Of a stretch of 32,000 nucleotides of DNA, positions 1 through 32,000 are shown piece after piece. The notes under the pieces were generated by a model, which was not told the DNA's origin, made no database searches, and saw only the letters and a list, made by a program, of their open reading frames with translations. Source of the stretch: Acaryochloris thomasi RCC1774. GTDB taxonomy: Bacteria; Cyanobacteriota; Cyanobacteriia; Thermosynechococcales; Thermosynechococcaceae. Every line of letters starts with the position of its first letter. The first letter of the stretch is position 1. The position numbers and the translations under genes are program-made. The stretch covers positions 60,001 through 92,000 of the forward strand of contig NZ_PQWO01000018.1 in assembly GCF_003231495.1 (NCBI RefSeq), in the 5' to 3' direction.

Positions 1-1
1 A

Positions 2-355
2 GAGACGCTCTCGGTCGCTCGGGTTGTCAACCTAAATCAAGCACTGGAGCGATTAAAAACCTCAGGCTTCTGGATTTATGGGCTGGCAGCTACTGCCCAG
101 GACACATTGCCAGACATAAAGTTTACGGGACCAACTGTTTTGGTTGTCGGTGCAGAGGGAGACGGCTTGAGCTTGCTGACTCAGCATCGTTGTGACCAGC
201 TCGTTTCGATTCCGCTTCAGGGTAAAACAGCCAGTCTCAATGCCTCTGTGGCTACAAGCATGGCCCTCTATGAGGTCTATCGACAACGCTGGCTACAGCG
301 TCTACATTTGCCCTCTTCAACACCCAGCTCTGCTTCTTCCCATGAGGCTGTCTAG
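2..355 (+). CDS. rlmB: SpoU/TrmH-family rRNA 2'-O-ribose methyltransferase (RlmB-like), C-terminal part; 5' end outside window
   Basis: The frame is open from the window edge. The translation ...[21 protein letters not shown]...[46 protein letters not shown] shows the SpoU C-terminal motifs (GxEGxGL; IP-x-G-x-x-SLNxSVA). Stop TAG at 353-355. Confidence 0.8.
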
Positions 356-446
356 AGTGTTAAATAATGTAAAAACACGAAAAAAGAGTTAATCTAGCAT
401 CAAACTACTGATCCTAAAGTTCTTATAGAAGGAAGAGGAGCGTTTC

Positions 447-707
447 TTGGGCACTACAGCAAATGTATCTTCCACAGGTTTATCGGGCCGCCTCGCAGAT
501 TTCTCCAATCGTTTAGGTTTAGCTTGGTGGGTCAGAGTAACGACGCGCACCCCAAATTGCGTTTACTACTTTGGTCCTTTTCTCAACCAACAAGAAGCCT
601 ACGGCACTATCTCAGGCTACGTTGAAGATCTAGAGCAGGAGCAGGCTGAGGGGGTCACTGCAGTGGTACAGCGCTGCAAGCCAACTCAGCTCACATATGA
701 GCTCTGA
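447..707 (+). CDS. DUF1816-like small cyanobacterial protein
   Basis: 86-aa ORF with a TTG start, preceded by GGAAGAGGAG 6 nt upstream. The core AWWVRVTTRTPNCVYYFGPFLNQQEA...GYVEDLEQEQAEG resembles the conserved DUF1816 pattern (WWV..T..P.C.YYFGPF...EA...Y..DLE.EGA). Confidence 0.6.
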   Translation: MGTTANVSSTGLSGRLADFSNRLGLAWWVRVTTRTPNCVYYFGPFLNQQEAYGTISGYVEDLEQEQAEGVTAVVQRCKPTQLTYEL

Positions 708-724
708 GGTAGGGGTTGTGCTGA

Positions 725-1567
725 TTATTGTTCCTTAAAGGACAGCTCTGGGTGCTGCTGCAACCAAACGTTAATGTCATGCTGCACCTTTTCTGGAATT
801 TCCCAGGGGAACAGGTGAGCTGTCTCTGGATAGCAGATCCATTGGCTGTTGCACAAATGTTGAGCGGTCTCTTGGCTCGCCTGAGGTGTGATGTGAAGAT
901 CACATTCTCCTGCTAAAACTAGACAGGGACAGCGAATGCTATCTAGCTTGTCAAGGCGGTCATACCCCGTTCGCAGGGCATTGTTCAAAGCCTGATTGGC
1001 CCACTTTGATGTTTTGAGGTAGGCCGGTAGAGCTTCTTGAGCGAGGTATTGATAAGCAACTGCTGTATGACGACGAATGAGATACCGGAACAGCGATCGC
1101 TGACCAAAGGTCTTGATATTCCACTTCCAAGCGGGACAGACGGCATTAGTTAAACCCGCAATTGCCGTGTACAGATTATCGCGCCAACTCACTGGGGGGT
1201 GTTTGCTACGTGGTCGTGCTGCCGTTGCAACTAGAATCAGTCCCTTTACCTTCCCAGGATGCCGCAACGCTAATTCCATCGCTAGAATGCCGCCCAGAGA
1301 CCAGCCCAGAATAATGCAGTCGTTGAGATGATATTGATCCCAGAGGACATCTAAATCTCGCAGATGATCTGACATCTCAAAGAACGACTGAGTCTGACTG
1401 CGACCATAGCCTCGCAGGTCGGGCGCAATCGTAAGGTAATGCTGCGACAGAGTAGAAGTGAAGACTGATAGGCTTGCACTCGAGCCAGGATGTCCATGTA
1501 GGCAGAGAATCGGAACTCCCTCACCCTGAACGCTGACCGCTAAAGATGCTGTTGATTGAGTCGACAC
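725..1567 (-). CDS. alpha/beta-fold hydrolase
   Basis: 280-aa ORF with a GTG start. It has an oxyanion HG motif (LCLHGHPG) and a nucleophile elbow GWSLGG, followed by ...LILVATAARP, typical of the alpha/beta hydrolase fold. Confidence 0.8.
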   Translation of the reverse strand: MSTQSTASLAVSVQGEGVPILCLHGHPGSSASLSVFTSTLSQHYLTIAPDLRGYGRSQTQSFFEMSDHLRDLDVLWDQYHLNDCIILGWSLGGILAMELALRHPGKVKGLILVATAARPRSKHPPVSWRDNLYTAIAGLTNAVCPAWKWNIKTFGQRSLFRYLIRRHTAVAYQYLAQEALPAYLKTSKWANQALNNALRTGYDRLDKLDSIRCPCLVLAGECDLHITPQASQETAQHLCNSQWICYPETAHLFPWEIPEKVQHDINVWLQQHPELSFKEQ

Positions 1568-1885
1568 GACTTTCTTGCCTCAAAATGATTAATAATCTAA
1601 CAGGCCGGTTGAGAATTCTTCCAGTTTTCTAACGAAGGACCAGCAATCTTAAGAAAACATCGAATATTCGGACTTTTACAAATTGAGTCCGCGACAATGG
1701 AGTTACAGAAACTCAGTAGGGCAGACTTAGATTTTGAAGGTTAGAATTCTGTTCTGTGAGTTAGTTGTAAGTACACCTAGCTAGAGGGTTCATGTAGCCG
1801 CTCATCTCAATAATTTAGCCTTACATATTTGCATTTCTATGCATACTTCAATCGTCTAAGCCCTGTGACTTATTGGTCAGTCAAA

Positions 1886-2455
1886 ATGAAGGGGTTGGGG
1901 CTTGTTAGTTTCGGACTGCTACTTGGGTGGTTCTATTGGCAGCAGCAACCTAAAGTAGAACCCCAAGCCGTTTTAGTCTTAGGGGGTGCACCGCATCGGG
2001 AACGATTTGCCGCTCAGTTTGCCCAGCAGCACCCAGATTTGCCTATTTGGGTATCAGGCGGAAGTAATCCTGAGTATGCTGAGTGGGTATTCGAACAAGC
2101 TGGAATTAACGAGCAGCGAGTTCATCTTGACTATGAAGCAATCGATACTCTGACCAACTTTACAACTCTCGTTGATCGGTTCAAGTCCGAAGGTATTACC
2201 CACGTTTATTTGATGACCTCTGATTACCATATACGACGAGCTAGTTGGATGGGGCAAATCATCTTAGGAAGCCGAGGTATCCATTTTGAGCCGATTGCGA
2301 TTCCCACTCAACTGCAGGCAGAACCCCTTCAGGTTGCGGTATTTGATGGTGGACGGGCTTTACTCTGGGTGGCAACGGGGCAAACTGGCGAGTCACTGAA
2401 GCCTATGCTGGAGCTGCAGGGCATGAATTTAGAGCGACATATTGCTCAACCCTAA
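1886..2455 (+). CDS. DUF218 / YdcF-family protein (ElyC/SanA-like)
   Basis: N-terminal TM helix (GLGLVSFGLLLGWFYW), then VLVLGG...R...PIWVSGG...DYEAIDTLTNF...ITHVYLMTSDYHIRRA, matching the DUF218 pattern. ATG at 1886 is preferred; an upstream in-frame TTG at 1829 is possible. Confidence 0.7.
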   Translation: MKGLGLVSFGLLLGWFYWQQQPKVEPQAVLVLGGAPHRERFAAQFAQQHPDLPIWVSGGSNPEYAEWVFEQAGINEQRVHLDYEAIDTLTNFTTLVDRFKSEGITHVYLMTSDYHIRRASWMGQIILGSRGIHFEPIAIPTQLQAEPLQVAVFDGGRALLWVATGQTGESLKPMLELQGMNLERHIAQP

Positions 2456-2466
2456 AGACGCTGGAT

Positions 2467-3246
2467 ATGGAAGCCCGATTACAAAAGATTCTTTCCCAAT
2501 GGGGAATAGCCTCTCGCCGTCAGGCAGAAAGAATGATCCAAGCCGGTCAGGTCACCTTGAACGATCGGCCTGCCCAACTTGGAGACAAGGCGGACCCAGA
2601 GCGAGACATCATTGAAGTTAATGGTGACCGCATCTATCCTCAGCAGCGGCCTGAATTGGTCTATTTGCTTTTGCATAAACCCGCGGGTGTGATTACAACC
2701 TGCCATGATCCTCAACAGCGTTCAACAATTTTCGATCTCTTGCCTCAGCATCATACTCACAAAGGGCTGCATCCAGTTGGGCGGCTTGATGCGGACTCAA
2801 CGGGTGCTTTACTGATTACAAATGACGGTCAACTGACCTGTGCATTGACCCATCCCCGCTATCATATTCCCAAGACTTATCAAGTGCGGGTTCAAGGTTG
2901 TCCATCGGCAGATGCTTTGAAACGTTGGCGTCAGGGGATCATGCTAGCGGGTCAGAAGACCCTGCCCGCGAAGGTTACAATCTGCCAAAGAGAGGGCGAT
3001 CAAACAAAATTGGAAGTTATCCTCCGAGAGGGAAGAAATCGTCAGATTCGTAGGATTGCAAAACAGCTGGGTTACCCCGTGCTAAGTCTGCACCGCAGCA
3101 AAATTGGGCCAGTGTGTTTAGAAAGCCCGACAGGTGGCTTGCTGTGCAGTGGGAAATACCGTCACTTAACCCAACGTGAGGTCGATCGTTTACGGCCTAT
3201 GATCGCTAATAGCGCCAGATATCATCAAGAGGAGTGCCCCATATGA
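2467..3246 (+). CDS. rRNA pseudouridine synthase, RsuA/RluB family (S4 domain + PseudoU_synth_2)
   Basis: N-terminal S4 motif RLQKILSQWGIASRRQAERMIQAGQVTLN. The catalytic Asp motif is HPVGRLDADSTGALLITNDG, followed by ...GRNRQIRR. The TGA at 3244-3246 overlaps the next ATG. Confidence 0.9.
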   Translation: MEARLQKILSQWGIASRRQAERMIQAGQVTLNDRPAQLGDKADPERDIIEVNGDRIYPQQRPELVYLLLHKPAGVITTCHDPQQRSTIFDLLPQHHTHKGLHPVGRLDADSTGALLITNDGQLTCALTHPRYHIPKTYQVRVQGCPSADALKRWRQGIMLAGQKTLPAKVTICQREGDQTKLEVILREGRNRQIRRIAKQLGYPVLSLHRSKIGPVCLESPTGGLLCSGKYRHLTQREVDRLRPMIANSARYHQEECPI

Positions 3247-4064
3247 GTTCGCCAGAGTTTGAGGAAAAGTCTGCTATGACCTTGGGGGAAGTTGGCGCTC
3301 ATCTTAGGGAGGTTCGTCAACAGCAGTCAATGGATTTAGACGAAATTTCAGCACAAACCCTGATCCCAACACGTCTACTGACCGCTATTGAAGAGGGCCG
3401 TGTTCAAGATCTGCCTGAACTCATCTATACGCGAGGTATGATTCGACGCTTTGCAAATACCCTCGGTCTTGATGGCGCAGAGTTAGTCGCGAGCTTGGGC
3501 GGTGGCCAAGCCCCTCAGAAAAATCTCGTGAAGTCAAAAAAGGGGGCTAGCGGTGCTAGTCTAAAGCCCATCCATTTATATCTGCTATACATCGTGGTTA
3601 TTGTGGCAGCAGGTAGTGGATTGTCTTACATGATTAATCAGTCGGCTTTGACTCTAGGGGGGGACTCAGTGAATGCTCCTAGTTCTGGGCCTTCTGGCGG
3701 CGAGGAGCCAGCGCCGGAAGCTGTAGCTTCGCCTTCGCCCAAGGCCAATGCTCCGGCTCCGAAGGTCAGTTCTGCCCCCTTGCGTATTGACCTAAGCGTG
3801 AAGCAGGATGCTTGGATTGAGATTTTTGTTGATGGTCAGAAGAGCTATGCCGGTACCTTGACGGCAGGTACTAATCGGACAATCACGGGTCAGAAAAAAC
3901 TTGTCGTTCGCTCCGGTAATGCTGGGGGCGTCCTCTTGGCCGTGAATAAAAAGCCCGCTCAGTTGATGGGCAAGTTGGGAGCCGTTAAAGAAGTTGTGAT
4001 TGAGCCAGAGAATACCAATCAATCTAATCAAGCCATCAATCCAAGCATTACTGCTGAGGGATAG
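3243..4064 (+). CDS. RodZ-like helix-turn-helix membrane protein (HTH_25 + TM + DUF4115-like C-terminus)
   Basis: The HTH segment is LGEVGAHLREVRQQQSMDLDEISAQTLIPTRLLTAIEEG. There is one TM helix (IHLYLLYIVVIVAAGSGLSYMI), a Pro/Ala/Ser-rich linker, and a C-terminal WIEIFVDGQK...TLTAG...VVRSGNAGGVLLAVNKKP. ATG 3243 forms an ATGA overlap with the upstream stop; GTG 3234 is the alternative start. Confidence 0.75.
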   Translation: MSSPEFEEKSAMTLGEVGAHLREVRQQQSMDLDEISAQTLIPTRLLTAIEEGRVQDLPELIYTRGMIRRFANTLGLDGAELVASLGGGQAPQKNLVKSKKGASGASLKPIHLYLLYIVVIVAAGSGLSYMINQSALTLGGDSVNAPSSGPSGGEEPAPEAVASPSPKANAPAPKVSSAPLRIDLSVKQDAWIEIFVDGQKSYAGTLTAGTNRTITGQKKLVVRSGNAGGVLLAVNKKPAQLMGKLGAVKEVVIEPENTNQSNQAINPSITAEG

Positions 4065-4138
4065 TGGATGTTCATAGCCTTTCCCTTTGTTCCTTAAGTT
4101 AAGCTGGGCTAATAATGGGGTTTTGCAAGAGTCTCTCG

Positions 4139-5542
4139 CTAAACCCAGGAGAGCCATGGGTGGAGGCGTAGCCGTAGATTCCAGTCAGCTTGCGAAAGAG
4201 GTAGGCCAAGATAGATAGGAAGCCAGAACAAAAAACCGAACACGGCTAGCGATAGCATCATCATGGCTATAATCCGTAGGACTCTGTTGGGATGGTCAAG
4301 ATATCCATCCGTTATCCATGCTGCAGCTAGGCTGCTGAAGGTGGCGGCAGGCATATAGTGATAAATAAACGTGCAGCGACTGACTAGGATCCAAGGCAGT
4401 AAATTGGTGGTGTAGTTGATGCATAAATATAGGGGCACCCACAGTGTTGTTTCTGCTGGTTCAGAGGGCGCTTCAGTCCCTGCCTTGGCGCCTAAATCAG
4501 TCATGATTCTCCTGTATCCCCAATACAGCAACTGACCGAGCAAGAATAAAATGGCTAAGGTCGAGGCCCACCATAGAGGGGGATTGCCCATGCCGTGAAC
4601 ATCAAAAATCCAGGGTGTGCTCTCTTCGGGTAAAGGGGGACCGTAAATCGGGACCCGTGCTGTGGGACTGGTCGCTCGTTGGTAAAAGTAACTGAGGGAG
4701 CGCTGCATTAACGGCCAGGTATACCAAGGGGCACAGTAGGGATGTACGTCTGGACCGCTGCCAACACGATGATGATAGGTCAGCATCTCGTAGTGGAGTT
4801 GCCAAAAATTGTAGTCAGGATTTTGTCGTAGATGGGGAATCCAGATCAGCCCATAGCAGATCAGGGCGATGCTTCCCATATAGCCTGCCACCACGGGAGG
4901 AGAAAGGCGAGATAGTCTTACAGCCTGTTTCCATGGAGATAAAAGATTGAGTTTTGCTAACGTCCAACAGATTGCCCAGAGCAGATAAAGCCCCAGAACT
5001 AATCCGAGGCCGTTCCACTTGACCGCAGCTGTCGCACCGATGCAGAGGGCCGATAGGGTTAGCCATAGCCAGCGATGACGGCTTTCTAAAGCGGATAGAA
5101 AACAGTAATGAATGAGGAGGCCAAAGAATAGTAGATATATGTTGATGAGCGCGTAACGAGACTCAACAAGGAGCAGGCCGTCCAGGACAGCGAAGGCCCC
5201 CGCAAGCAGGGCAAAGCGTGGACGATGTGATAGACGATAGGCGATGCCAGCAATGATGATCGGGATGAAAGACCCGACTAGCGCATTCATCCAACGATAG
5301 CCCCAAGGCGTAAAGCCCTGAAGCCAAATCCCTATTGCGATTAGGTATTTGCCAAGGGGGGGGTGAGCGTCAAAGAAAGGGGTGTGGGTAAGGTAGTTGT
5401 GCCCAAAATTTGCGAAATAAACTTCGTCGAAGACTAGGGTGTCAAAGCGATCAAGGCCCCAGAAGCGCAGCAGTAAAGCAACGATCCACAAGAGACCCAG
5501 GCCAATTGCCCATGAGGTCTTTCCTAGCCGAGGCTTCAGCAT
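4139..5542 (-). CDS. GT-C/GT39 (PMT-family) phospholipid-carrier-dependent glycosyltransferase, polytopic membrane protein
   Basis: The first-loop DE motif sits in FDTLVFDEVYFANFGHNYL...FFDAHPPLGKYLIA. There are many TM helices, and the C-terminal ...CTFIYHYMPA is typical of PMT_2/PMT_4TMC. The start is set at ATG 5542 (MLKPRLGKTSW...), 7 nt after the htrA-like stop. Confidence 0.8.
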   Translation of the reverse strand: MLKPRLGKTSWAIGLGLLWIVALLLRFWGLDRFDTLVFDEVYFANFGHNYLTHTPFFDAHPPLGKYLIAIGIWLQGFTPWGYRWMNALVGSFIPIIIAGIAYRLSHRPRFALLAGAFAVLDGLLLVESRYALINIYLLFFGLLIHYCFLSALESRHRWLWLTLSALCIGATAAVKWNGLGLVLGLYLLWAICWTLAKLNLLSPWKQAVRLSRLSPPVVAGYMGSIALICYGLIWIPHLRQNPDYNFWQLHYEMLTYHHRVGSGPDVHPYCAPWYTWPLMQRSLSYFYQRATSPTARVPIYGPPLPEESTPWIFDVHGMGNPPLWWASTLAILFLLGQLLYWGYRRIMTDLGAKAGTEAPSEPAETTLWVPLYLCINYTTNLLPWILVSRCTFIYHYMPAATFSSLAAAWITDGYLDHPNRVLRIIAMMMLSLAVFGFLFWLPIYLGLPLSQADWNLRLRLHPWLSWV

Positions 5543-5549
5543 CGGAGGG

Positions 5550-6779
5550 TTAGGCCGCTCCCTGCAGCTCACCGGTACGGATTGCAAATACTTGTGTCTG
5601 CTCTCCGCGCTGAATTTCGAGCTGAAGCTGCTGACCGACCTGGCAGTTCTCAACTAGAGTCTGCAGCTGACTGGCTTTTTGCACCGGCTGATCGTCAACG
5701 CTGAGGATGACATCACCCCATCGAATCCCTGCTAAGGCTGCGGGGGTGTTAGGAAAAACCTGCACGACCAAAACACCCTGGGTCTCGGGCAATAGAACAG
5801 GAGAGTTAGGATTGCGGTTGTTCTCTTGGGCGGCTTCAGGGGTGAGGGTGGTCATCTGGACGCCAATGTAGGGATGAAGGATTTGCTCCCCTCTAACCAG
5901 TCGATCTTTTAAGCTCTTGGCTTTGTCAATGGGAATGGCGAAGCCGATCCCCATGGCGTCGGCTCGAATGGCGGTGTTGATGCCGATCACTTCGCCGCGA
6001 TCGCTCAGTAGCGGCCCACCTGAATTCCCGGGGTTGATGGCGGCATCGGTTTGTATGAAGTCTAGACGCTTGCCAGGGATGCCAATTTCAGCGCTGGTGC
6101 GGTGGAGAGTGCTGACAATGCCTAGGGTAACGGTGTTGTCGAGGCCGACAGGATTACCGACAGCGATGGCCCAGTCGCCGACTTCGACCTGTTCAGAGTT
6201 GCCTAGAGGAGCAACGGGTAAGCTACTGTCTACGTCTTTGAGTTTAACAACAGCAAGATCCGAGACCTCATCAACGCCCCGCACTTCGCCCTTGTATTCG
6301 CGGCCATCTTTGAGGGTGACGGTGACGGTGTCTGCTTTGCTAACCACGTGGGCGTTGGTCAAGACAATCCCGGTCTCATCAATAATGAAGCCAGAACCTT
6401 GGCCCCTCAGCCGATCTTCGTGGGGACCGCGAGGGAATGCCCCAGGACCAAAGAATTCACGCAGAGAGGGGTCATCGAAGAAAGAGTCGGTTGAGGAATG
6501 TTTAATGGTCTGCTCGGTGTCAATGCGAACGACGGTGGGACCAACGGTATCCAGCGCCTCGGCAATAAAGTTGCGGGGTTTGAAATTTTGAGCTGTATCT
6601 ATAAGTTGTTCAGCACTTTCGACCGGGATAGCTGCGGGGTGAGTGATGACGATGGATAAACCAGCGATGGCTGCAGGGGGAGTAAACCCGAACCAGAAAA
6701 GAGCGATTAGGCTCAACAACGACAGCCAATTTGAGGCTGAGGGTCGTCTCGGTACTGTCTGGCTCATAGATGTCCTCAA
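5550..6779 (-). CDS. HtrA/DegP-family periplasmic serine protease (trypsin-like domain + PDZ)
   Basis: N-terminal signal/anchor (WLSLLSLIALFWFGF). The catalytic triad contexts are TNAHVV (His), DLAVVKL (Asp) and GNSGGPLL (Ser). The C-terminal PDZ segment is GVLVVQVFPNTPAALAGIRWGDVILSVD. Confidence 0.92.
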   Translation of the reverse strand: MRTSMSQTVPRRPSASNWLSLLSLIALFWFGFTPPAAIAGLSIVITHPAAIPVESAEQLIDTAQNFKPRNFIAEALDTVGPTVVRIDTEQTIKHSSTDSFFDDPSLREFFGPGAFPRGPHEDRLRGQGSGFIIDETGIVLTNAHVVSKADTVTVTLKDGREYKGEVRGVDEVSDLAVVKLKDVDSSLPVAPLGNSEQVEVGDWAIAVGNPVGLDNTVTLGIVSTLHRTSAEIGIPGKRLDFIQTDAAINPGNSGGPLLSDRGEVIGINTAIRADAMGIGFAIPIDKAKSLKDRLVRGEQILHPYIGVQMTTLTPEAAQENNRNPNSPVLLPETQGVLVVQVFPNTPAALAGIRWGDVILSVDDQPVQKASQLQTLVENCQVGQQLQLEIQRGEQTQVFAIRTGELQGAA

Positions 6780-6880
6780 TTGGGCAGCAACGCTTTACGC
6801 TATAACAAGTTTAATCGTTTCCAATCTTCGCGTTCTATCTCGCCGGTTGGGTTCTCCGTACTGATTCTGTTTGATATACC

Positions 6881-7309
6881 ATGAGCCAATCATCTGCCTC
6901 TGTGACTGAATTGACCAATCCGATCCCGAGCGCTGATCCAAAGTACGGTGAGCGGTCGATTGAGGAGGGTGAGCTGACGACGTTTCCTAATCCACGACCG
7001 GGACGGCGCTATAGCATCCAAATTTCGCTACCGGAATTTACCTGCAAGTGTCCCTTTTCTGGCTACCCTGATTTTGCGACGATTCACCTGACCTACAGTC
7101 CCGATCAGCGAGTGGTGGAACTGAAGGCGCTGAAGCTGTATATCAATGGCTACCGCGATCGCTATATTTCGCATGAGGAATCAATCAATCAGATTATGGA
7201 TGATATTGTGGCCGCCATCGATCCGCTGGAGATTGGGGTGAAGGGTGACTTTTCTCCGCGTGGGAATGTCCATACCGTGATTGAGGTCAGCCATCAGAAG
7301 GCATCATGA
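6881..7309 (+). CDS. queF: NADPH-dependent 7-cyano-7-deazaguanine (preQ0) reductase, unimodular type
   Basis: The catalytic Cys context is EFTCKCPFSGYPDFATI. The QueF motif VELKALKLYINGYRD (E-x-K-x-x-K-L-Y) is present. A length of 142 aa fits type I QueF. Confidence 0.92.
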   Translation: MSQSSASVTELTNPIPSADPKYGERSIEEGELTTFPNPRPGRRYSIQISLPEFTCKCPFSGYPDFATIHLTYSPDQRVVELKALKLYINGYRDRYISHEESINQIMDDIVAAIDPLEIGVKGDFSPRGNVHTVIEVSHQKAS

Positions 7310-8022
7310 GCATTCCTGAGTCTTCTGAGATTCAAGCTATTTTTGATCGTATTGCCCCGGTCTATGATGACCTCAACTTCTGGCTGAGTTTGGGGCAGCA
7401 TCGTGTTTGGAAGCTGATGGCGGTGAAGTGGGCGGATCCGCAACCAGGCGATCGAGGTTTGGATATTTGCTGCGGCAGTGGTGATTTAGCGAGGCTGCTG
7501 GCGCGGCGGGTTATACCTAGCGGGACAGTGGTGGGAGCTGATTTTTCGGCCAAGATGTTGGCTGTGGCCGCTAGCGCGACTCCTTTGTCAGAGATGGGCC
7601 GGAGAGCGGCTATCGAATGGGTTGAGGGTGATGCTCTGGCGCTTCCCTTTGCAGATGCCTCTTTTGACTGCGCCACGATGGGGTATGGGTTGCGAAACGT
7701 GACCGATATTCCTAAATGTCTGCGAGAGATTCACCGGGTGCTGAAGCCGGGTGCAAAAGCTGCCATTTTAGATTTTCATCGCCCTCGTCAGCCTTTGCTG
7801 CAAAACTTTCAGCAGTGGTATTTACAGTCTGTGGTGGTGCCAGTGGCTGAACGCTATGGGCTAACGGAGGAATATGCCTATATTATGCCGAGCTTGGAAC
7901 GCTTCCCTACGGGTACTCAACAGGTTCAGTTGGCGGTCGATGCGGGATTTGCTGCTGTTCACTACCCCATCTCAGGTGGGATGATGGGGGTGTTGGTGCT
8001 TACCAAGCCGGAGGATGGATAA
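7306..8022 (+). CDS. menG: demethylphylloquinone/menaquinone methyltransferase (UbiE/MenG family, class I SAM MTase)
   Basis: The N-terminal IFDRIAPVYDDLNFWLSLGQHRVWK is the UbiE/MenG signature. The SAM motif I is GLDICCGSGD, followed by LKPGAKAAILDF. It has an ATGA overlap with queF and lies directly upstream of menA. Confidence 0.88.
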   Translation: MSIPESSEIQAIFDRIAPVYDDLNFWLSLGQHRVWKLMAVKWADPQPGDRGLDICCGSGDLARLLARRVIPSGTVVGADFSAKMLAVAASATPLSEMGRRAAIEWVEGDALALPFADASFDCATMGYGLRNVTDIPKCLREIHRVLKPGAKAAILDFHRPRQPLLQNFQQWYLQSVVVPVAERYGLTEEYAYIMPSLERFPTGTQQVQLAVDAGFAAVHYPISGGMMGVLVLTKPEDG

Positions 8023-8024
8023 AG

Positions 8025-8930
8025 ATGCAGGAGGTTGCGATCGCACCTAAGTTCAAGCTATGGATGGCGGCAATCAAACCCCCCATGTATACGGTGGCGG
8101 TGATCCCGATTTCGGTGGGAACGGCGGTGGCCTTTAGCGAAACGCAGCGGTTTGATCTCGGGATTTATCTGACGTTCCTAGGTTCGGCAATTTTGATTAT
8201 TGCTTGGTTGAACCTCAGTAATGACGTTTTTGATGCGGATACCGGTATTGATAAGAATAAGGCCCATTCTGTTGTGAATCTGACGGGCAATCAATCGTTG
8301 GTGTTTTGGATCAGTAATGTGTTTTTGGCCTTAGGGGTTCTGGGGGTGGTTGCGATCGCAACCCAACAAAAAGACCCCACCCTCATCGGCATCATCTTGC
8401 TTTGCTGCGCTTTAGGCTACACCTACCAAGGCCCCCCCTTTCGCTTGGGCTATCAAGGGCTAGGTGAACTGATCTGCTTTATTACCTTTGGTCCCCTTGC
8501 CATTGCTGCTGCCTACTACTCTCAGGCCCAGACCTTCTCTACGCTGGGGCTAGCGGTGGGCACCCTCATCGGCATCAGCACCTCAATTATTTTGTTTTGC
8601 TCCCATTTCCATCAGGTCAAAGATGATTTAGCAGCGGGCAAGCGATCCCCAATTGTTCGTTTGGGAACGGCTCGGGGAGCTAACGTTTTAGGATGGGCCA
8701 CCGCCAGCCTTTATCTGCTGACATTGACCTGGGTGGGGTTAGGTGTTTTCTCTCCTTGGACATTGCTGGTGTTTGCCAGTCTCCCCTTTGCCATTCAGCT
8801 TGTGCGGCACGTGCAGCGCTACCACGATCAGCCAGAGCGAGTCAGCAACTGTAAGTTCTTCGCCGTTAATCTGCAGTTTGTGAGCGGGGTGTTATTTGCG
8901 ATCTCATTTACTCTGCCTGGGCTGCTGTAA
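8025..8930 (+). CDS. menA: 1,4-dihydroxy-2-naphthoate polyprenyl(phytyl)transferase, UbiA family
   Basis: Polytopic UbiA-type protein with a first Asp-rich motif NLSNDVFDADTGIDK (NxxxDxxD) and a second region HFHQVKDDLAAGKRS. It starts 2 nt after the menG stop. Confidence 0.88.
   Translation: MQEVAIAPKFKLWMAAIKPPMYTVAVIPISVGTAVAFSETQRFDLGIYLTFLGSAILIIAWLNLSNDVFDADTGIDKNKAHSVVNLTGNQSLVFWISNVFLALGVLGVVAIATQQKDPTLIGIILLCCALGYTYQGPPFRLGYQGLGELICFITFGPLAIAAAYYSQAQTFSTLGLAVGTLIGISTSIILFCSHFHQVKDDLAAGKRSPIVRLGTARGANVLGWATASLYLLTLTWVGLGVFSPWTLLVFASLPFAIQLVRHVQRYHDQPERVSNCKFFAVNLQFVSGVLFAISFTLPGLL
8349..8364. repeat. extended HIP1 palindrome GGTTGCGATCGCAACC (16-bp perfect palindrome)
   Basis: Read directly from the sequence. 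It is the longest of 18 exact GCGATCGC occurrences in the window. Confidence 0.95.
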
Positions 8931-9102
8931 ATTTTCTGCGGAGAGTTCTCTTCCCTACGCCTCTAAAAACCTAACTGCCTCCATCGATCAGGCGGAGCAC
9001 AGATCTTTCTGATTGGCACTGGAATCATGTTGTTTGAGCGCGAACTCCGTTATCATATGCCTTGCGGCTTTCGTAACGTTCGATTTTAAGGCACACAGCA
9101 GC

Positions 9103-10581
9103 ATGAAAATTCAAGCAACCGATACCCGTCCCCTTGATTGGGCTGGTGATTGCCTCGGCTTAGGCTTTTTTGAAGATGCCGTTGATCTCCAGGCGCTCAA
9201 TGCTGATTCCGACCGCTTGAGTCTGCTGCAGGACTTAGTAGATACATCAGAATTCAAAGGTAAATCTGGAGAGACAGCCTGGACTCGGATTGCTGGCTCT
9301 AGTCCCGTGCGGCTTGTCGTGCTGGTGGGCCTAGGCAAATCAGAAGACTTCAAGCTTGATAGCCTACGGTTAGCTGCTGCAACGATTGCTCGGACAGTAC
9401 AAAAGCAAAAATGTAAAACTGTCGGGATGCATTTGCCCGTCTGGAACCAGAATGCAGCTCAATCGGCTCAGGCAATGGCTGAAGGTATTGGTCTTGCGCT
9501 TCATCAAGACAACCGGTTTAAATCTGAACCTGAAGAAAATGGACAGACAAACGGCCTGCCTGAGCAGGTTGAACTGCTGGCTATTGGATCTCAGCCCGAA
9601 GCGATCAAGACCGCACACCAAGTTTGTCAGGGCGTGATCTTAGCGCGTGAGCTTGTGGCTGCACCCGCCAATGTCGTGACTCCCACGATGCTTGCAGAGA
9701 CTGCGGGTACCCTTGCTTCAGAATATGGCCTTACTCTCGAAGTCCTTGAGCAAGCAGACTGTGAGCAGCAGGGGATGGGCGCGTTCTTAGGCGTTTCTAA
9801 AGCCTCTGAAATGCCTCCGAAATTTATTCACCTCACCTACACGCCGTCTGGCGGAGCTAAGCGGAAGCTTGCCATTATTGGCAAGGGCGTCACCTTTGAT
9901 TCTGGGGGCCTCAATCTCAAAGGCAGCGGCAGCGGCATTGAAACGATGAAAATGGATATGGCTGGTTCTGCCGCAACGCTGGGCGCTGCCAAAGTCATTG
10001 GACAGCTTAAGCCTGACACCGAAGTTCATTTTATTGTGGCTGCTGCGGAAAATATGATCAGTGGGCGAGCACTGCACCCCGGCGATATTCTCACGGCGTC
10101 GAACGGTAAAACGATTGAAATTAATAACACCGATGCTGAAGGGCGCTTGACGCTGGCGGATGCCCTTGTCTTTGCTGAGAAGCTAGAGGTTGATGCGATT
10201 GTAGATTTAGCAACTCTTACCGGAGCCTGCATTGTGGCTTTAGGAAACGATATTGCGGGTCTGTGGACCCCAGAGGATCAGTTAGCCCAGGAGTTAACCC
10301 AAGCCTCTGACTTAGCGGGCGAGAAATTCTGGCGAATGCCCCTCGAAGACAAGTATTTTGAGGGTCTCAAATCACCGATTGCTGATATGAAAAATACGGG
10401 TCCGCGTCCCGGTGGCTCGATTACGGCAGCACTTTTTCTGCAGCAGTTCGTCACAGATACGGCCTGGGCACACTTAGATGTTGCAGGCCCGGTCTGGACT
10501 GAAAAGGAAGGCGGCTATAACAATGTGGGAGCGACAGGTTTCGCAGTGCGCACACTGGTTAACTGGGTATTGGGATCCTAG
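9103..10581 (+). CDS. pepA: leucyl aminopeptidase, M17 family
   Basis: The M17 signature [14 protein letters not shown] is present, along with metal/active-site regions [14 protein letters not shown] and [13 protein letters not shown] 9103 (MKIQATD...) is preferred over the TTG 9013 extension. Confidence 0.93.
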
Positions 10582-10643
10582 AACCCTATTCGCCTTTGTT
10601 GGCTTTGGGGCAAAATAGAGTTAGCCGTTGTCTCAATATGGAT

Positions 10644-10671
10644 CCAAGATCTGAAGATCTTTGCATTTTTT
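10644..10671 (+). terminator. possible weak rho-independent terminator after pepA
   Basis: CCAAGATC-TGAA-GATCTTTG forms 7 pairs with one C/T mismatch. It contains two tandem AGATCT sites and is followed by CATTTTTTC, 63 nt after the pepA stop. The stem is AT-rich, so confidence is low. Confidence 0.3.
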
Positions 10672-10787
10672 CTGCTGCCTTTGATTGTTTCGCGGTCCAC
10701 ACTATAAAAAGATGGTTTCCGCATTAGTGGGTGCAGGCGTTTTTAGCATCTATATCGCGTTCCATAATCAATGCGCTTGGAAACAGC

Positions 10788-11708
10788 ATGAGCCTTCCTC
10801 CTGACATCGAAACTTTGCCCGCAGCACCCCAGAGCCTTTTAGGCGTCTTCTTGAGATTTTTGCGTAGGCCTGTCTATTCTGAGCGGCTTTACCCAAGCCC
10901 CAATCGACGCGCAATTTTGAGCGATATTCTTCGGCTCTATAGTCTAATGATTGCGGTTCTTATACCGATCCTGTTGATGGTTTCTGCGGCGAGAGGTCAG
11001 GTCGGGGCCAGCGAAGACCCGATCAGTGATTTTTTGCAGAAAACGCCTCTATTAGTGCTGGTGCTCGCCGTTGTTGTCGGCGCTCCTCTTTTAGAAGAAA
11101 TGATGTTTCGATTGCCGTTGAGGTTTTCGGCGTTCAATATCTCGCTGCCGCTGACGTTCCTTCTGCTTGCTATCAATGTTGGGAATCCGGGGCTAAGATT
11201 TTTATTTGCTGTAGCTGTGGGATTGCTGGTCCGCTATTTACTCCATCATCGCGTTCAGAGAGCGGCGGGCCATGCTTTCTATGCAAAGTACATCGGCTGG
11301 ATAATCTATGGTTCAGCACTGCTGTTTGGTGCTATCCATATTTTTAATTTTGATGCTAAAACCTATGTTGTGGCACCGCTGATCGTTATGCCGCAAATAA
11401 CAGCAGGCATCTTCTTTGCCTTTATTCGCCTCAGACACGGATTTTGGTGGGCGGTTTTTGCTCACGGATTCCACAATTTTTGCGCAATCTTCCCGCTTAG
11501 CCTGATGAAGTTTGGCTCGGCAGGACTGCAGGCCAATGGCTTTTCTGATCTAGAACAGGTGACTCTGACCCCAGTGGACTATGTGCTTCTGGCTTCTTTA
11601 CTCATTTTTATTGGCGGCGGGCTGTTCCTCTGTCTGCGATCTGTGGCGCAAATGCTTACAGAGTGGCGTCTGGAACGGCGAGCAGCCAAACTCTCTCTTA
11701 AAACCTAG
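10788..11708 (+). CDS. CPBP-family (CAAX/Abi) intramembrane glutamic endopeptidase
   Basis: All three CPBP motifs are present: EEMMFR (EExxxR), FGAIH (FxxxH) and HGFHN (HxxxN), set in a multi-TM protein. The start is uncertain: ATG 10788 or GTG 10731. Confidence 0.75.
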   Translation: MSLPPDIETLPAAPQSLLGVFLRFLRRPVYSERLYPSPNRRAILSDILRLYSLMIAVLIPILLMVSAARGQVGASEDPISDFLQKTPLLVLVLAVVVGAPLLEEMMFRLPLRFSAFNISLPLTFLLLAINVGNPGLRFLFAVAVGLLVRYLLHHRVQRAAGHAFYAKYIGWIIYGSALLFGAIHIFNFDAKTYVVAPLIVMPQITAGIFFAFIRLRHGFWWAVFAHGFHNFCAIFPLSLMKFGSAGLQANGFSDLEQVTLTPVDYVLLASLLIFIGGGLFLCLRSVAQMLTEWRLERRAAKLSLKT

Positions 11709-11976
11709 AGATATAGCGGTACGCGTATTGATTCGGACATCAAAATGCTTGAACATCATGTCTGCTAAAGAAGGGCTGTCCCAACTCAGCCGCGTATTGC
11801 TATACAGCAGTTTTCAATTCCTGTGTACAACAGCAATAATGAGCGAACCAATTTCTTAAATGCCTTCACTGTTGAAGACGCTCTTCTGTGATGTGGATTA
11901 GCCTTTTCAACATATTTGAGGGCAATTTACTTCATGATCAGGGCTGCAACTAATCAAAGCCTGTTGTTCAATGCCA

Positions 11977-12546
11977 TTAACTCGTCCACTTCGATAGAGT
12001 AGGAGCCTTGAACTGAGTAAGCTTGTCGATAAGTTTATCGGCTTCTGTTTCTGTTAGAACGATATGTCTGTGCTCAGGGCGGATAAACTGTTCATCTGTT
12101 GCATGATCGAGAAACGAAAGCAGCCCATCGTAGAAGCCATCAATGTTCAGTAGTCCGCAAGCTTTGTCTTGGAAGCCAAGCTGCGCCCATGTCGCAATTT
12201 CACAGAATTCTTCTAAAGTCCCTAATCCGCCAGGAAGGGCAATGAATGCGTCTGCAAGCTCAGCCATCAGGGACTTACGCTCGTGCATAGAGTCAACTAT
12301 TCGTAGATCACTGAGTCCTTCGTGTGCAACTTCTTTCTGTGCTAGTGCTTTTGGGATGACACCGATTACAGTTCCACCCGCGCCGAGAACGGAATCAGCG
12401 ATTGCTCCCATCAAGCCAACGTTACCGCCCCCGTAGATAAGCTTGATTTGACGCTTTGACATCTCTTCTCCGAGTCGTTTCGCAGCGCTTAGATAGCTAT
12501 CGCGTGCTCCGAAATTAGAGCCGCAGTAGACGCAGATACTTTTCAT
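11977..12546 (-). CDS. LOG-family (TIGR00730) nucleotide 5'-monophosphate phosphoribohydrolase
   Basis: GGGNVGLMG (the GGGxxGxMG motif) and LPGGLGTLEE (the PGGxGTxxE motif) are both present. A length of 189 aa is typical. Confidence 0.88.
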   Translation of the reverse strand: MKSICVYCGSNFGARDSYLSAAKRLGEEMSKRQIKLIYGGGNVGLMGAIADSVLGAGGTVIGVIPKALAQKEVAHEGLSDLRIVDSMHERKSLMAELADAFIALPGGLGTLEEFCEIATWAQLGFQDKACGLLNIDGFYDGLLSFLDHATDEQFIRPEHRHIVLTETEADKLIDKLTQFKAPTLSKWTS

Positions 12547-12673
12547 GTAAATTGTGCTTGTGTATGACTAAAATCAGTCTATCAGTCGCTTTTGGTGGCA
12601 AATGACACAATTCTCGATTCTCTTTTGGGATATAGCAAAGCTGTCGTACATTGCTGCCCCACAGGGCTATCAG

Positions 12674-13567
12674 CTACTGCAGCCACAGTAGTAGAGCAAC
12701 GCCGGTAACGGCAGTGGCGGCTCCCAGCCATGCTCTGATGCTGACACGTTCGCCCAGCCAAATGGCAATGGGCAAGACGAATAGAGGACTGGTGGCCGTT
12801 AAGGTTTGGGCAATGCCCGCTTCGGCATACTTGAGGCTAATCTGCTGCAGCCAAATGCCTAAGTAGGTGCCGCCGAAAGCTGCGAGACAGAGCTGGCGGA
12901 GTAGATGTTGCGATCGCAACTCCAGCACCCAACTCCTCAGCTTCCCTTGCCCTAGCCCCCACAACACCAATACAAAAACGCCACTGCAAAGGCGCAAGAA
13001 GGCTCCCCAGGTCGGACTCAGAGGCGTATCGACTAACGCAGCCCGAGACAAAACCGCACCACTAGCCTGAGCCATTGATGCTAGTAGCGCGTAGACAATT
13101 CCCCAGCGTCGATCGCGCCCCTGCTCTTGAAGCTGTGAAGACCGTTCACTAATCACCCAAGTCACTCCGGCAATAGTGAGGCTCATGCCCAGCCAAGCCC
13201 AGCTAGAGAGTTCTTCGTTCAGGAATAACAATGCTAGAACGGCTGCTAAGGGAGGCGCTAAAGCTTCAAATAACAGCGTTCGTCTGGCACCCAAGGCCCG
13301 CAGTGCGGCTAGATAAACAGAGTCCCCAAAGCCAATGCCAATAGCACCGCTGAGAAGGAGCAGCAAAAGGCTATGACTCGGAAGATCGGGAGCCAGCCCT
13401 CCCTGGAAAATGAGGGTTAGCGTTAGAAGTGCGATCGCAACTATCCCTTTTCCCAAATTTATCGCTAGGGGTGAAGCCTGAATACGGGCGTAAACAACAG
13501 AAGCTAACGCCCATAGAAATGCCGCACTCAACGCCGCTAGCTCCCCAGTCAGATGGGTCTGCATCAA
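12674..13567 (-). CDS. DMT-superfamily transporter (two EamA repeats)
   Basis: About 10 predicted TM helices fill a 297-aa protein rich in Leu/Ala/Gly, with an internally duplicated EamA-like organisation. Confidence 0.75.
   Translation of the reverse strand: MMQTHLTGELAALSAAFLWALASVVYARIQASPLAINLGKGIVAIALLTLTLIFQGGLAPDLPSHSLLLLLLSGAIGIGFGDSVYLAALRALGARRTLLFEALAPPLAAVLALLFLNEELSSWAWLGMSLTIAGVTWVISERSSQLQEQGRDRRWGIVYALLASMAQASGAVLSRAALVDTPLSPTWGAFLRLCSGVFVLVLWGLGQGKLRSWVLELRSQHLLRQLCLAAFGGTYLGIWLQQISLKYAEAGIAQTLTATSPLFVLPIAIWLGERVSIRAWLGAATAVTGVALLLWLQ
12907..12920. repeat. extended HIP1 palindrome GTTGCGATCGCAAC (14-bp perfect palindrome)
   Basis: Read directly from the sequence, inside the EamA transporter gene. 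Confidence 0.95.
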
Positions 13568-13691
13568 ATGGCTCTGTTTGCACTCCAGAAGTTCTGAAAC
13601 CTGGGTTCTGCCTTCACTTTGAACTTCACAAATTGGTGGTCCTGAAAAATATTATGGAAGGAAGAAGCGGCAGGCCTTTCAAGCGGCCATC

Positions 13692-15938
13692 TTAAGGCGA
13701 GGTTAGGGCAACAGAATTCAGCTGAGTATAGGGCAGGGTCAGAACAAAGGTAGCGCCCTCGTTATCAGGGCTGACTGCCGTAAGCTCACCACCATGATTC
13801 TCAACAATTTTACGGCAGATCGCGAGTCCCATGCCGGTTCCTTCATAGTCTGACTGAAGATGAAGACGCTCGAAGGGCGTAAAAATGCGGTCAAGGTATT
13901 GAAGATCAAACCCGATACCGTTGTCTCTAATCTGAATTTCTGCGGCTTGATCGACCTCTACGTAAGACACGGTGATTCGGGGAGGGATGTCAGGACGATG
14001 GAACTTGAGGGCATTACCAATCAAGTTTTGAAAGAGTTGCCGCATTTGCACAGGAGCGGCCTCCAATGAAGGCAAGTGACTCACCTCAACATGCCCAGCC
14101 GTCTTTTCAATCTTCGTCTCTAAATCTGCTAGAACTTCTGTCAGAATTGTGTTGAGATTCACTGAGATAAATGGCTGAACTTTTGTATTCAGTCGAGAGT
14201 AGGCCAGCAAGTCTCGAATCAAAATTTGCATCCGGTTTGCAGCACTCTGCATTCGATTTATAAAGCGTTGTCCTTGCTCATCGAGTTGAGAACTGTACTT
14301 TTTCTGTAGAAGATCGCCAAAAGCTTGAATCTTTCGCAGCGGTTCTTGCAGGTCGTGGGAGGCGACATAGGCAAAATCCTTGAGAGCCTGATTCGAGCGC
14401 TCCAGTTGATGGGCTGTTTTGCGAAGCTGTTGCTCTCGTTCAAGCCGTTCAGCAGCTTCAGCGTGAAGCTGAGTATTGGCCTGTGTCAGCTCTGCTGTGC
14501 GATCTTGAACCCGCTGTTCTAACTCATTTTTTGCAGCCTGTAGTGCTTGTTCTGCCCCCTTCCGCACCGTGATATCAAGAACGAAGGCAATACTCTCTGT
14601 GCGATCGATTCCCAAAAGCACATAGCCAACCAGAACGGGAATTCGACTGCCATCTTTGCGGATATATTCTTTTTCGTAGGGGGTGCAGCTTCCGTTACGT
14701 TGGGCTTCGGCAATGCCAGCATGGTCTTTTGCTAATAACTCAGGGGGGGTTATCTTATCCCAGCGAATTGTCCCGGCCTCCAACTCTTGGCGACTGTAGC
14801 CAATGATCCGCAAGAACTCATCATTGGTTTCTTGAACCTTGCCACTGATATTGCCAAACAGAATCCCGATCAGATCTGACTGCAAAAACTGCCCGATTTG
14901 TTCTTGGGCCTTTCTCAAGACTTGTCTGGTCTCTTGCTGTTGCTTAAGGGTTAATTGCTGATTCGCGATTAACTCGGCATGCTGGATGGCGCTGGCAACC
15001 TGCACTGATAAGTCACTCAATAATTCCTGTTCGACTGCTGACCATCGGTGAGGAGCCTGACAATGGTGCGCGATCAGAAGTCCCCAAAGTTTGGATCCAT
15101 CCATTGATGTCTCTGCGAACAGAATCGGCACGACCAAGTTCGCTTTCACCTGAAACCGCTGCAGCAGATTGAGATGACAAGCAGACAGGTGACTCGACTC
15201 GACATCAGAAATCGCTAGTGTATGGCCCTGTTGATACTTCTCAGCCTGATGACTTTGCTCGCCTTGAAAGCAGTTATCCTCGAGGTGCTGTCCTATGGCT
15301 GCTGTCCACTCTGCCAGGACGGATTCTGCCACGACTGTACCGCTCATATCAGGCTCAAATTGATAAATCAGGATGCGATCGCAACCTAATAACTGACGTG
15401 CTCCATCAGCCGCTGTCTGCAGGATTTGAGGCAGCTCCACCATCCGATTCACGCTCAGCGCGATACGAGTGAGCAGCTCACCTTGCTGACGCTGACGCTG
15501 AAACTGTACCCGTAGATTTCGGGCGGTGACAAGATTCGCAACTGACTTAACTAACTTTTCAGCTGTGAGCTGCCCCTTGATGAAGTAATCTTTTGCGCCG
15601 CTCTTCATTGCCTCTACAGCAGTGGCTTCATCCCCCTGCCCCGTCAAAAGAATAATCAGCGGTAGTAACTCTAGCTGCCGCTTAAGGGCACTCATCAATT
15701 CAAGTCCATCTGTATCAGGCAATAGATAGTCAAGCAAAATAACGTCAGGACAAGTCTGCTGACAAAAGGTGAGAGCCTCTTCTCCTGACCCGCAGTCAAA
15801 GATTTTATAGTCAATTGCTTCTGCAGACTCTAGATATCGACGACTAACAGCTCGGTCAATCTCTGAATCATCCACCAGAAGGATTGTGATGCTTGGAAGT
15901 GAGACAGCCATATTTTCTCTCTGTGAGCTTACTTGCAT
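13692..15938 (-). CDS. hybrid sensor histidine kinase: REC - GAF (cyanobacteriochrome-like, DXCF) - PAS - HisKA - HATPase_c
   Basis: The REC domain reads ILLVDD...VILLDYLLPDTDG...DYFIKG. The GAF domain has DRILIYQFEPDMSGTVVAESV...EDNCF...SACHLNLLQRFQVKANLVVPIL...LWGLLIAHHC. The H-box is YVASHDLQEPLRKI, and the ATPase boxes are NLIGNALKF, RDNGIGF and GTGMGLAICR. Start is ATG 15938; ATG 15911 and TTG 15941 are alternatives. Confidence 0.9.
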   Translation of the reverse strand: MQVSSQRENMAVSLPSITILLVDDSEIDRAVSRRYLESAEAIDYKIFDCGSGEEALTFCQQTCPDVILLDYLLPDTDGLELMSALKRQLELLPLIILLTGQGDEATAVEAMKSGAKDYFIKGQLTAEKLVKSVANLVTARNLRVQFQRQRQQGELLTRIALSVNRMVELPQILQTAADGARQLLGCDRILIYQFEPDMSGTVVAESVLAEWTAAIGQHLEDNCFQGEQSHQAEKYQQGHTLAISDVESSHLSACHLNLLQRFQVKANLVVPILFAETSMDGSKLWGLLIAHHCQAPHRWSAVEQELLSDLSVQVASAIQHAELIANQQLTLKQQQETRQVLRKAQEQIGQFLQSDLIGILFGNISGKVQETNDEFLRIIGYSRQELEAGTIRWDKITPPELLAKDHAGIAEAQRNGSCTPYEKEYIRKDGSRIPVLVGYVLLGIDRTESIAFVLDITVRKGAEQALQAAKNELEQRVQDRTAELTQANTQLHAEAAERLEREQQLRKTAHQLERSNQALKDFAYVASHDLQEPLRKIQAFGDLLQKKYSSQLDEQGQRFINRMQSAANRMQILIRDLLAYSRLNTKVQPFISVNLNTILTEVLADLETKIEKTAGHVEVSHLPSLEAAPVQMRQLFQNLIGNALKFHRPDIPPRITVSYVEVDQAAEIQIRDNGIGFDLQYLDRIFTPFERLHLQSDYEGTGMGLAICRKIVENHGGELTAVSPDNEGATFVLTLPYTQLNSVALTSP

Positions 15939-16306
15939 CAATAAGGCAGTGGCAATAAAAGCTCGAAATCATACCCATTGCATCTACCGTTGGTGACTCA
16001 CCTCGCCATCAGTCTTGGTTACTCGATTACCTTGAAAGATCAAACAACTTTGCTTGCTACCAACCTTAGTACAGGACAAGAGAAAGCGTTAGTCATGGTG
16101 TGTTGTTAAGAACCAGCGGCGAAAAGCCGGCTTTATCTCTCGGTGATGGGTAGATGTATACAGCGTTTTATGTTGGACCTACGAACTCAAAACACCTATT
16201 TGATTTGCTTGAATTACTCCCCGCGTGTCTCGTGTGCTGAAGGCTAATGTTAAATCATTGATCTACGAAGCTAAACCATAGCCTAAATGCGCTGCATCGA
16301 ATATAT

Positions 16307-17830
16307 CTAACCTTTCAAATGTAAATCCACGGCCACACGATGGGCGCAGGCAAACCCAGAAAAAGCCACTGCGTTTAGCCCCTGCCCCGGGAACGTACTG
16401 TCTCCCACGCAGTAAAGCCCTGGAATCGCCGTGCGATTAAACGGCATCCCTAACAAGCCTCGCAATGGACGGCGTGGAATTGGACCATAGGTGCCATCCT
16501 GACGCCCTAAAAATCGACGGTGCGTTTTCGGTGTACCCACCTCCTGTAGATGAATATGCTCCTTTAGGTTGGGGATAATCTGTTCTAGTCGATTAATGAT
16601 TTGGGTCGCAGCCTGCCGTTTTCGCTCCCGATAGTCCGAAGCTGACAAATTCTGCCACTCCTCGATCCAGCTAGGCGTAAAGGCATGCACAATATGATGA
16701 CCTGGAGGAGCCAAGCTCGGATCAAGCACCGTTGGAATGGAGACGAAAGTGGTTCCGCCGGATTCCGTCATCTGTTCCCAGTCCGACAGCAACACATGAT
16801 GACAGTGGATATTCTGGGGCAGTGCCCCAGCCGCGATCCCCAGATGCACGCTCACGAAGCTAGGAGATTTCATATAGCGCTGTCGCCACCTTTCTTCTGT
16901 GGGTGGTACCGTCTCAACTAGTTCACCAAAAGTGTTCCAGCGGGTTGCGTTAGACACAATCCGACGGGCATGAAAGGTCTCTCCTGTCGCTAGCTGGACG
17001 CCCACTGCCTGACCTTTCTCTCGCAAAACTTTGGTCACTCGTGCCTTATATCGAATGGTGCTGCCCGCCGCCTCTAGACCCGCCACAAGCTTCTGAGCAA
17101 TCTGCCCCACTCCGCCCCTCGGATAGTTAACGCCGCCGTAGTGGCGATCGCAAAAGACCATCCCCGCATTCATCATCGGCGTCAAATCTGCTGGAACCAC
17201 CGACCAGCAGAAGCATTCCAGATCGATAAACTTCAGCAAAACCGGATCGCTGAGATAGCGCCGCGCCGTGCGCCCCACATTCTGAGGCAAGAACTTTGCC
17301 AACCGCAGACAGATACCCGGATGCCGCAAAAAGGTCTGCATCAGATAGCGGGGCTCCTCCAGGGACAACAGCTCCATCCCGTTGAGACCGTTGAACACCT
17401 GCCAGAACGCATCATAAAAGCGGCGCAACCCCTGACGCTCATGGGGGAAGCGCTCTATCAGCTCTTGCAAGTATTTCTCATAGTCTCGATGCACCTTAAT
17501 CTGTAAATTATCGGGTAGGTGGTAGTGAATTTGTACGGGGTCAGGAATCGTCTCTAGACGCTGATTGACGCTATCTAAAGCGCGGGTCAATAGATTGGTG
17601 GTCCCCTGCTTGCCAAAGCCGAAAATCATGGAAGCACCGACATCGAAGCAGTAGCCCTCTCTGCGAAAAGAGCCAGCACTGCCGCCCGGAATTAGATATC
17701 GCTCCAATACCAAAACGTGAGCCCCCTTTGCCGCTAATTGAGTGGCTGTAACCAGTCCCCCAATGCCAGAACCAATCACGATCACATCCCACACTGGTTC
17801 AGGGACGGCATGTTCAACAGAGTTCATCAT
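16307..17830 (-). CDS. crtH: carotenoid (prolycopene) cis-trans isomerase, CrtISO/CrtH family FAD oxidoreductase
   Basis: The N-terminal dinucleotide fold WDVIVIGSGIGGLVTATQLAAKGAHVLVLERYLIPGGSAG, then ...FDVGASMIFGFG...TTNLLTRAL...IPDPVQIHYHLP, closely follows cyanobacterial CrtH as I remember it. The C-terminal GLYCVGDSTFPGQG also fits. Confidence 0.85.
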   Translation of the reverse strand: MMNSVEHAVPEPVWDVIVIGSGIGGLVTATQLAAKGAHVLVLERYLIPGGSAGSFRREGYCFDVGASMIFGFGKQGTTNLLTRALDSVNQRLETIPDPVQIHYHLPDNLQIKVHRDYEKYLQELIERFPHERQGLRRFYDAFWQVFNGLNGMELLSLEEPRYLMQTFLRHPGICLRLAKFLPQNVGRTARRYLSDPVLLKFIDLECFCWSVVPADLTPMMNAGMVFCDRHYGGVNYPRGGVGQIAQKLVAGLEAAGSTIRYKARVTKVLREKGQAVGVQLATGETFHARRIVSNATRWNTFGELVETVPPTEERWRQRYMKSPSFVSVHLGIAAGALPQNIHCHHVLLSDWEQMTESGGTTFVSIPTVLDPSLAPPGHHIVHAFTPSWIEEWQNLSASDYRERKRQAATQIINRLEQIIPNLKEHIHLQEVGTPKTHRRFLGRQDGTYGPIPRRPLRGLLGMPFNRTAIPGLYCVGDSTFPGQGLNAVAFSGFACAHRVAVDLHLKG

Positions 17831-18001
17831 TTAGTTGCCCAAAAACGGCCATCGCAGTACCCGGTTAAGGTAGGGCATCCTTGCTATACCGTCAATGAGC
17901 CGTAGCCATTTTTGTACCTTAATCAATACGTGCACGGCTTTACTCACTGGTCTATCGAGAGGTGCCCTTCTGACAAAAATCACAAGTGACTACCCCTGCC
18001 G

Positions 18002-18037
18002 ATAAAAAAGGTCAAAACGCAGAGAGCGCCTTGACCT
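18002..18037 (-). terminator. rho-independent terminator closing the four-gene kinase/GGDEF operon
   Basis: The minus strand reads AGGTCAAGGCGC-TCTCT-GCGTTTTGACCT. This is a 12-bp stem (10 Watson-Crick pairs plus 2 G-U) with a 5-nt loop, followed directly by TTTTTAT. It lies 110 nt downstream of the GGDEF stop. Confidence 0.7.
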
Positions 18038-18147
18038 AGCATGCTGATTCTTCAAGAGAGGAGAACATGACTTCACTGTATAGTTATTGAAAAAGATTGT
18101 CAATAAAAATCAAAAATAGCTTTGCTCGGTCTGTCATCCCTTGGGGG

Positions 18148-19413
18148 TTAGTTGAGAGGTTGGGCTTGATGGGAAGCTATCTGCGCTCGACCTGCTTTTT
18201 TCGCTTGATAGAGGGCGGTATCGGTGGCTGCGATCAATGCTGGGACCGTTAGCTCAGCGGTGGGGACTAGGGTGGAGATGCCAATGCTCAGGGTGATGCG
18301 ATCGCTCACACTAGAAGATTTATGGACCAGTGCTTGCTGATCTAGATCTGCTCTCAACTTCTCTGCCACCGCCATCGCTCCCTCAGAATTTGTGTTGGGT
18401 AAGATGATGGCAAATTCTTCTCCCCCGTAGCGCGCTGCTAAATCTAACGGACGCCTGATGGCCCCGTCAATGGTTTGTGCCACCACCTGCAGGCAGTGAT
18501 CTCCCTGCAAATGACCGTAGGTGTCGTTGTACTGCTTGAAATAATCGATGTCACAGAGCATCAGGGTCAAAGCTTTCTGATCCCTCACTGCCTGCTTCCA
18601 AGACTGTTCAAGATACTCATCAAAGCGGCGTCGATTGGCCAGCTTTGTTAAGCCATCCTGATTGGCAGCCAATGCTAACTGGCGATTCAACTGATCGAGT
18701 TCTTGATTGGCAAGATCGAGGGCCTTATTGATTGCCTGTAGCTTTTCTTGGGTTTTAAGGCGGGCCTGGATTTCTGCTTCTAGCTGCTGATTCTTTGCCT
18801 CTAACTCTCGTGTGCGAATTTTGACGGACTCTTCTAGATTTCGGTTAAAATCCTGCAGCTTTTCATTGAGGCTGGCAATCTCCCGGCGATCTTCTTCAGC
18901 CGTGATAATGTCCCGGTAGGAACGGATCGCCGTAACTAATGTCGAGAATAATTTCTGCTGCGTTAGCTCAGTCTTGGTTCTATAGTCATTGATATCGTAC
19001 CCCTTGATGATTGAGATCTCAGGCACTTCGCCCGGCTGGCCGGTTCGCAGAATGATGCGCACAAATAAATTGTGCAAGTTCTCACGGATATATTTGACCA
19101 ACTCTAGACCGGCCTGACTGGTTTCCATGACCACGTCAAGGAGCAATACGGCAGTATCGGGGTGCTGGCTCAGCATCGCTTGAGCTTCTTGCCCAGAGTA
19201 AGCAGAGATGATTTCTAAGGTCCTGTTCTCAAAAGTAAAATTTTTGAGCGCAAGGCGGGTGACCTCATGTACCTGTCTTTCGTCATCGACAACAAGTATT
19301 TTCCAGGGCGTTTCGCTGTTGCTGGCAGCGGTGTCTTGGTCGTCCGAGAATAGAGGCTCATCTTCAAAGTCAAGGCGTTCATTGGCAGTGACTGAATCGT
19401 TAGACTGAGGCAT
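18148..19413 (-). CDS. response regulator-diguanylate cyclase (REC - coiled coil - GGDEF)
   Basis: The REC domain reads ILVVDDE...VLLLDVVME...DYRTK. A long heptad-rich linker follows (EKLQDFNRNLEE...LEAKNQQLEAEIQARLKTQEKLQ...). The GGDEF domain has RYGGEEFAIIL and an RPLD (RxxD) I-site five residues upstream. Confidence 0.92.
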   Translation of the reverse strand: MPQSNDSVTANERLDFEDEPLFSDDQDTAASNSETPWKILVVDDERQVHEVTRLALKNFTFENRTLEIISAYSGQEAQAMLSQHPDTAVLLLDVVMETSQAGLELVKYIRENLHNLFVRIILRTGQPGEVPEISIIKGYDINDYRTKTELTQQKLFSTLVTAIRSYRDIITAEEDRREIASLNEKLQDFNRNLEESVKIRTRELEAKNQQLEAEIQARLKTQEKLQAINKALDLANQELDQLNRQLALAANQDGLTKLANRRRFDEYLEQSWKQAVRDQKALTLMLCDIDYFKQYNDTYGHLQGDHCLQVVAQTIDGAIRRPLDLAARYGGEEFAIILPNTNSEGAMAVAEKLRADLDQQALVHKSSSVSDRITLSIGISTLVPTAELTVPALIAATDTALYQAKKAGRAQIASHQAQPLN

Positions 19414-20674
19414 GGGTTCCCTCGTCTGTAATCTGTAAGGGTAAGTTCAGAATAAACTTGCTTCCTGAGCCTAAGGTGCTTTCACACCGGATGGTGCCCC
19501 GAAGGTTTTGCGTCACAATGTTGTGAACAATATGGAGCCCCAAGCCACTACCGCCGCGCTCTCGAGCAGTTGTGAAGAACGGCTCAAAAATCTTTGCTTG
19601 GTGGCTCTCAGAGATACCACACCCATCATCGGCGTACTCTAAGATCACCTGCTCTTCTTGCTGATGCAATGAAAAACTGAGGTGCCCCTGCTCTCCTGGG
19701 CCATAGGCATGTCGTGTAGAGTTGATCACCAAGTTTGTCACAATCTGAGAAAGCGCTCCAGGATAACTTACCATCTTCAGCGAAATATCTCCGTCAACGG
19801 TCGTTTGGTGTTTTGTGGCCTTAAGGTGAGGCTCTAGGCTAGTGAGCACACTGTTGATATAGGGGATGATTGTAAAGGGTCGCTTCTCAAAACTGGTCTG
19901 ATCTACGGCAACTTGCTTGAAGCTTTGAATAAGCTGGGCTGCTCTGTCAAGGTTGCTCAATACGAGACGACTACTATCTGCTGCAGTTTCGAGATAGCCA
20001 GAAAGGGTTGAACGCTTTAAGCTACCTTGCTTATAGAGCTCGTCGAAGGCTTGTGTTTCATTCTGCAGCACGGACGCTGCCAAGAGGGCGTTGCCGACGG
20101 GAGTATTGATCTCATGGGCGACACCCGCTACAAGCTGGCCCAGGGCTGCCATTTTCTCCGACCGGATTAGCTCTGTCTGGGTTTCCTGTAGCTCCTGTAG
20201 GGTTTGGGTTAACTCACGGGTTCGTGCCTGTACCTTTTGCTCTAGCTGGTGCTGATACTCATAGAGCTGTTGCTCTTGGATATAGCTGTTGAGTGCTTCT
20301 CGCACAGTGAGCTGCAGGTCGGCAGGCTGCCAGGGTTTGGCGATATATCGATAGAGCTGAGCTGTATTAATCGCATTGGTTATCCCATCTACCCCTGCTT
20401 GCCCCGTTAGCATCACGGTTAGGGTTTTGGGTGAGAGTTCGTTGACCTGTCGCAGCACCTCGTCACCCTTTAGATCGGGCATCAGATAGTCAGCAATGAT
20501 GACAGCCACATTGCACTGGTCCTGCACTAAATCTTTGACAAGTTCAACGGCTTCTACGCCCCCAACTGCGGTTTCTAGCTCATAGCTCTCCTCAAAGACT
20601 TCAGAAAGCTCTCGCCGCAGACTATCAAGAACGGCGGGTTCGTCATCAACGCACACGATCACAGGTTTTGACAT
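19400..20674 (-). CDS. hybrid histidine kinase with N-terminal receiver (REC - HisKA - HATPase_c), no other sensor domain
   Basis: The REC domain reads VIVCVDDEPAVL...VIIADYLMPDLKG...IAKPW. The H-box is SEKMAALGQLVAGVAHEINTPVG, and the ATPase boxes are VTNLVINSTRHA, DDGCGI and GGSGLGLHIV. Its 3' end overlaps the GGDEF start by 14 nt. Confidence 0.92.
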   Translation of the reverse strand: MSKPVIVCVDDEPAVLDSLRRELSEVFEESYELETAVGGVEAVELVKDLVQDQCNVAVIIADYLMPDLKGDEVLRQVNELSPKTLTVMLTGQAGVDGITNAINTAQLYRYIAKPWQPADLQLTVREALNSYIQEQQLYEYQHQLEQKVQARTRELTQTLQELQETQTELIRSEKMAALGQLVAGVAHEINTPVGNALLAASVLQNETQAFDELYKQGSLKRSTLSGYLETAADSSRLVLSNLDRAAQLIQSFKQVAVDQTSFEKRPFTIIPYINSVLTSLEPHLKATKHQTTVDGDISLKMVSYPGALSQIVTNLVINSTRHAYGPGEQGHLSFSLHQQEEQVILEYADDGCGISESHQAKIFEPFFTTARERGGSGLGLHIVHNIVTQNLRGTIRCESTLGSGSKFILNLPLQITDEGTHASV

Positions 20675-20677
20675 GGA

Positions 20678-21070
20678 TTACTGGGGAAGGGCCGATTGAA
20701 TTGCTTGAATTAAGTCCTGCTCTTGCCAAGGCTTTGCTAGGCAGGTATGGAGGTTCGCTTGATCATGAGCTCGCTCAACCGCGTCGTGATCAGCTTGCCC
20801 TGTCAACATAATTTTAACCACGCCGGGGAAACGCTGATGGACGTCAATCAGGAGTTCGTCGCCTTTGGCTCCCGGCATTAGCCAATCAGACACGATCACT
20901 AATAGATCTGTCCCTTCGCCCTGGAGTTCTTCGATAATTTCTAGGGCTTCGCTGGCATTCTCTGCCGTTTCGTAGAGATAGGTATCATCGAAGGCTGTCT
21001 GGAGCTGTCGCAGTAGGCTATTGAGGATGATCGCTTCGTCATCAACGCAAAGAATCGCTAGTTTAGACAT
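20678..21070 (-). CDS. single-domain response regulator (CheY-like REC)
   Basis: 130 aa reading ILCVDDEAIILNSL...LVIVSDWLMPGAKG...IMLTGQAD...LAKPW. Its start overlaps the upstream stop by 8 nt, and its stop is 3 nt from the next start. Confidence 0.92.
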   Translation of the reverse strand: MSKLAILCVDDEAIILNSLLRQLQTAFDDTYLYETAENASEALEIIEELQGEGTDLLVIVSDWLMPGAKGDELLIDVHQRFPGVVKIMLTGQADHDAVERAHDQANLHTCLAKPWQEQDLIQAIQSALPQ

Positions 21071-24000
21071 GATGGTTTCCGGGTTGAGGATTCATGGGTA
21101 AAGACACGATGAAGGTCGTCTGCGAGGGTATCGATTCAAAGGTGATGGTGCCTTGATGCTTATCGATGATCTTTTTGACAATATCGAGTCCCAGTCCGCT
21201 GCCTTCGCCAGGGGGCTTGGTTGTAAAGAAAGGCTCAAAAATGTTCGCTTGGACCTCTGGAGGGATGCCACTACCGCTGTCGGTGATTTTTACCTGTGCG
21301 CTGCCGCCGAGTTCCTGCAGGCTGACCTCCAATGTGCCTTTGTAGTCCATGGCCTGTAGGGCATTGTGAATCAGATTCGTCCACACTTGGTTGAGTTCAT
21401 CGGCATAGCACTTTACGGGAGGGATGGCATCGAGGCTACGAATTACTGTGACGCCGTGCTTGATTTGGTTCTGGTAAAGGGTGAGGACGGCTTCAATGCC
21501 ATCTGTAAGGTTGACCGTCATCATTTCGCCGCTGTGGTCGTAGCGGGCGTAGGTTTTGAGGGCAAACACGATCTTGGCGGCGCGATCGCTAGCGCTGTTG
21601 ATGTCTCGGGCGCTCTCTTGCACCCGCGTAAATTGACGCGCCATTTTTAGAAGCGGTTCGCTACTCGGATTTGTCAGCAAGGGCAGTAGGGCATCGAGAT
21701 CGCTGTAGATGTTCAGGTCAATAAGCAAGCTAGCCAGATCGCTGGCGTTTGCAATTTCATGGTGGCCCAGTTGCTTGGCTAGGTTTTTGCGTGCTTGACG
21801 ACGCTCCCGCCCTGAGAGCTTGGTGGTTGACTGGAGCGATCGCTGGAGCAGGCTTTGAAACTGCTGCTCTTGTTCTGGGGAGAGGGTTCGAAAGAAGTGG
21901 GGGAGCGTTTGTAGGTTGTTGTGCAAGAAGTTATTGATGTACTGAATAGAGGAGCCAATGGCACCCAGGGGCGTATTAATCTCGTGGGCGATACCGGCAA
22001 TAAGCTGTCCCAGAGCGGCCATCTTTTCGGACTGAACCAGTTCTTGTTGAGTGAGCTGTAGTTCTTTGACGGTTTGAGAAAGGGTTTGGGTACGCTCATC
22101 GACTTTTTGCTCTAGGTTGGCGTAGAGACGAGCGTTGTCAATTGCGATCGCAACCTGTCCCGACAGCAGCTGCAGTAGTTCTAATCGATCGGGGGTAAAA
22201 GCACTGGTGGTTAAATTATTTTCCAGATAGACCATCCCACTGAGCTGTCCCAGGTTGAGGAGTGGCATACACAAAATTGACTGGGTCTGTCGCTCTTTGA
22301 TGTAGGGATCTTGAGTGAAATCACCGGCTTGACTGGCATGGGATAAAACCACGCTCTCCTGCGTGCGGTTGACGTAGTTCAATAGCGTCTGAGGAACTTG
22401 CCCCACTATCGGTGTGGACTGGAGGACGCTATAGGTCTCAGACTCGGTGTTGGCAGAGGCCTCAATCAGGAGACCGTCGCTGTTAAGAATGAGATAGCCA
22501 ACCTGGGCACCGGCATTGCGCACCAGGATTTGAATGAGAGTCATCAACAATTTGTCGAGGACAATCTCCGTTGAGATGGCCTGAGATGCCTGCAGAACAG
22601 TGGCTAAATCTAGCGATTGGCTGGTACGAACGGTGTGAGTTGCTGTGGAAGAAGAAGAAGGTCCCGATGCCGTTGTGAAGACTGCCTTAGAAAGGTTAGG
22701 GTACTGCTGTTCTAGCTGCTCGACCTTTGCGGTTGCCCCCCACCGGAAGTAGCCATAGTAGGCATCTTTCAAATAGACCTGGGCAATCTTGTCTCGATTT
22801 TGCCGCTGGTAGAACTGAGCTGCAAGTTCATTCGCAAGCGCTTCTTCTTGAGGGTAGTCGTGGGCTTGGGCCGATGTGATCGCATGATCATAGGCCACCC
22901 CTGCCTCTGCTATTTGTCCTAAACAGCGATAGCGTTCTGCTTCGACTAGCTCATATTTATGCCGGTGGTTCTCTGGGGCATGTTCAGCCCACTGCTGCAG
23001 CTGTTGCTGGTTGGCATTGACCTGCTCTAGTGCCTGCTGCTGCTCCGATTCATAAAGGTGCTCAAAACGGGCCAGCCGAGTTAAAGAGTCATAGAAGTTC
23101 AGCACGGCAATGGTGTAGGCGGCGGTCATTCCATCGGCGTTGTTTTCTGCCAACTGTGTACAGCTTAAAGCGGTTTCGTAGTCCGCCAGTAAATAGCAGA
23201 GCATTGCTTTATGCGTGTAGAAGAAGGCCAGAGCCAGTTTGTTGTCGGCACTCTCCACCGTGACCTCGGCTTCCTGGAGAAATTCTCCGTTGAGTTTGCT
23301 TAGGTCAGAGGCTTGGCCTCTGAGGTTTGCGAGGGTCTGCTGATAAATCTTCAGGTATAGATGGCAGGCGGCTTGCTTTAGGGTTGCGATCGCAAAATTA
23401 TAGGCAGCCATCCGAGTCGCTAACGCTTCTAGTTCTCGACCCGTGAGTAGACTGTGCATGGACTCCCAGCAGAGCGAGTAGCAGGCATATTCCACATCGC
23501 CTGTGTCCAAGCCGATTTGATAGCCGCTGTGAAGATCGGCAATCGTAGCGCTGAGCGGATCCTCCCAGTGACGCACAAACGCATTGAAGACAAACATTAC
23601 CCGACTTTTCGCCTGCTTGGCCTCGAACTTATCCACCACCTGCAGCGCCAAGCGCCCAAACTGGTAGCCCGAAGCAATATCGCCCACCGCCCCGCACAGC
23701 GTGATGCCGTAGCAGTCATAGGCAAAAGCCGAAGCTGCTGTATTGCCATACTCTAACGAGAGTCGAATTTGGGTGAGGTTGCTGAGAATAAACCGTTCAA
23801 AAGCGGCCTGATAGCCAGAAGATAAAATGTCCGATAAAATCTGCATTGCCGCCAGCTTTTCAGGATCCGTCATCGCAGGCAAATCAATCAAACCTTCGAT
23901 GGAGCGCTGATGCTGTAGAGCCTGAGTTCGCTGTAGCTCAAGCTGTAAATTTTCTGGCGTCGGTTCCGGGAACTGAATGCCTAGCTGCCCTAAAATTTCA

Positions 24001-26534
24001 AAACCAATATCGGTTGCTTCAAAATGTCGATTCTGAGACGAACAGGCCAGAATCTTCACCCGATAGACTTTGACTTTATCTAGAACACAGCGGGCCTTCT
24101 GCAGAATGATTGCCGTTAGCTGCTCTTGCTTTTCGTAGTCCTGATTCAGATAGGCCGCCTCACTGGCCGCCTCATAAAGCCCCAGGGCTAATTCATAGGT
24201 GTTTTGCCAGCCATCCGGTCCTAAAAGCGTCACCCCTGTTAGTAGATAGTTCATCGCAGCTTGGTAAGCGGTTGCCGACTTCGCCTTCTGACCCGCCTGA
24301 AAATTGAGCTGCGCTAACTGCTGTCGTTCAGCCGGTTCAGAGATCAGATCGAGTGCTTGATTGAGATGATCCACGACCTCAAAGATGCGGTCTGCCAGAC
24401 CTTCTTGGGTCACGCCGTCTCTGAGCAGACGACCAATACGGAGATGAACCGGTGCTTTTTGTTCTGGGGTAATCAGGGCATAGGCAGCCTGCTGGATGCG
24501 GTCATGGCCGAAGCGAAAGCGTTCAATTGTTAAATCTGCTGTCAATTCAGACAGGGGAATCACTAAACCACACTGAATCGTCGGCTTGAGATCAGCAAAA
24601 ACGGTTTTGAAAGACTTCTGTTGAATAATGGCAAGGGTCGCCAGATCAAACTGAGCGCCGACGCAGGCCGCCAGCCGCAGTCCTTCTTGGGTGGCGCTTG
24701 ACAGCTTCTGGAGTTTGCCAATCAGCAGCTCAATGACGTTATCGGTCAAATCTTGGGCCTGAATCTGCTCCATGTCCCATTCCCAGAGGCGGGATGCTTC
24801 ATTAAACTGCAGCAGTCTTTCACTGTGGAGACTCTTGAGAAATTCGTTGACGAAAAAGGGATTGCCTTCTGTTTTCTGAAGCACTAATTCCGCGAGGGGA
24901 TCTAGTTCAGCCTGACTGTGCTGCAGTGTATCCGTGATTAGCTGACTGAGGTGCGTCAGCGATAGGGGGGCCAGGGTAATCGTATTGACTGTCACACTCT
25001 GGGTCTCAAAGTGGTTTAACAGGCTCATTAATGGATGCGCCGCACTGACTTCATTGTCACGGTAGGCACCGATCACAAGCAGCGATCGCATCTTACTATC
25101 GGTCATCATTCGCTGCATCAGCTTCAGGCTGGCAGAATCAGCCCACTGCAAATCGTCTAGGAACAGCACTAGCGGATGCTCGGGATCACAGAAAACCCGA
25201 ATGAAACTTTGAAAAACCAGATTGAAGCGGTTTTGAGCCTCTGTTGGACCCAGCTCTGGTACCGGGGGCTGCTTTCCTGTAATCAGAGCTATTTCAGGGA
25301 TCACATCAATGACCACCTGACCGTTTGGTCCCAAAGCTGCTAGCAAGCGCTGCCGCCACTGGGCTAGCTGGGTCTCGCTTTCCGTTAAAAGCTGTTTGGC
25401 AAGGCTGCGAAAGGCAGCAATCACTGCGGAGTAGGGCACATCCCGCTGAAACTGGTCATATTTACCGGCGATGAAGTAGCCGCGCTTCTCGGTAATGGGC
25501 TTATGGACCTCCGCCACTAGAGAAGACTTGCCAATCCCGGAATACCCTGCCACCAGCATTAATTCGCTGGTGCTGGTGGATTGGCTGATGCGCTCGAAAG
25601 CCGCCAGCAATATTGCTTTCTCGGCCTCTCGCCCATAGAGCTTTTGTGGAATCTGGAAGCGACCGGATAAATCTTGAGTGCCGAGGACGAAAGGTGCAAT
25701 CTTACCTGTGCTGCGTAACTGCTCTCGGCAGTTTTCCAAATCAGCCTGGAGGCCCGCCGCGTTCTGATAGCGGTCCTCAGCCGTTTTAGCCATCAGCTTC
25801 AGCGTCAGATTAGACAAGACCTGCGGCACCGCAAGATTAATTTGATGCGGTGGCTTGGGTTGATGGGCAATATGACAGTGAACCAGTGCCAAAGCATCTT
25901 CGGTCGGGAATGGTAACTGCCCCGTCAGCAGCTCATAGAATGTAATGCCGAGAGAATAGAAGTCCGTTCGGTAGTCTAGGGAGCGATTCATCCGTCCGGT
26001 TTGCTCCGGTGACAGATAGGCCAGCGTGCCTTCTAATACCCGTGGGTTTTTGAGGGTGGGGTTCTCACGGCTCAACTGGGTTGAAATCCCAAAGTCGATG
26101 ATTTTAAGCTGTCCTGAGGCTGGGTTGACAATGATATTGCTGGGATTAATATCTTTGTGAATGACGTTACGGCTGTGAATATGCCCCAGGATTTCGACAA
26201 TCTTGAGAGCTAAATCTAGAAACTCCTCCAGCGGCACTGCCTGCCCTTGGAACCACTCTTTGAGGGATTGCCCTCCAATGTCTTCGAGCACCATCGCTAA
26301 AGTGCGCTGATAGGGTTCTAACCCATAAACCTGAACTGTACCTTCGATGTCAAGATTGCTCGTGATTTCATATTCTTGGCGATAGCGGGTCAGTTCGGCC
26401 GAGGTGGGATAGTCTTCTTTCAAGATTTTGATAATGACAGGCTGATCAGGGTCGCCTCGATGACCCCGATAGACTAATGAATTCGCGCTCTCATAAATGT
26501 GCTTAGTCAAATTACAGCCGACAACACCCGTCAT
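21063..26534 (-). CDS. multidomain Ser/Thr protein kinase - P-loop NTPase (AAA_16/STAND-like) - TPR-like helical region - GAF - histidine kinase (HstK-like dual kinase)
   Basis: The STK motifs are VIIKILK (beta3 Lys), HKDINPSNIIV (catalytic loop), IDFGIS and AYLSPEQ. Walker A is VAGYSGIGKSSLV and Walker B is LVLFLDDLQWAD. About 700 aa of helical repeats follow. The GAF region ends ...LCMPLLNLGQLSGMVYLEN. The H-box is SEKMAALGQLIAGIAHEINTPLG, and the ATPase boxes are WTNLIHNALQAM, DSGSGI and EGSGLGLDIV. Confidence 0.93.
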   Translation of the reverse strand: MTGVVGCNLTKHIYESANSLVYRGHRGDPDQPVIIKILKEDYPTSAELTRYRQEYEITSNLDIEGTVQVYGLEPYQRTLAMVLEDIGGQSLKEWFQGQAVPLEEFLDLALKIVEILGHIHSRNVIHKDINPSNIIVNPASGQLKIIDFGISTQLSRENPTLKNPRVLEGTLAYLSPEQTGRMNRSLDYRTDFYSLGITFYELLTGQLPFPTEDALALVHCHIAHQPKPPHQINLAVPQVLSNLTLKLMAKTAEDRYQNAAGLQADLENCREQLRSTGKIAPFVLGTQDLSGRFQIPQKLYGREAEKAILLAAFERISQSTSTSELMLVAGYSGIGKSSLVAEVHKPITEKRGYFIAGKYDQFQRDVPYSAVIAAFRSLAKQLLTESETQLAQWRQRLLAALGPNGQVVIDVIPEIALITGKQPPVPELGPTEAQNRFNLVFQSFIRVFCDPEHPLVLFLDDLQWADSASLKLMQRMMTDSKMRSLLVIGAYRDNEVSAAHPLMSLLNHFETQSVTVNTITLAPLSLTHLSQLITDTLQHSQAELDPLAELVLQKTEGNPFFVNEFLKSLHSERLLQFNEASRLWEWDMEQIQAQDLTDNVIELLIGKLQKLSSATQEGLRLAACVGAQFDLATLAIIQQKSFKTVFADLKPTIQCGLVIPLSELTADLTIERFRFGHDRIQQAAYALITPEQKAPVHLRIGRLLRDGVTQEGLADRIFEVVDHLNQALDLISEPAERQQLAQLNFQAGQKAKSATAYQAAMNYLLTGVTLLGPDGWQNTYELALGLYEAASEAAYLNQDYEKQEQLTAIILQKARCVLDKVKVYRVKILACSSQNRHFEATDIGFEILGQLGIQFPEPTPENLQLELQRTQALQHQRSIEGLIDLPAMTDPEKLAAMQILSDILSSGYQAAFERFILSNLTQIRLSLEYGNTAASAFAYDCYGITLCGAVGDIASGYQFGRLALQVVDKFEAKQAKSRVMFVFNAFVRHWEDPLSATIADLHSGYQIGLDTGDVEYACYSLCWESMHSLLTGRELEALATRMAAYNFAIATLKQAACHLYLKIYQQTLANLRGQASDLSKLNGEFLQEAEVTVESADNKLALAFFYTHKAMLCYLLADYETALSCTQLAENNADGMTAAYTIAVLNFYDSLTRLARFEHLYESEQQQALEQVNANQQQLQQWAEHAPENHRHKYELVEAERYRCLGQIAEAGVAYDHAITSAQAHDYPQEEALANELAAQFYQRQNRDKIAQVYLKDAYYGYFRWGATAKVEQLEQQYPNLSKAVFTTASGPSSSSTATHTVRTSQSLDLATVLQASQAISTEIVLDKLLMTLIQILVRNAGAQVGYLILNSDGLLIEASANTESETYSVLQSTPIVGQVPQTLLNYVNRTQESVVLSHASQAGDFTQDPYIKERQTQSILCMPLLNLGQLSGMVYLENNLTTSAFTPDRLELLQLLSGQVAIAIDNARLYANLEQKVDERTQTLSQTVKELQLTQQELVQSEKMAALGQLIAGIAHEINTPLGAIGSSIQYINNFLHNNLQTLPHFFRTLSPEQEQQFQSLLQRSLQSTTKLSGRERRQARKNLAKQLGHHEIANASDLASLLIDLNIYSDLDALLPLLTNPSSEPLLKMARQFTRVQESARDINSASDRAAKIVFALKTYARYDHSGEMMTVNLTDGIEAVLTLYQNQIKHGVTVIRSLDAIPPVKCYADELNQVWTNLIHNALQAMDYKGTLEVSLQELGGSAQVKITDSGSGIPPEVQANIFEPFFTTKPPGEGSGLGLDIVKKIIDKHQGTITFESIPSQTTFIVSLPMNPQPGNHHV

Positions 26535-26889
26535 TCATCTGTCCTTAAACGCCGAAAGAGTATCTGGCCTCAGCAAAGCTATGGATATTTGGCGTTGAGA
26601 TCGCAGTCTTTTTGATCAGACTTAGCTAAACTCTCCGTGCAAATACTGAATTAGCAGGCCAGCTCTATAGTGGACGGCTGAAGCAGCAAACCTGACATCT
26701 AAGTCTACTTTTGTGATGTTGCCATGACGAAGTATTGAGCTGAATCTGTAAATTCTCTCAATTCGTTGGCGTTACGGCGATCAAGAGGGACTGAATAAAC
26801 GGCATGCTGCCCGTCAGAAACGACAGTCTGTTAAACAAACAAGCGACCTTTACAACTGTTTGAATTCGGGGAACAGAGACAGGGGAAAT

Positions 26890-26993
26890 TTTTCGATCAA
26901 GATTGCTCAGAGACTGGGAACACTGAGTTTGAGAAACGGCACCTCAACGATTTTGACGATTGTGAGATTCACAAGACCCTAGTTTTCGATCAA
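26890..26993. promoter_or_regulatory. candidate operator-like direct repeats (TTTTCGATCAA x2) in the divergent kinase-operon/LOX intergenic region
   Basis: The identical 11-mer TTTTCGATCAA occurs at 26890-26900 and 26983-26993, 93 bp apart, 48-151 bp upstream of the LOX ATG. A third CGATCAAG lies at 26778-26785. The evidence is sequence repetition only. Confidence 0.25.
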
Positions 26994-27040
26994 AGATGTG
27001 CCTCTGCTTTCTTCTGTTTCCCAACGTGAGTAACTGATAC

Positions 27041-29029
27041 ATGCCCTCATCTTTTACAGCCCTGAATACTGAGTCTCTGAATGTTGTTCAGCCACCTGTG
27101 CCGGCTCTAAAGAAAACAGAGGCTCATCCTGAGCCTGTCCCCCACGCTCTCAGGACTGCTCGCAAAAAATATAAGTACAACTACGCCCATATTGCGCCAG
27201 TCGCGATGGTAGACAAGCTGCCGCGCGAGGAGAGACCCAGTCTGGTCTGGTGGAGAAAGGTGATTCGGGTCATGCTCGAAATCTTTATCAACGCCATCGT
27301 TAGCAAGCGAGGTCATGTTGAAGAAGTACAGGCCCGTCACCATGTCGCCCACCTCGTCAGACAAACGGTGATCGATATCTTTCAGCAGGCAGATTTCAAA
27401 ACGAAACTTCGGCTGGGTTGGCATCTGCTCAGAGCAGTTCCCCAACTCCTTTGGAAGGGATTCAGGTTGGGACTGCATGAGTGGGAAGATCTGGTTCTGA
27501 GTCTGATTTCAGAGGTCGAGAAAGATATTCTGCTGGCGCTCCACGGCGGCGTCAAGGCTCGCGTTGATCAAGACCGCCACTGTGTGACAGCCACGAGTCT
27601 GGAGGACTACAACAGGCAGTTTGCCACGATTGCACTACCTGCGATCGCAACTCATTTCCAAGAAGATGAATACTTCGCCTACCTACGGATAGCGGGTCCC
27701 AATCCTACGATGCTTGAGCAGGTCCGCGTTTTGTTTGGCGACATCCTCAGCCAAAAATTTCCGGTGACAAACGATCACTATCAAGCCGTCATGGGCACTG
27801 ATGATTCCCTGGAGAAAGCTTTAGAAGAGAGCCGCCTCTACATTGCGGACTACGCCATTCTGGCAGGAGCTATCAATGGCACCTATCCTGGCACCCACCC
27901 CAAATATATTGAAGCGCCTCAGGCGCTATTTGCTGTCCCTCGGGGCGGTTCCGCATCACGAAACCTGCGGCCCATTGCGATTCAGTGTGGTCAGGTTTCG
28001 GGTACGAACGTACCAATTGTGACGCCCTCGACGAACGAATCCGAGCGATACGCTTGGGAAATGGCCAAGGCTGTGGTTCAGGTGGCCGATAGCAACTACC
28101 ACGAAGCCATTGCCCACTTAGGTCGCACGCATCTGTTTATTGGCCCCTTTGCGATCGCAACCCATCGGCAACTTCTGCCGGAGCATCCCCTTAGTGTTCT
28201 ACTGCGCCCGCACTTTGAGGGCATGCTCAACATCAATGATGGGGCTCAAAATCTGCTTATGGCTCCCCGAGGTGGCGTTGATAAGAATTTGGCGGCTACG
28301 ATTGACTGCGCGCGCGCAGCGACTGTCGCTGGCTTGCAGAGCTACGGCTTCAATAGCGCCATGCTGCCCAAACGGCTTGAGCAGCGCGGTGTTGCCGATC
28401 TAGAGGCATTCCCGGTCTATCCTTACCGCGATGATGCCCTTTTACTGTGGGATGCCATCAAAGACTGGGTTGCGGCTTACCTCGGTCTTCATTACCAAGA
28501 CGATACCGCAGTCCAGCAGGATCAGGCGCTCCAGAACTGGGCAGCAGAGCTGATTGCCTTTGATGGCGGTCGCGTCGTTGACTTCGGTGAAGACGGTGAG
28601 ATTCGGACTCTCTCATACCTGATTGATGCGGTGACGTTAATCGTTTTTACTGCCAGCGCCCAACATGCTGCTGTCAACTTTCCGCAGGGAGATGTGATGA
28701 CCTACGCTCCGGCGATGCCTCTGGCAGGATATGCTCCGGCTCATCCGCTCACCACCGCTAGCGAAGCAGATTATTTTGAGCAGCTTCCGCCGCTGCATCA
28801 GGCACAGGGACAGCTTGAGCTGACCTATCTGCTAGGACAGGTCTATCACACGGTACTGGGTCAGTATGACTTGGGCTGGTTTCGTGACGGGCAAGAGCAG
28901 AGCGCCCTCCAAGACTTTCAAGAGAGATTGGTGGAGATTGAAGATGCGATCGCAACCCGTAACCAAACCCGTCCCTATCCCTACTGCTATCTGCAGCCTT
29001 CCAAAATCCCCCAAAGCATCAATATTTAA
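27041..29029 (+). CDS. lipoxygenase (non-heme iron fatty-acid dioxygenase), bacterial type without obvious PLAT domain
   Basis: The LOX motifs are YAWEMAKAVVQVADSNYHEAIAHLGRTHL (WxxAK; His354-x4-His359), SAQHAAVNFPQ (His542-x3-Asn546) and a C-terminal ...KIPQSINI ending in Ile, the C-terminal carboxylate iron ligand. An in-frame TGA lies 6 nt upstream of the ATG. Confidence 0.9.
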   Translation: MPSSFTALNTESLNVVQPPVPALKKTEAHPEPVPHALRTARKKYKYNYAHIAPVAMVDKLPREERPSLVWWRKVIRVMLEIFINAIVSKRGHVEEVQARHHVAHLVRQTVIDIFQQADFKTKLRLGWHLLRAVPQLLWKGFRLGLHEWEDLVLSLISEVEKDILLALHGGVKARVDQDRHCVTATSLEDYNRQFATIALPAIATHFQEDEYFAYLRIAGPNPTMLEQVRVLFGDILSQKFPVTNDHYQAVMGTDDSLEKALEESRLYIADYAILAGAINGTYPGTHPKYIEAPQALFAVPRGGSASRNLRPIAIQCGQVSGTNVPIVTPSTNESERYAWEMAKAVVQVADSNYHEAIAHLGRTHLFIGPFAIATHRQLLPEHPLSVLLRPHFEGMLNINDGAQNLLMAPRGGVDKNLAATIDCARAATVAGLQSYGFNSAMLPKRLEQRGVADLEAFPVYPYRDDALLLWDAIKDWVAAYLGLHYQDDTAVQQDQALQNWAAELIAFDGGRVVDFGEDGEIRTLSYLIDAVTLIVFTASAQHAAVNFPQGDVMTYAPAMPLAGYAPAHPLTTASEADYFEQLPPLHQAQGQLELTYLLGQVYHTVLGQYDLGWFRDGQEQSALQDFQERLVEIEDAIATRNQTRPYPYCYLQPSKIPQSINI

Positions 29030-29066
29030 CCCCTAGTTCCCTACCCACCCCCAGAGGACAATTTTC

Positions 29067-30614
29067 ATGGTCTTGGACCTTTCCACCTCCAGTCAAGCCC
29101 CCCGGCAATCGCTTCGCGCGCTAATCTGGAACCGTTTTCTGCAACCCCTACTGCAGAGAATATTCAGATGGCTGACCGCTTCTAAAGCCCAGCCCTTCGA
29201 AGATATCCCAGGGCCGACCCCGATCTTTCCGACTGGGAACGTTTTAGACTTTCAAAAAGATCCCACCTGGGAAGTCTTGGGTAACTACGCCCAACAATAC
29301 GGAAACGTCGCTCGCTTCTGGATGCTGTTTCGACCCTGCCTAGCCGTTAACGATCCAAAGCTAATTCACCAAGTTCTTTCAGGGGTGGGGGAACAGTCAC
29401 CGGAAGTCGCAGAAAGCCGCTGTCCCCTGCACAATAACCCAATCTACAAGTTCTATAAAAACCAGCCGCGCAAAGCGCTGCGGCCCATGCTGACCGACAC
29501 CAATCCCTTTGAAGCTGCAGCTGCAGATGCTCACTGGAAAGATTTGAAGCAGAACCATCCTTTCAGCATGGATTACTTTGATGACTGGCTCGGGTCGCAG
29601 ATCGAACCCCTCCATGCCTTCATAGAAACAAGAGCGACAGAACTGGTCGCAGCCTCTAACCAAGCGGGTGAATTATCGGCCTATGACGCCATTCAAAAGC
29701 TGACCTTTGACGGATTTTCGTTAGCAACCGTGGGGCAAGTTTTCCCGGACGAAGTTTTTGAGCAGTTTAACTCCATGTGCCAGACCGGTACGAGTCGGAT
29801 GACGCGCTCGACCTTGGCAACATGGCTGATTCCAGAAAAGCCGTGGGATCGTACCTATCGCAAAGTAAGCAAAGCCTGGTTCAACCGCTTTGAACAGATC
29901 GTCAGCTTAGAAGAAGCGCCAGCCAACTCGCTGCTAGGCTGGGTGCTTCGCAAAGGCGGCACTAATTTTGAGGCCGAAAAGCTGCGTAATTTTTGTGCCG
30001 GTGTCTATCCCGGTGGAGCCGTCTCTACCCCCAGCGGTATTACGTCAGCGCTCCATCTTCTTCATCAGCACCCAGAAACTCTGGCCGCTCTCAAAGCAGA
30101 AGTCAAAGACTTCTTTGCTGGTCCCCTGACGTTAGAGCGACTGGAAGGCTGCACTCAGCTTGATCAGGTGATGCGTGAATCGCTACGGCTCTGGCCTGCC
30201 GTCCCGTTTTTCCTACGGACGGTTAATCAAGGTGGTGCCGAATTAGCAGGGCACTCCATTCCAGCAGGTACCCCCATTTTTATGAGTAACTGGTCGCTGC
30301 AGCGCCTTAGCGATCATTGGTCAGAGCCAGAGACTTTCAACCCAGCCCGATGGGATGCAGAGACCTGCCGTCAGAACGACTGGGGAAGTGACTACTTCTT
30401 TCCCTTTGGACGGGGCGATCGGGCCTGCATTGGTCAATATTTTGCACGTTATTTTATGAAGCTTGTGTTAGCGGTCTTAGTCTCAAAGTTTGGAGTGACC
30501 TTTGGTGATCAATCCCCTGAGCAAGAGTTCTTCTTCGGCGTCGCGGTTCCGCGCCAGTTGAAGGCACAATTTATTTACTCGAGCAAAGATTTGCCAAAAT
30601 ATTCTGGGGATTGA
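29067..30614 (+). CDS. cytochrome P450
   Basis: The Cys-ligand loop is FPFGRGDRACIGQYFA, the K-helix ExxR is VMRESLRLWP, and the PERF-like motif is ETFNPARWD. The I-helix region is CAGVYPGGAVSTPSGITSALHLLHQHPE. AGAGGA lies 8 nt upstream of the ATG, and the gene starts 37 nt after the LOX stop. Confidence 0.92.
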   Translation: MVLDLSTSSQAPRQSLRALIWNRFLQPLLQRIFRWLTASKAQPFEDIPGPTPIFPTGNVLDFQKDPTWEVLGNYAQQYGNVARFWMLFRPCLAVNDPKLIHQVLSGVGEQSPEVAESRCPLHNNPIYKFYKNQPRKALRPMLTDTNPFEAAAADAHWKDLKQNHPFSMDYFDDWLGSQIEPLHAFIETRATELVAASNQAGELSAYDAIQKLTFDGFSLATVGQVFPDEVFEQFNSMCQTGTSRMTRSTLATWLIPEKPWDRTYRKVSKAWFNRFEQIVSLEEAPANSLLGWVLRKGGTNFEAEKLRNFCAGVYPGGAVSTPSGITSALHLLHQHPETLAALKAEVKDFFAGPLTLERLEGCTQLDQVMRESLRLWPAVPFFLRTVNQGGAELAGHSIPAGTPIFMSNWSLQRLSDHWSEPETFNPARWDAETCRQNDWGSDYFFPFGRGDRACIGQYFARYFMKLVLAVLVSKFGVTFGDQSPEQEFFFGVAVPRQLKAQFIYSSKDLPKYSGD

Positions 30615-30783
30615 AGCTTTTGCAAGGTCTGATTCTTGTTATTGCCTAGTTGCTAAGATAAGGAGCATTGACAGTCGAAGTGCAGCAGACTTCATGAGTG
30701 GTCAGTTCTTCAAGCACCCGATCCTCAACTCGCCTTAGCTGTGCTGGCTGACGCTCATGATTAGGGAAAGGCCGGAGGGCTGA

Positions 30784-31383
30784 ATGATGGCGATGGCAGC
30801 ACCGAAAACGAAGACCTACACGGCTGAGGAATATCTAGAGCTGGAGATCACGTCTGAGGTTCGCAGCGAATTCCGGGATGGAGAGATTGTTGAGATGACG
30901 GGTGGCACCCCTGCACACAATGAAATTACACGGATGCTTATTTTCTTGCTGACAATGGCGCTGCGCAAGCAGCCATACAGCATTTTTGTCACCGATCAGC
31001 GTCTCTGGTTGCCGGACTGCAATCTCTATACTTACCCCGATGTGATGGTGATGCCCCGTCCGCCGAAGCTTCAGACTGGGCGAAAGGATACGGTGATGAA
31101 TCCGATTTTTATAGCTGAGGTCTTATCAGAATCTACTCAGGGATATGACCGAGGTGATAAGTTCTCAGCCTATCGGACAGTTGCAACGTTTGAAGAGTAT
31201 TTGCTAATTGATCAATATCAGCCACGGGTAGAGCATTACGCGCGGCAGGAGGCAAATAAATGGTTACTCACGGTTCATGATAGGCCGGAGGCTAGGGTGT
31301 CTTTGGTGTCTGTGCCGGTGGAGTTAGAGCTTGCTGAGCTATATGAGAACTTGGAGTTTGGTGAGTCGTTGGATAATGCCTGA
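30784..31383 (+). CDS. Uma2-family (DUF820) PD-(D/E)xK-like endonuclease
   Basis: The typical Uma2 N-terminus YTAEEYLELE...SEFRDGEIVEMTGGTPAHNEI is present, then ...YPDVMVM...PIFIAEVLSEST...DRGDKFSAYRT...EEYLLID. The start could be any of three ATGs at 30784, 30787 or 30793. Confidence 0.8.
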   Translation: MMAMAAPKTKTYTAEEYLELEITSEVRSEFRDGEIVEMTGGTPAHNEITRMLIFLLTMALRKQPYSIFVTDQRLWLPDCNLYTYPDVMVMPRPPKLQTGRKDTVMNPIFIAEVLSESTQGYDRGDKFSAYRTVATFEEYLLIDQYQPRVEHYARQEANKWLLTVHDRPEARVSLVSVPVELELAELYENLEFGESLDNA

Positions 31384-31424
31384 AATGAGGGGGATGGTTT
31401 TGCATTAGCCCCCCGACAGCCTTT

Positions 31425-32000
31425 TTAAGAATGAGAGTCACGAACTGGAACCTGATGCTGAGCCAGATGCGTTTTTATTTCGGCGACGGTCAACTGTCCA
31501 TAGTGGAGCAGTGAAGCCAGCAGTGCTGCTTCCGCTTTGCCCTCGGTCAACGCTTCACGAATATGATCGCAGGTGCCAGCCCCCCCCGAGGCCACCACTG
31601 GGATCTGCACCTGTTCAGCAATGGCGCGGGTTAGCTCTAAATCGTAGCCTGCCTGAGTTCCATCGGCATCCATACTGGTGACCAGTAGCTCGCCAGCCCC
31701 GCGCTGCTCCATCTCTTTGACCCATGAGATCGCATCTAGTCCCGTATTCTCCCGTCCACCGCGAATGTAGACATCCCAGCCGGGGTTCTCGGGGTCAGTG
31801 CGGCGACGGGCATCAATGGCGATCACAATACATTGGCGACCAAAACGCTCACTGGCTTGGGTGACAAACTCTGGGTTGCGAACCGCAAAAGAGTTGATGC
31901 TAACCTTATCGGCACCGGCCCTTAGTAACTTCCGAATTGTGTCCAGCGAGCCAATTCCACCGCCCACGGTCAGGGGAATAAAGACTTCCTCTGCCGTTCG
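31425..32000 (-). CDS. hisF: imidazole glycerol phosphate synthase cyclase subunit, C-terminal ~190 aa; 5' end outside window
   Basis: The translation [34 protein letters not shown]...[10 protein letters not shown]...[54 protein letters not shown]...[10 protein letters not shown] is collinear with HisF. The frame is open to the window edge. Confidence 0.93.

Follow-up and report, generated by a model that had tools for sequence, protein, structure and literature searches.

We propose that four tightly packed minus-strand genes in the window, the whole 32,000-nt stretch of Acaryochloris thomasi RCC1774 DNA analyzed here, form one operon encoding a two-tier phosphorylation cascade that ends in c-di-GMP synthesis, and we give this model, operon and cascade together, a probability of roughly 0.58. 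In order, the genes would encode an HstK-type kinase (gene 1, HK1), a stand-alone receiver (gene 2, R1), a receiver-controlled kinase (gene 3, R2-HK2), and a receiver-diguanylate cyclase (gene 4, R3-GGDEF). The model is supported by genes that abut or overlap, by a single downstream hairpin, by junctions that stay tight in relatives, and by the precedents of Lvr, Lhf, and CdgK-CdgS. Its parts appear competent because the kinase boxes, the GGEEF and RxxD motifs, and all three acceptor pockets are complete. Its wiring is supported because dimerization and phosphotransfer (DHp) classes co-occur with receiver classes, because R1 and R2 are sisters, and because a distant locus (L087) has the same components. 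Feature coordinates are listed in Table 1.

Table 1. Positions in the window of the four genes, their flanking elements, and the domains of the gene 1 product.
Feature	Position (nt)	Strand	Residues	Details and source
Gene 1	21063..26534	minus		ATG start, 1823 aa (ORF list)
Gene 2	20678..21070	minus		ATG start, 130 aa (ORF list)
Gene 3	19400..20674	minus		ATG start, 424 aa (ORF list)
Gene 4	18148..19413	minus		ATG start, 421 aa (ORF list)
Terminator-like hairpin	18009..18037	minus		Stem 12 bp, 6 GC; then T-run TTTTTTAT (scan and direct reading)
Divergent intergenic region	26535..27040	.		506 bp, between operon and lipoxygenase gene (sequence)
Gene 1, Ser/Thr kinase domain	25770..26483	minus	18-255	Pfam Pkinase 1.2e-36
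Gene 1, AAA_16 / STAND NTPase	25071..25643	minus	298-488	Pfam AAA_16 2.1e-43
Gene 1, winged-helix-like part and long paired-helix array (TPR-like, MalT-type)	22680..24857	minus	~560-1285	AF2 and Foldseek
Gene 1, GAF domain	22140..22559	minus	1326-1465	Pfam GAF 1.3e-15
Gene 1, type A DHp	21540..22067	minus	~1490-1665	Motif classes and AF2
Gene 1, HATPase_c (catalytic ATP-binding domain of HK1)	21090..21404	minus	1711-1815	Pfam 2.1e-24

Direct reading of the sequence showed that genes 1 and 2 overlap by 8 nt (ATGTCTAA), that genes 2 and 3 are separated by a 3-nt gap (TAA-tcc-ATG), and that genes 3 and 4 overlap by 14 nt (ATGCCTCAGTCTAA), with GAGG about 8 nt upstream at this last junction. Together with the ORF list, this is exactly the packing that the earlier note had claimed, and the terminator that it placed after gene 4 was recovered in our scan as a hairpin followed by a T-run, 111 nt past the gene 4 stop codon. 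Terminator-like sites are common here, since the scan returned 19 in 11 kb, where shuffled sequences gave 9.8 +/- 3.5; this hairpin has the longest stem of the 19. The divergent intergenic region is presumed to contain the operon promoter, and a scan of its minus strand gave no convincing sigma-70-like site. Rfam at gathering thresholds returned no match over the whole window, so at that cut-off neither the operon nor the lipoxygenase gene has a c-di-GMP riboswitch or leader RNA nearby. No equivalog or subfamily cut-off was reached when NCBIfam was run on the P450 and the products of genes 1 to 4, the sole passing model for these five proteins being the generic GGDEF domain. Two features of the surroundings were recorded separately: the lipoxygenase-P450 pair remains beside the operon through several rearrangements, and another Rec-containing kinase lies at 13692-15941, about 2.2 kb downstream of gene 4.

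The survey of gene order that the earlier note proposed found the four-gene order unchanged in three relatives: L167 (HstK 80% identical; 8-, 4-, and 14-nt overlaps), L001 (67%; 4-nt overlap, 5-nt gap, 14-nt overlap), and L083 (65%; 8-nt overlap, 5-nt gap, 19-nt gap). At L087, where HstK is 41% identical, the same components are reordered as R3-GGDEF, HstK with a type A core, R1, and R2-HK with a type B core. HK2 and the cyclase are not beside the HstK gene in L002 and L084 (61-62% identity). The cluster is present in Acaryochloris-like strains. Members of the R1 clade occur in L001, L083, L086, L078, L079, and L007, and R1 identity is 52-68% even with HstK at 39-46%.

The gene 1 product is arranged as a Ser/Thr kinase (STK), a STAND NTPase, a winged-helix/TPR-like sensor, a GAF domain, and a histidine-kinase core, with no receiver. 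One search yielded over 8000 scored homologues, the closest (1822 aa) being 96% identical, and homologues are named 'trifunctional serine/threonine-protein kinase/ATP-binding protein/sensor histidine kinase' in their sources. The Ser/Thr kinase domain keeps K36, E54, HKD (126-128), N133, DFG (147-149), and SPE (175-177), but YESANSLVYRG (residues 14-24, nt 26463-26495) replaces the GxGxxG glycine-rich loop; an alignment of 16 homologues showed both the catalytic residues and this loop to be invariant or nearly so. From VAVK onward the domain aligns at 30% identity with a PknB sequence not drawn from a database, and the full-length product also matches PknB chains in the PDB. The kinase is probably catalytically competent, and it would give the system either a second output or an input for autoregulation; its activity is uncertain because the glycine-rich loop is absent. 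The HKD, DFG, and SPE motifs that the earlier note gave for an apparently active kinase are upheld, and we treat activity as plausible only.

The remaining parts of gene 1 were as the earlier note had read them, namely a Walker A/B STAND-like NTPase, a long TPR-like region, a GAF domain, and a terminal histidine-kinase core without a receiver. Walker A (GYSGIGKSS, residues 330-338, nt 25521-25547) and Walker B (LFLDDLQW, residues 457-464, nt 25143-25166) accompany the AAA_16 match, and Pfam also gave a weak nSTAND1 match to this module. Over residues 560-1320 Pfam returned neither TPR nor any other family, yet an AF2 model of the sensor region (pLDDT 88.7, pTM 0.80) shows a winged-helix-like part and then paired-helix repeats, and Foldseek matched it to TPR proteins, to 6mfv (STAND-TPR), and to MalT domain III (1hz4, TMt 0.67). 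Together, the NTPase and the predicted winged helix and helical repeats show the layout of a MalT-like STAND sensor.

The HisKA match of HK1 (1508-1565) scored 20.8 bits, under the Pfam cut-off of 26.9; the H-box is intact (HEINTP, 1517-1522), and the phospho-acceptor His1517 (nt 21984-21986, in HEINTPLGAI) is invariant in 16 homologues. A motif search found the H, N, G1, F, and G2 boxes complete in both HK1 and HK2. The two cores fall into different DHp classes, which we call type A (HK1) and type B (HK2), with alpha2 reading DRAAKIVFALKTYARYD in HK1 and NLDRAAQLIQSFKQVAVDQ in HK2. In an AF2 model of HK1 residues 1480-1823 (pLDDT 82), only the canonical part of the core aligns with solved kinases (TMq ~0.40), and the tip of the type A DHp hairpin carries an inserted five-helix module (residues ~1544-1621, nt 21672-21905). 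An Hpt-like identity for this insertion was ruled out, as it contains no conserved histidine. The N-terminal halves of DHp alpha1 are near-identical in HK1 and HK2. We rejected heterodimerization or recent duplication as the reason, because most sampled kinases have SEKMAALGQL-AG-AHEI at this position and because the two cores differ in post-His residues, loop length, and alpha2.

Pfam likewise bore out a stand-alone receiver, a kinase with a receiver as its only input, and a receiver-diguanylate cyclase as the products of genes 2 to 4. Gene 2 consists of a REC domain only (Response_reg, 4.9e-16), with acceptor Asp62 (nt 20885-20887) in a pocket of D10/D11, D62, T90, and K113. In an alignment to a CheY sequence not drawn from a database, R1, R2, and R3 all retain the Asp/Asp/Asp/Thr/Lys pocket, and R1 has Cys at the position of CheY Tyr106. 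Gene 3 comprises REC (6-124), HisKA (178-236), and HATPase_c (307-414) and no other Pfam domain; R2 has its acceptor at Asp62 (nt 20489-20491), the type B DHp has His187 (nt 20114-20116), and the linker between them (EQQLYEYQHQLEQKVQARTRELTQTLQELQETQTELIRSEKMAALGQL) is helical and heptad-like by eye. Orthologues of gene 3 are 64-70% identical, and three of them show no change at Asp62 or His187. Gene 4 has a GGDEF domain at 2.4e-52 and a REC match of only 33.7 bits; with the same CheY sequence as reference, R3 D43/D44, D93, T124, and K147 correspond to CheY D12/D13, D57, T87, and K109, with Asp93 (nt 19135-19137) as the acceptor. A linker of about 90 aa, coiled-coil-like by eye, leads to a domain with DGLTKLANRR, DIDYFKQYND, the active site GGEEF (330-334, nt 18412-18426), and an I-site RPLD (321-324, nt 18442-18453) five residues before GGEEF.

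We compared kinase and receiver classes in two samples. The first was motif-independent: its 80 listed loci were chosen by STK/NTPase motifs alone and contain 57 HstK-HK genes; drawn from a genome collection, it is a paralogue-level sample (40-53% identity) with close orthologues absent among the matches listed. Among the loci listed, R1 and R2-type genes lie downstream of 3 of 4 type A HstK genes and 0 of 53 others (Fisher p = 1.4e-4), and an R3-type receiver lies downstream of 6 of 6 type B HstK genes and 0 of 51 others (Fisher p = 2.8e-8); these adjacency tests ignore phylogeny, and L007/L079 and L042/L066 are close pairs. Again among the loci listed, R3 stands beside type B cores only, never beside type A alone, and 47 of the 57 HstK-HK genes have no R1-, R2-, or R3-class receiver gene downstream. 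The second sample, from metagenomes, was chosen by R2-like receiver motifs and hence represents R2-like receivers, not gene 3 orthologues. There, 43 of 72 R2-output genes follow an R1 gene, and a type A kinase is encoded by 25 of the 33 readable genes upstream of R1.

The combination of type A kinase, R1, and R2-output recurs with HstK, GAF-GAF-HK, plain HK, and Rec-HK sensors, and type B cores co-occur with R3-output across independent contexts. R1 and R2 are sister clades that share the alpha1 signature (I/V)L(N/D)SL and both stand behind type A kinases; the R3 signature is VHxxT. The five-helix insertion is specific to type A cores, those paired with R1 and R2. Read across these gene neighborhoods, the pattern amounts to a rule in which DHp class predicts the class of the adjacent receiver. 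The wiring suggested in the earlier note, from HK1 to the HK2 receiver and from HK2 to REC-GGDEF with R1 sharing HK1, gains comparative support from this adjacency. The second tier is, on the evidence of gene content, not obligatory: at L130, L147, L086, and L007 a type A kinase precedes an R2 whose direct fusion partner is GGDEF or a cyclase.

HstK-type kinases were reportedly described in 2001. The list for Anabaena alone runs to about a dozen, and HstK, Pkn41, and Pkn42 of Anabaena PCC 7120 are cbSTKIII 'dual protein kinases', a family defined by at least one GAF between STK and histidine kinase (PMC2176072). Gene 1 likewise has an N-terminal STK, an AAA_16 NTPase, GAF, and C-terminal HisKA/HATPase (PMC2176072). 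For these Anabaena proteins the accessible literature gives expression data only (nitrogen source, iron, NtcA) and names no partners, whereas gene 1 has a full downstream pathway. In the literature searchable here we found no work on the function of an HstK-type kinase together with its partners; as the earlier note held for wiring and ligand, that literature establishes neither partner nor signal nor output.

The lower tiers have closer precedents. The Lvr pathway of Leptospira runs from LvrA through LvrB (Rec-DHp-CA) to LvrC, and phosphorylation of Rec activates the LvrB kinase (PMC13269768). Gene 3 is likewise Rec-linker-DHp-CA with no other sensor domain, and it too sits below another kinase and above a response regulator (PMC13269768). 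LvrB was among the structural matches of the modelled kinase core and absent from the PDB sequence matches to gene 3 at E <= 1e-10, so gene 3 is no close sequence relative. The Lvr output is an anti-sigma factor rather than a diguanylate cyclase, and the present operon adds a stand-alone receiver and an HstK-type top kinase. The Lhf system of Rhodopseudomonas palustris (BphP2/BphP3, the sink LhfD, the Rec-HK LhfE, and LhfA) has the same four roles in one cluster, that is sensor kinase(s), sink receiver, Rec-HK, and output regulator, and LhfE, at ~42 kDa, has its histidine at His185 against His187 in gene 3 (PMC6879726). It differs in having bacteriophytochromes as sensors and a transcription factor as output (PMC6879726). 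We rejected R1 as a homologue of LhfD (RPA3017), which was not among the PDB sequence matches; that search showed no particular similarity, so the two systems resemble each other in architecture and not by orthology.

The output module also has counterparts. CdgK-CdgS (All2875-All2874) of Anabaena PCC 7120 is, as here, a cyanobacterial kinase with a REC-GGDEF regulator; the two are co-transcribed, and phosphorylation of the CdgS receiver Asp raises diguanylate cyclase activity (PMC9927289). Unlike gene 1, CdgK is not HstK-type but a hybrid kinase (CHASE-PAS-GAF) that contains its own REC-REC-Hpt relay (PMC9927289), and the pair has no separate Rec-HK tier, unlike the four-gene operon. Gene 4 shares with WspR and PleD the order REC, helical linker, GGDEF, together with GGEEF and the RxxD I-site, and the PleD family is its top NCBIfam match, below cut-off. 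PleD has two receivers and gene 4 has one; compared with WspR/PleD, the gene 4 linker is long, and its R3-class receiver is elsewhere fused to cyclases or kinases. HstK-type kinases, Rec-controlled kinases (Lvr, Lhf), and kinase to REC-GGDEF pairs (CdgK-CdgS) have thus been described. The four-part combination and the conserved cassette of type A kinase, R1, and R2 appear to be uncharacterized in the literature searchable here.

In the two-tier model, gene 1 would be a soluble HstK-type sensor of cytoplasmic signals, in which the MalT-like STAND module and GAF control autophosphorylation of His1517 in the type A core. HK1~P would then donate to the paralogous receivers R1 (at Asp62) and R2 of gene 3 (at Asp62), as the comparative data suggest; R1 would compete for or modulate the flux from HK1, as sink or regulator. 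Following the example of LvrB, phosphorylated R2 may switch HK2 on through the helical linker, leading to autophosphorylation of His187. HK2~P, of type B, would donate to Asp93 of R3, a step for which there is again comparative support. R3~P would activate the GGEEF cyclase, probably by linker-mediated oligomerization as in WspR/PleD-type enzymes, and the RPLD I-site may provide product feedback.

We weighed other readings against this model. R1 might be a DivK-like allosteric partner that binds the type A DHp insertion and either gates transfer to R2 or stimulates it, rather than a passive sink. DivK is a single-domain receiver that exerts allosteric control over kinases, and a comparable role for R1 would fit the restriction of the insertion to type A cores with R1 and R2, the Cys in place of the Tyr switch residue, and the strong conservation of R1 where HstK has diverged. 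However, the insertion might instead stabilize the dimer or have some other function, and the equivalent Lhf receiver is dispensable and described as a sink (PMC6879726). We consider this reading unlikely, if worth keeping in view.

A branched single tier, in which HK1 phosphorylates all three receivers and HK2 is mainly a phosphatase or an independent input to the cyclase receiver, seems rather unlikely to us. One kinase with several receivers is a common arrangement, and L130 and L147 have a type A kinase beside R2-GGDEF without a second kinase. L061 belongs to another DHp class, and there Rec-HK and REC-GGDEF have sister receivers, so a branched rather than serial layout would fit. The GGDEF receiver in our operon, however, is R3 and not R2, its alpha1 signature is unlike that of R1 and R2, and the 6/6 versus 0/51 count among the loci listed places R3 beside type B only.

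Extending the two-tier model, we also entertain, as an improbable idea, that the type A core, the Cys-switch R1, and R2-output make up a distinct widespread cassette in which R1 docks on the DHp insertion and gates flow to R2, and that the STAND/TPR/GAF sensor in this lineage monitors products of the lipoxygenase-P450 pair. If true, lipid oxidation (oxylipins) would be coupled to c-di-GMP.

Very improbable, in our judgment, is a His-Asp-His-Asp relay from HK1 through R1 and His187 of HK2, acting like Spo0B, to the GGDEF receiver, with the HK2 receiver regulatory only. R1 does lie almost always between the type A kinase and the R2-output gene, and a kinase-like protein is said to participate in such a relay in Myxococcus RedCDEF. 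The operon is without an Hpt domain, so the DHp would have to act as the transferase, but the ATP-binding domain of HK2 is complete (N, G1, F, G2), unlike that of Spo0B-type transferases. R1 also precedes R2-cyclase or R2-GGDEF genes that lack an acceptor histidine (L086, L007, L147), and hence a relay cannot be its general role. That the operon contains two insulated systems, HK1-R1 and HK2-REC-GGDEF, and that a kinase encoded elsewhere feeds the HK2 receiver, is scarcely credible: cyanobacterial genomes do contain many orphan kinases, and there is the Rec-containing kinase downstream of gene 4, but R2 and R1 are sister clades with a common alpha1 signature, and at most sampled loci the gene two places upstream of R2 encodes a type A kinase.

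HstK-type kinases abound, as the more than 8000 homologues from one search indicate, and the operon and the DHp/receiver class rule offer a route, open to test, by which such a kinase would lead to c-di-GMP, an output that can be measured. The activation mechanism of Rec-controlled kinases was solved only recently, for LvrB (PMC13269768), and the operon offers a test case for the effect of a stand-alone receiver on flux through a Rec-controlled kinase cascade. It is equally a test case for what a histidine kinase gains from a Ser/Thr kinase and a STAND NTPase, and for the role of the DHp insertion.

We confirmed the four minus-strand ORFs of the operon at exactly the coordinates given in the earlier note, and direct reading of the junctions returned all three of the spacings that it had claimed: (i) an 8-nt overlap between genes 1 and 2, ATGTCTAA; (ii) a 3-nt gap between genes 2 and 3, TAA tcc ATG; and (iii) a 14-nt overlap between genes 3 and 4, ATGCCTCAGTCTAA, with GAGG about 8 nt upstream. 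The long ORF of gene 1 is real, because the closest match to protein 1 is a full-length, 96% identical protein of 1,822 aa from a marine cyanobacterial MAG. The hairpin past gene 4 had the longest stem of our terminator scan; it is weak evidence when taken alone, because terminator-like matches are common in the operon region (19 observed versus 9.8 expected). Rfam detected no RNA element in the window.

Features of the operon and its surroundings (positions within the window)
Feature	Position	Strand	Remark
REC-GAF-PAS-HisKA-HATPase_c kinase gene	13692-15941	minus	749 aa; ~2.2 kb downstream of gene 4
Amine-oxidase/FAD gene	16307-17830		between gene 4 and the 749-aa kinase gene
Terminator-like hairpin	18037..18009	minus	12-bp stem, then T-run; 111 nt past gene 4 stop codon
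Gene 4 (REC-GGDEF cyclase)	18148-19413	minus	ORF, 421 aa
Gene 3 (Rec-kinase, HK2)	19400-20674	minus	ORF, 424 aa
Gene 2 (stand-alone receiver)	20678-21070	minus	ORF, 130 aa
Gene 1 (HstK-type kinase, HK1)	21063-26534	minus	ORF, 1823 aa
Five-helix insertion of HK1	21672-21905	minus	protein 1 residues ~1544-1621
Replaced ATP loop of protein 1	26463-26495	minus	residues 14-24
Lipoxygenase gene	27041-29029	plus	divergent from operon
P450 (cytochrome) gene	29067-30614	plus	divergent from operon
Uma2-family gene	30784-31383	plus	putative restriction endonuclease-like; after P450

Pfam matches bore out the domain content proposed for the four proteins. Protein 1 matched Pkinase, AAA_16, GAF, and HATPase_c, plus HisKA below threshold with an intact H-box; protein 2 is a receiver only; protein 3 is a receiver with HisKA and HATPase_c and no further domain; and protein 4 is a receiver with GGDEF. 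We located the HKD, DFG, SPE, Walker A, and Walker B motifs in protein 1, the N, G1, F, and G2 boxes in both HK1 and HK2, and a GGEEF motif in protein 4 with an RPLD I-site five residues ahead of it. The TPR-like stretch of protein 1 gave no Pfam match, though it emerged from structure prediction: AlphaFold modelled residues 560-1320 confidently (pLDDT 88.7, pTM 0.80), with a winged-helix-like part and, after it, some 30 paired helices, and the Foldseek matches of this model in the PDB were TPR proteins, 6mfv (STAND-TPR), and MalT domain III (1hz4, TMt 0.67). Gene 1 is thus a fusion in which a Ser/Thr kinase (STK) is joined to a MalT-like STAND module, with a GAF domain and then a histidine-kinase core behind it. 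The HstK-type family to which it belongs is already known and annotated (PMC2176072).

The STK domain had been described as apparently active. The catalytic residues agree with that description, as K36, E54, HKD, N133, DFG, and SPE are all kept across 16 homologues, but the glycine-rich ATP loop does not, being replaced by YESANSLVYRG. The replacement is itself family-wide, being invariant or nearly so in the same 16 homologues, the most distant of which is 50% identical. Such conservation makes an atypical nucleotide site that still functions more likely than decay.

The four-gene order, proposed as a check on the operon, is kept with equally tight junctions in three relatives: L167 (HstK 80% identical), L001 (67%), and L083 (65%). 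L002 and L084 (61-62%) have a receiver gene on the upstream side instead, and their Rec-kinase and cyclase genes do not adjoin the HstK gene. L086 (54%) has the order HstK, receiver, receiver-PAS-nucleotide cyclase; we note that a Uma2 gene (12514-13077 of that locus) sits between its HstK and receiver genes. The four-component set is older than the gene order, because L087, whose HstK is 41% identical to gene 1, carries the components rearranged as cyclase, HstK, stand-alone receiver, and Rec-kinase, plus a hybrid kinase.

Scanning species-representative genomes, we obtained at least 80 loci at paralogue level, belonging to Nostocales, Microcoleus, Chloroflexota, and Parabeggiatoa, which we annotated with home-made domain profiles. 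Most HstK-type genes among the loci listed have no recognisable receiver gene adjoining. A minority are followed by a Rec-kinase, by a receiver and a receiver-cyclase, or by a Rec-kinase and REC-GGDEF (L061). In other genes the STK-NTPase-TPR-GAF chassis ends in a hybrid HK-REC, or its histidine kinase is replaced by a class III nucleotide cyclase at the C terminus, the cyclase forms often being paralogues in tandem (L015, L022, L023, L032, L044, L048, L051, L056, L062, and L077, including loci from Chloroflexota MAGs).

A neighbour-joining tree of all receivers of these loci resolved three classes: R1 (gene 2) and R2 (the HK2 receiver), which are sister clades, and R3 (the cyclase receiver of gene 4), which is a separate clade. 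All three window receivers have residues that match CheY D12/D13/D57/T87/K109. The alpha1 signature that comes after the DDE motif is (I/V)L(N/D)SL in both R1 and R2, and VHxxT in R3. The kinase cores likewise fall into classes by their DHp, the phospho-acceptor helical hairpin: type A (HK1) has HE(I/V)NTPLGAI, a loop of about 107 residues, and DRAxK(I/V)(I/V)FALK in alpha2; type B (HK2) has HEINTP(V/I)G, a 30-residue loop, and NL(D/N)RAAxLIQSFKQVAVDQ in alpha2; several further classes exist.

Kinase-core and receiver classes correspond across loci. Among the loci listed, 57 HstK-type genes were chosen independently of DHp and receivers, and in 47 of them no receiver of class R1, R2, or R3 lies alongside. 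R1/R2 lay downstream of 3/4 type A HstK genes versus 0/53 others (p = 1.4e-4), and R3 downstream of 6/6 type B versus 0/51 (p = 2.8e-8), both tests ignoring kinship and including two pairs of closely related loci. R1 followed by R2, the latter fused to a cyclase, kinase, or hybrid kinase, forms a tandem downstream of HstK genes in other genomes. A second sample, of metagenome contigs selected by R2-like motifs, placed the triad of type A kinase, R1, and R2-output behind varied sensors (GAF-GAF-HK, plain HK, Rec-HK). In this R2-selected sample, an R1 gene directly precedes the R2-output gene in 43/72 cases, the gene before R1 is a type A kinase in 25 of the 33 cases where it was readable, and R2 is fused to a kinase (40), nucleotide cyclase (15), hybrid kinase (13), or GGDEF (3). 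L087 carries R3-GGDEF, HstK{A}, R1, and R2-HK{B}, and in addition a hybrid kinase of the R3 class. Together, receiver classes, DHp classes, co-occurrence, signatures, and L087 support a wiring in which R1 and R2 would both receive phosphate from HK1, and R3-GGDEF from HK2, in line with the route from HK1 to the HK2 receiver and from HK2 to REC-GGDEF in the earlier note.

Modelling of the HK1 core with AF2 (pLDDT 82) brought up an unexpected feature: its DHp hairpin bears at the tip a compact, confidently modelled five-helix module (pLDDT 82-93). This insertion is the hallmark of type A cores, the kinases accompanied by the R1 and R2 pair. No solved histidine kinase found by Foldseek covers it: ZraS, HK853, LvrB, and CckA align with the canonical part of the core only (TMq ~0.40). 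R1 carries Cys110 at the CheY Tyr106 switch position, where R2 and R3 keep Tyr; the Cys recurs in R1 of L001, L083, L167, L086, and L078, and L007 has Phe. We speculate that the DHp insertion is a docking site for R1.

Our best explanation, a probable kinase cascade of this kind, rests on the data above together with three characterised precedents. LvrB of Leptospira, the prototype Rec-DHp-CA kinase, has the architecture of gene 3; once LvrA has phosphorylated its receiver, the helices of its linker come together as a coiled coil and the catalytic domains are freed, and LvrB then phosphorylates LvrC (PMC13269768). The Lhf cluster of R. palustris comprises kinases, a 42-kDa Rec-kinase (His185), an output regulator, and a single receiver described as a dispensable phosphate sink (PMC6879726). 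CdgK-CdgS of Anabaena provides a cyanobacterial case in which GGDEF activity rises upon phosphorylation of the receiver (PMC9927289). The likeness to all three is architectural, not orthologous; LvrB was not among the close PDB sequence matches of gene 3, nor RPA3017 among those of gene 2. Every phosphotransfer step of the cascade is inferred, and so are its input signal, what the STK and NTP binding contribute in protein 1, and whether R1 would drain the flux or gate it.

The divergent lipoxygenase and P450 genes have orthologues in relatives (57-71% and 47-66% identical, respectively). Both lie divergently upstream of the HstK locus in the window, L001, and L083, and downstream on the same strand in L167; the P450 alone is downstream in L002 and L084. 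This persistent adjacency may simply reflect synteny within a narrow clade; alternatively, it may be a clue to the signal, such as an oxylipin or lipid-oxidation link. L001 also has, after its operon, a second REC-GGDEF gene (16517-17569) with a receiver of a different class and a second lipoxygenase (17613-19637), just 43% identical to that of the window. By eye, the receiver of the 749-aa kinase showed none of the R1, R2, or R3 signatures, and the rest of the window held nothing obviously linked to the operon.

Other systems already supply characterised examples of Rec-controlled kinase cascades, sink receivers, and receiver-GGDEF outputs, and the operon architecture in itself would be no surprise to a specialist. 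In the literature searched, which was incompletely covered, we found no study of an HstK-type kinase with identified partners and no description of the cassette of type A kinase, R1, and R2. The locus makes the old question of what HstK kinases talk to directly testable.

What the first reader, a model, noticed from the sequence alone, without database searches (positions are those of the whole stretch)
27041..30614. Lipoxygenase + cytochrome P450 two-gene cassette: candidate uncharacterised cyanobacterial oxylipin pathway
The 662-aa ORF has the full lipoxygenase iron-ligand set: HEAIAH, HAAVN and a C-terminal Ile. A 515-aa P450 follows 37 nt downstream on the same strand, with an AGAGGA Shine-Dalgarno-like element. 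No terminator-like hairpin is visible between the two genes. Known routes for metabolising LOX hydroperoxides are these:
- plant CYP74 P450s (AOS/HPL/DES);
- catalase-related AOS fused to LOX in corals and some cyanobacteria;
- dioxygenase-P450 fusions in fungi.
This P450 has an ordinary-length Cys loop (FPFGRGDRACIG), without the insertion typical of CYP74. A discrete bacterial LOX-P450 operon of this kind is not an arrangement I know to be characterised. It could make allene oxides, epoxy-alcohols, divinyl ethers, diols or chain-cleavage products. LOX carries three HIP1 sites (27641, 28151, 28946), which argues for long residence in a cyanobacterial genome rather than recent transfer.
Basis: partly seen in the sequence, partly recalled or inferred. 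Interest (0 to 1): 0.78.

Follow-up and report, generated by a model that had tools for sequence, protein, structure and literature searches.

The report
Conserved bacterial lipoxygenase–P450 oxylipin operon
A lipoxygenase gene and an unusual cytochrome P450 gene sit together as an operon in this cyanobacterium, and the same pairing (sometimes fused into one protein) recurs in five bacterial phyla, pointing to an unstudied bacterial pathway for making oxidised-fatty-acid molecules.

Summary
There is a 662-aa lipoxygenase (27041-29029) with a full iron-ligand set. A 515-aa P450 (29067-30614) lies 37 nt downstream behind AGAGGA, with no terminator between them. Three HIP1 sites lie in the LOX. 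The source is Acaryochloris thomasi RCC1774.

- The P450 founds a compact family of about 133 cluster representatives. It is not CYP74. Its nearest folds are fatty-acid P450s (BM3, CYP184A1).
- No family member keeps the canonical I-helix acid-alcohol pair (0/133 D/E, against 47/66 in outgroup P450s).
- In 27 of 41 species from Cyanobacteria, Planctomycetota, Leptospiraceae, Myxococcota and an alphaproteobacterium, this P450 lies beside a LOX. There are four gene arrangements and at least three LOX classes.
- Natural fusions exist: P450-PLAT-LOX, P450-LOX and P450-catalase-type-AOS. None is to a redox partner.
- LOX and P450 co-diverge (Mantel r 0.90).

Best reading: LOX makes a fatty-acid hydroperoxide and the P450 rearranges it without O2 activation. 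This is inferred, not shown. A conventional monooxygenase role is the main rival.

A Ser/Thr-kinase-STAND protein is a third recurrent neighbour, which hints at signalling. I found no prior description.

The parts
27041..29029 (+). Lipoxygenase, 662 aa, P. aeruginosa-LoxA type. It has an N-terminal helical extension and no PLAT domain. Iron ligands are H354, H359, H542, N546 and I662. Ala402 sits at the Coffa position, which predicts S-stereospecificity.
   Evidence: Closest solved structures are 8x8f (E 4e-112), P. aeruginosa LOX 4g32/4rpe (E 2e-111, aligned over query 44-662) and Cyanothece CspLOX2 5med (E 1e-98). The I-x3-A-x3-L clamp spacing matches Ile416/Ala420/Leu424 of the P. aeruginosa LOX as tabulated in PMC5437038.
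29030..29066 (+). 37-nt intergenic spacer with a Shine-Dalgarno-like AGAGGA (29053-29058) 8 nt before the P450 ATG. No terminator-like hairpin is present. Co-transcription is inferred.
   Evidence: Equally short or overlapping junctions occur in other lineages: an apparent LOX/P450 ORF overlap in Qipengyuania L047 (tblastn hits overlap) and in the P450-cAOS/LOX pair of L055, about 3 nt in L028, and 20 nt in Myxococcota.
29067..30614 (+). Cytochrome P450, 515 aa, of an uncharacterised LOX-associated family. PGP hinge 48-50, I-helix G316-G317-A-V319-S320-T (no acid, and Ser in place of Thr), ExxR 371-374, PxRW 426-429, haem ligand C454. Amphipathic N-terminal helix 11-44, no transmembrane segment.
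26535..27040 (.). 506-nt divergent intergenic region between the kinase operon and LOX, presumed to hold both promoters. It contains TGGGAACACT (26915-26924), the only well conserved block (8 of 10 columns identical in all five sequences, one substitution each in L012 and L032) among five Acaryochloris-group loci.
   Evidence: The promoter consensus scan was uninformative.
21063..26534 (-). 1823-aa Ser/Thr kinase - AAA_16 (STAND NTPase) - GAF - HisKA - HATPase_c protein. It is the third recurrent neighbour of this P450 family. A functional link is inferred, not shown.
   Evidence: domains. (Pkinase-AAA_16 proteins next to the P450 in 22 of 42 loci and in L055).
20678..21070 (-). Response-regulator receiver, 130 aa. 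It overlaps the kinase stop by 8 nt and is part of the kinase operon.
   Evidence: The same gene order is found in L011.
19400..20674 (-). Hybrid receiver-histidine kinase, 424 aa, in the kinase operon.
18148..19413 (-). Receiver-GGDEF diguanylate cyclase, 421 aa, the last gene of the kinase operon.

Best explanation
This is a two-gene oxylipin operon.

Step 1 (family assignment shown, chemistry inferred from the family): the lipoxygenase dioxygenates a polyunsaturated fatty acid to a conjugated hydroperoxide. This is probably an S-hydroperoxide such as 13S-HPOD(T)E, because Ala402 occupies the Coffa position and the closest characterised enzyme is the P. aeruginosa 15S/13S-LOX.

Step 2 (inferred): the co-translated P450 takes that hydroperoxide as its substrate and rearranges, dehydrates or cleaves it, giving an epoxy-alcohol, allene oxide, divinyl ether, diol or aldehyde-type product. 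It would use the peroxide O-O bond itself and need no O2 activation, NAD(P)H or redox partner. That is the same logic as plant CYP74, fungal dioxygenase-P450 fusions and catalase-type AOS-LOX fusions, but it would have evolved independently in a BM3/CYP184-like fatty-acid P450 scaffold.

Step 3 (speculative): the product acts as a signal connected to the neighbouring Ser/Thr-kinase/STAND - His-kinase - GGDEF cascade.

My confidence that LOX and P450 work in one pathway is about 0.9. My confidence in the hydroperoxide-rearranging, redox-partner-independent mechanism is about 0.5. The confidence value given for this explanation refers to the mechanism.
For: **Coupling**
- In one-genome-per-species data, 27 of 41 species carrying this P450 have a LOX within 1.5 kb, usually within a few hundred nt. 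Three of the 14 exceptions are contig-edge cases. LOX genes occur in under 1% of bacterial genomes (PMC6612559), so chance adjacency is negligible.
- Four arrangements occur: LOX->P450 (Acaryochloris, Gemmatales, Kuenenia, Qipengyuania, Myxococcota); P450->LOX (Leptospiraceae, Anabaena sp. 4-3, Cyanothece BG0011); divergent (J06639_1); and tandem P450-LOX-P450-LOX (L022).
- The partner LOXs belong to different classes: PA-LOX-like; CspLOX1-like 9R-LOX (5ek8, E = 0); and animal-type PLAT-LOX.
- Only LOX and a kinase recur among neighbours.
- Natural fusions exist. P0227 is P450-PLAT-LOX with a continuous ORF. P0268 is P450-LOX on 4 contigs from independent samples. P0237 is P450 plus a domain homologous to coral catalase-type AOS (E 3.6e-19), followed by a LOX and an OYE/OPR-type reductase.
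- LOX and P450 distance matrices correlate (Mantel r 0.90, 0 of 5000 permutations).
- A LOX remnant lies upstream of the P450 in L011.

**Mechanism**
- 0 of 133 family members have Asp/Glu at the I-helix acid site (F/V/I/Y instead) and none has Thr (Ser in 116). By contrast, 47 of 66 (D/E) and 49 of 66 (Thr) outgroup P450s found by the same profile have them.
- Nearest folds are fatty-acid-binding P450s: BM3 (TM 0.81) and CYP184A1 with oleic acid (model pLDDT 88).
- No ferredoxin or reductase gene recurs nearby, and none of the four long family members is fused to a reductase.
- In every characterised natural dioxygenase-haem fusion (coral cAOS-LOX, fungal DOX-P450), the haem domain converts the dioxygenase's hydroperoxide. 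This is established knowledge, not tested here.
Against: - No biochemical data exist.
- All closest solved relatives by sequence and fold are O2/NAD(P)H-dependent monooxygenases.
- The Cys loop is fully canonical, including the Phe and Arg typical of redox-partner-dependent P450s.
- Ser can substitute for Thr in O2 activation, and some true monooxygenases (for example CYP51, from general knowledge) lack the acid.
- No catalytic Asn like that of CYP74 is conserved in the I-helix.
- A separate catalase-type AOS-like gene or domain co-occurs with the P450 and LOX in Kuenenia and in P0237. There, hydroperoxide conversion could belong to that protein and the P450 could do something else.
- Eleven informative loci (Synechococcus MAGs, Schlesneria and others) keep the P450 without an adjacent LOX. 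Whether a LOX lies elsewhere in those genomes was not checked.
- Bacterial P450s often use unlinked redox partners, so their absence nearby is weak evidence.
Confidence: 0.5

Rival explanations
1. The P450 is a conventional ferredoxin/NAD(P)H-dependent monooxygenase working in the same oxylipin pathway. It would hydroxylate or epoxidise the polyunsaturated fatty acid before LOX, or the LOX product after reduction, giving di- or tri-oxygenated fatty acids, as in mammalian P450+LOX routes to resolvin-type lipids.
For: The nearest sequence and fold relatives are all monooxygenases that hydroxylate lipids: BM3, CYP4B1, CYP184A1, CYP97, CYP46, CYP24. The haem-binding loop, ExxR and PxRW are canonical. 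Ser is invariant at the Thr site, where it could still assist O2 activation. A catalase-type AOS-like partner is also present in Kuenenia and in the P0237 fusion, which leaves the P450 free for another step. Cyanobacteria have abundant ferredoxins (general knowledge).
Against: The acid of the acid-alcohol pair is completely absent in 133 of 133 members and replaced by bulky hydrophobic residues. No redox partner gene recurs nearby and none is fused. Fusions join the P450 directly to a LOX, and the characterised natural dioxygenase-haem fusions I know of all couple a dioxygenase to a hydroperoxide-converting haem domain.
Confidence: 0.3
2. The P450 is a hydroperoxide-consuming protective enzyme or peroxygenase rather than a biosynthetic isomerase. 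It would use the LOX hydroperoxide as an oxygen donor to oxidise a second molecule, or simply detoxify lipid hydroperoxides, so no specific signalling product is made.
For: The same sequence features apply as for the best explanation: no acid-alcohol pair and no redox partner. The partner LOXs have different regio- and stereospecificities (CspLOX1-type is 9R per PMC5437038; PA-LOX type is S; the myxobacterial type is 12S/11 per PMC5760719). That suits a generic hydroperoxide user.
Against: A cell would not need to keep a LOX and a detoxifier of its product as a co-inherited or fused unit. Co-divergence and fusion suggest a channelled, specific reaction. Accessory genes in some clusters (FA desaturase, lipases, OYE/OPR-like reductase) look biosynthetic.
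Confidence: 0.1
3. LOX and P450 have no catalytic relationship. The adjacency would reflect shared ancestry or co-transfer of a genomic islet, or co-regulation for unrelated functions.
For: The Mantel correlation could partly reflect shared species phylogeny. 11 informative loci lack an adjacent LOX, and the closest LOX relatives in Calothrix and Okeania have no P450 neighbour.
Against: The pairing persists through gene-order changes, strand inversions and replacement of the LOX by unrelated LOX classes in five phyla. Independent fusions to LOX and to a catalase-type AOS exist.
Confidence: 0.05

Closest known systems
Plant LOX -> CYP74 pathway (allene oxide synthase, hydroperoxide lyase, divinyl ether synthase, epoxyalcohol synthase) and the wider CYP74 clan
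   Same: A lipoxygenase is paired with a P450 that lacks the canonical I-helix acid-alcohol pair. The proposed logic is the same: the P450 uses the fatty-acid hydroperoxide itself and needs no O2 or redox partner.
   Different: This P450 is not a CYP74-clan member. Its Cys loop is canonical FxxGxRxCxG without the CYP74 insertion. No conserved I-helix Asn is present. Its closest solved relatives are CYP24/97/3A/46/102/4B, with no CYP74 in the top 60. The genes are operonic or fused in bacteria, whereas in plants they are unlinked. Its activity is untested.
Catalase-related allene oxide synthase-LOX fusion proteins (Plexaura homomalla 1U5U/3DY5; the cyanobacteria Acaryochloris marina and Anabaena PCC 7120)
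   Same: A haem protein is physically or genetically coupled to a LOX to convert its hydroperoxide, and this occurs in the same genus (Acaryochloris). One member of this P450 family (P0237) is itself fused to a cAOS-like domain, and Kuenenia has cAOS-like -> LOX -> P450.
   Different: In the window the haem partner is a thiolate-ligated P450, not a catalase fold. The genes are separate rather than fused. The LOX is PA-LOX-like, not the mini-LOX or 8R-LOX type.
Fungal dioxygenase-P450 fusion enzymes (PpoA / linoleate diol synthases / DOX-AOS)
   Same: A fatty-acid dioxygenase is coupled to a P450 domain that isomerises the hydroperoxide without a redox partner. Natural fusions exist here too (P0227, P0268).
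   Different: In fungi the dioxygenase is a haem peroxidase/COX-like domain, whereas here it is a non-haem-iron LOX. The domain order in the bacterial fusions is P450-LOX, not DOX-P450. The I-helix motif here is GG-x-(F/V/I/Y)-S, not the amide-containing motif that I recall for the fungal enzymes; that point is from memory and was not tested.
Pseudomonas aeruginosa LoxA (PA-LOX, 4g32/4rpe/5ir4) and Cyanothece LOXs
   Same: The window LOX is a clear relative (E 2e-111, aligned from the N-terminal helical domain to the C-terminus). It has the same ligand set, Ala at the Coffa site, and no PLAT domain.
   Different: No obvious signal peptide is visible in the window LOX by inspection of its N-terminus, whereas I recall PA-LOX as secreted. 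The window LOX is operonic with a P450. I know of no P450 partner for PA-LOX and did not check.
Fatty-acid-binding P450 monooxygenases CYP102A1 (BM3) and CYP184A1
   Same: They are the closest folds (TM about 0.8) and among the closest sequences (7wzl is the top phmmer hit), and CYP184A1 was crystallised with oleic acid. This supports a fatty-acid-shaped substrate.
   Different: Identity is only about 20%. Those enzymes keep the Glu/Asp-Thr pair and need reductase electrons, whereas this family has lost the pair entirely and is never fused to a reductase.
Myxococcus xanthus LOX pair MXAN_1744/MXAN_1745 (hepoxilin/trioxilin biosynthesis, PMC5760719)
   Same: M. stipitatus, Corallococcus and other Myxococcota carry the same divergent LOX | PLAT-LOX pair with this P450 family immediately downstream.
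   Different: That study tested only two distant P450s (MXAN_0683 and MXAN_2304) as 'TXA synthase' candidates and found them inactive. The LOX-adjacent P450 has not been examined, and I could not verify that it is present in M. xanthus DK1622 itself.

Membership tests
Lipoxygenase (PF00305) | Significant match to the LOX catalytic domain profile | tested here: met
   207 bits against a cut-off of 23.6, covering residues 193-643. E about 1e-111 to solved bacterial LOXs.
Lipoxygenase (PF00305) | Non-haem iron ligand set: His-x4-His, His-x3-Asn/His and the C-terminal Ile carboxylate | tested here: met
   H354/H359, H542/N546 and I662.
Lipoxygenase, bacterial PA-LOX subtype | N-terminal alpha-helical extension instead of a PLAT beta-barrel | tested here: met
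   No PLAT hit in Pfam. The alignment to P. aeruginosa LOX 4rpe runs from query residue 44 to chain residue 82 onward.
Lipoxygenase | Dioxygenase activity on polyunsaturated fatty acids; regio- and stereospecificity | not testable with these tools
   Only a prediction is possible: Ala402 at the Coffa position predicts an S-product.
Cytochrome P450 superfamily (PF00067) | Profile match, Cys-ligand loop FxxGxRxCxG, ExxR and PERF-type motif | tested here: met
   163 bits against a cut-off of 22.8. FPFGRGDRACIG 445-456, ESLR 371-374, PARW 426-429. AF2 model pLDDT 88 with a P450 fold.
Canonical O2-activating P450 monooxygenases | I-helix (A/G)G-x-(D/E)-T acid-alcohol pair | tested here: not met
   The window protein has GGAVST. 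0 of 133 family members have D/E and 0 of 133 have Thr, against 47 of 66 and 49 of 66 in outgroup P450s.
CYP74 clan (AOS/HPL/DES/EAS) | Modified haem-binding loop with an insertion that lacks the FxxGxRxCxG signature | tested here: not met
   The window has a canonical-length FPFGRGDRACIG. The CYP74 signature itself is taken from established knowledge.
CYP74 clan (AOS/HPL/DES/EAS) | Sequence or fold affinity to CYP74 structures | tested here: not met
   No CYP74, CYP8A or CYP5A appears among the best 60 of 387 PDB sequence hits of the family profile or among the best 50 fold matches. An explicit phylogeny with CYP74 sequences was not run.
CYP74 clan (AOS/HPL/DES/EAS) | Turnover of fatty-acid hydroperoxides without O2 or NADPH | not testable with these tools
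   This needs enzymology.
Catalase-related AOS-LOX fusion | A catalase-fold haem domain coupled to a LOX | tested here: not met
   The window partner is a P450. A cAOS-like domain is found only in relatives: the P0237 tail (E 3.6e-19 to 1u5u) and the Kuenenia loci.
Fungal DOX-P450 fusion (Ppo / linoleate diol synthase) | An N-terminal haem peroxidase-type dioxygenase fused to a C-terminal P450 | tested here: not met
   The window has separate genes and a non-haem LOX. The long P450 hits I first suspected of being such fusions are tandem P450 gene models.
Self-sufficient P450-reductase fusions (CYP102 type) | A fused FMN/FAD reductase domain | tested here: not met
   The window protein is 515 aa. 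The only family members over 600 aa are fused to LOX, a cAOS-like domain or cNMP-binding domains.

The most novel reading that the evidence does not exclude
The LOX-P450 module, with catalase-type AOS, desaturase, lipase and OYE/OPR-like reductase added in some lineages, is a bacterial oxylipin signal-generating system. Its P450 family would have evolved hydroperoxide-rearranging chemistry independently of CYP74. Its product would be sensed by, or controlled through, the co-conserved Ser/Thr-kinase-STAND (AAA_16) protein. In Acaryochloris that protein feeds a His-kinase phosphorelay ending in a GGDEF diguanylate cyclase. This would amount to a prokaryotic counterpart of eicosanoid or jasmonate signalling, wired to c-di-GMP.
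Probability: 0.25. Interest if true: 0.9.

Novelty: new variant of a known kind. Interest (0 to 1): 0.74.

Why it matters
What bacterial lipoxygenases are for is a long-standing open question. They are rare, patchily distributed and enriched in multicellular or host-associated bacteria, and have mostly been studied as isolated biocatalysts. A dedicated, co-inherited and sometimes fused P450 partner makes the downstream chemistry directly testable with two clonable genes from a cultured organism; Acaryochloris marina MBIC11017 has the same operon.

If the P450 rearranges hydroperoxides, it would be a further, independent origin of this chemistry, after CYP74, CYP5/8, fungal DOX-CYP and catalase-type AOS. 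It would also provide a simple sequence hallmark, GG-x-(F/V/I/Y)-S in the I-helix, for mining. New regio- and stereo-defined oxylipins such as epoxy-alcohols, allene oxides and divinyl ethers are of biocatalytic interest.

The recurrent Ser/Thr-kinase/STAND neighbour offers a first concrete handle on oxylipin signalling inside bacteria.

Tried and rejected
1. **CYP74-clan membership** is rejected on the Cys loop, the I-helix and the lists of nearest relatives.
2. **The many 900-1600-aa hits of the exhaustive profile search as dioxygenase-P450 fusions.** Pfam shows nearly all are tandem P450 gene models whose scores add up. Only P0227, P0268, P0237 and P0233 are real family members with extra domains.
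3. **The P0237 C-terminal tail as a CspLOX1-type LOX.** BLASTP found no similarity and Pfam found nothing. It proved to be catalase-type-AOS-like.
4. **More relatives of the P0227 fusion.** A metagenome scan found none, so that particular fusion rests on one 3.9-kb contig.
5. **Amine-oxidase genes near LOX in the window and in Calothrix L052 as conserved synteny.** They share 22% identity over a partial alignment, so they are not orthologs.
6. **Promoter and terminator consensus scans.** Counts were at shuffle level and are uninformative apart from the empty 37-nt gap. There are no inverted repeats in the divergent intergenic region.
7. **Active-site pocket analysis of the AF2 model.** The coordinates are not exposed to scripts.
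8. **Literature.** Subscription-only papers are not covered.
9. **NCBIfam.** There is no equivalog for either protein, and 'pentalenene oxygenase' is a mis-annotation.

Full report
**1. Observation**

The window carries two same-strand ORFs exactly where stated: 27041..29029 (662 aa) and 29067..30614 (515 aa).
- Pfam assigns them to Lipoxygenase (PF00305, 207 bits, E 5.5e-61) and p450 (PF00067, 163 bits, E 1.1e-47).
- The LOX has the complete iron-ligand set: H354 and H359 in HEAIAH, H542 and N546 in HAAVN, and the C-terminal I662.
- The gap between the genes is 37 nt. AGAGGA (29053-29058) lies 8 nt before the P450 ATG, and no terminator-like hairpin lies in the gap.
- HIP1 octamers occur at 27641, 28151 and 28946. 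The window holds 18, against 0.55 expected.
- GC and GC3 of both genes match the neighbouring genes.
- Both proteins are 100% identical to proteins of Acaryochloris thomasi RCC1774. There the P450 is annotated 'pentalenene oxygenase'. This is a mis-annotation, because the NCBIfam score is 79 bits against a cut-off of 800.

**2. The two proteins**

*The LOX* is of the Pseudomonas aeruginosa LoxA type. Its closest solved relatives are 8x8f (E 4e-112), PA-LOX 4g32/4rpe (E about 2e-111, aligned from the N-terminal helical extension onward) and Cyanothece CspLOX2 (E 1e-98). It has no PLAT domain. Its active-site clamp reads I398-x3-A402-x3-L406. This matches Ile416/Ala420/Leu424 of the P. aeruginosa enzyme as tabulated in PMC5437038. 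By the Coffa rule, which is established knowledge, Ala predicts an S-hydroperoxide.

*The P450* has a canonical haem loop (FPFGRGDRACIG, C454), ExxR and PxRW. It is only about 20% identical to any solved P450.
- By single-sequence search, only its C-terminal half matches: CYP184A1 7wzl, CYP97A3, CYP46A1, CYP3A4 and CYP4B1, with E 1e-21 to 1e-24.
- A 26-sequence family profile matches CYP24A1, CYP97A3, CYP3A, CYP46A1, CYP102 and CYP4B1 at full length, with E 1e-46 to 1e-32. No CYP74, CYP8A or CYP5A is among the best 60.
- An AlphaFold2 model (pLDDT 88, pTM 0.88) is closest to P450 BM3 (TM 0.81), CYP97C1, CYP184A1 crystallised with oleic acid, and CYP3A4.

So the scaffold is that of a fatty-acid-binding P450 of the monooxygenase type, not a CYP74-clan enzyme.

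**3. A family hallmark**

In the I-helix, the usual (A/G)G-x-(D/E)-T motif reads G316-G317-A-V319-S320-T. I built an HMM from the family alignment and aligned to it every protein returned by the homolog search and by the exhaustive profile search.
- Among 133 family members (best domain at least 250 bits), none has Asp or Glu at the acid site. The residue there is F, V, I or Y in the large majority. None has Thr at the alcohol site, which is Ser in 116.
- Among the 66 outgroup P450s retrieved by the same profile, 47 have D/E and 49 have Thr.
- The haem cysteine is kept in 123 of 133, and most of the rest are fragments.

The family is therefore defined by loss of the canonical proton-relay pair that P450s use to activate O2. 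P450s that rearrange peroxides also lack this canonical pair (CYP74, prostacyclin synthase, fungal DOX-CYP). So do a few true monooxygenases such as CYP51. Both points are general knowledge.

**4. Gene neighbourhood**

The family is small. The word-indexed search found 52 clusters. The exhaustive HMMER search of 1.84 billion representatives found roughly 55 core representatives above 350 bits.

A scan of one genome per species returned 41 species. They are Cyanobacteria (several Acaryochloris including the A. marina MBIC11017 chromosome, Synechococcus MAGs, Anabaena sp. 4-3, Cyanothece sp. BG0011), Planctomycetota (Gemmatales, Schlesneria, Zavarzinella, Kuenenia), Leptospiraceae, Myxococcota and the alphaproteobacterium Qipengyuania.

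I used tblastn with queries from all the LOX classes encountered. 27 of the 41 have a LOX within 1.5 kb of the P450, usually within a few hundred bases. Three of the 14 exceptions are uninformative because the P450 is at a contig edge or on a 2-kb contig. LOX genes occur in fewer than 1% of bacterial genomes (PMC6612559), so this cannot be chance.

The arrangements differ:
- LOX->P450 in Acaryochloris, Gemmatales, Kuenenia, Qipengyuania (overlapping ORFs) and Myxococcota.
- P450->LOX in Leptospiraceae, Anabaena sp. 4-3 and Cyanothece BG0011.
- Divergent in cyanobacterium J06639_1.
- P450-LOX-P450-LOX in Leptospirales L022.

The partner LOX also differs:
- PA-LOX-like in most.
- A close homolog of 5EK8 in Anabaena and Cyanothece BG0011 (E = 0). 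I recall 5EK8 as the structure of the 9R-LOX CspLOX1 of Cyanothece PCC 8801; the PDB entry itself is titled only 'Lipoxygenase'.
- An animal-type PLAT-LOX, closest to coral 8R-LOX and human 5-LOX, in Myxococcota.

Clustering all flanking ORFs shows that only three families recur across loci: the P450, LOX (25 loci) and a Pkinase-AAA_16 kinase (22 loci). No ferredoxin or reductase recurs.

The dependency runs one way. The nearest LOX relatives in Calothrix and Okeania (about 52% identity) have no P450 neighbour. Within the PA-LOX-type pairs, LOX and P450 distance matrices correlate strongly (Mantel r = 0.90, 0 of 5000 permutations, 19 loci). This is consistent with inheritance as a unit.

In Acaryochloridaceae MAG OTE_25 (L011) the LOX is missing. 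However, 24 codons matching LOX residues 601-624 lie immediately upstream of the P450 (local alignment score 75; a shorter stretch of the same region scored 51 against a shuffle maximum of 45). The LOX was therefore deleted secondarily.

**5. Fusions**

Four family members exceed 600 aa.
- **P0227** (1200 aa) is P450-PLAT-Lipoxygenase. It has the family I-helix (FGGALST), a normal Cys loop and a full LOX ligand set. The junction is one continuous reading frame with a linker of about 20 residues. It rests on a single 3.9-kb contig, and a metagenome scan found no close relatives.
- **P0268** (935 aa) is a P450 plus a divergent LOX domain. It occurs on four contigs from independent ENA and JGI samples, downstream of another LOX.
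- **P0237** (1019 aa) is a P450, a multi-pass hydrophobic region and a C-terminal domain homologous to the catalase-related allene oxide synthase of the coral AOS-LOX protein (1u5u, E 3.6e-19). Its locus on a 4.3-Mb contig reads FA desaturase ... Pkinase-AAA_16 (-) | P450-cAOS (+) -> LOX (overlapping stop/start) -> Old-Yellow-Enzyme/OPR-type reductase.
- **P0233** has a Cys-less P450 domain, a second P450 and two cNMP-binding domains.

No family member is fused to a reductase. The Kuenenia loci carry a separate cAOS-like gene, arranged cAOS-like -> LOX -> P450. Other clusters add a fatty-acid desaturase and a GDSL lipase (M. stipitatus) or a Tle1-like lipase (Anabaena sp. 4-3).

**6. How it most likely works**

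*Shown:* the two genes are a LOX and a P450, arranged as an operon. The P450 family is tied to LOX genetically, physically (by fusion) and evolutionarily in many lineages. It lacks the O2-activation pair, and it has a fatty-acid-P450 fold.

*Inferred:* the LOX produces a fatty-acid hydroperoxide, probably an S-hydroperoxide. The P450 uses that hydroperoxide directly, splitting the O-O bond at the haem and rearranging the substrate, without NAD(P)H or redox partners. This parallels CYP74, fungal DOX-P450 and catalase-type AOS-LOX systems.

I put about 0.9 on pathway coupling and about 0.5 on this mechanism.

The main rival (0.3) is a conventional ferredoxin-dependent monooxygenase acting before or after the LOX. 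That rival is favoured by the monooxygenase-type relatives, by the fully canonical haem loop, by Ser at the Thr site, and by the co-occurrence of a separate cAOS-like protein in some clusters. Such a protein could be the hydroperoxide converter there. Minor rivals are a peroxygenase or detoxifying role (0.1) and no catalytic link (0.05).

**7. The kinase**

Immediately upstream and divergent from the LOX lies an operon:
- a 1823-aa Pkinase-AAA_16-GAF-HisKA-HATPase protein (21063-26534),
- a receiver (20678-21070),
- a receiver-His-kinase (19400-20674),
- a receiver-GGDEF (18148-19413).

The same four genes precede the P450 in L011. Pkinase-AAA_16 proteins flank the P450 as follows:
- in the Synechococcus MAGs, on the same strand with no LOX;
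- in Gemmatales and relatives, as LOX->P450->kinase on one strand;
- in Schlesneria, convergent;
- in Kuenenia;
- in Leptospirales L022, at 35% identity over 1465 residues;
- in L055, divergent as in the window.

I could not calculate a genome-wide null for these abundant kinases, so the link is a lead, not a finding. It suggests that the oxylipin product and a Ser/Thr-kinase/STAND sensor, which here feeds c-di-GMP synthesis, belong together.

**8. Comparison with what is known, and novelty**

The kind of system is well known: a fatty-acid dioxygenase plus a haem enzyme that converts its hydroperoxide. This P450 fails the tested defining features of CYP74 (haem loop, relatives). The window pair is neither a catalase-LOX fusion nor a DOX-P450 fusion.

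- The 2026 review of bacterial LOXs contains no mention of an operon or gene cluster and cites P450s only generically.
- The M. xanthus hepoxilin study characterised the LOX pair but tested only two unlinked P450s.
- The Cyanothece LOX paper I checked (PMC5437038), the bioinformatic LOX survey and the cyanobacterial P450 survey do not mention the pairing.
- Term searches for LOX-P450 fusions found nothing relevant.

Subscription-only literature could not be searched. I classify the finding as a new variant of a known kind.

**9. Verdict**

This is a real, well-supported and apparently undescribed bacterial LOX-P450 module with a distinctive P450 family. The catalytic mechanism is unproven but directly testable with two genes. 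Interest: 0.74.

Noticed in passing
window 18148-26534 (- strand): A four-gene signalling operon is transcribed divergently from the LOX: Pkinase-AAA_16-GAF-HisKA-HATPase (1823 aa), a receiver, a receiver-His-kinase and a receiver-GGDEF. Pkinase-AAA_16 proteins are the only neighbour besides LOX that recurs around this P450 family (22 of 42 loci, several phyla and orientations). No genome-wide null could be computed.
   Followed up: partly
L011 7561-8060 (Acaryochloridaceae MAG OTE_25): The LOX is missing between the kinase operon and the P450. A 24-codon remnant matching LOX residues 601-624, and a weaker match to residues 1-25, lies just upstream of the P450. This indicates secondary internal deletion of the LOX. 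Here the kinase operon is on the same strand as the P450.
   Followed up: yes
window 26915-26924: TGGGAACACT, about 116 nt upstream of the LOX start, is the only well conserved block (8 of 10 columns identical in all five, one substitution each in L012 and L032) in the otherwise poorly alignable kinase-LOX intergenic regions of five Acaryochloris-group genomes. It is a candidate regulatory element.
   Followed up: partly
L037 and L038 (Candidatus Kuenenia MAGs): A cAOS-like gene, a LOX and this P450 lie in a row in anammox bacteria, which are strict anaerobes, although LOX needs O2. A Pkinase-AAA_16 gene lies a few kb downstream.
   Followed up: no
L055 1-14400 (4.3-Mb metagenome contig): This is the largest cluster seen: FA desaturase, Pkinase-AAA_16 (divergent), the P450-membrane-cAOS-like fusion, a LOX with overlapping stop/start, then an Old-Yellow-Enzyme/12-oxophytodienoate-reductase-type flavoprotein. 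The set of parts is reminiscent of the plant jasmonate pathway.
   Followed up: partly
L022 8001-14584 (Leptospirales MAG): A tandem duplication, P450-LOX-P450-LOX, is preceded by a kinase that is 35% identical to the window kinase over 1465 residues.
   Followed up: no
L003 (Myxococcus stipitatus DSM 14675) and L002/L018/L042: Lipid-supply genes sit beside the pair. A fatty-acid desaturase and a GDSL lipase flank LOX|PLAT-LOX->P450 in M. stipitatus. A Tle1-like phospholipase-family gene lies directly upstream of P450->CspLOX1-type LOX in Anabaena sp. 4-3 and Cyanothece sp. BG0011.
   Followed up: partly
P0233 (1239 aa, Logan contig): A family-type P450 domain has lost its haem cysteine (FGVGPQSGFG). 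It is followed by a second P450 domain and two cyclic-nucleotide-binding domains.
   Followed up: no
window 29067-30614: The public record names this protein 'Pentalenene oxygenase'. The NCBIfam model for that enzyme scores 79 bits against a cut-off of 800, so the name is an annotation artefact.
   Followed up: yes
window 30784-31383 (+): A 199-aa Uma2-family putative restriction endonuclease (PF05685, E 2e-33) follows the P450. It is not conserved next to the pair in other loci. A gene encoding a HisF-like fragment lies at 31425-31967 on the minus strand (identified by eye, not tested).
   Followed up: no
window 27041-30614: All three HIP1 sites of the cassette are in the LOX and none is in the 1.5-kb P450 gene. 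About 0.9 would be expected from the window's density, so this is not significant.
   Followed up: yes

What the first reader, a model, noticed from the sequence alone, without database searches (positions are those of the whole stretch)
30012..30038. P450 I-helix lacks the conserved acid of the acid-alcohol pair (GGAVST instead of (A/G)Gx(D/E)T(T/S))
Anchoring on SGITSALHLLHQHPE, which aligns with the SGLSWALYLLAKHPE-type segment of CYP4-like enzymes, places G-G-A-V-S-T where O2-activating P450s have e.g. E-G-H-D-T-T. The acid is replaced by Val and the first Thr by Ser. P450s that rearrange peroxides or hydroperoxides instead of activating O2 (CYP74, thromboxane and prostacyclin synthases, fungal hydroperoxide isomerase domains) characteristically degrade this proton-relay motif. 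That fits a hydroperoxide-converting role next to a LOX. It is only suggestive, because some true monooxygenases also deviate here.
Basis: inference. Interest (0 to 1): 0.6.

Follow-up and report, generated by a model that had tools for sequence, protein, structure and literature searches.

The report
Lipoxygenase-partnered P450 without its catalytic acid
The cytochrome P450 gene just after a lipoxygenase gene belongs to an unstudied bacterial P450 family that has lost the acid residue used to activate oxygen. The family almost always sits beside, and is occasionally fused to, a lipoxygenase, so it most likely reworks the lipoxygenase's fatty-acid hydroperoxide directly.

Summary
GGAVST is residues 316-321 of the 515-aa P450 (window 29067-30614, +), at nt 30012-30029. 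Three independent alignments place it ungapped on the canonical AG-x-(D/E)-T-T motif, in the middle of the predicted I-helix. So the acid is Val319 and the Thr is Ser320.

The change marks a whole family, not one gene:
- An exhaustive profile search gave 138 family domains. None has Asp or Glu at that position, and 118 have Ser, never Thr.
- Among 120 lower-scoring P450 domains in the same hit list, taken here as canonical, 102 have Asp/Glu (85%).

The family is tied to lipoxygenase (LOX):
- 26 of 41 loci from five phyla have an adjacent LOX, in both gene orders.
- Five genomes where the two genes are unlinked all carry a LOX elsewhere.
- All 9 P450-bearing genomes of the order have LOX.
- Two natural P450-LOX fusion proteins exist, neither with a recognised reductase domain.

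The fold is closest to fatty-acid and carotenoid monooxygenases (CYP97, CYP184A1, CYP102, CYP4). It is not CYP74.

Best reading (0.62): an independently evolved P450 that converts hydroperoxides without activating O2. The product is unknown and no enzyme assay exists. I found no characterised member in the literature library.

This scan has already reported the same family on other DNA (Acaryochloris and others). A STAND-type Ser/Thr kinase also recurs next to the pair.

The parts
27041..29029 (+). Lipoxygenase, 662 aa, the presumed supplier of the hydroperoxide substrate
   Evidence: Pfam PF00305, 207 bits. Closest solved relatives are bacterial 15-LOX 8x8f and the P. aeruginosa LOX 4g32 (E about 1e-111). 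Iron ligands are readable: H354 and H359 in HEAIAH, H542 and N546 in HAAVN, and the C-terminal Ile662.
29030..29066 (+). 37-nt LOX-P450 spacer with an AGAGGA Shine-Dalgarno-like element about 8 nt before the ATG
   Evidence: Sequence read directly. The scan found no terminator-like site in the spacer.
29067..30614 (+). Cytochrome P450, 515 aa, member of an unnamed LOX-linked bacterial family
   Evidence: Pfam PF00067, 163 bits. Family profile domain score 742.7 bits. AF2 pLDDT 88.4, pTM 0.88. VIA Z 36.2 to CYP97C1.
29097..29198 (+). N-terminal helices (residues 11-36 and 38-44) before the Pro-rich PGPTPIFPTGN hinge (29208-29240). Possibly a membrane-surface anchor (inference).
   Evidence: AF2 secondary structure, pLDDT 85-95. 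Homologues at 64-82% identity cover 97-99% of the query, so this N-terminal region is retained in them.
29451..29492 (+). Highly conserved basic segment FYKNQPRKALRPML in the B'-C region (Lys131 invariant). Candidate substrate-recognition site (inference).
   Evidence: Family alignment consensus and invariant columns.
29973..30068 (+). I-helix, residues 303-334
   Evidence: DSSP on the AF2 model shows one continuous helix, 303-334.
30012..30029 (+). GGAVST, the altered oxygen-activation motif: Gly316-Gly317 kept, acid replaced by Val319, Thr replaced by Ser320
30177..30188 (+). K-helix ExxR (ESLR). The PxRW (PERF-type) motif lies at 30342-30353.
   Evidence: E371, R374, P426, R428 and W429 are invariant in the family.
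30399..30434 (+). Canonical Cys-ligand loop FPFGRGDRACIG (Cys454), with no insertion
   Evidence: It aligns ungapped to PFGAGPRxCIG of canonical P450s.
21063..26534 (-). Context: giant Pkinase-AAA_16-GAF-His-kinase gene, divergent from LOX. Homologues recur beside the LOX-P450 pair in other phyla.
   Evidence: Pfam. Neighbourhood comparison.

Best explanation
The gene encodes a heme-thiolate P450 that takes the fatty-acid hydroperoxide made by the co-transcribed lipoxygenase and transforms it directly at the ferric heme, without O2 activation and without a redox partner.

Shown:
- It has a normal P450 fold, Cys loop, ExxR and PxRW.
- Its I-helix keeps the Gly-Gly opening over the iron.
- A hydrophobic residue (Val319) replaces the proton-relay acid, and an invariant Ser (Ser320) replaces Thr.
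- The family is genetically coupled to LOX.

Inferred mechanism:
1. The hydroperoxide oxygen coordinates Fe(III).
2. The O-O bond is cleaved. Homolytic cleavage gives an alkoxyl radical plus Fe(IV)-OH, as in AOS, HPL, DES and TXAS. Heterolytic cleavage with intramolecular oxygen transfer would follow the fungal LDS/EAS route.
3. Ser320 positions or hydrogen-bonds the peroxide, as the axial Asn or Thr is thought to do in other such enzymes.

The product cannot be predicted from sequence. It could be an allene oxide, an aldehyde plus oxo-acid, a divinyl ether, an epoxy-alcohol or a diol.
For: 1. Register and acid loss are confirmed.
2. The loss defines the family. Of 138 family domains, 0 have Asp/Glu and 118 have Ser at the next position. 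Of 120 lower-scoring (canonical) domains, 102 have Asp/Glu. The nearest outgroups and most other P450s of the same genome keep H-E-T-T.
3. LOX linkage. There are 24 strong adjacent pairs plus 2 with a divergent LOX among 41 loci, from Cyanobacteriota, Planctomycetota, Spirochaetota, Myxococcota and Alphaproteobacteria. 23 of the 24 are on the same strand, and most spacers are 2-110 nt. Both gene orders occur, and one locus has two tandem pairs.
4. Co-occurrence when unlinked. All 5 such genomes tested have a LOX elsewhere. Within the order, the P450 is in 9 of 48 genomes and LOX in 26 of 48, and all 9 P450 genomes have LOX.
5. Pairwise identities of the P450s and of their LOX partners correlate (r = 0.92).
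6. Natural fusions exist. P0115 is P450-PLAT-LOX with the motif G-G-A-L-S-T. P0160 is a P450 plus a LOX-like C-terminus. Neither shows a recognised reductase domain.
7. No ferredoxin or reductase neighbour is conserved.
8. Precedent from the literature (PMC13049297). Independent hydroperoxide- or endoperoxide-converting P450s keep G-G but lose the pair: plant AOS has N-T-w-G-G-M-K-I, fungal 9R-AOS has G-G-V-G-T-P, and TXAS has A-G-Y-E-I-I. Self-sufficient fungal 8R- and 9R-AOS keep a polar Thr at the axial site, so an invariant Ser is compatible with this chemistry.
9. Minor sister subclades carry (R/K)-N or H-P at these two positions. An Asn there recalls PGIS and CYP74.
Against: - There is no biochemical datum for any family member.
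- The closest solved folds are all O2-dependent monooxygenases: CYP97C1, CYP184A1, CYP102A1, CYP4B1.
- The Cys loop, including the Phe seven residues before Cys, is fully canonical.
- A hydroxyl residue is strictly retained at the Thr position. From my own knowledge, Thr-to-Ser P450cam mutants stay active and CYP51 has His in place of the acid, so acid loss alone does not prove loss of O2 activation.
- Bacterial P450 redox partners are often encoded elsewhere, so their absence nearby is weak evidence.
- Gene linkage would equally fit a monooxygenase acting on a LOX product.
Confidence: 0.62

Rival explanations
1. Conventional monooxygenase. The P450 hydroxylates or epoxidises a fatty acid, or the reduced LOX product (a hydroxy-fatty acid). 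It uses O2 and electrons from a general cyanobacterial ferredoxin system. Ser320 serves as the alcohol, and solvent or another residue stands in for the acid.
For: The nearest folds are fatty-acid and carotenoid monooxygenases. The Cys loop, ExxR and PxRW are canonical. The hydroxyl residue is invariant. Some true monooxygenases lack the acid (my own knowledge, e.g. CYP51).
Against: None of 138 family members has the acid. P450-LOX fusions carry no recognised reductase domain. No redox-partner neighbour is conserved. The P450 is never found without LOX in the genomes tested. Ser is never Thr, which is unexpected if the standard relay were merely conserved.
Confidence: 0.2
2. Hydroperoxide-driven peroxygenase or peroxidase. 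The P450 uses the LOX hydroperoxide as an oxygen donor to oxidise a second molecule, or simply reduces and detoxifies it, rather than isomerising it.
For: The same context evidence applies. The peroxide shunt is general P450 chemistry (my own knowledge).
Against: No candidate co-substrate gene is conserved next to the pair. Known fused or paired dioxygenase-heme systems act intramolecularly on the hydroperoxide. There is no CYP152-type Arg-Pro motif, and the NCBIfam CypC model scores 18 bits against a 600-bit cut-off.
Confidence: 0.1
3. Non-catalytic or sensor heme protein. It would bind an oxylipin or a gas and act with the neighbouring STAND kinase, not as an enzyme.
For: Pkinase-AAA_16 proteins recur as neighbours. 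Related P450s are fused to cNMP-binding domains: P0131 and the ORF upstream of the P450 in L036.
Against: The full catalytic scaffold and substrate-site segments are under strong conservation. Myxobacterial pairs and most Leptospiraceae pairs lack the kinase. I know of no precedent for a sensor P450.
Confidence: 0.04

Closest known systems
CYP74 clan (plant, algal and metazoan allene oxide synthase, hydroperoxide lyase, divinyl ether synthase, epoxyalcohol synthase)
   Same: A P450 partnered with a lipoxygenase. The I-helix keeps Gly-Gly but lacks the acid-alcohol pair. The expected chemistry needs no O2 or reductant.
   Different: It is not a relative. Here the Cys loop is canonical with no insertion, and there is no I-helix Asn three residues before G-G (Val313 instead). 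Ser, not Ile/Val, occupies the Thr position. The best fold matches are CYP97, CYP184, CYP102 and CYP4.
Fungal dioxygenase-P450 fusion enzymes (8R/9R-AOS, linoleate diol synthases, 10R-epoxyalcohol synthase)
   Same: A fatty-acid dioxygenase is coupled, there by fusion, to a self-sufficient P450. The 9R-AOS I-helix G-G-V-G-T-P resembles G-G-A-V-S-T-P, with a polar hydroxyl residue and no acid. Fusions also occur in this family (P0115, P0160).
   Different: The fungal partner is a heme (COX-like) dioxygenase, not a non-heme-iron LOX. The organisms are eukaryotic. Relatedness of the P450 domains was not tested here.
Thromboxane synthase (CYP5A1) and prostacyclin synthase (CYP8A1)
   Same: These P450s isomerise a peroxide made by an upstream dioxygenase, have a disrupted acid-alcohol pair and use no redox partner. 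TXAS keeps a canonical Cys loop (my own knowledge), as this protein does.
   Different: Their substrate is an endoperoxide (PGH2). TXAS keeps the Glu and loses the Thr, the opposite pattern. PGIS has an axial Asn.
Catalase-related AOS fused or adjacent to LOX (Acaryochloris marina, Nostoc, corals)
   Same: The logic is the same in the same bacterial lineage: a LOX plus a heme partner that converts the hydroperoxide (papers cited within).
   Different: That heme partner has a catalase fold with a Tyr ligand, not a thiolate P450.
CYP102A1 (BM3), CYP4B1, CYP184A1, CYP97 (nearest solved structures)
   Same: Overall fold (Z 34-36, TM about 0.8), a fatty-acid-sized active site in several of them, and a canonical heme-binding loop.
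   Different: All carry the (D/E)-T pair and need O2 plus electrons. None is LOX-linked.

Membership tests
Cytochrome P450 superfamily (PF00067) | Profile match above the curated cut-off | tested here: met
   163.3 bits against a 22.8-bit cut-off, residues 48-489.
Cytochrome P450 superfamily (PF00067) | Cys-ligand loop FxxGxRxCxG, K-helix ExxR and the PERF-type motif | tested here: met
   FPFGRGDRACIG (445-456), ESLR (371-374) and PARW (426-429). All are invariant or nearly so in the family.
Cytochrome P450 superfamily (PF00067) | P450 fold | tested here: met
   AF2 pLDDT 88.4. VIA Z 36.2, rmsd 2.7 Å over 428 residues to CYP97C1. Foldseek TM about 0.8 to BM3.
O2-activating (classical) P450 monooxygenases | I-helix acid-alcohol pair (A/G)Gx(D/E)T(T/S) | tested here: not met
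   The motif is G-G-A-V-S-T: acid replaced by Val319, Thr by Ser320. 0 of 138 family domains carry Asp/Glu.
O2-activating (classical) P450 monooxygenases | Activity depends on O2 and a redox partner | not testable with these tools
   This needs an enzyme assay. No redox-partner gene is conserved nearby, which is weak evidence only.
CYP74 clan | Catalytic I-helix Asn in F-N-x-x-G-G (AOS Asn321) | tested here: not met
   The residue three before Gly316 is Val313, and the position is not conserved in the family. The motif is quoted from PMC13049297.
CYP74 clan | Non-canonical heme-binding loop with an insertion before the Cys (my own knowledge of CYP74 structures) | tested here: not met
   The loop aligns ungapped on canonical PFGAGPRxCIG.
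CYP74 clan | Closest sequence or fold neighbours are CYP74 enzymes | tested here: inconclusive
   No CYP74 entry appears among the rows shown by Foldseek or VIA, or among the 60 PDB sequence hits shown. A family that is not listed is not thereby excluded.
CYP152 fatty-acid peroxygenases | Family profile match and I-helix Arg-Pro (the Arg-Pro feature is my own knowledge) | tested here: not met
   The NCBIfam CypC model scores 18.4 bits against a 600-bit cut-off. There is no Arg-Pro in the I-helix.
Unnamed LOX-linked bacterial P450 family (as delimited here) | Family-profile domain score well above canonical P450s (220 bits or more, against 163 or less) | tested here: met
   742.7 bits. The window's own protein is in the seed alignment, so its score is partly circular. 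The gap between the two groups was seen across 258 domains.
Unnamed LOX-linked bacterial P450 family (as delimited here) | I-helix G-G-x-(hydrophobic)-S signature | tested here: met
   G-G-A-V-S here. Ser occurs in 118 of 138 domains and G317 in 135 of 138.
Unnamed LOX-linked bacterial P450 family (as delimited here) | Lipoxygenase gene adjacent, fused or elsewhere in the genome | tested here: met
   LOX lies 37 nt upstream on the same strand. Family-wide evidence.
Self-sufficient hydroperoxide- or endoperoxide-converting P450s (functional class) | Turns over a fatty-acid hydroperoxide without O2 or reductant | not testable with these tools
   This needs purified protein and a UV/LC-MS assay.

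The most novel reading that the evidence does not exclude
The family would be a further, independent origin of self-sufficient hydroperoxide-converting P450s, recognisable by G-G-x-hydrophobic-Ser. Its product would be a dedicated bacterial oxylipin signal that is sensed by, or made under the control of, the Pkinase-STAND-GAF protein recurring next to the pair. In this genome that protein feeds a receiver, then a His kinase, then a GGDEF relay. The result would be an oxylipin-to-second-messenger pathway in bacteria.
Probability: 0.15. Interest if true: 0.85.

Novelty: new variant of a known kind. Interest (0 to 1): 0.58.

Why it matters
What bacterial lipoxygenases are for, and what happens to their hydroperoxides, is largely unknown. 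Apart from the few CYP74-clan genes reported in some Proteobacteria (abstract of PMC8124189), the known downstream heme partners in bacteria are catalase-related enzymes.

A widespread non-CYP74 P450 family dedicated to LOX products would matter in four ways:
- It would add a new branch to oxylipin biochemistry.
- It would be another case of convergent loss of the P450 oxygen-activation machinery.
- It would offer cofactor-free biocatalysts for making oxylipins.
- It gives a simple sequence signature for finding such enzymes.

The recurrent STAND-kinase neighbour also gives a concrete handle on a possible signalling role.

Tried and rejected
- Word-indexed search for longer (fused) relatives found nothing. 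The exhaustive profile search later did find fusions, so the earlier blank was a sensitivity limit.
- Many long hits in the exhaustive search (P0105, P0113, P0129, P0139, P0149 and others) are tandem canonical P450 domains with D/E-T motifs and per-domain scores of 163 bits or less. They are not family members.
- Literature searches covered LOX, P450 and cyanobacteria; Myxococcus; Acaryochloris; gene clusters; MXAN locus tags; and CYP227. None found a characterised member. The library lacks most subscription journals, so this does not prove that none exists.
- An earlier scan note named family CYP227. The only relevant paper (PMC3411444) merely lists a primer for CYP227A1 of Nostoc punctiforme. 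I could not check whether this protein belongs to that family, so I assign no CYP name.
- NCBIfam has no specific model. The ESM Atlas gave only generic P450 clusters.
- Expression: no RNA holder was listed, and read laying was not run.
- Promoter and terminator scans were no richer than shuffled sequence.
- CYP74 and PGIS structures do not appear among the rows shown by the Foldseek and VIA searches. This is stated as an absence only.
- The other two LOX genes of this genome (contigs C45 and C3) have no P450 or catalase-like neighbour.
Full report
**What is there**

The window carries a 662-aa lipoxygenase (27041-29029, +). After a 37-nt spacer with an AGAGGA ribosome-binding-like element and no terminator-like site comes a 515-aa cytochrome P450 (29067-30614, +). 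The LOX has a readable set of iron ligands and is closest to bacterial 15-LOXs. GGAVST is residues 316-321 of the P450, nt 30012-30029. The finding's end coordinate (30038) only adds Pro-Ser-Gly.

**Register**

Four lines of evidence agree:
- phmmer against PDB sequences aligns the segment from Tyr314 to the H-P-E motif without gaps onto L-L-A-G-H-E-T-T... of CYP184A1 and A-G-H-E-T-S of CYP97A3.
- A profile-profile comparison of a 37-member family alignment (A1) with a 10-member canonical P450 alignment (A2) gives the same ungapped register: G-G-a-i-S over A-G-h-E-T.
- An HMM-anchored alignment of 258 P450 domains agrees.
- The AlphaFold2 model (pLDDT 88.4, pTM 0.88) has one long helix at 303-334 with the motif at its centre.

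So Val319 takes the place of the acid and Ser320 the place of the conserved Thr. No other acidic residue lies between residues 311 and 324.

**It is a family trait**

Homologues at 31-82% identity all show (F/Y)-x-G-G-x-(V/I/F/Y)-S. Ser320 is invariant in the 37-sequence alignment. An exhaustive profile search of 1.84 billion representatives separates two groups cleanly by per-domain score: family members at 220 bits or more, other P450s at 163 bits or less.

| Position | Family (138 domains) | Lower-scoring P450s (120 domains) |
|---|---|---|
| 319 (acid) | Asp/Glu in 0 | Asp/Glu in 102 |
| 320 (alcohol) | Ser 118, Thr 0, Pro 9, Asn 5, others 6 | Thr 101, Ser 14 |

Five of the 7 other full-length P450s in the same genome carry a standard motif (L-A-G-H-E-T-T, V-G-H-E-T-T or A-G-Y-E-V-T), and this P450 has the lowest Pfam score of the full-length set. 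The Cys loop (FPFGRGDRACIG), ExxR and PxRW are canonical and conserved.

**Link to lipoxygenase**

A genome-collection scan returned 41 loci.
- A strong LOX lies next to the P450 in 24 of them. In two more (Anabaena sp. 4-3 and Cyanothece sp. BG0011) the next gene is a divergent LOX with a Pfam E-value of about 3e-10.
- The pairs come from Cyanobacteriota (including Acaryochloris marina MBIC11017), Planctomycetota (Gemmatales, Kuenenia), Spirochaetota (Leptospiraceae), Myxococcota (Corallococcus, Myxococcus) and an alphaproteobacterium (Qipengyuania).
- 23 of the 24 strong pairs are on the same strand, and most spacers are 2-110 nt. The order is LOX then P450 in most lineages, but P450 then LOX in Leptospiraceae. 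One Leptospirales locus has two P450-LOX pairs in tandem.
- Identities among the P450s track identities among their LOX partners (r = 0.92). This fits long co-inheritance, although shared species phylogeny contributes.
- In five genomes where the P450 has no LOX neighbour, a LOX exists elsewhere in every case.
- Among the 48 genomes of the window's order, 9 have the P450 and 26 have LOX, and all 9 P450 genomes have LOX. The three congeners of this genome lack the P450 and show only weak LOX-like matches (best E about 1e-8), with no full-length LOX hit.
- Two natural fusions turned up. P0115 (1200 aa) is P450-PLAT-LOX with the motif G-G-A-L-S-T. P0160 (935 aa) is a P450 plus a LOX-like C-terminal half. 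Neither shows a recognised reductase domain.
- No ferredoxin or reductase gene is a conserved neighbour.

**What it resembles**

By fold, the nearest solved structures are CYP97C1 (Z 36.2), CYP184A1 with oleic acid (35.1), CYP102A1 (34.1), CYP4B1 (33.8) and CYP505A30. So the family descends from ordinary, largely lipid-oxidising monooxygenases. It is not a CYP74 member: it lacks the I-helix Asn and has no modified Cys loop.

A 2026 review (PMC13049297) documents how independent peroxide-converting P450s treat this motif:
- Plant AOS has F-N321-T-w-G-G-M-K-I.
- PGIS has Q-G-N287-M.
- TXAS has A-G-Y-E-I345-I.
- Fungal 9R-AOS has G-G-V-G-T957-P.

The same review notes that self-sufficient 8R- and 9R-AOS keep a polar Thr over the iron. 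The pattern here (G-G kept, acid lost, small hydroxyl residue kept) matches that class best, and the fungal 9R-AOS in particular.

**Most likely mechanism**

Shown: the fold, the motifs, the family-wide acid loss and the LOX coupling.

Inferred: the LOX product binds through its hydroperoxide to the ferric heme. The O-O bond is then cleaved without any O2 or proton-relay chemistry, and the resulting intermediate rearranges. Whether cleavage is homolytic (AOS, HPL or DES type) or heterolytic with oxygen rebound (LDS or EAS type), and what the product is, cannot be read from sequence. I put this reading at 0.62.

The main rival (0.20) is an ordinary O2-dependent hydroxylase or epoxygenase of a LOX product that uses Ser320 and a general ferredoxin. 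The canonical Cys loop, the monooxygenase-like fold and the retained hydroxyl keep that rival alive. Minor rivals are a peroxygenase or peroxidase role (0.10) and a sensor role (0.04).

**Novelty and prior notes**

I found no characterised member in the searchable literature and no specific NCBIfam model.

The scan has already reported the same family on other DNA: Acaryochloris and other genomes, notes e1-2766776, e1-3079154, e1-3076275 and e1-2766775. Their claims of LOX adjacency and occasional fusion were re-derived here independently. Their claim of green-algal members was not tested.

This is a new variant of a known kind of system: a dioxygenase plus a self-sufficient P450.

**Noticed alongside**

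A giant Pkinase-AAA_16 (STAND) signalling protein recurs beside the pair. In this window it is the divergent gene at 21063-26534, with a GAF and His-kinase output.
- Full-length homologues flank the pair, or the lone P450, in every cyanobacterial locus with enough flank.
- A 35%-identical homologue with a nucleotide-cyclase output abuts the P450 in a Leptospirales locus.
- Pkinase-AAA_16 genes follow the P450 by 20-22 nt in a Gemmataceae locus and an unclassified bacterial locus.
- This genome has only about five such kinases in 5.9 Mb.

This suggests, but does not show, that the oxylipin pathway is wired to signalling.

Noticed in passing
window 21063-26534 (-); L001, L003-L006, L022, L012:2612-7993, L041:9462-13910, L025:9394-13464, L016:4802-9301: A giant Pkinase-AAA_16 (STAND) protein recurs next to the LOX-P450 pair or the lone P450 in cyanobacteria, a Leptospirales MAG, Gemmataceae, Schlesneria and an unclassified bacterium. 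The sensor core is the same but the outputs differ: His kinase here, nucleotide cyclase or TPR elsewhere. The own genome has only about 5 such genes. This may be an oxylipin-signalling module. Background rates in the other genomes were not computed.
   Followed up: partly
P0115 (1200 aa) and P0160 (935 aa), metagenome proteins: These are natural fusions of a family P450 to a lipoxygenase. P0115 is P450-PLAT-LOX ending in Ile. P0160 is a P450 plus a divergent LOX-like half.
   Followed up: partly
L012:7971-14584: A Leptospirales locus carries two P450-LOX pairs in tandem (P450, LOX, P450, LOX), directly after the STAND kinase-cyclase gene.
   Followed up: no
family subclades (e.g. P0103, P0112, P0125, P0146, P0153; P0102, P0116, P0126, P0152): Minor sister subclades replace hydrophobic-Ser with (R/K)-Asn or His-Pro at the acid and alcohol positions. 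An Asn over the heme recalls PGIS and CYP74. Their gene contexts were not examined.
   Followed up: no
own genome G000:C45:4534-6519 (+) and G000:C3 (LOX at L061:7657-9333, -): The genome has two further lipoxygenase genes with no P450 or catalase-type partner. Their neighbours are a GMC-oxidoreductase-like gene and a 1269-aa protein with no Pfam match (C45), and an S41 peptidase and a glycosyltransferase (C3).
   Followed up: partly
G036-G038 (same genus as the window's genome): The three congeners lack the P450 and show only weak LOX-like matches (best E about 1e-8), with no full-length LOX hit. The pair is therefore accessory in this genus, either gained or lost recently.
   Followed up: no
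L009:6461-7849 (-): In a Planctomycetales locus, the gene next to the lone family P450 is a FadL/TodX-type outer-membrane long-chain fatty-acid transporter. This fits a fatty-acid-derived substrate.
   Followed up: no
L036:7044-8807 and P0131: Related P450s are fused to cyclic-nucleotide-binding domains. One sits directly upstream of a family P450 in a Polyangia genome.
   Followed up: no
window 27041-27600 (LOX residues 1-190): The LOX N-terminal extension aligns with the N-terminal helical region of the P. aeruginosa LOX (4rpe, query 44-662 onto chain 82-688). It is therefore the bacterial helical lid rather than a PLAT domain.
   Followed up: partly
own genome L055 and L056 (contigs C33, C16): Two other P450s of this genome also deviate in the I-helix (A-G-H-G-T-L and A-S-H-Y-E-V-S). 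They are not LOX-linked and not members of this family.
   Followed up: no
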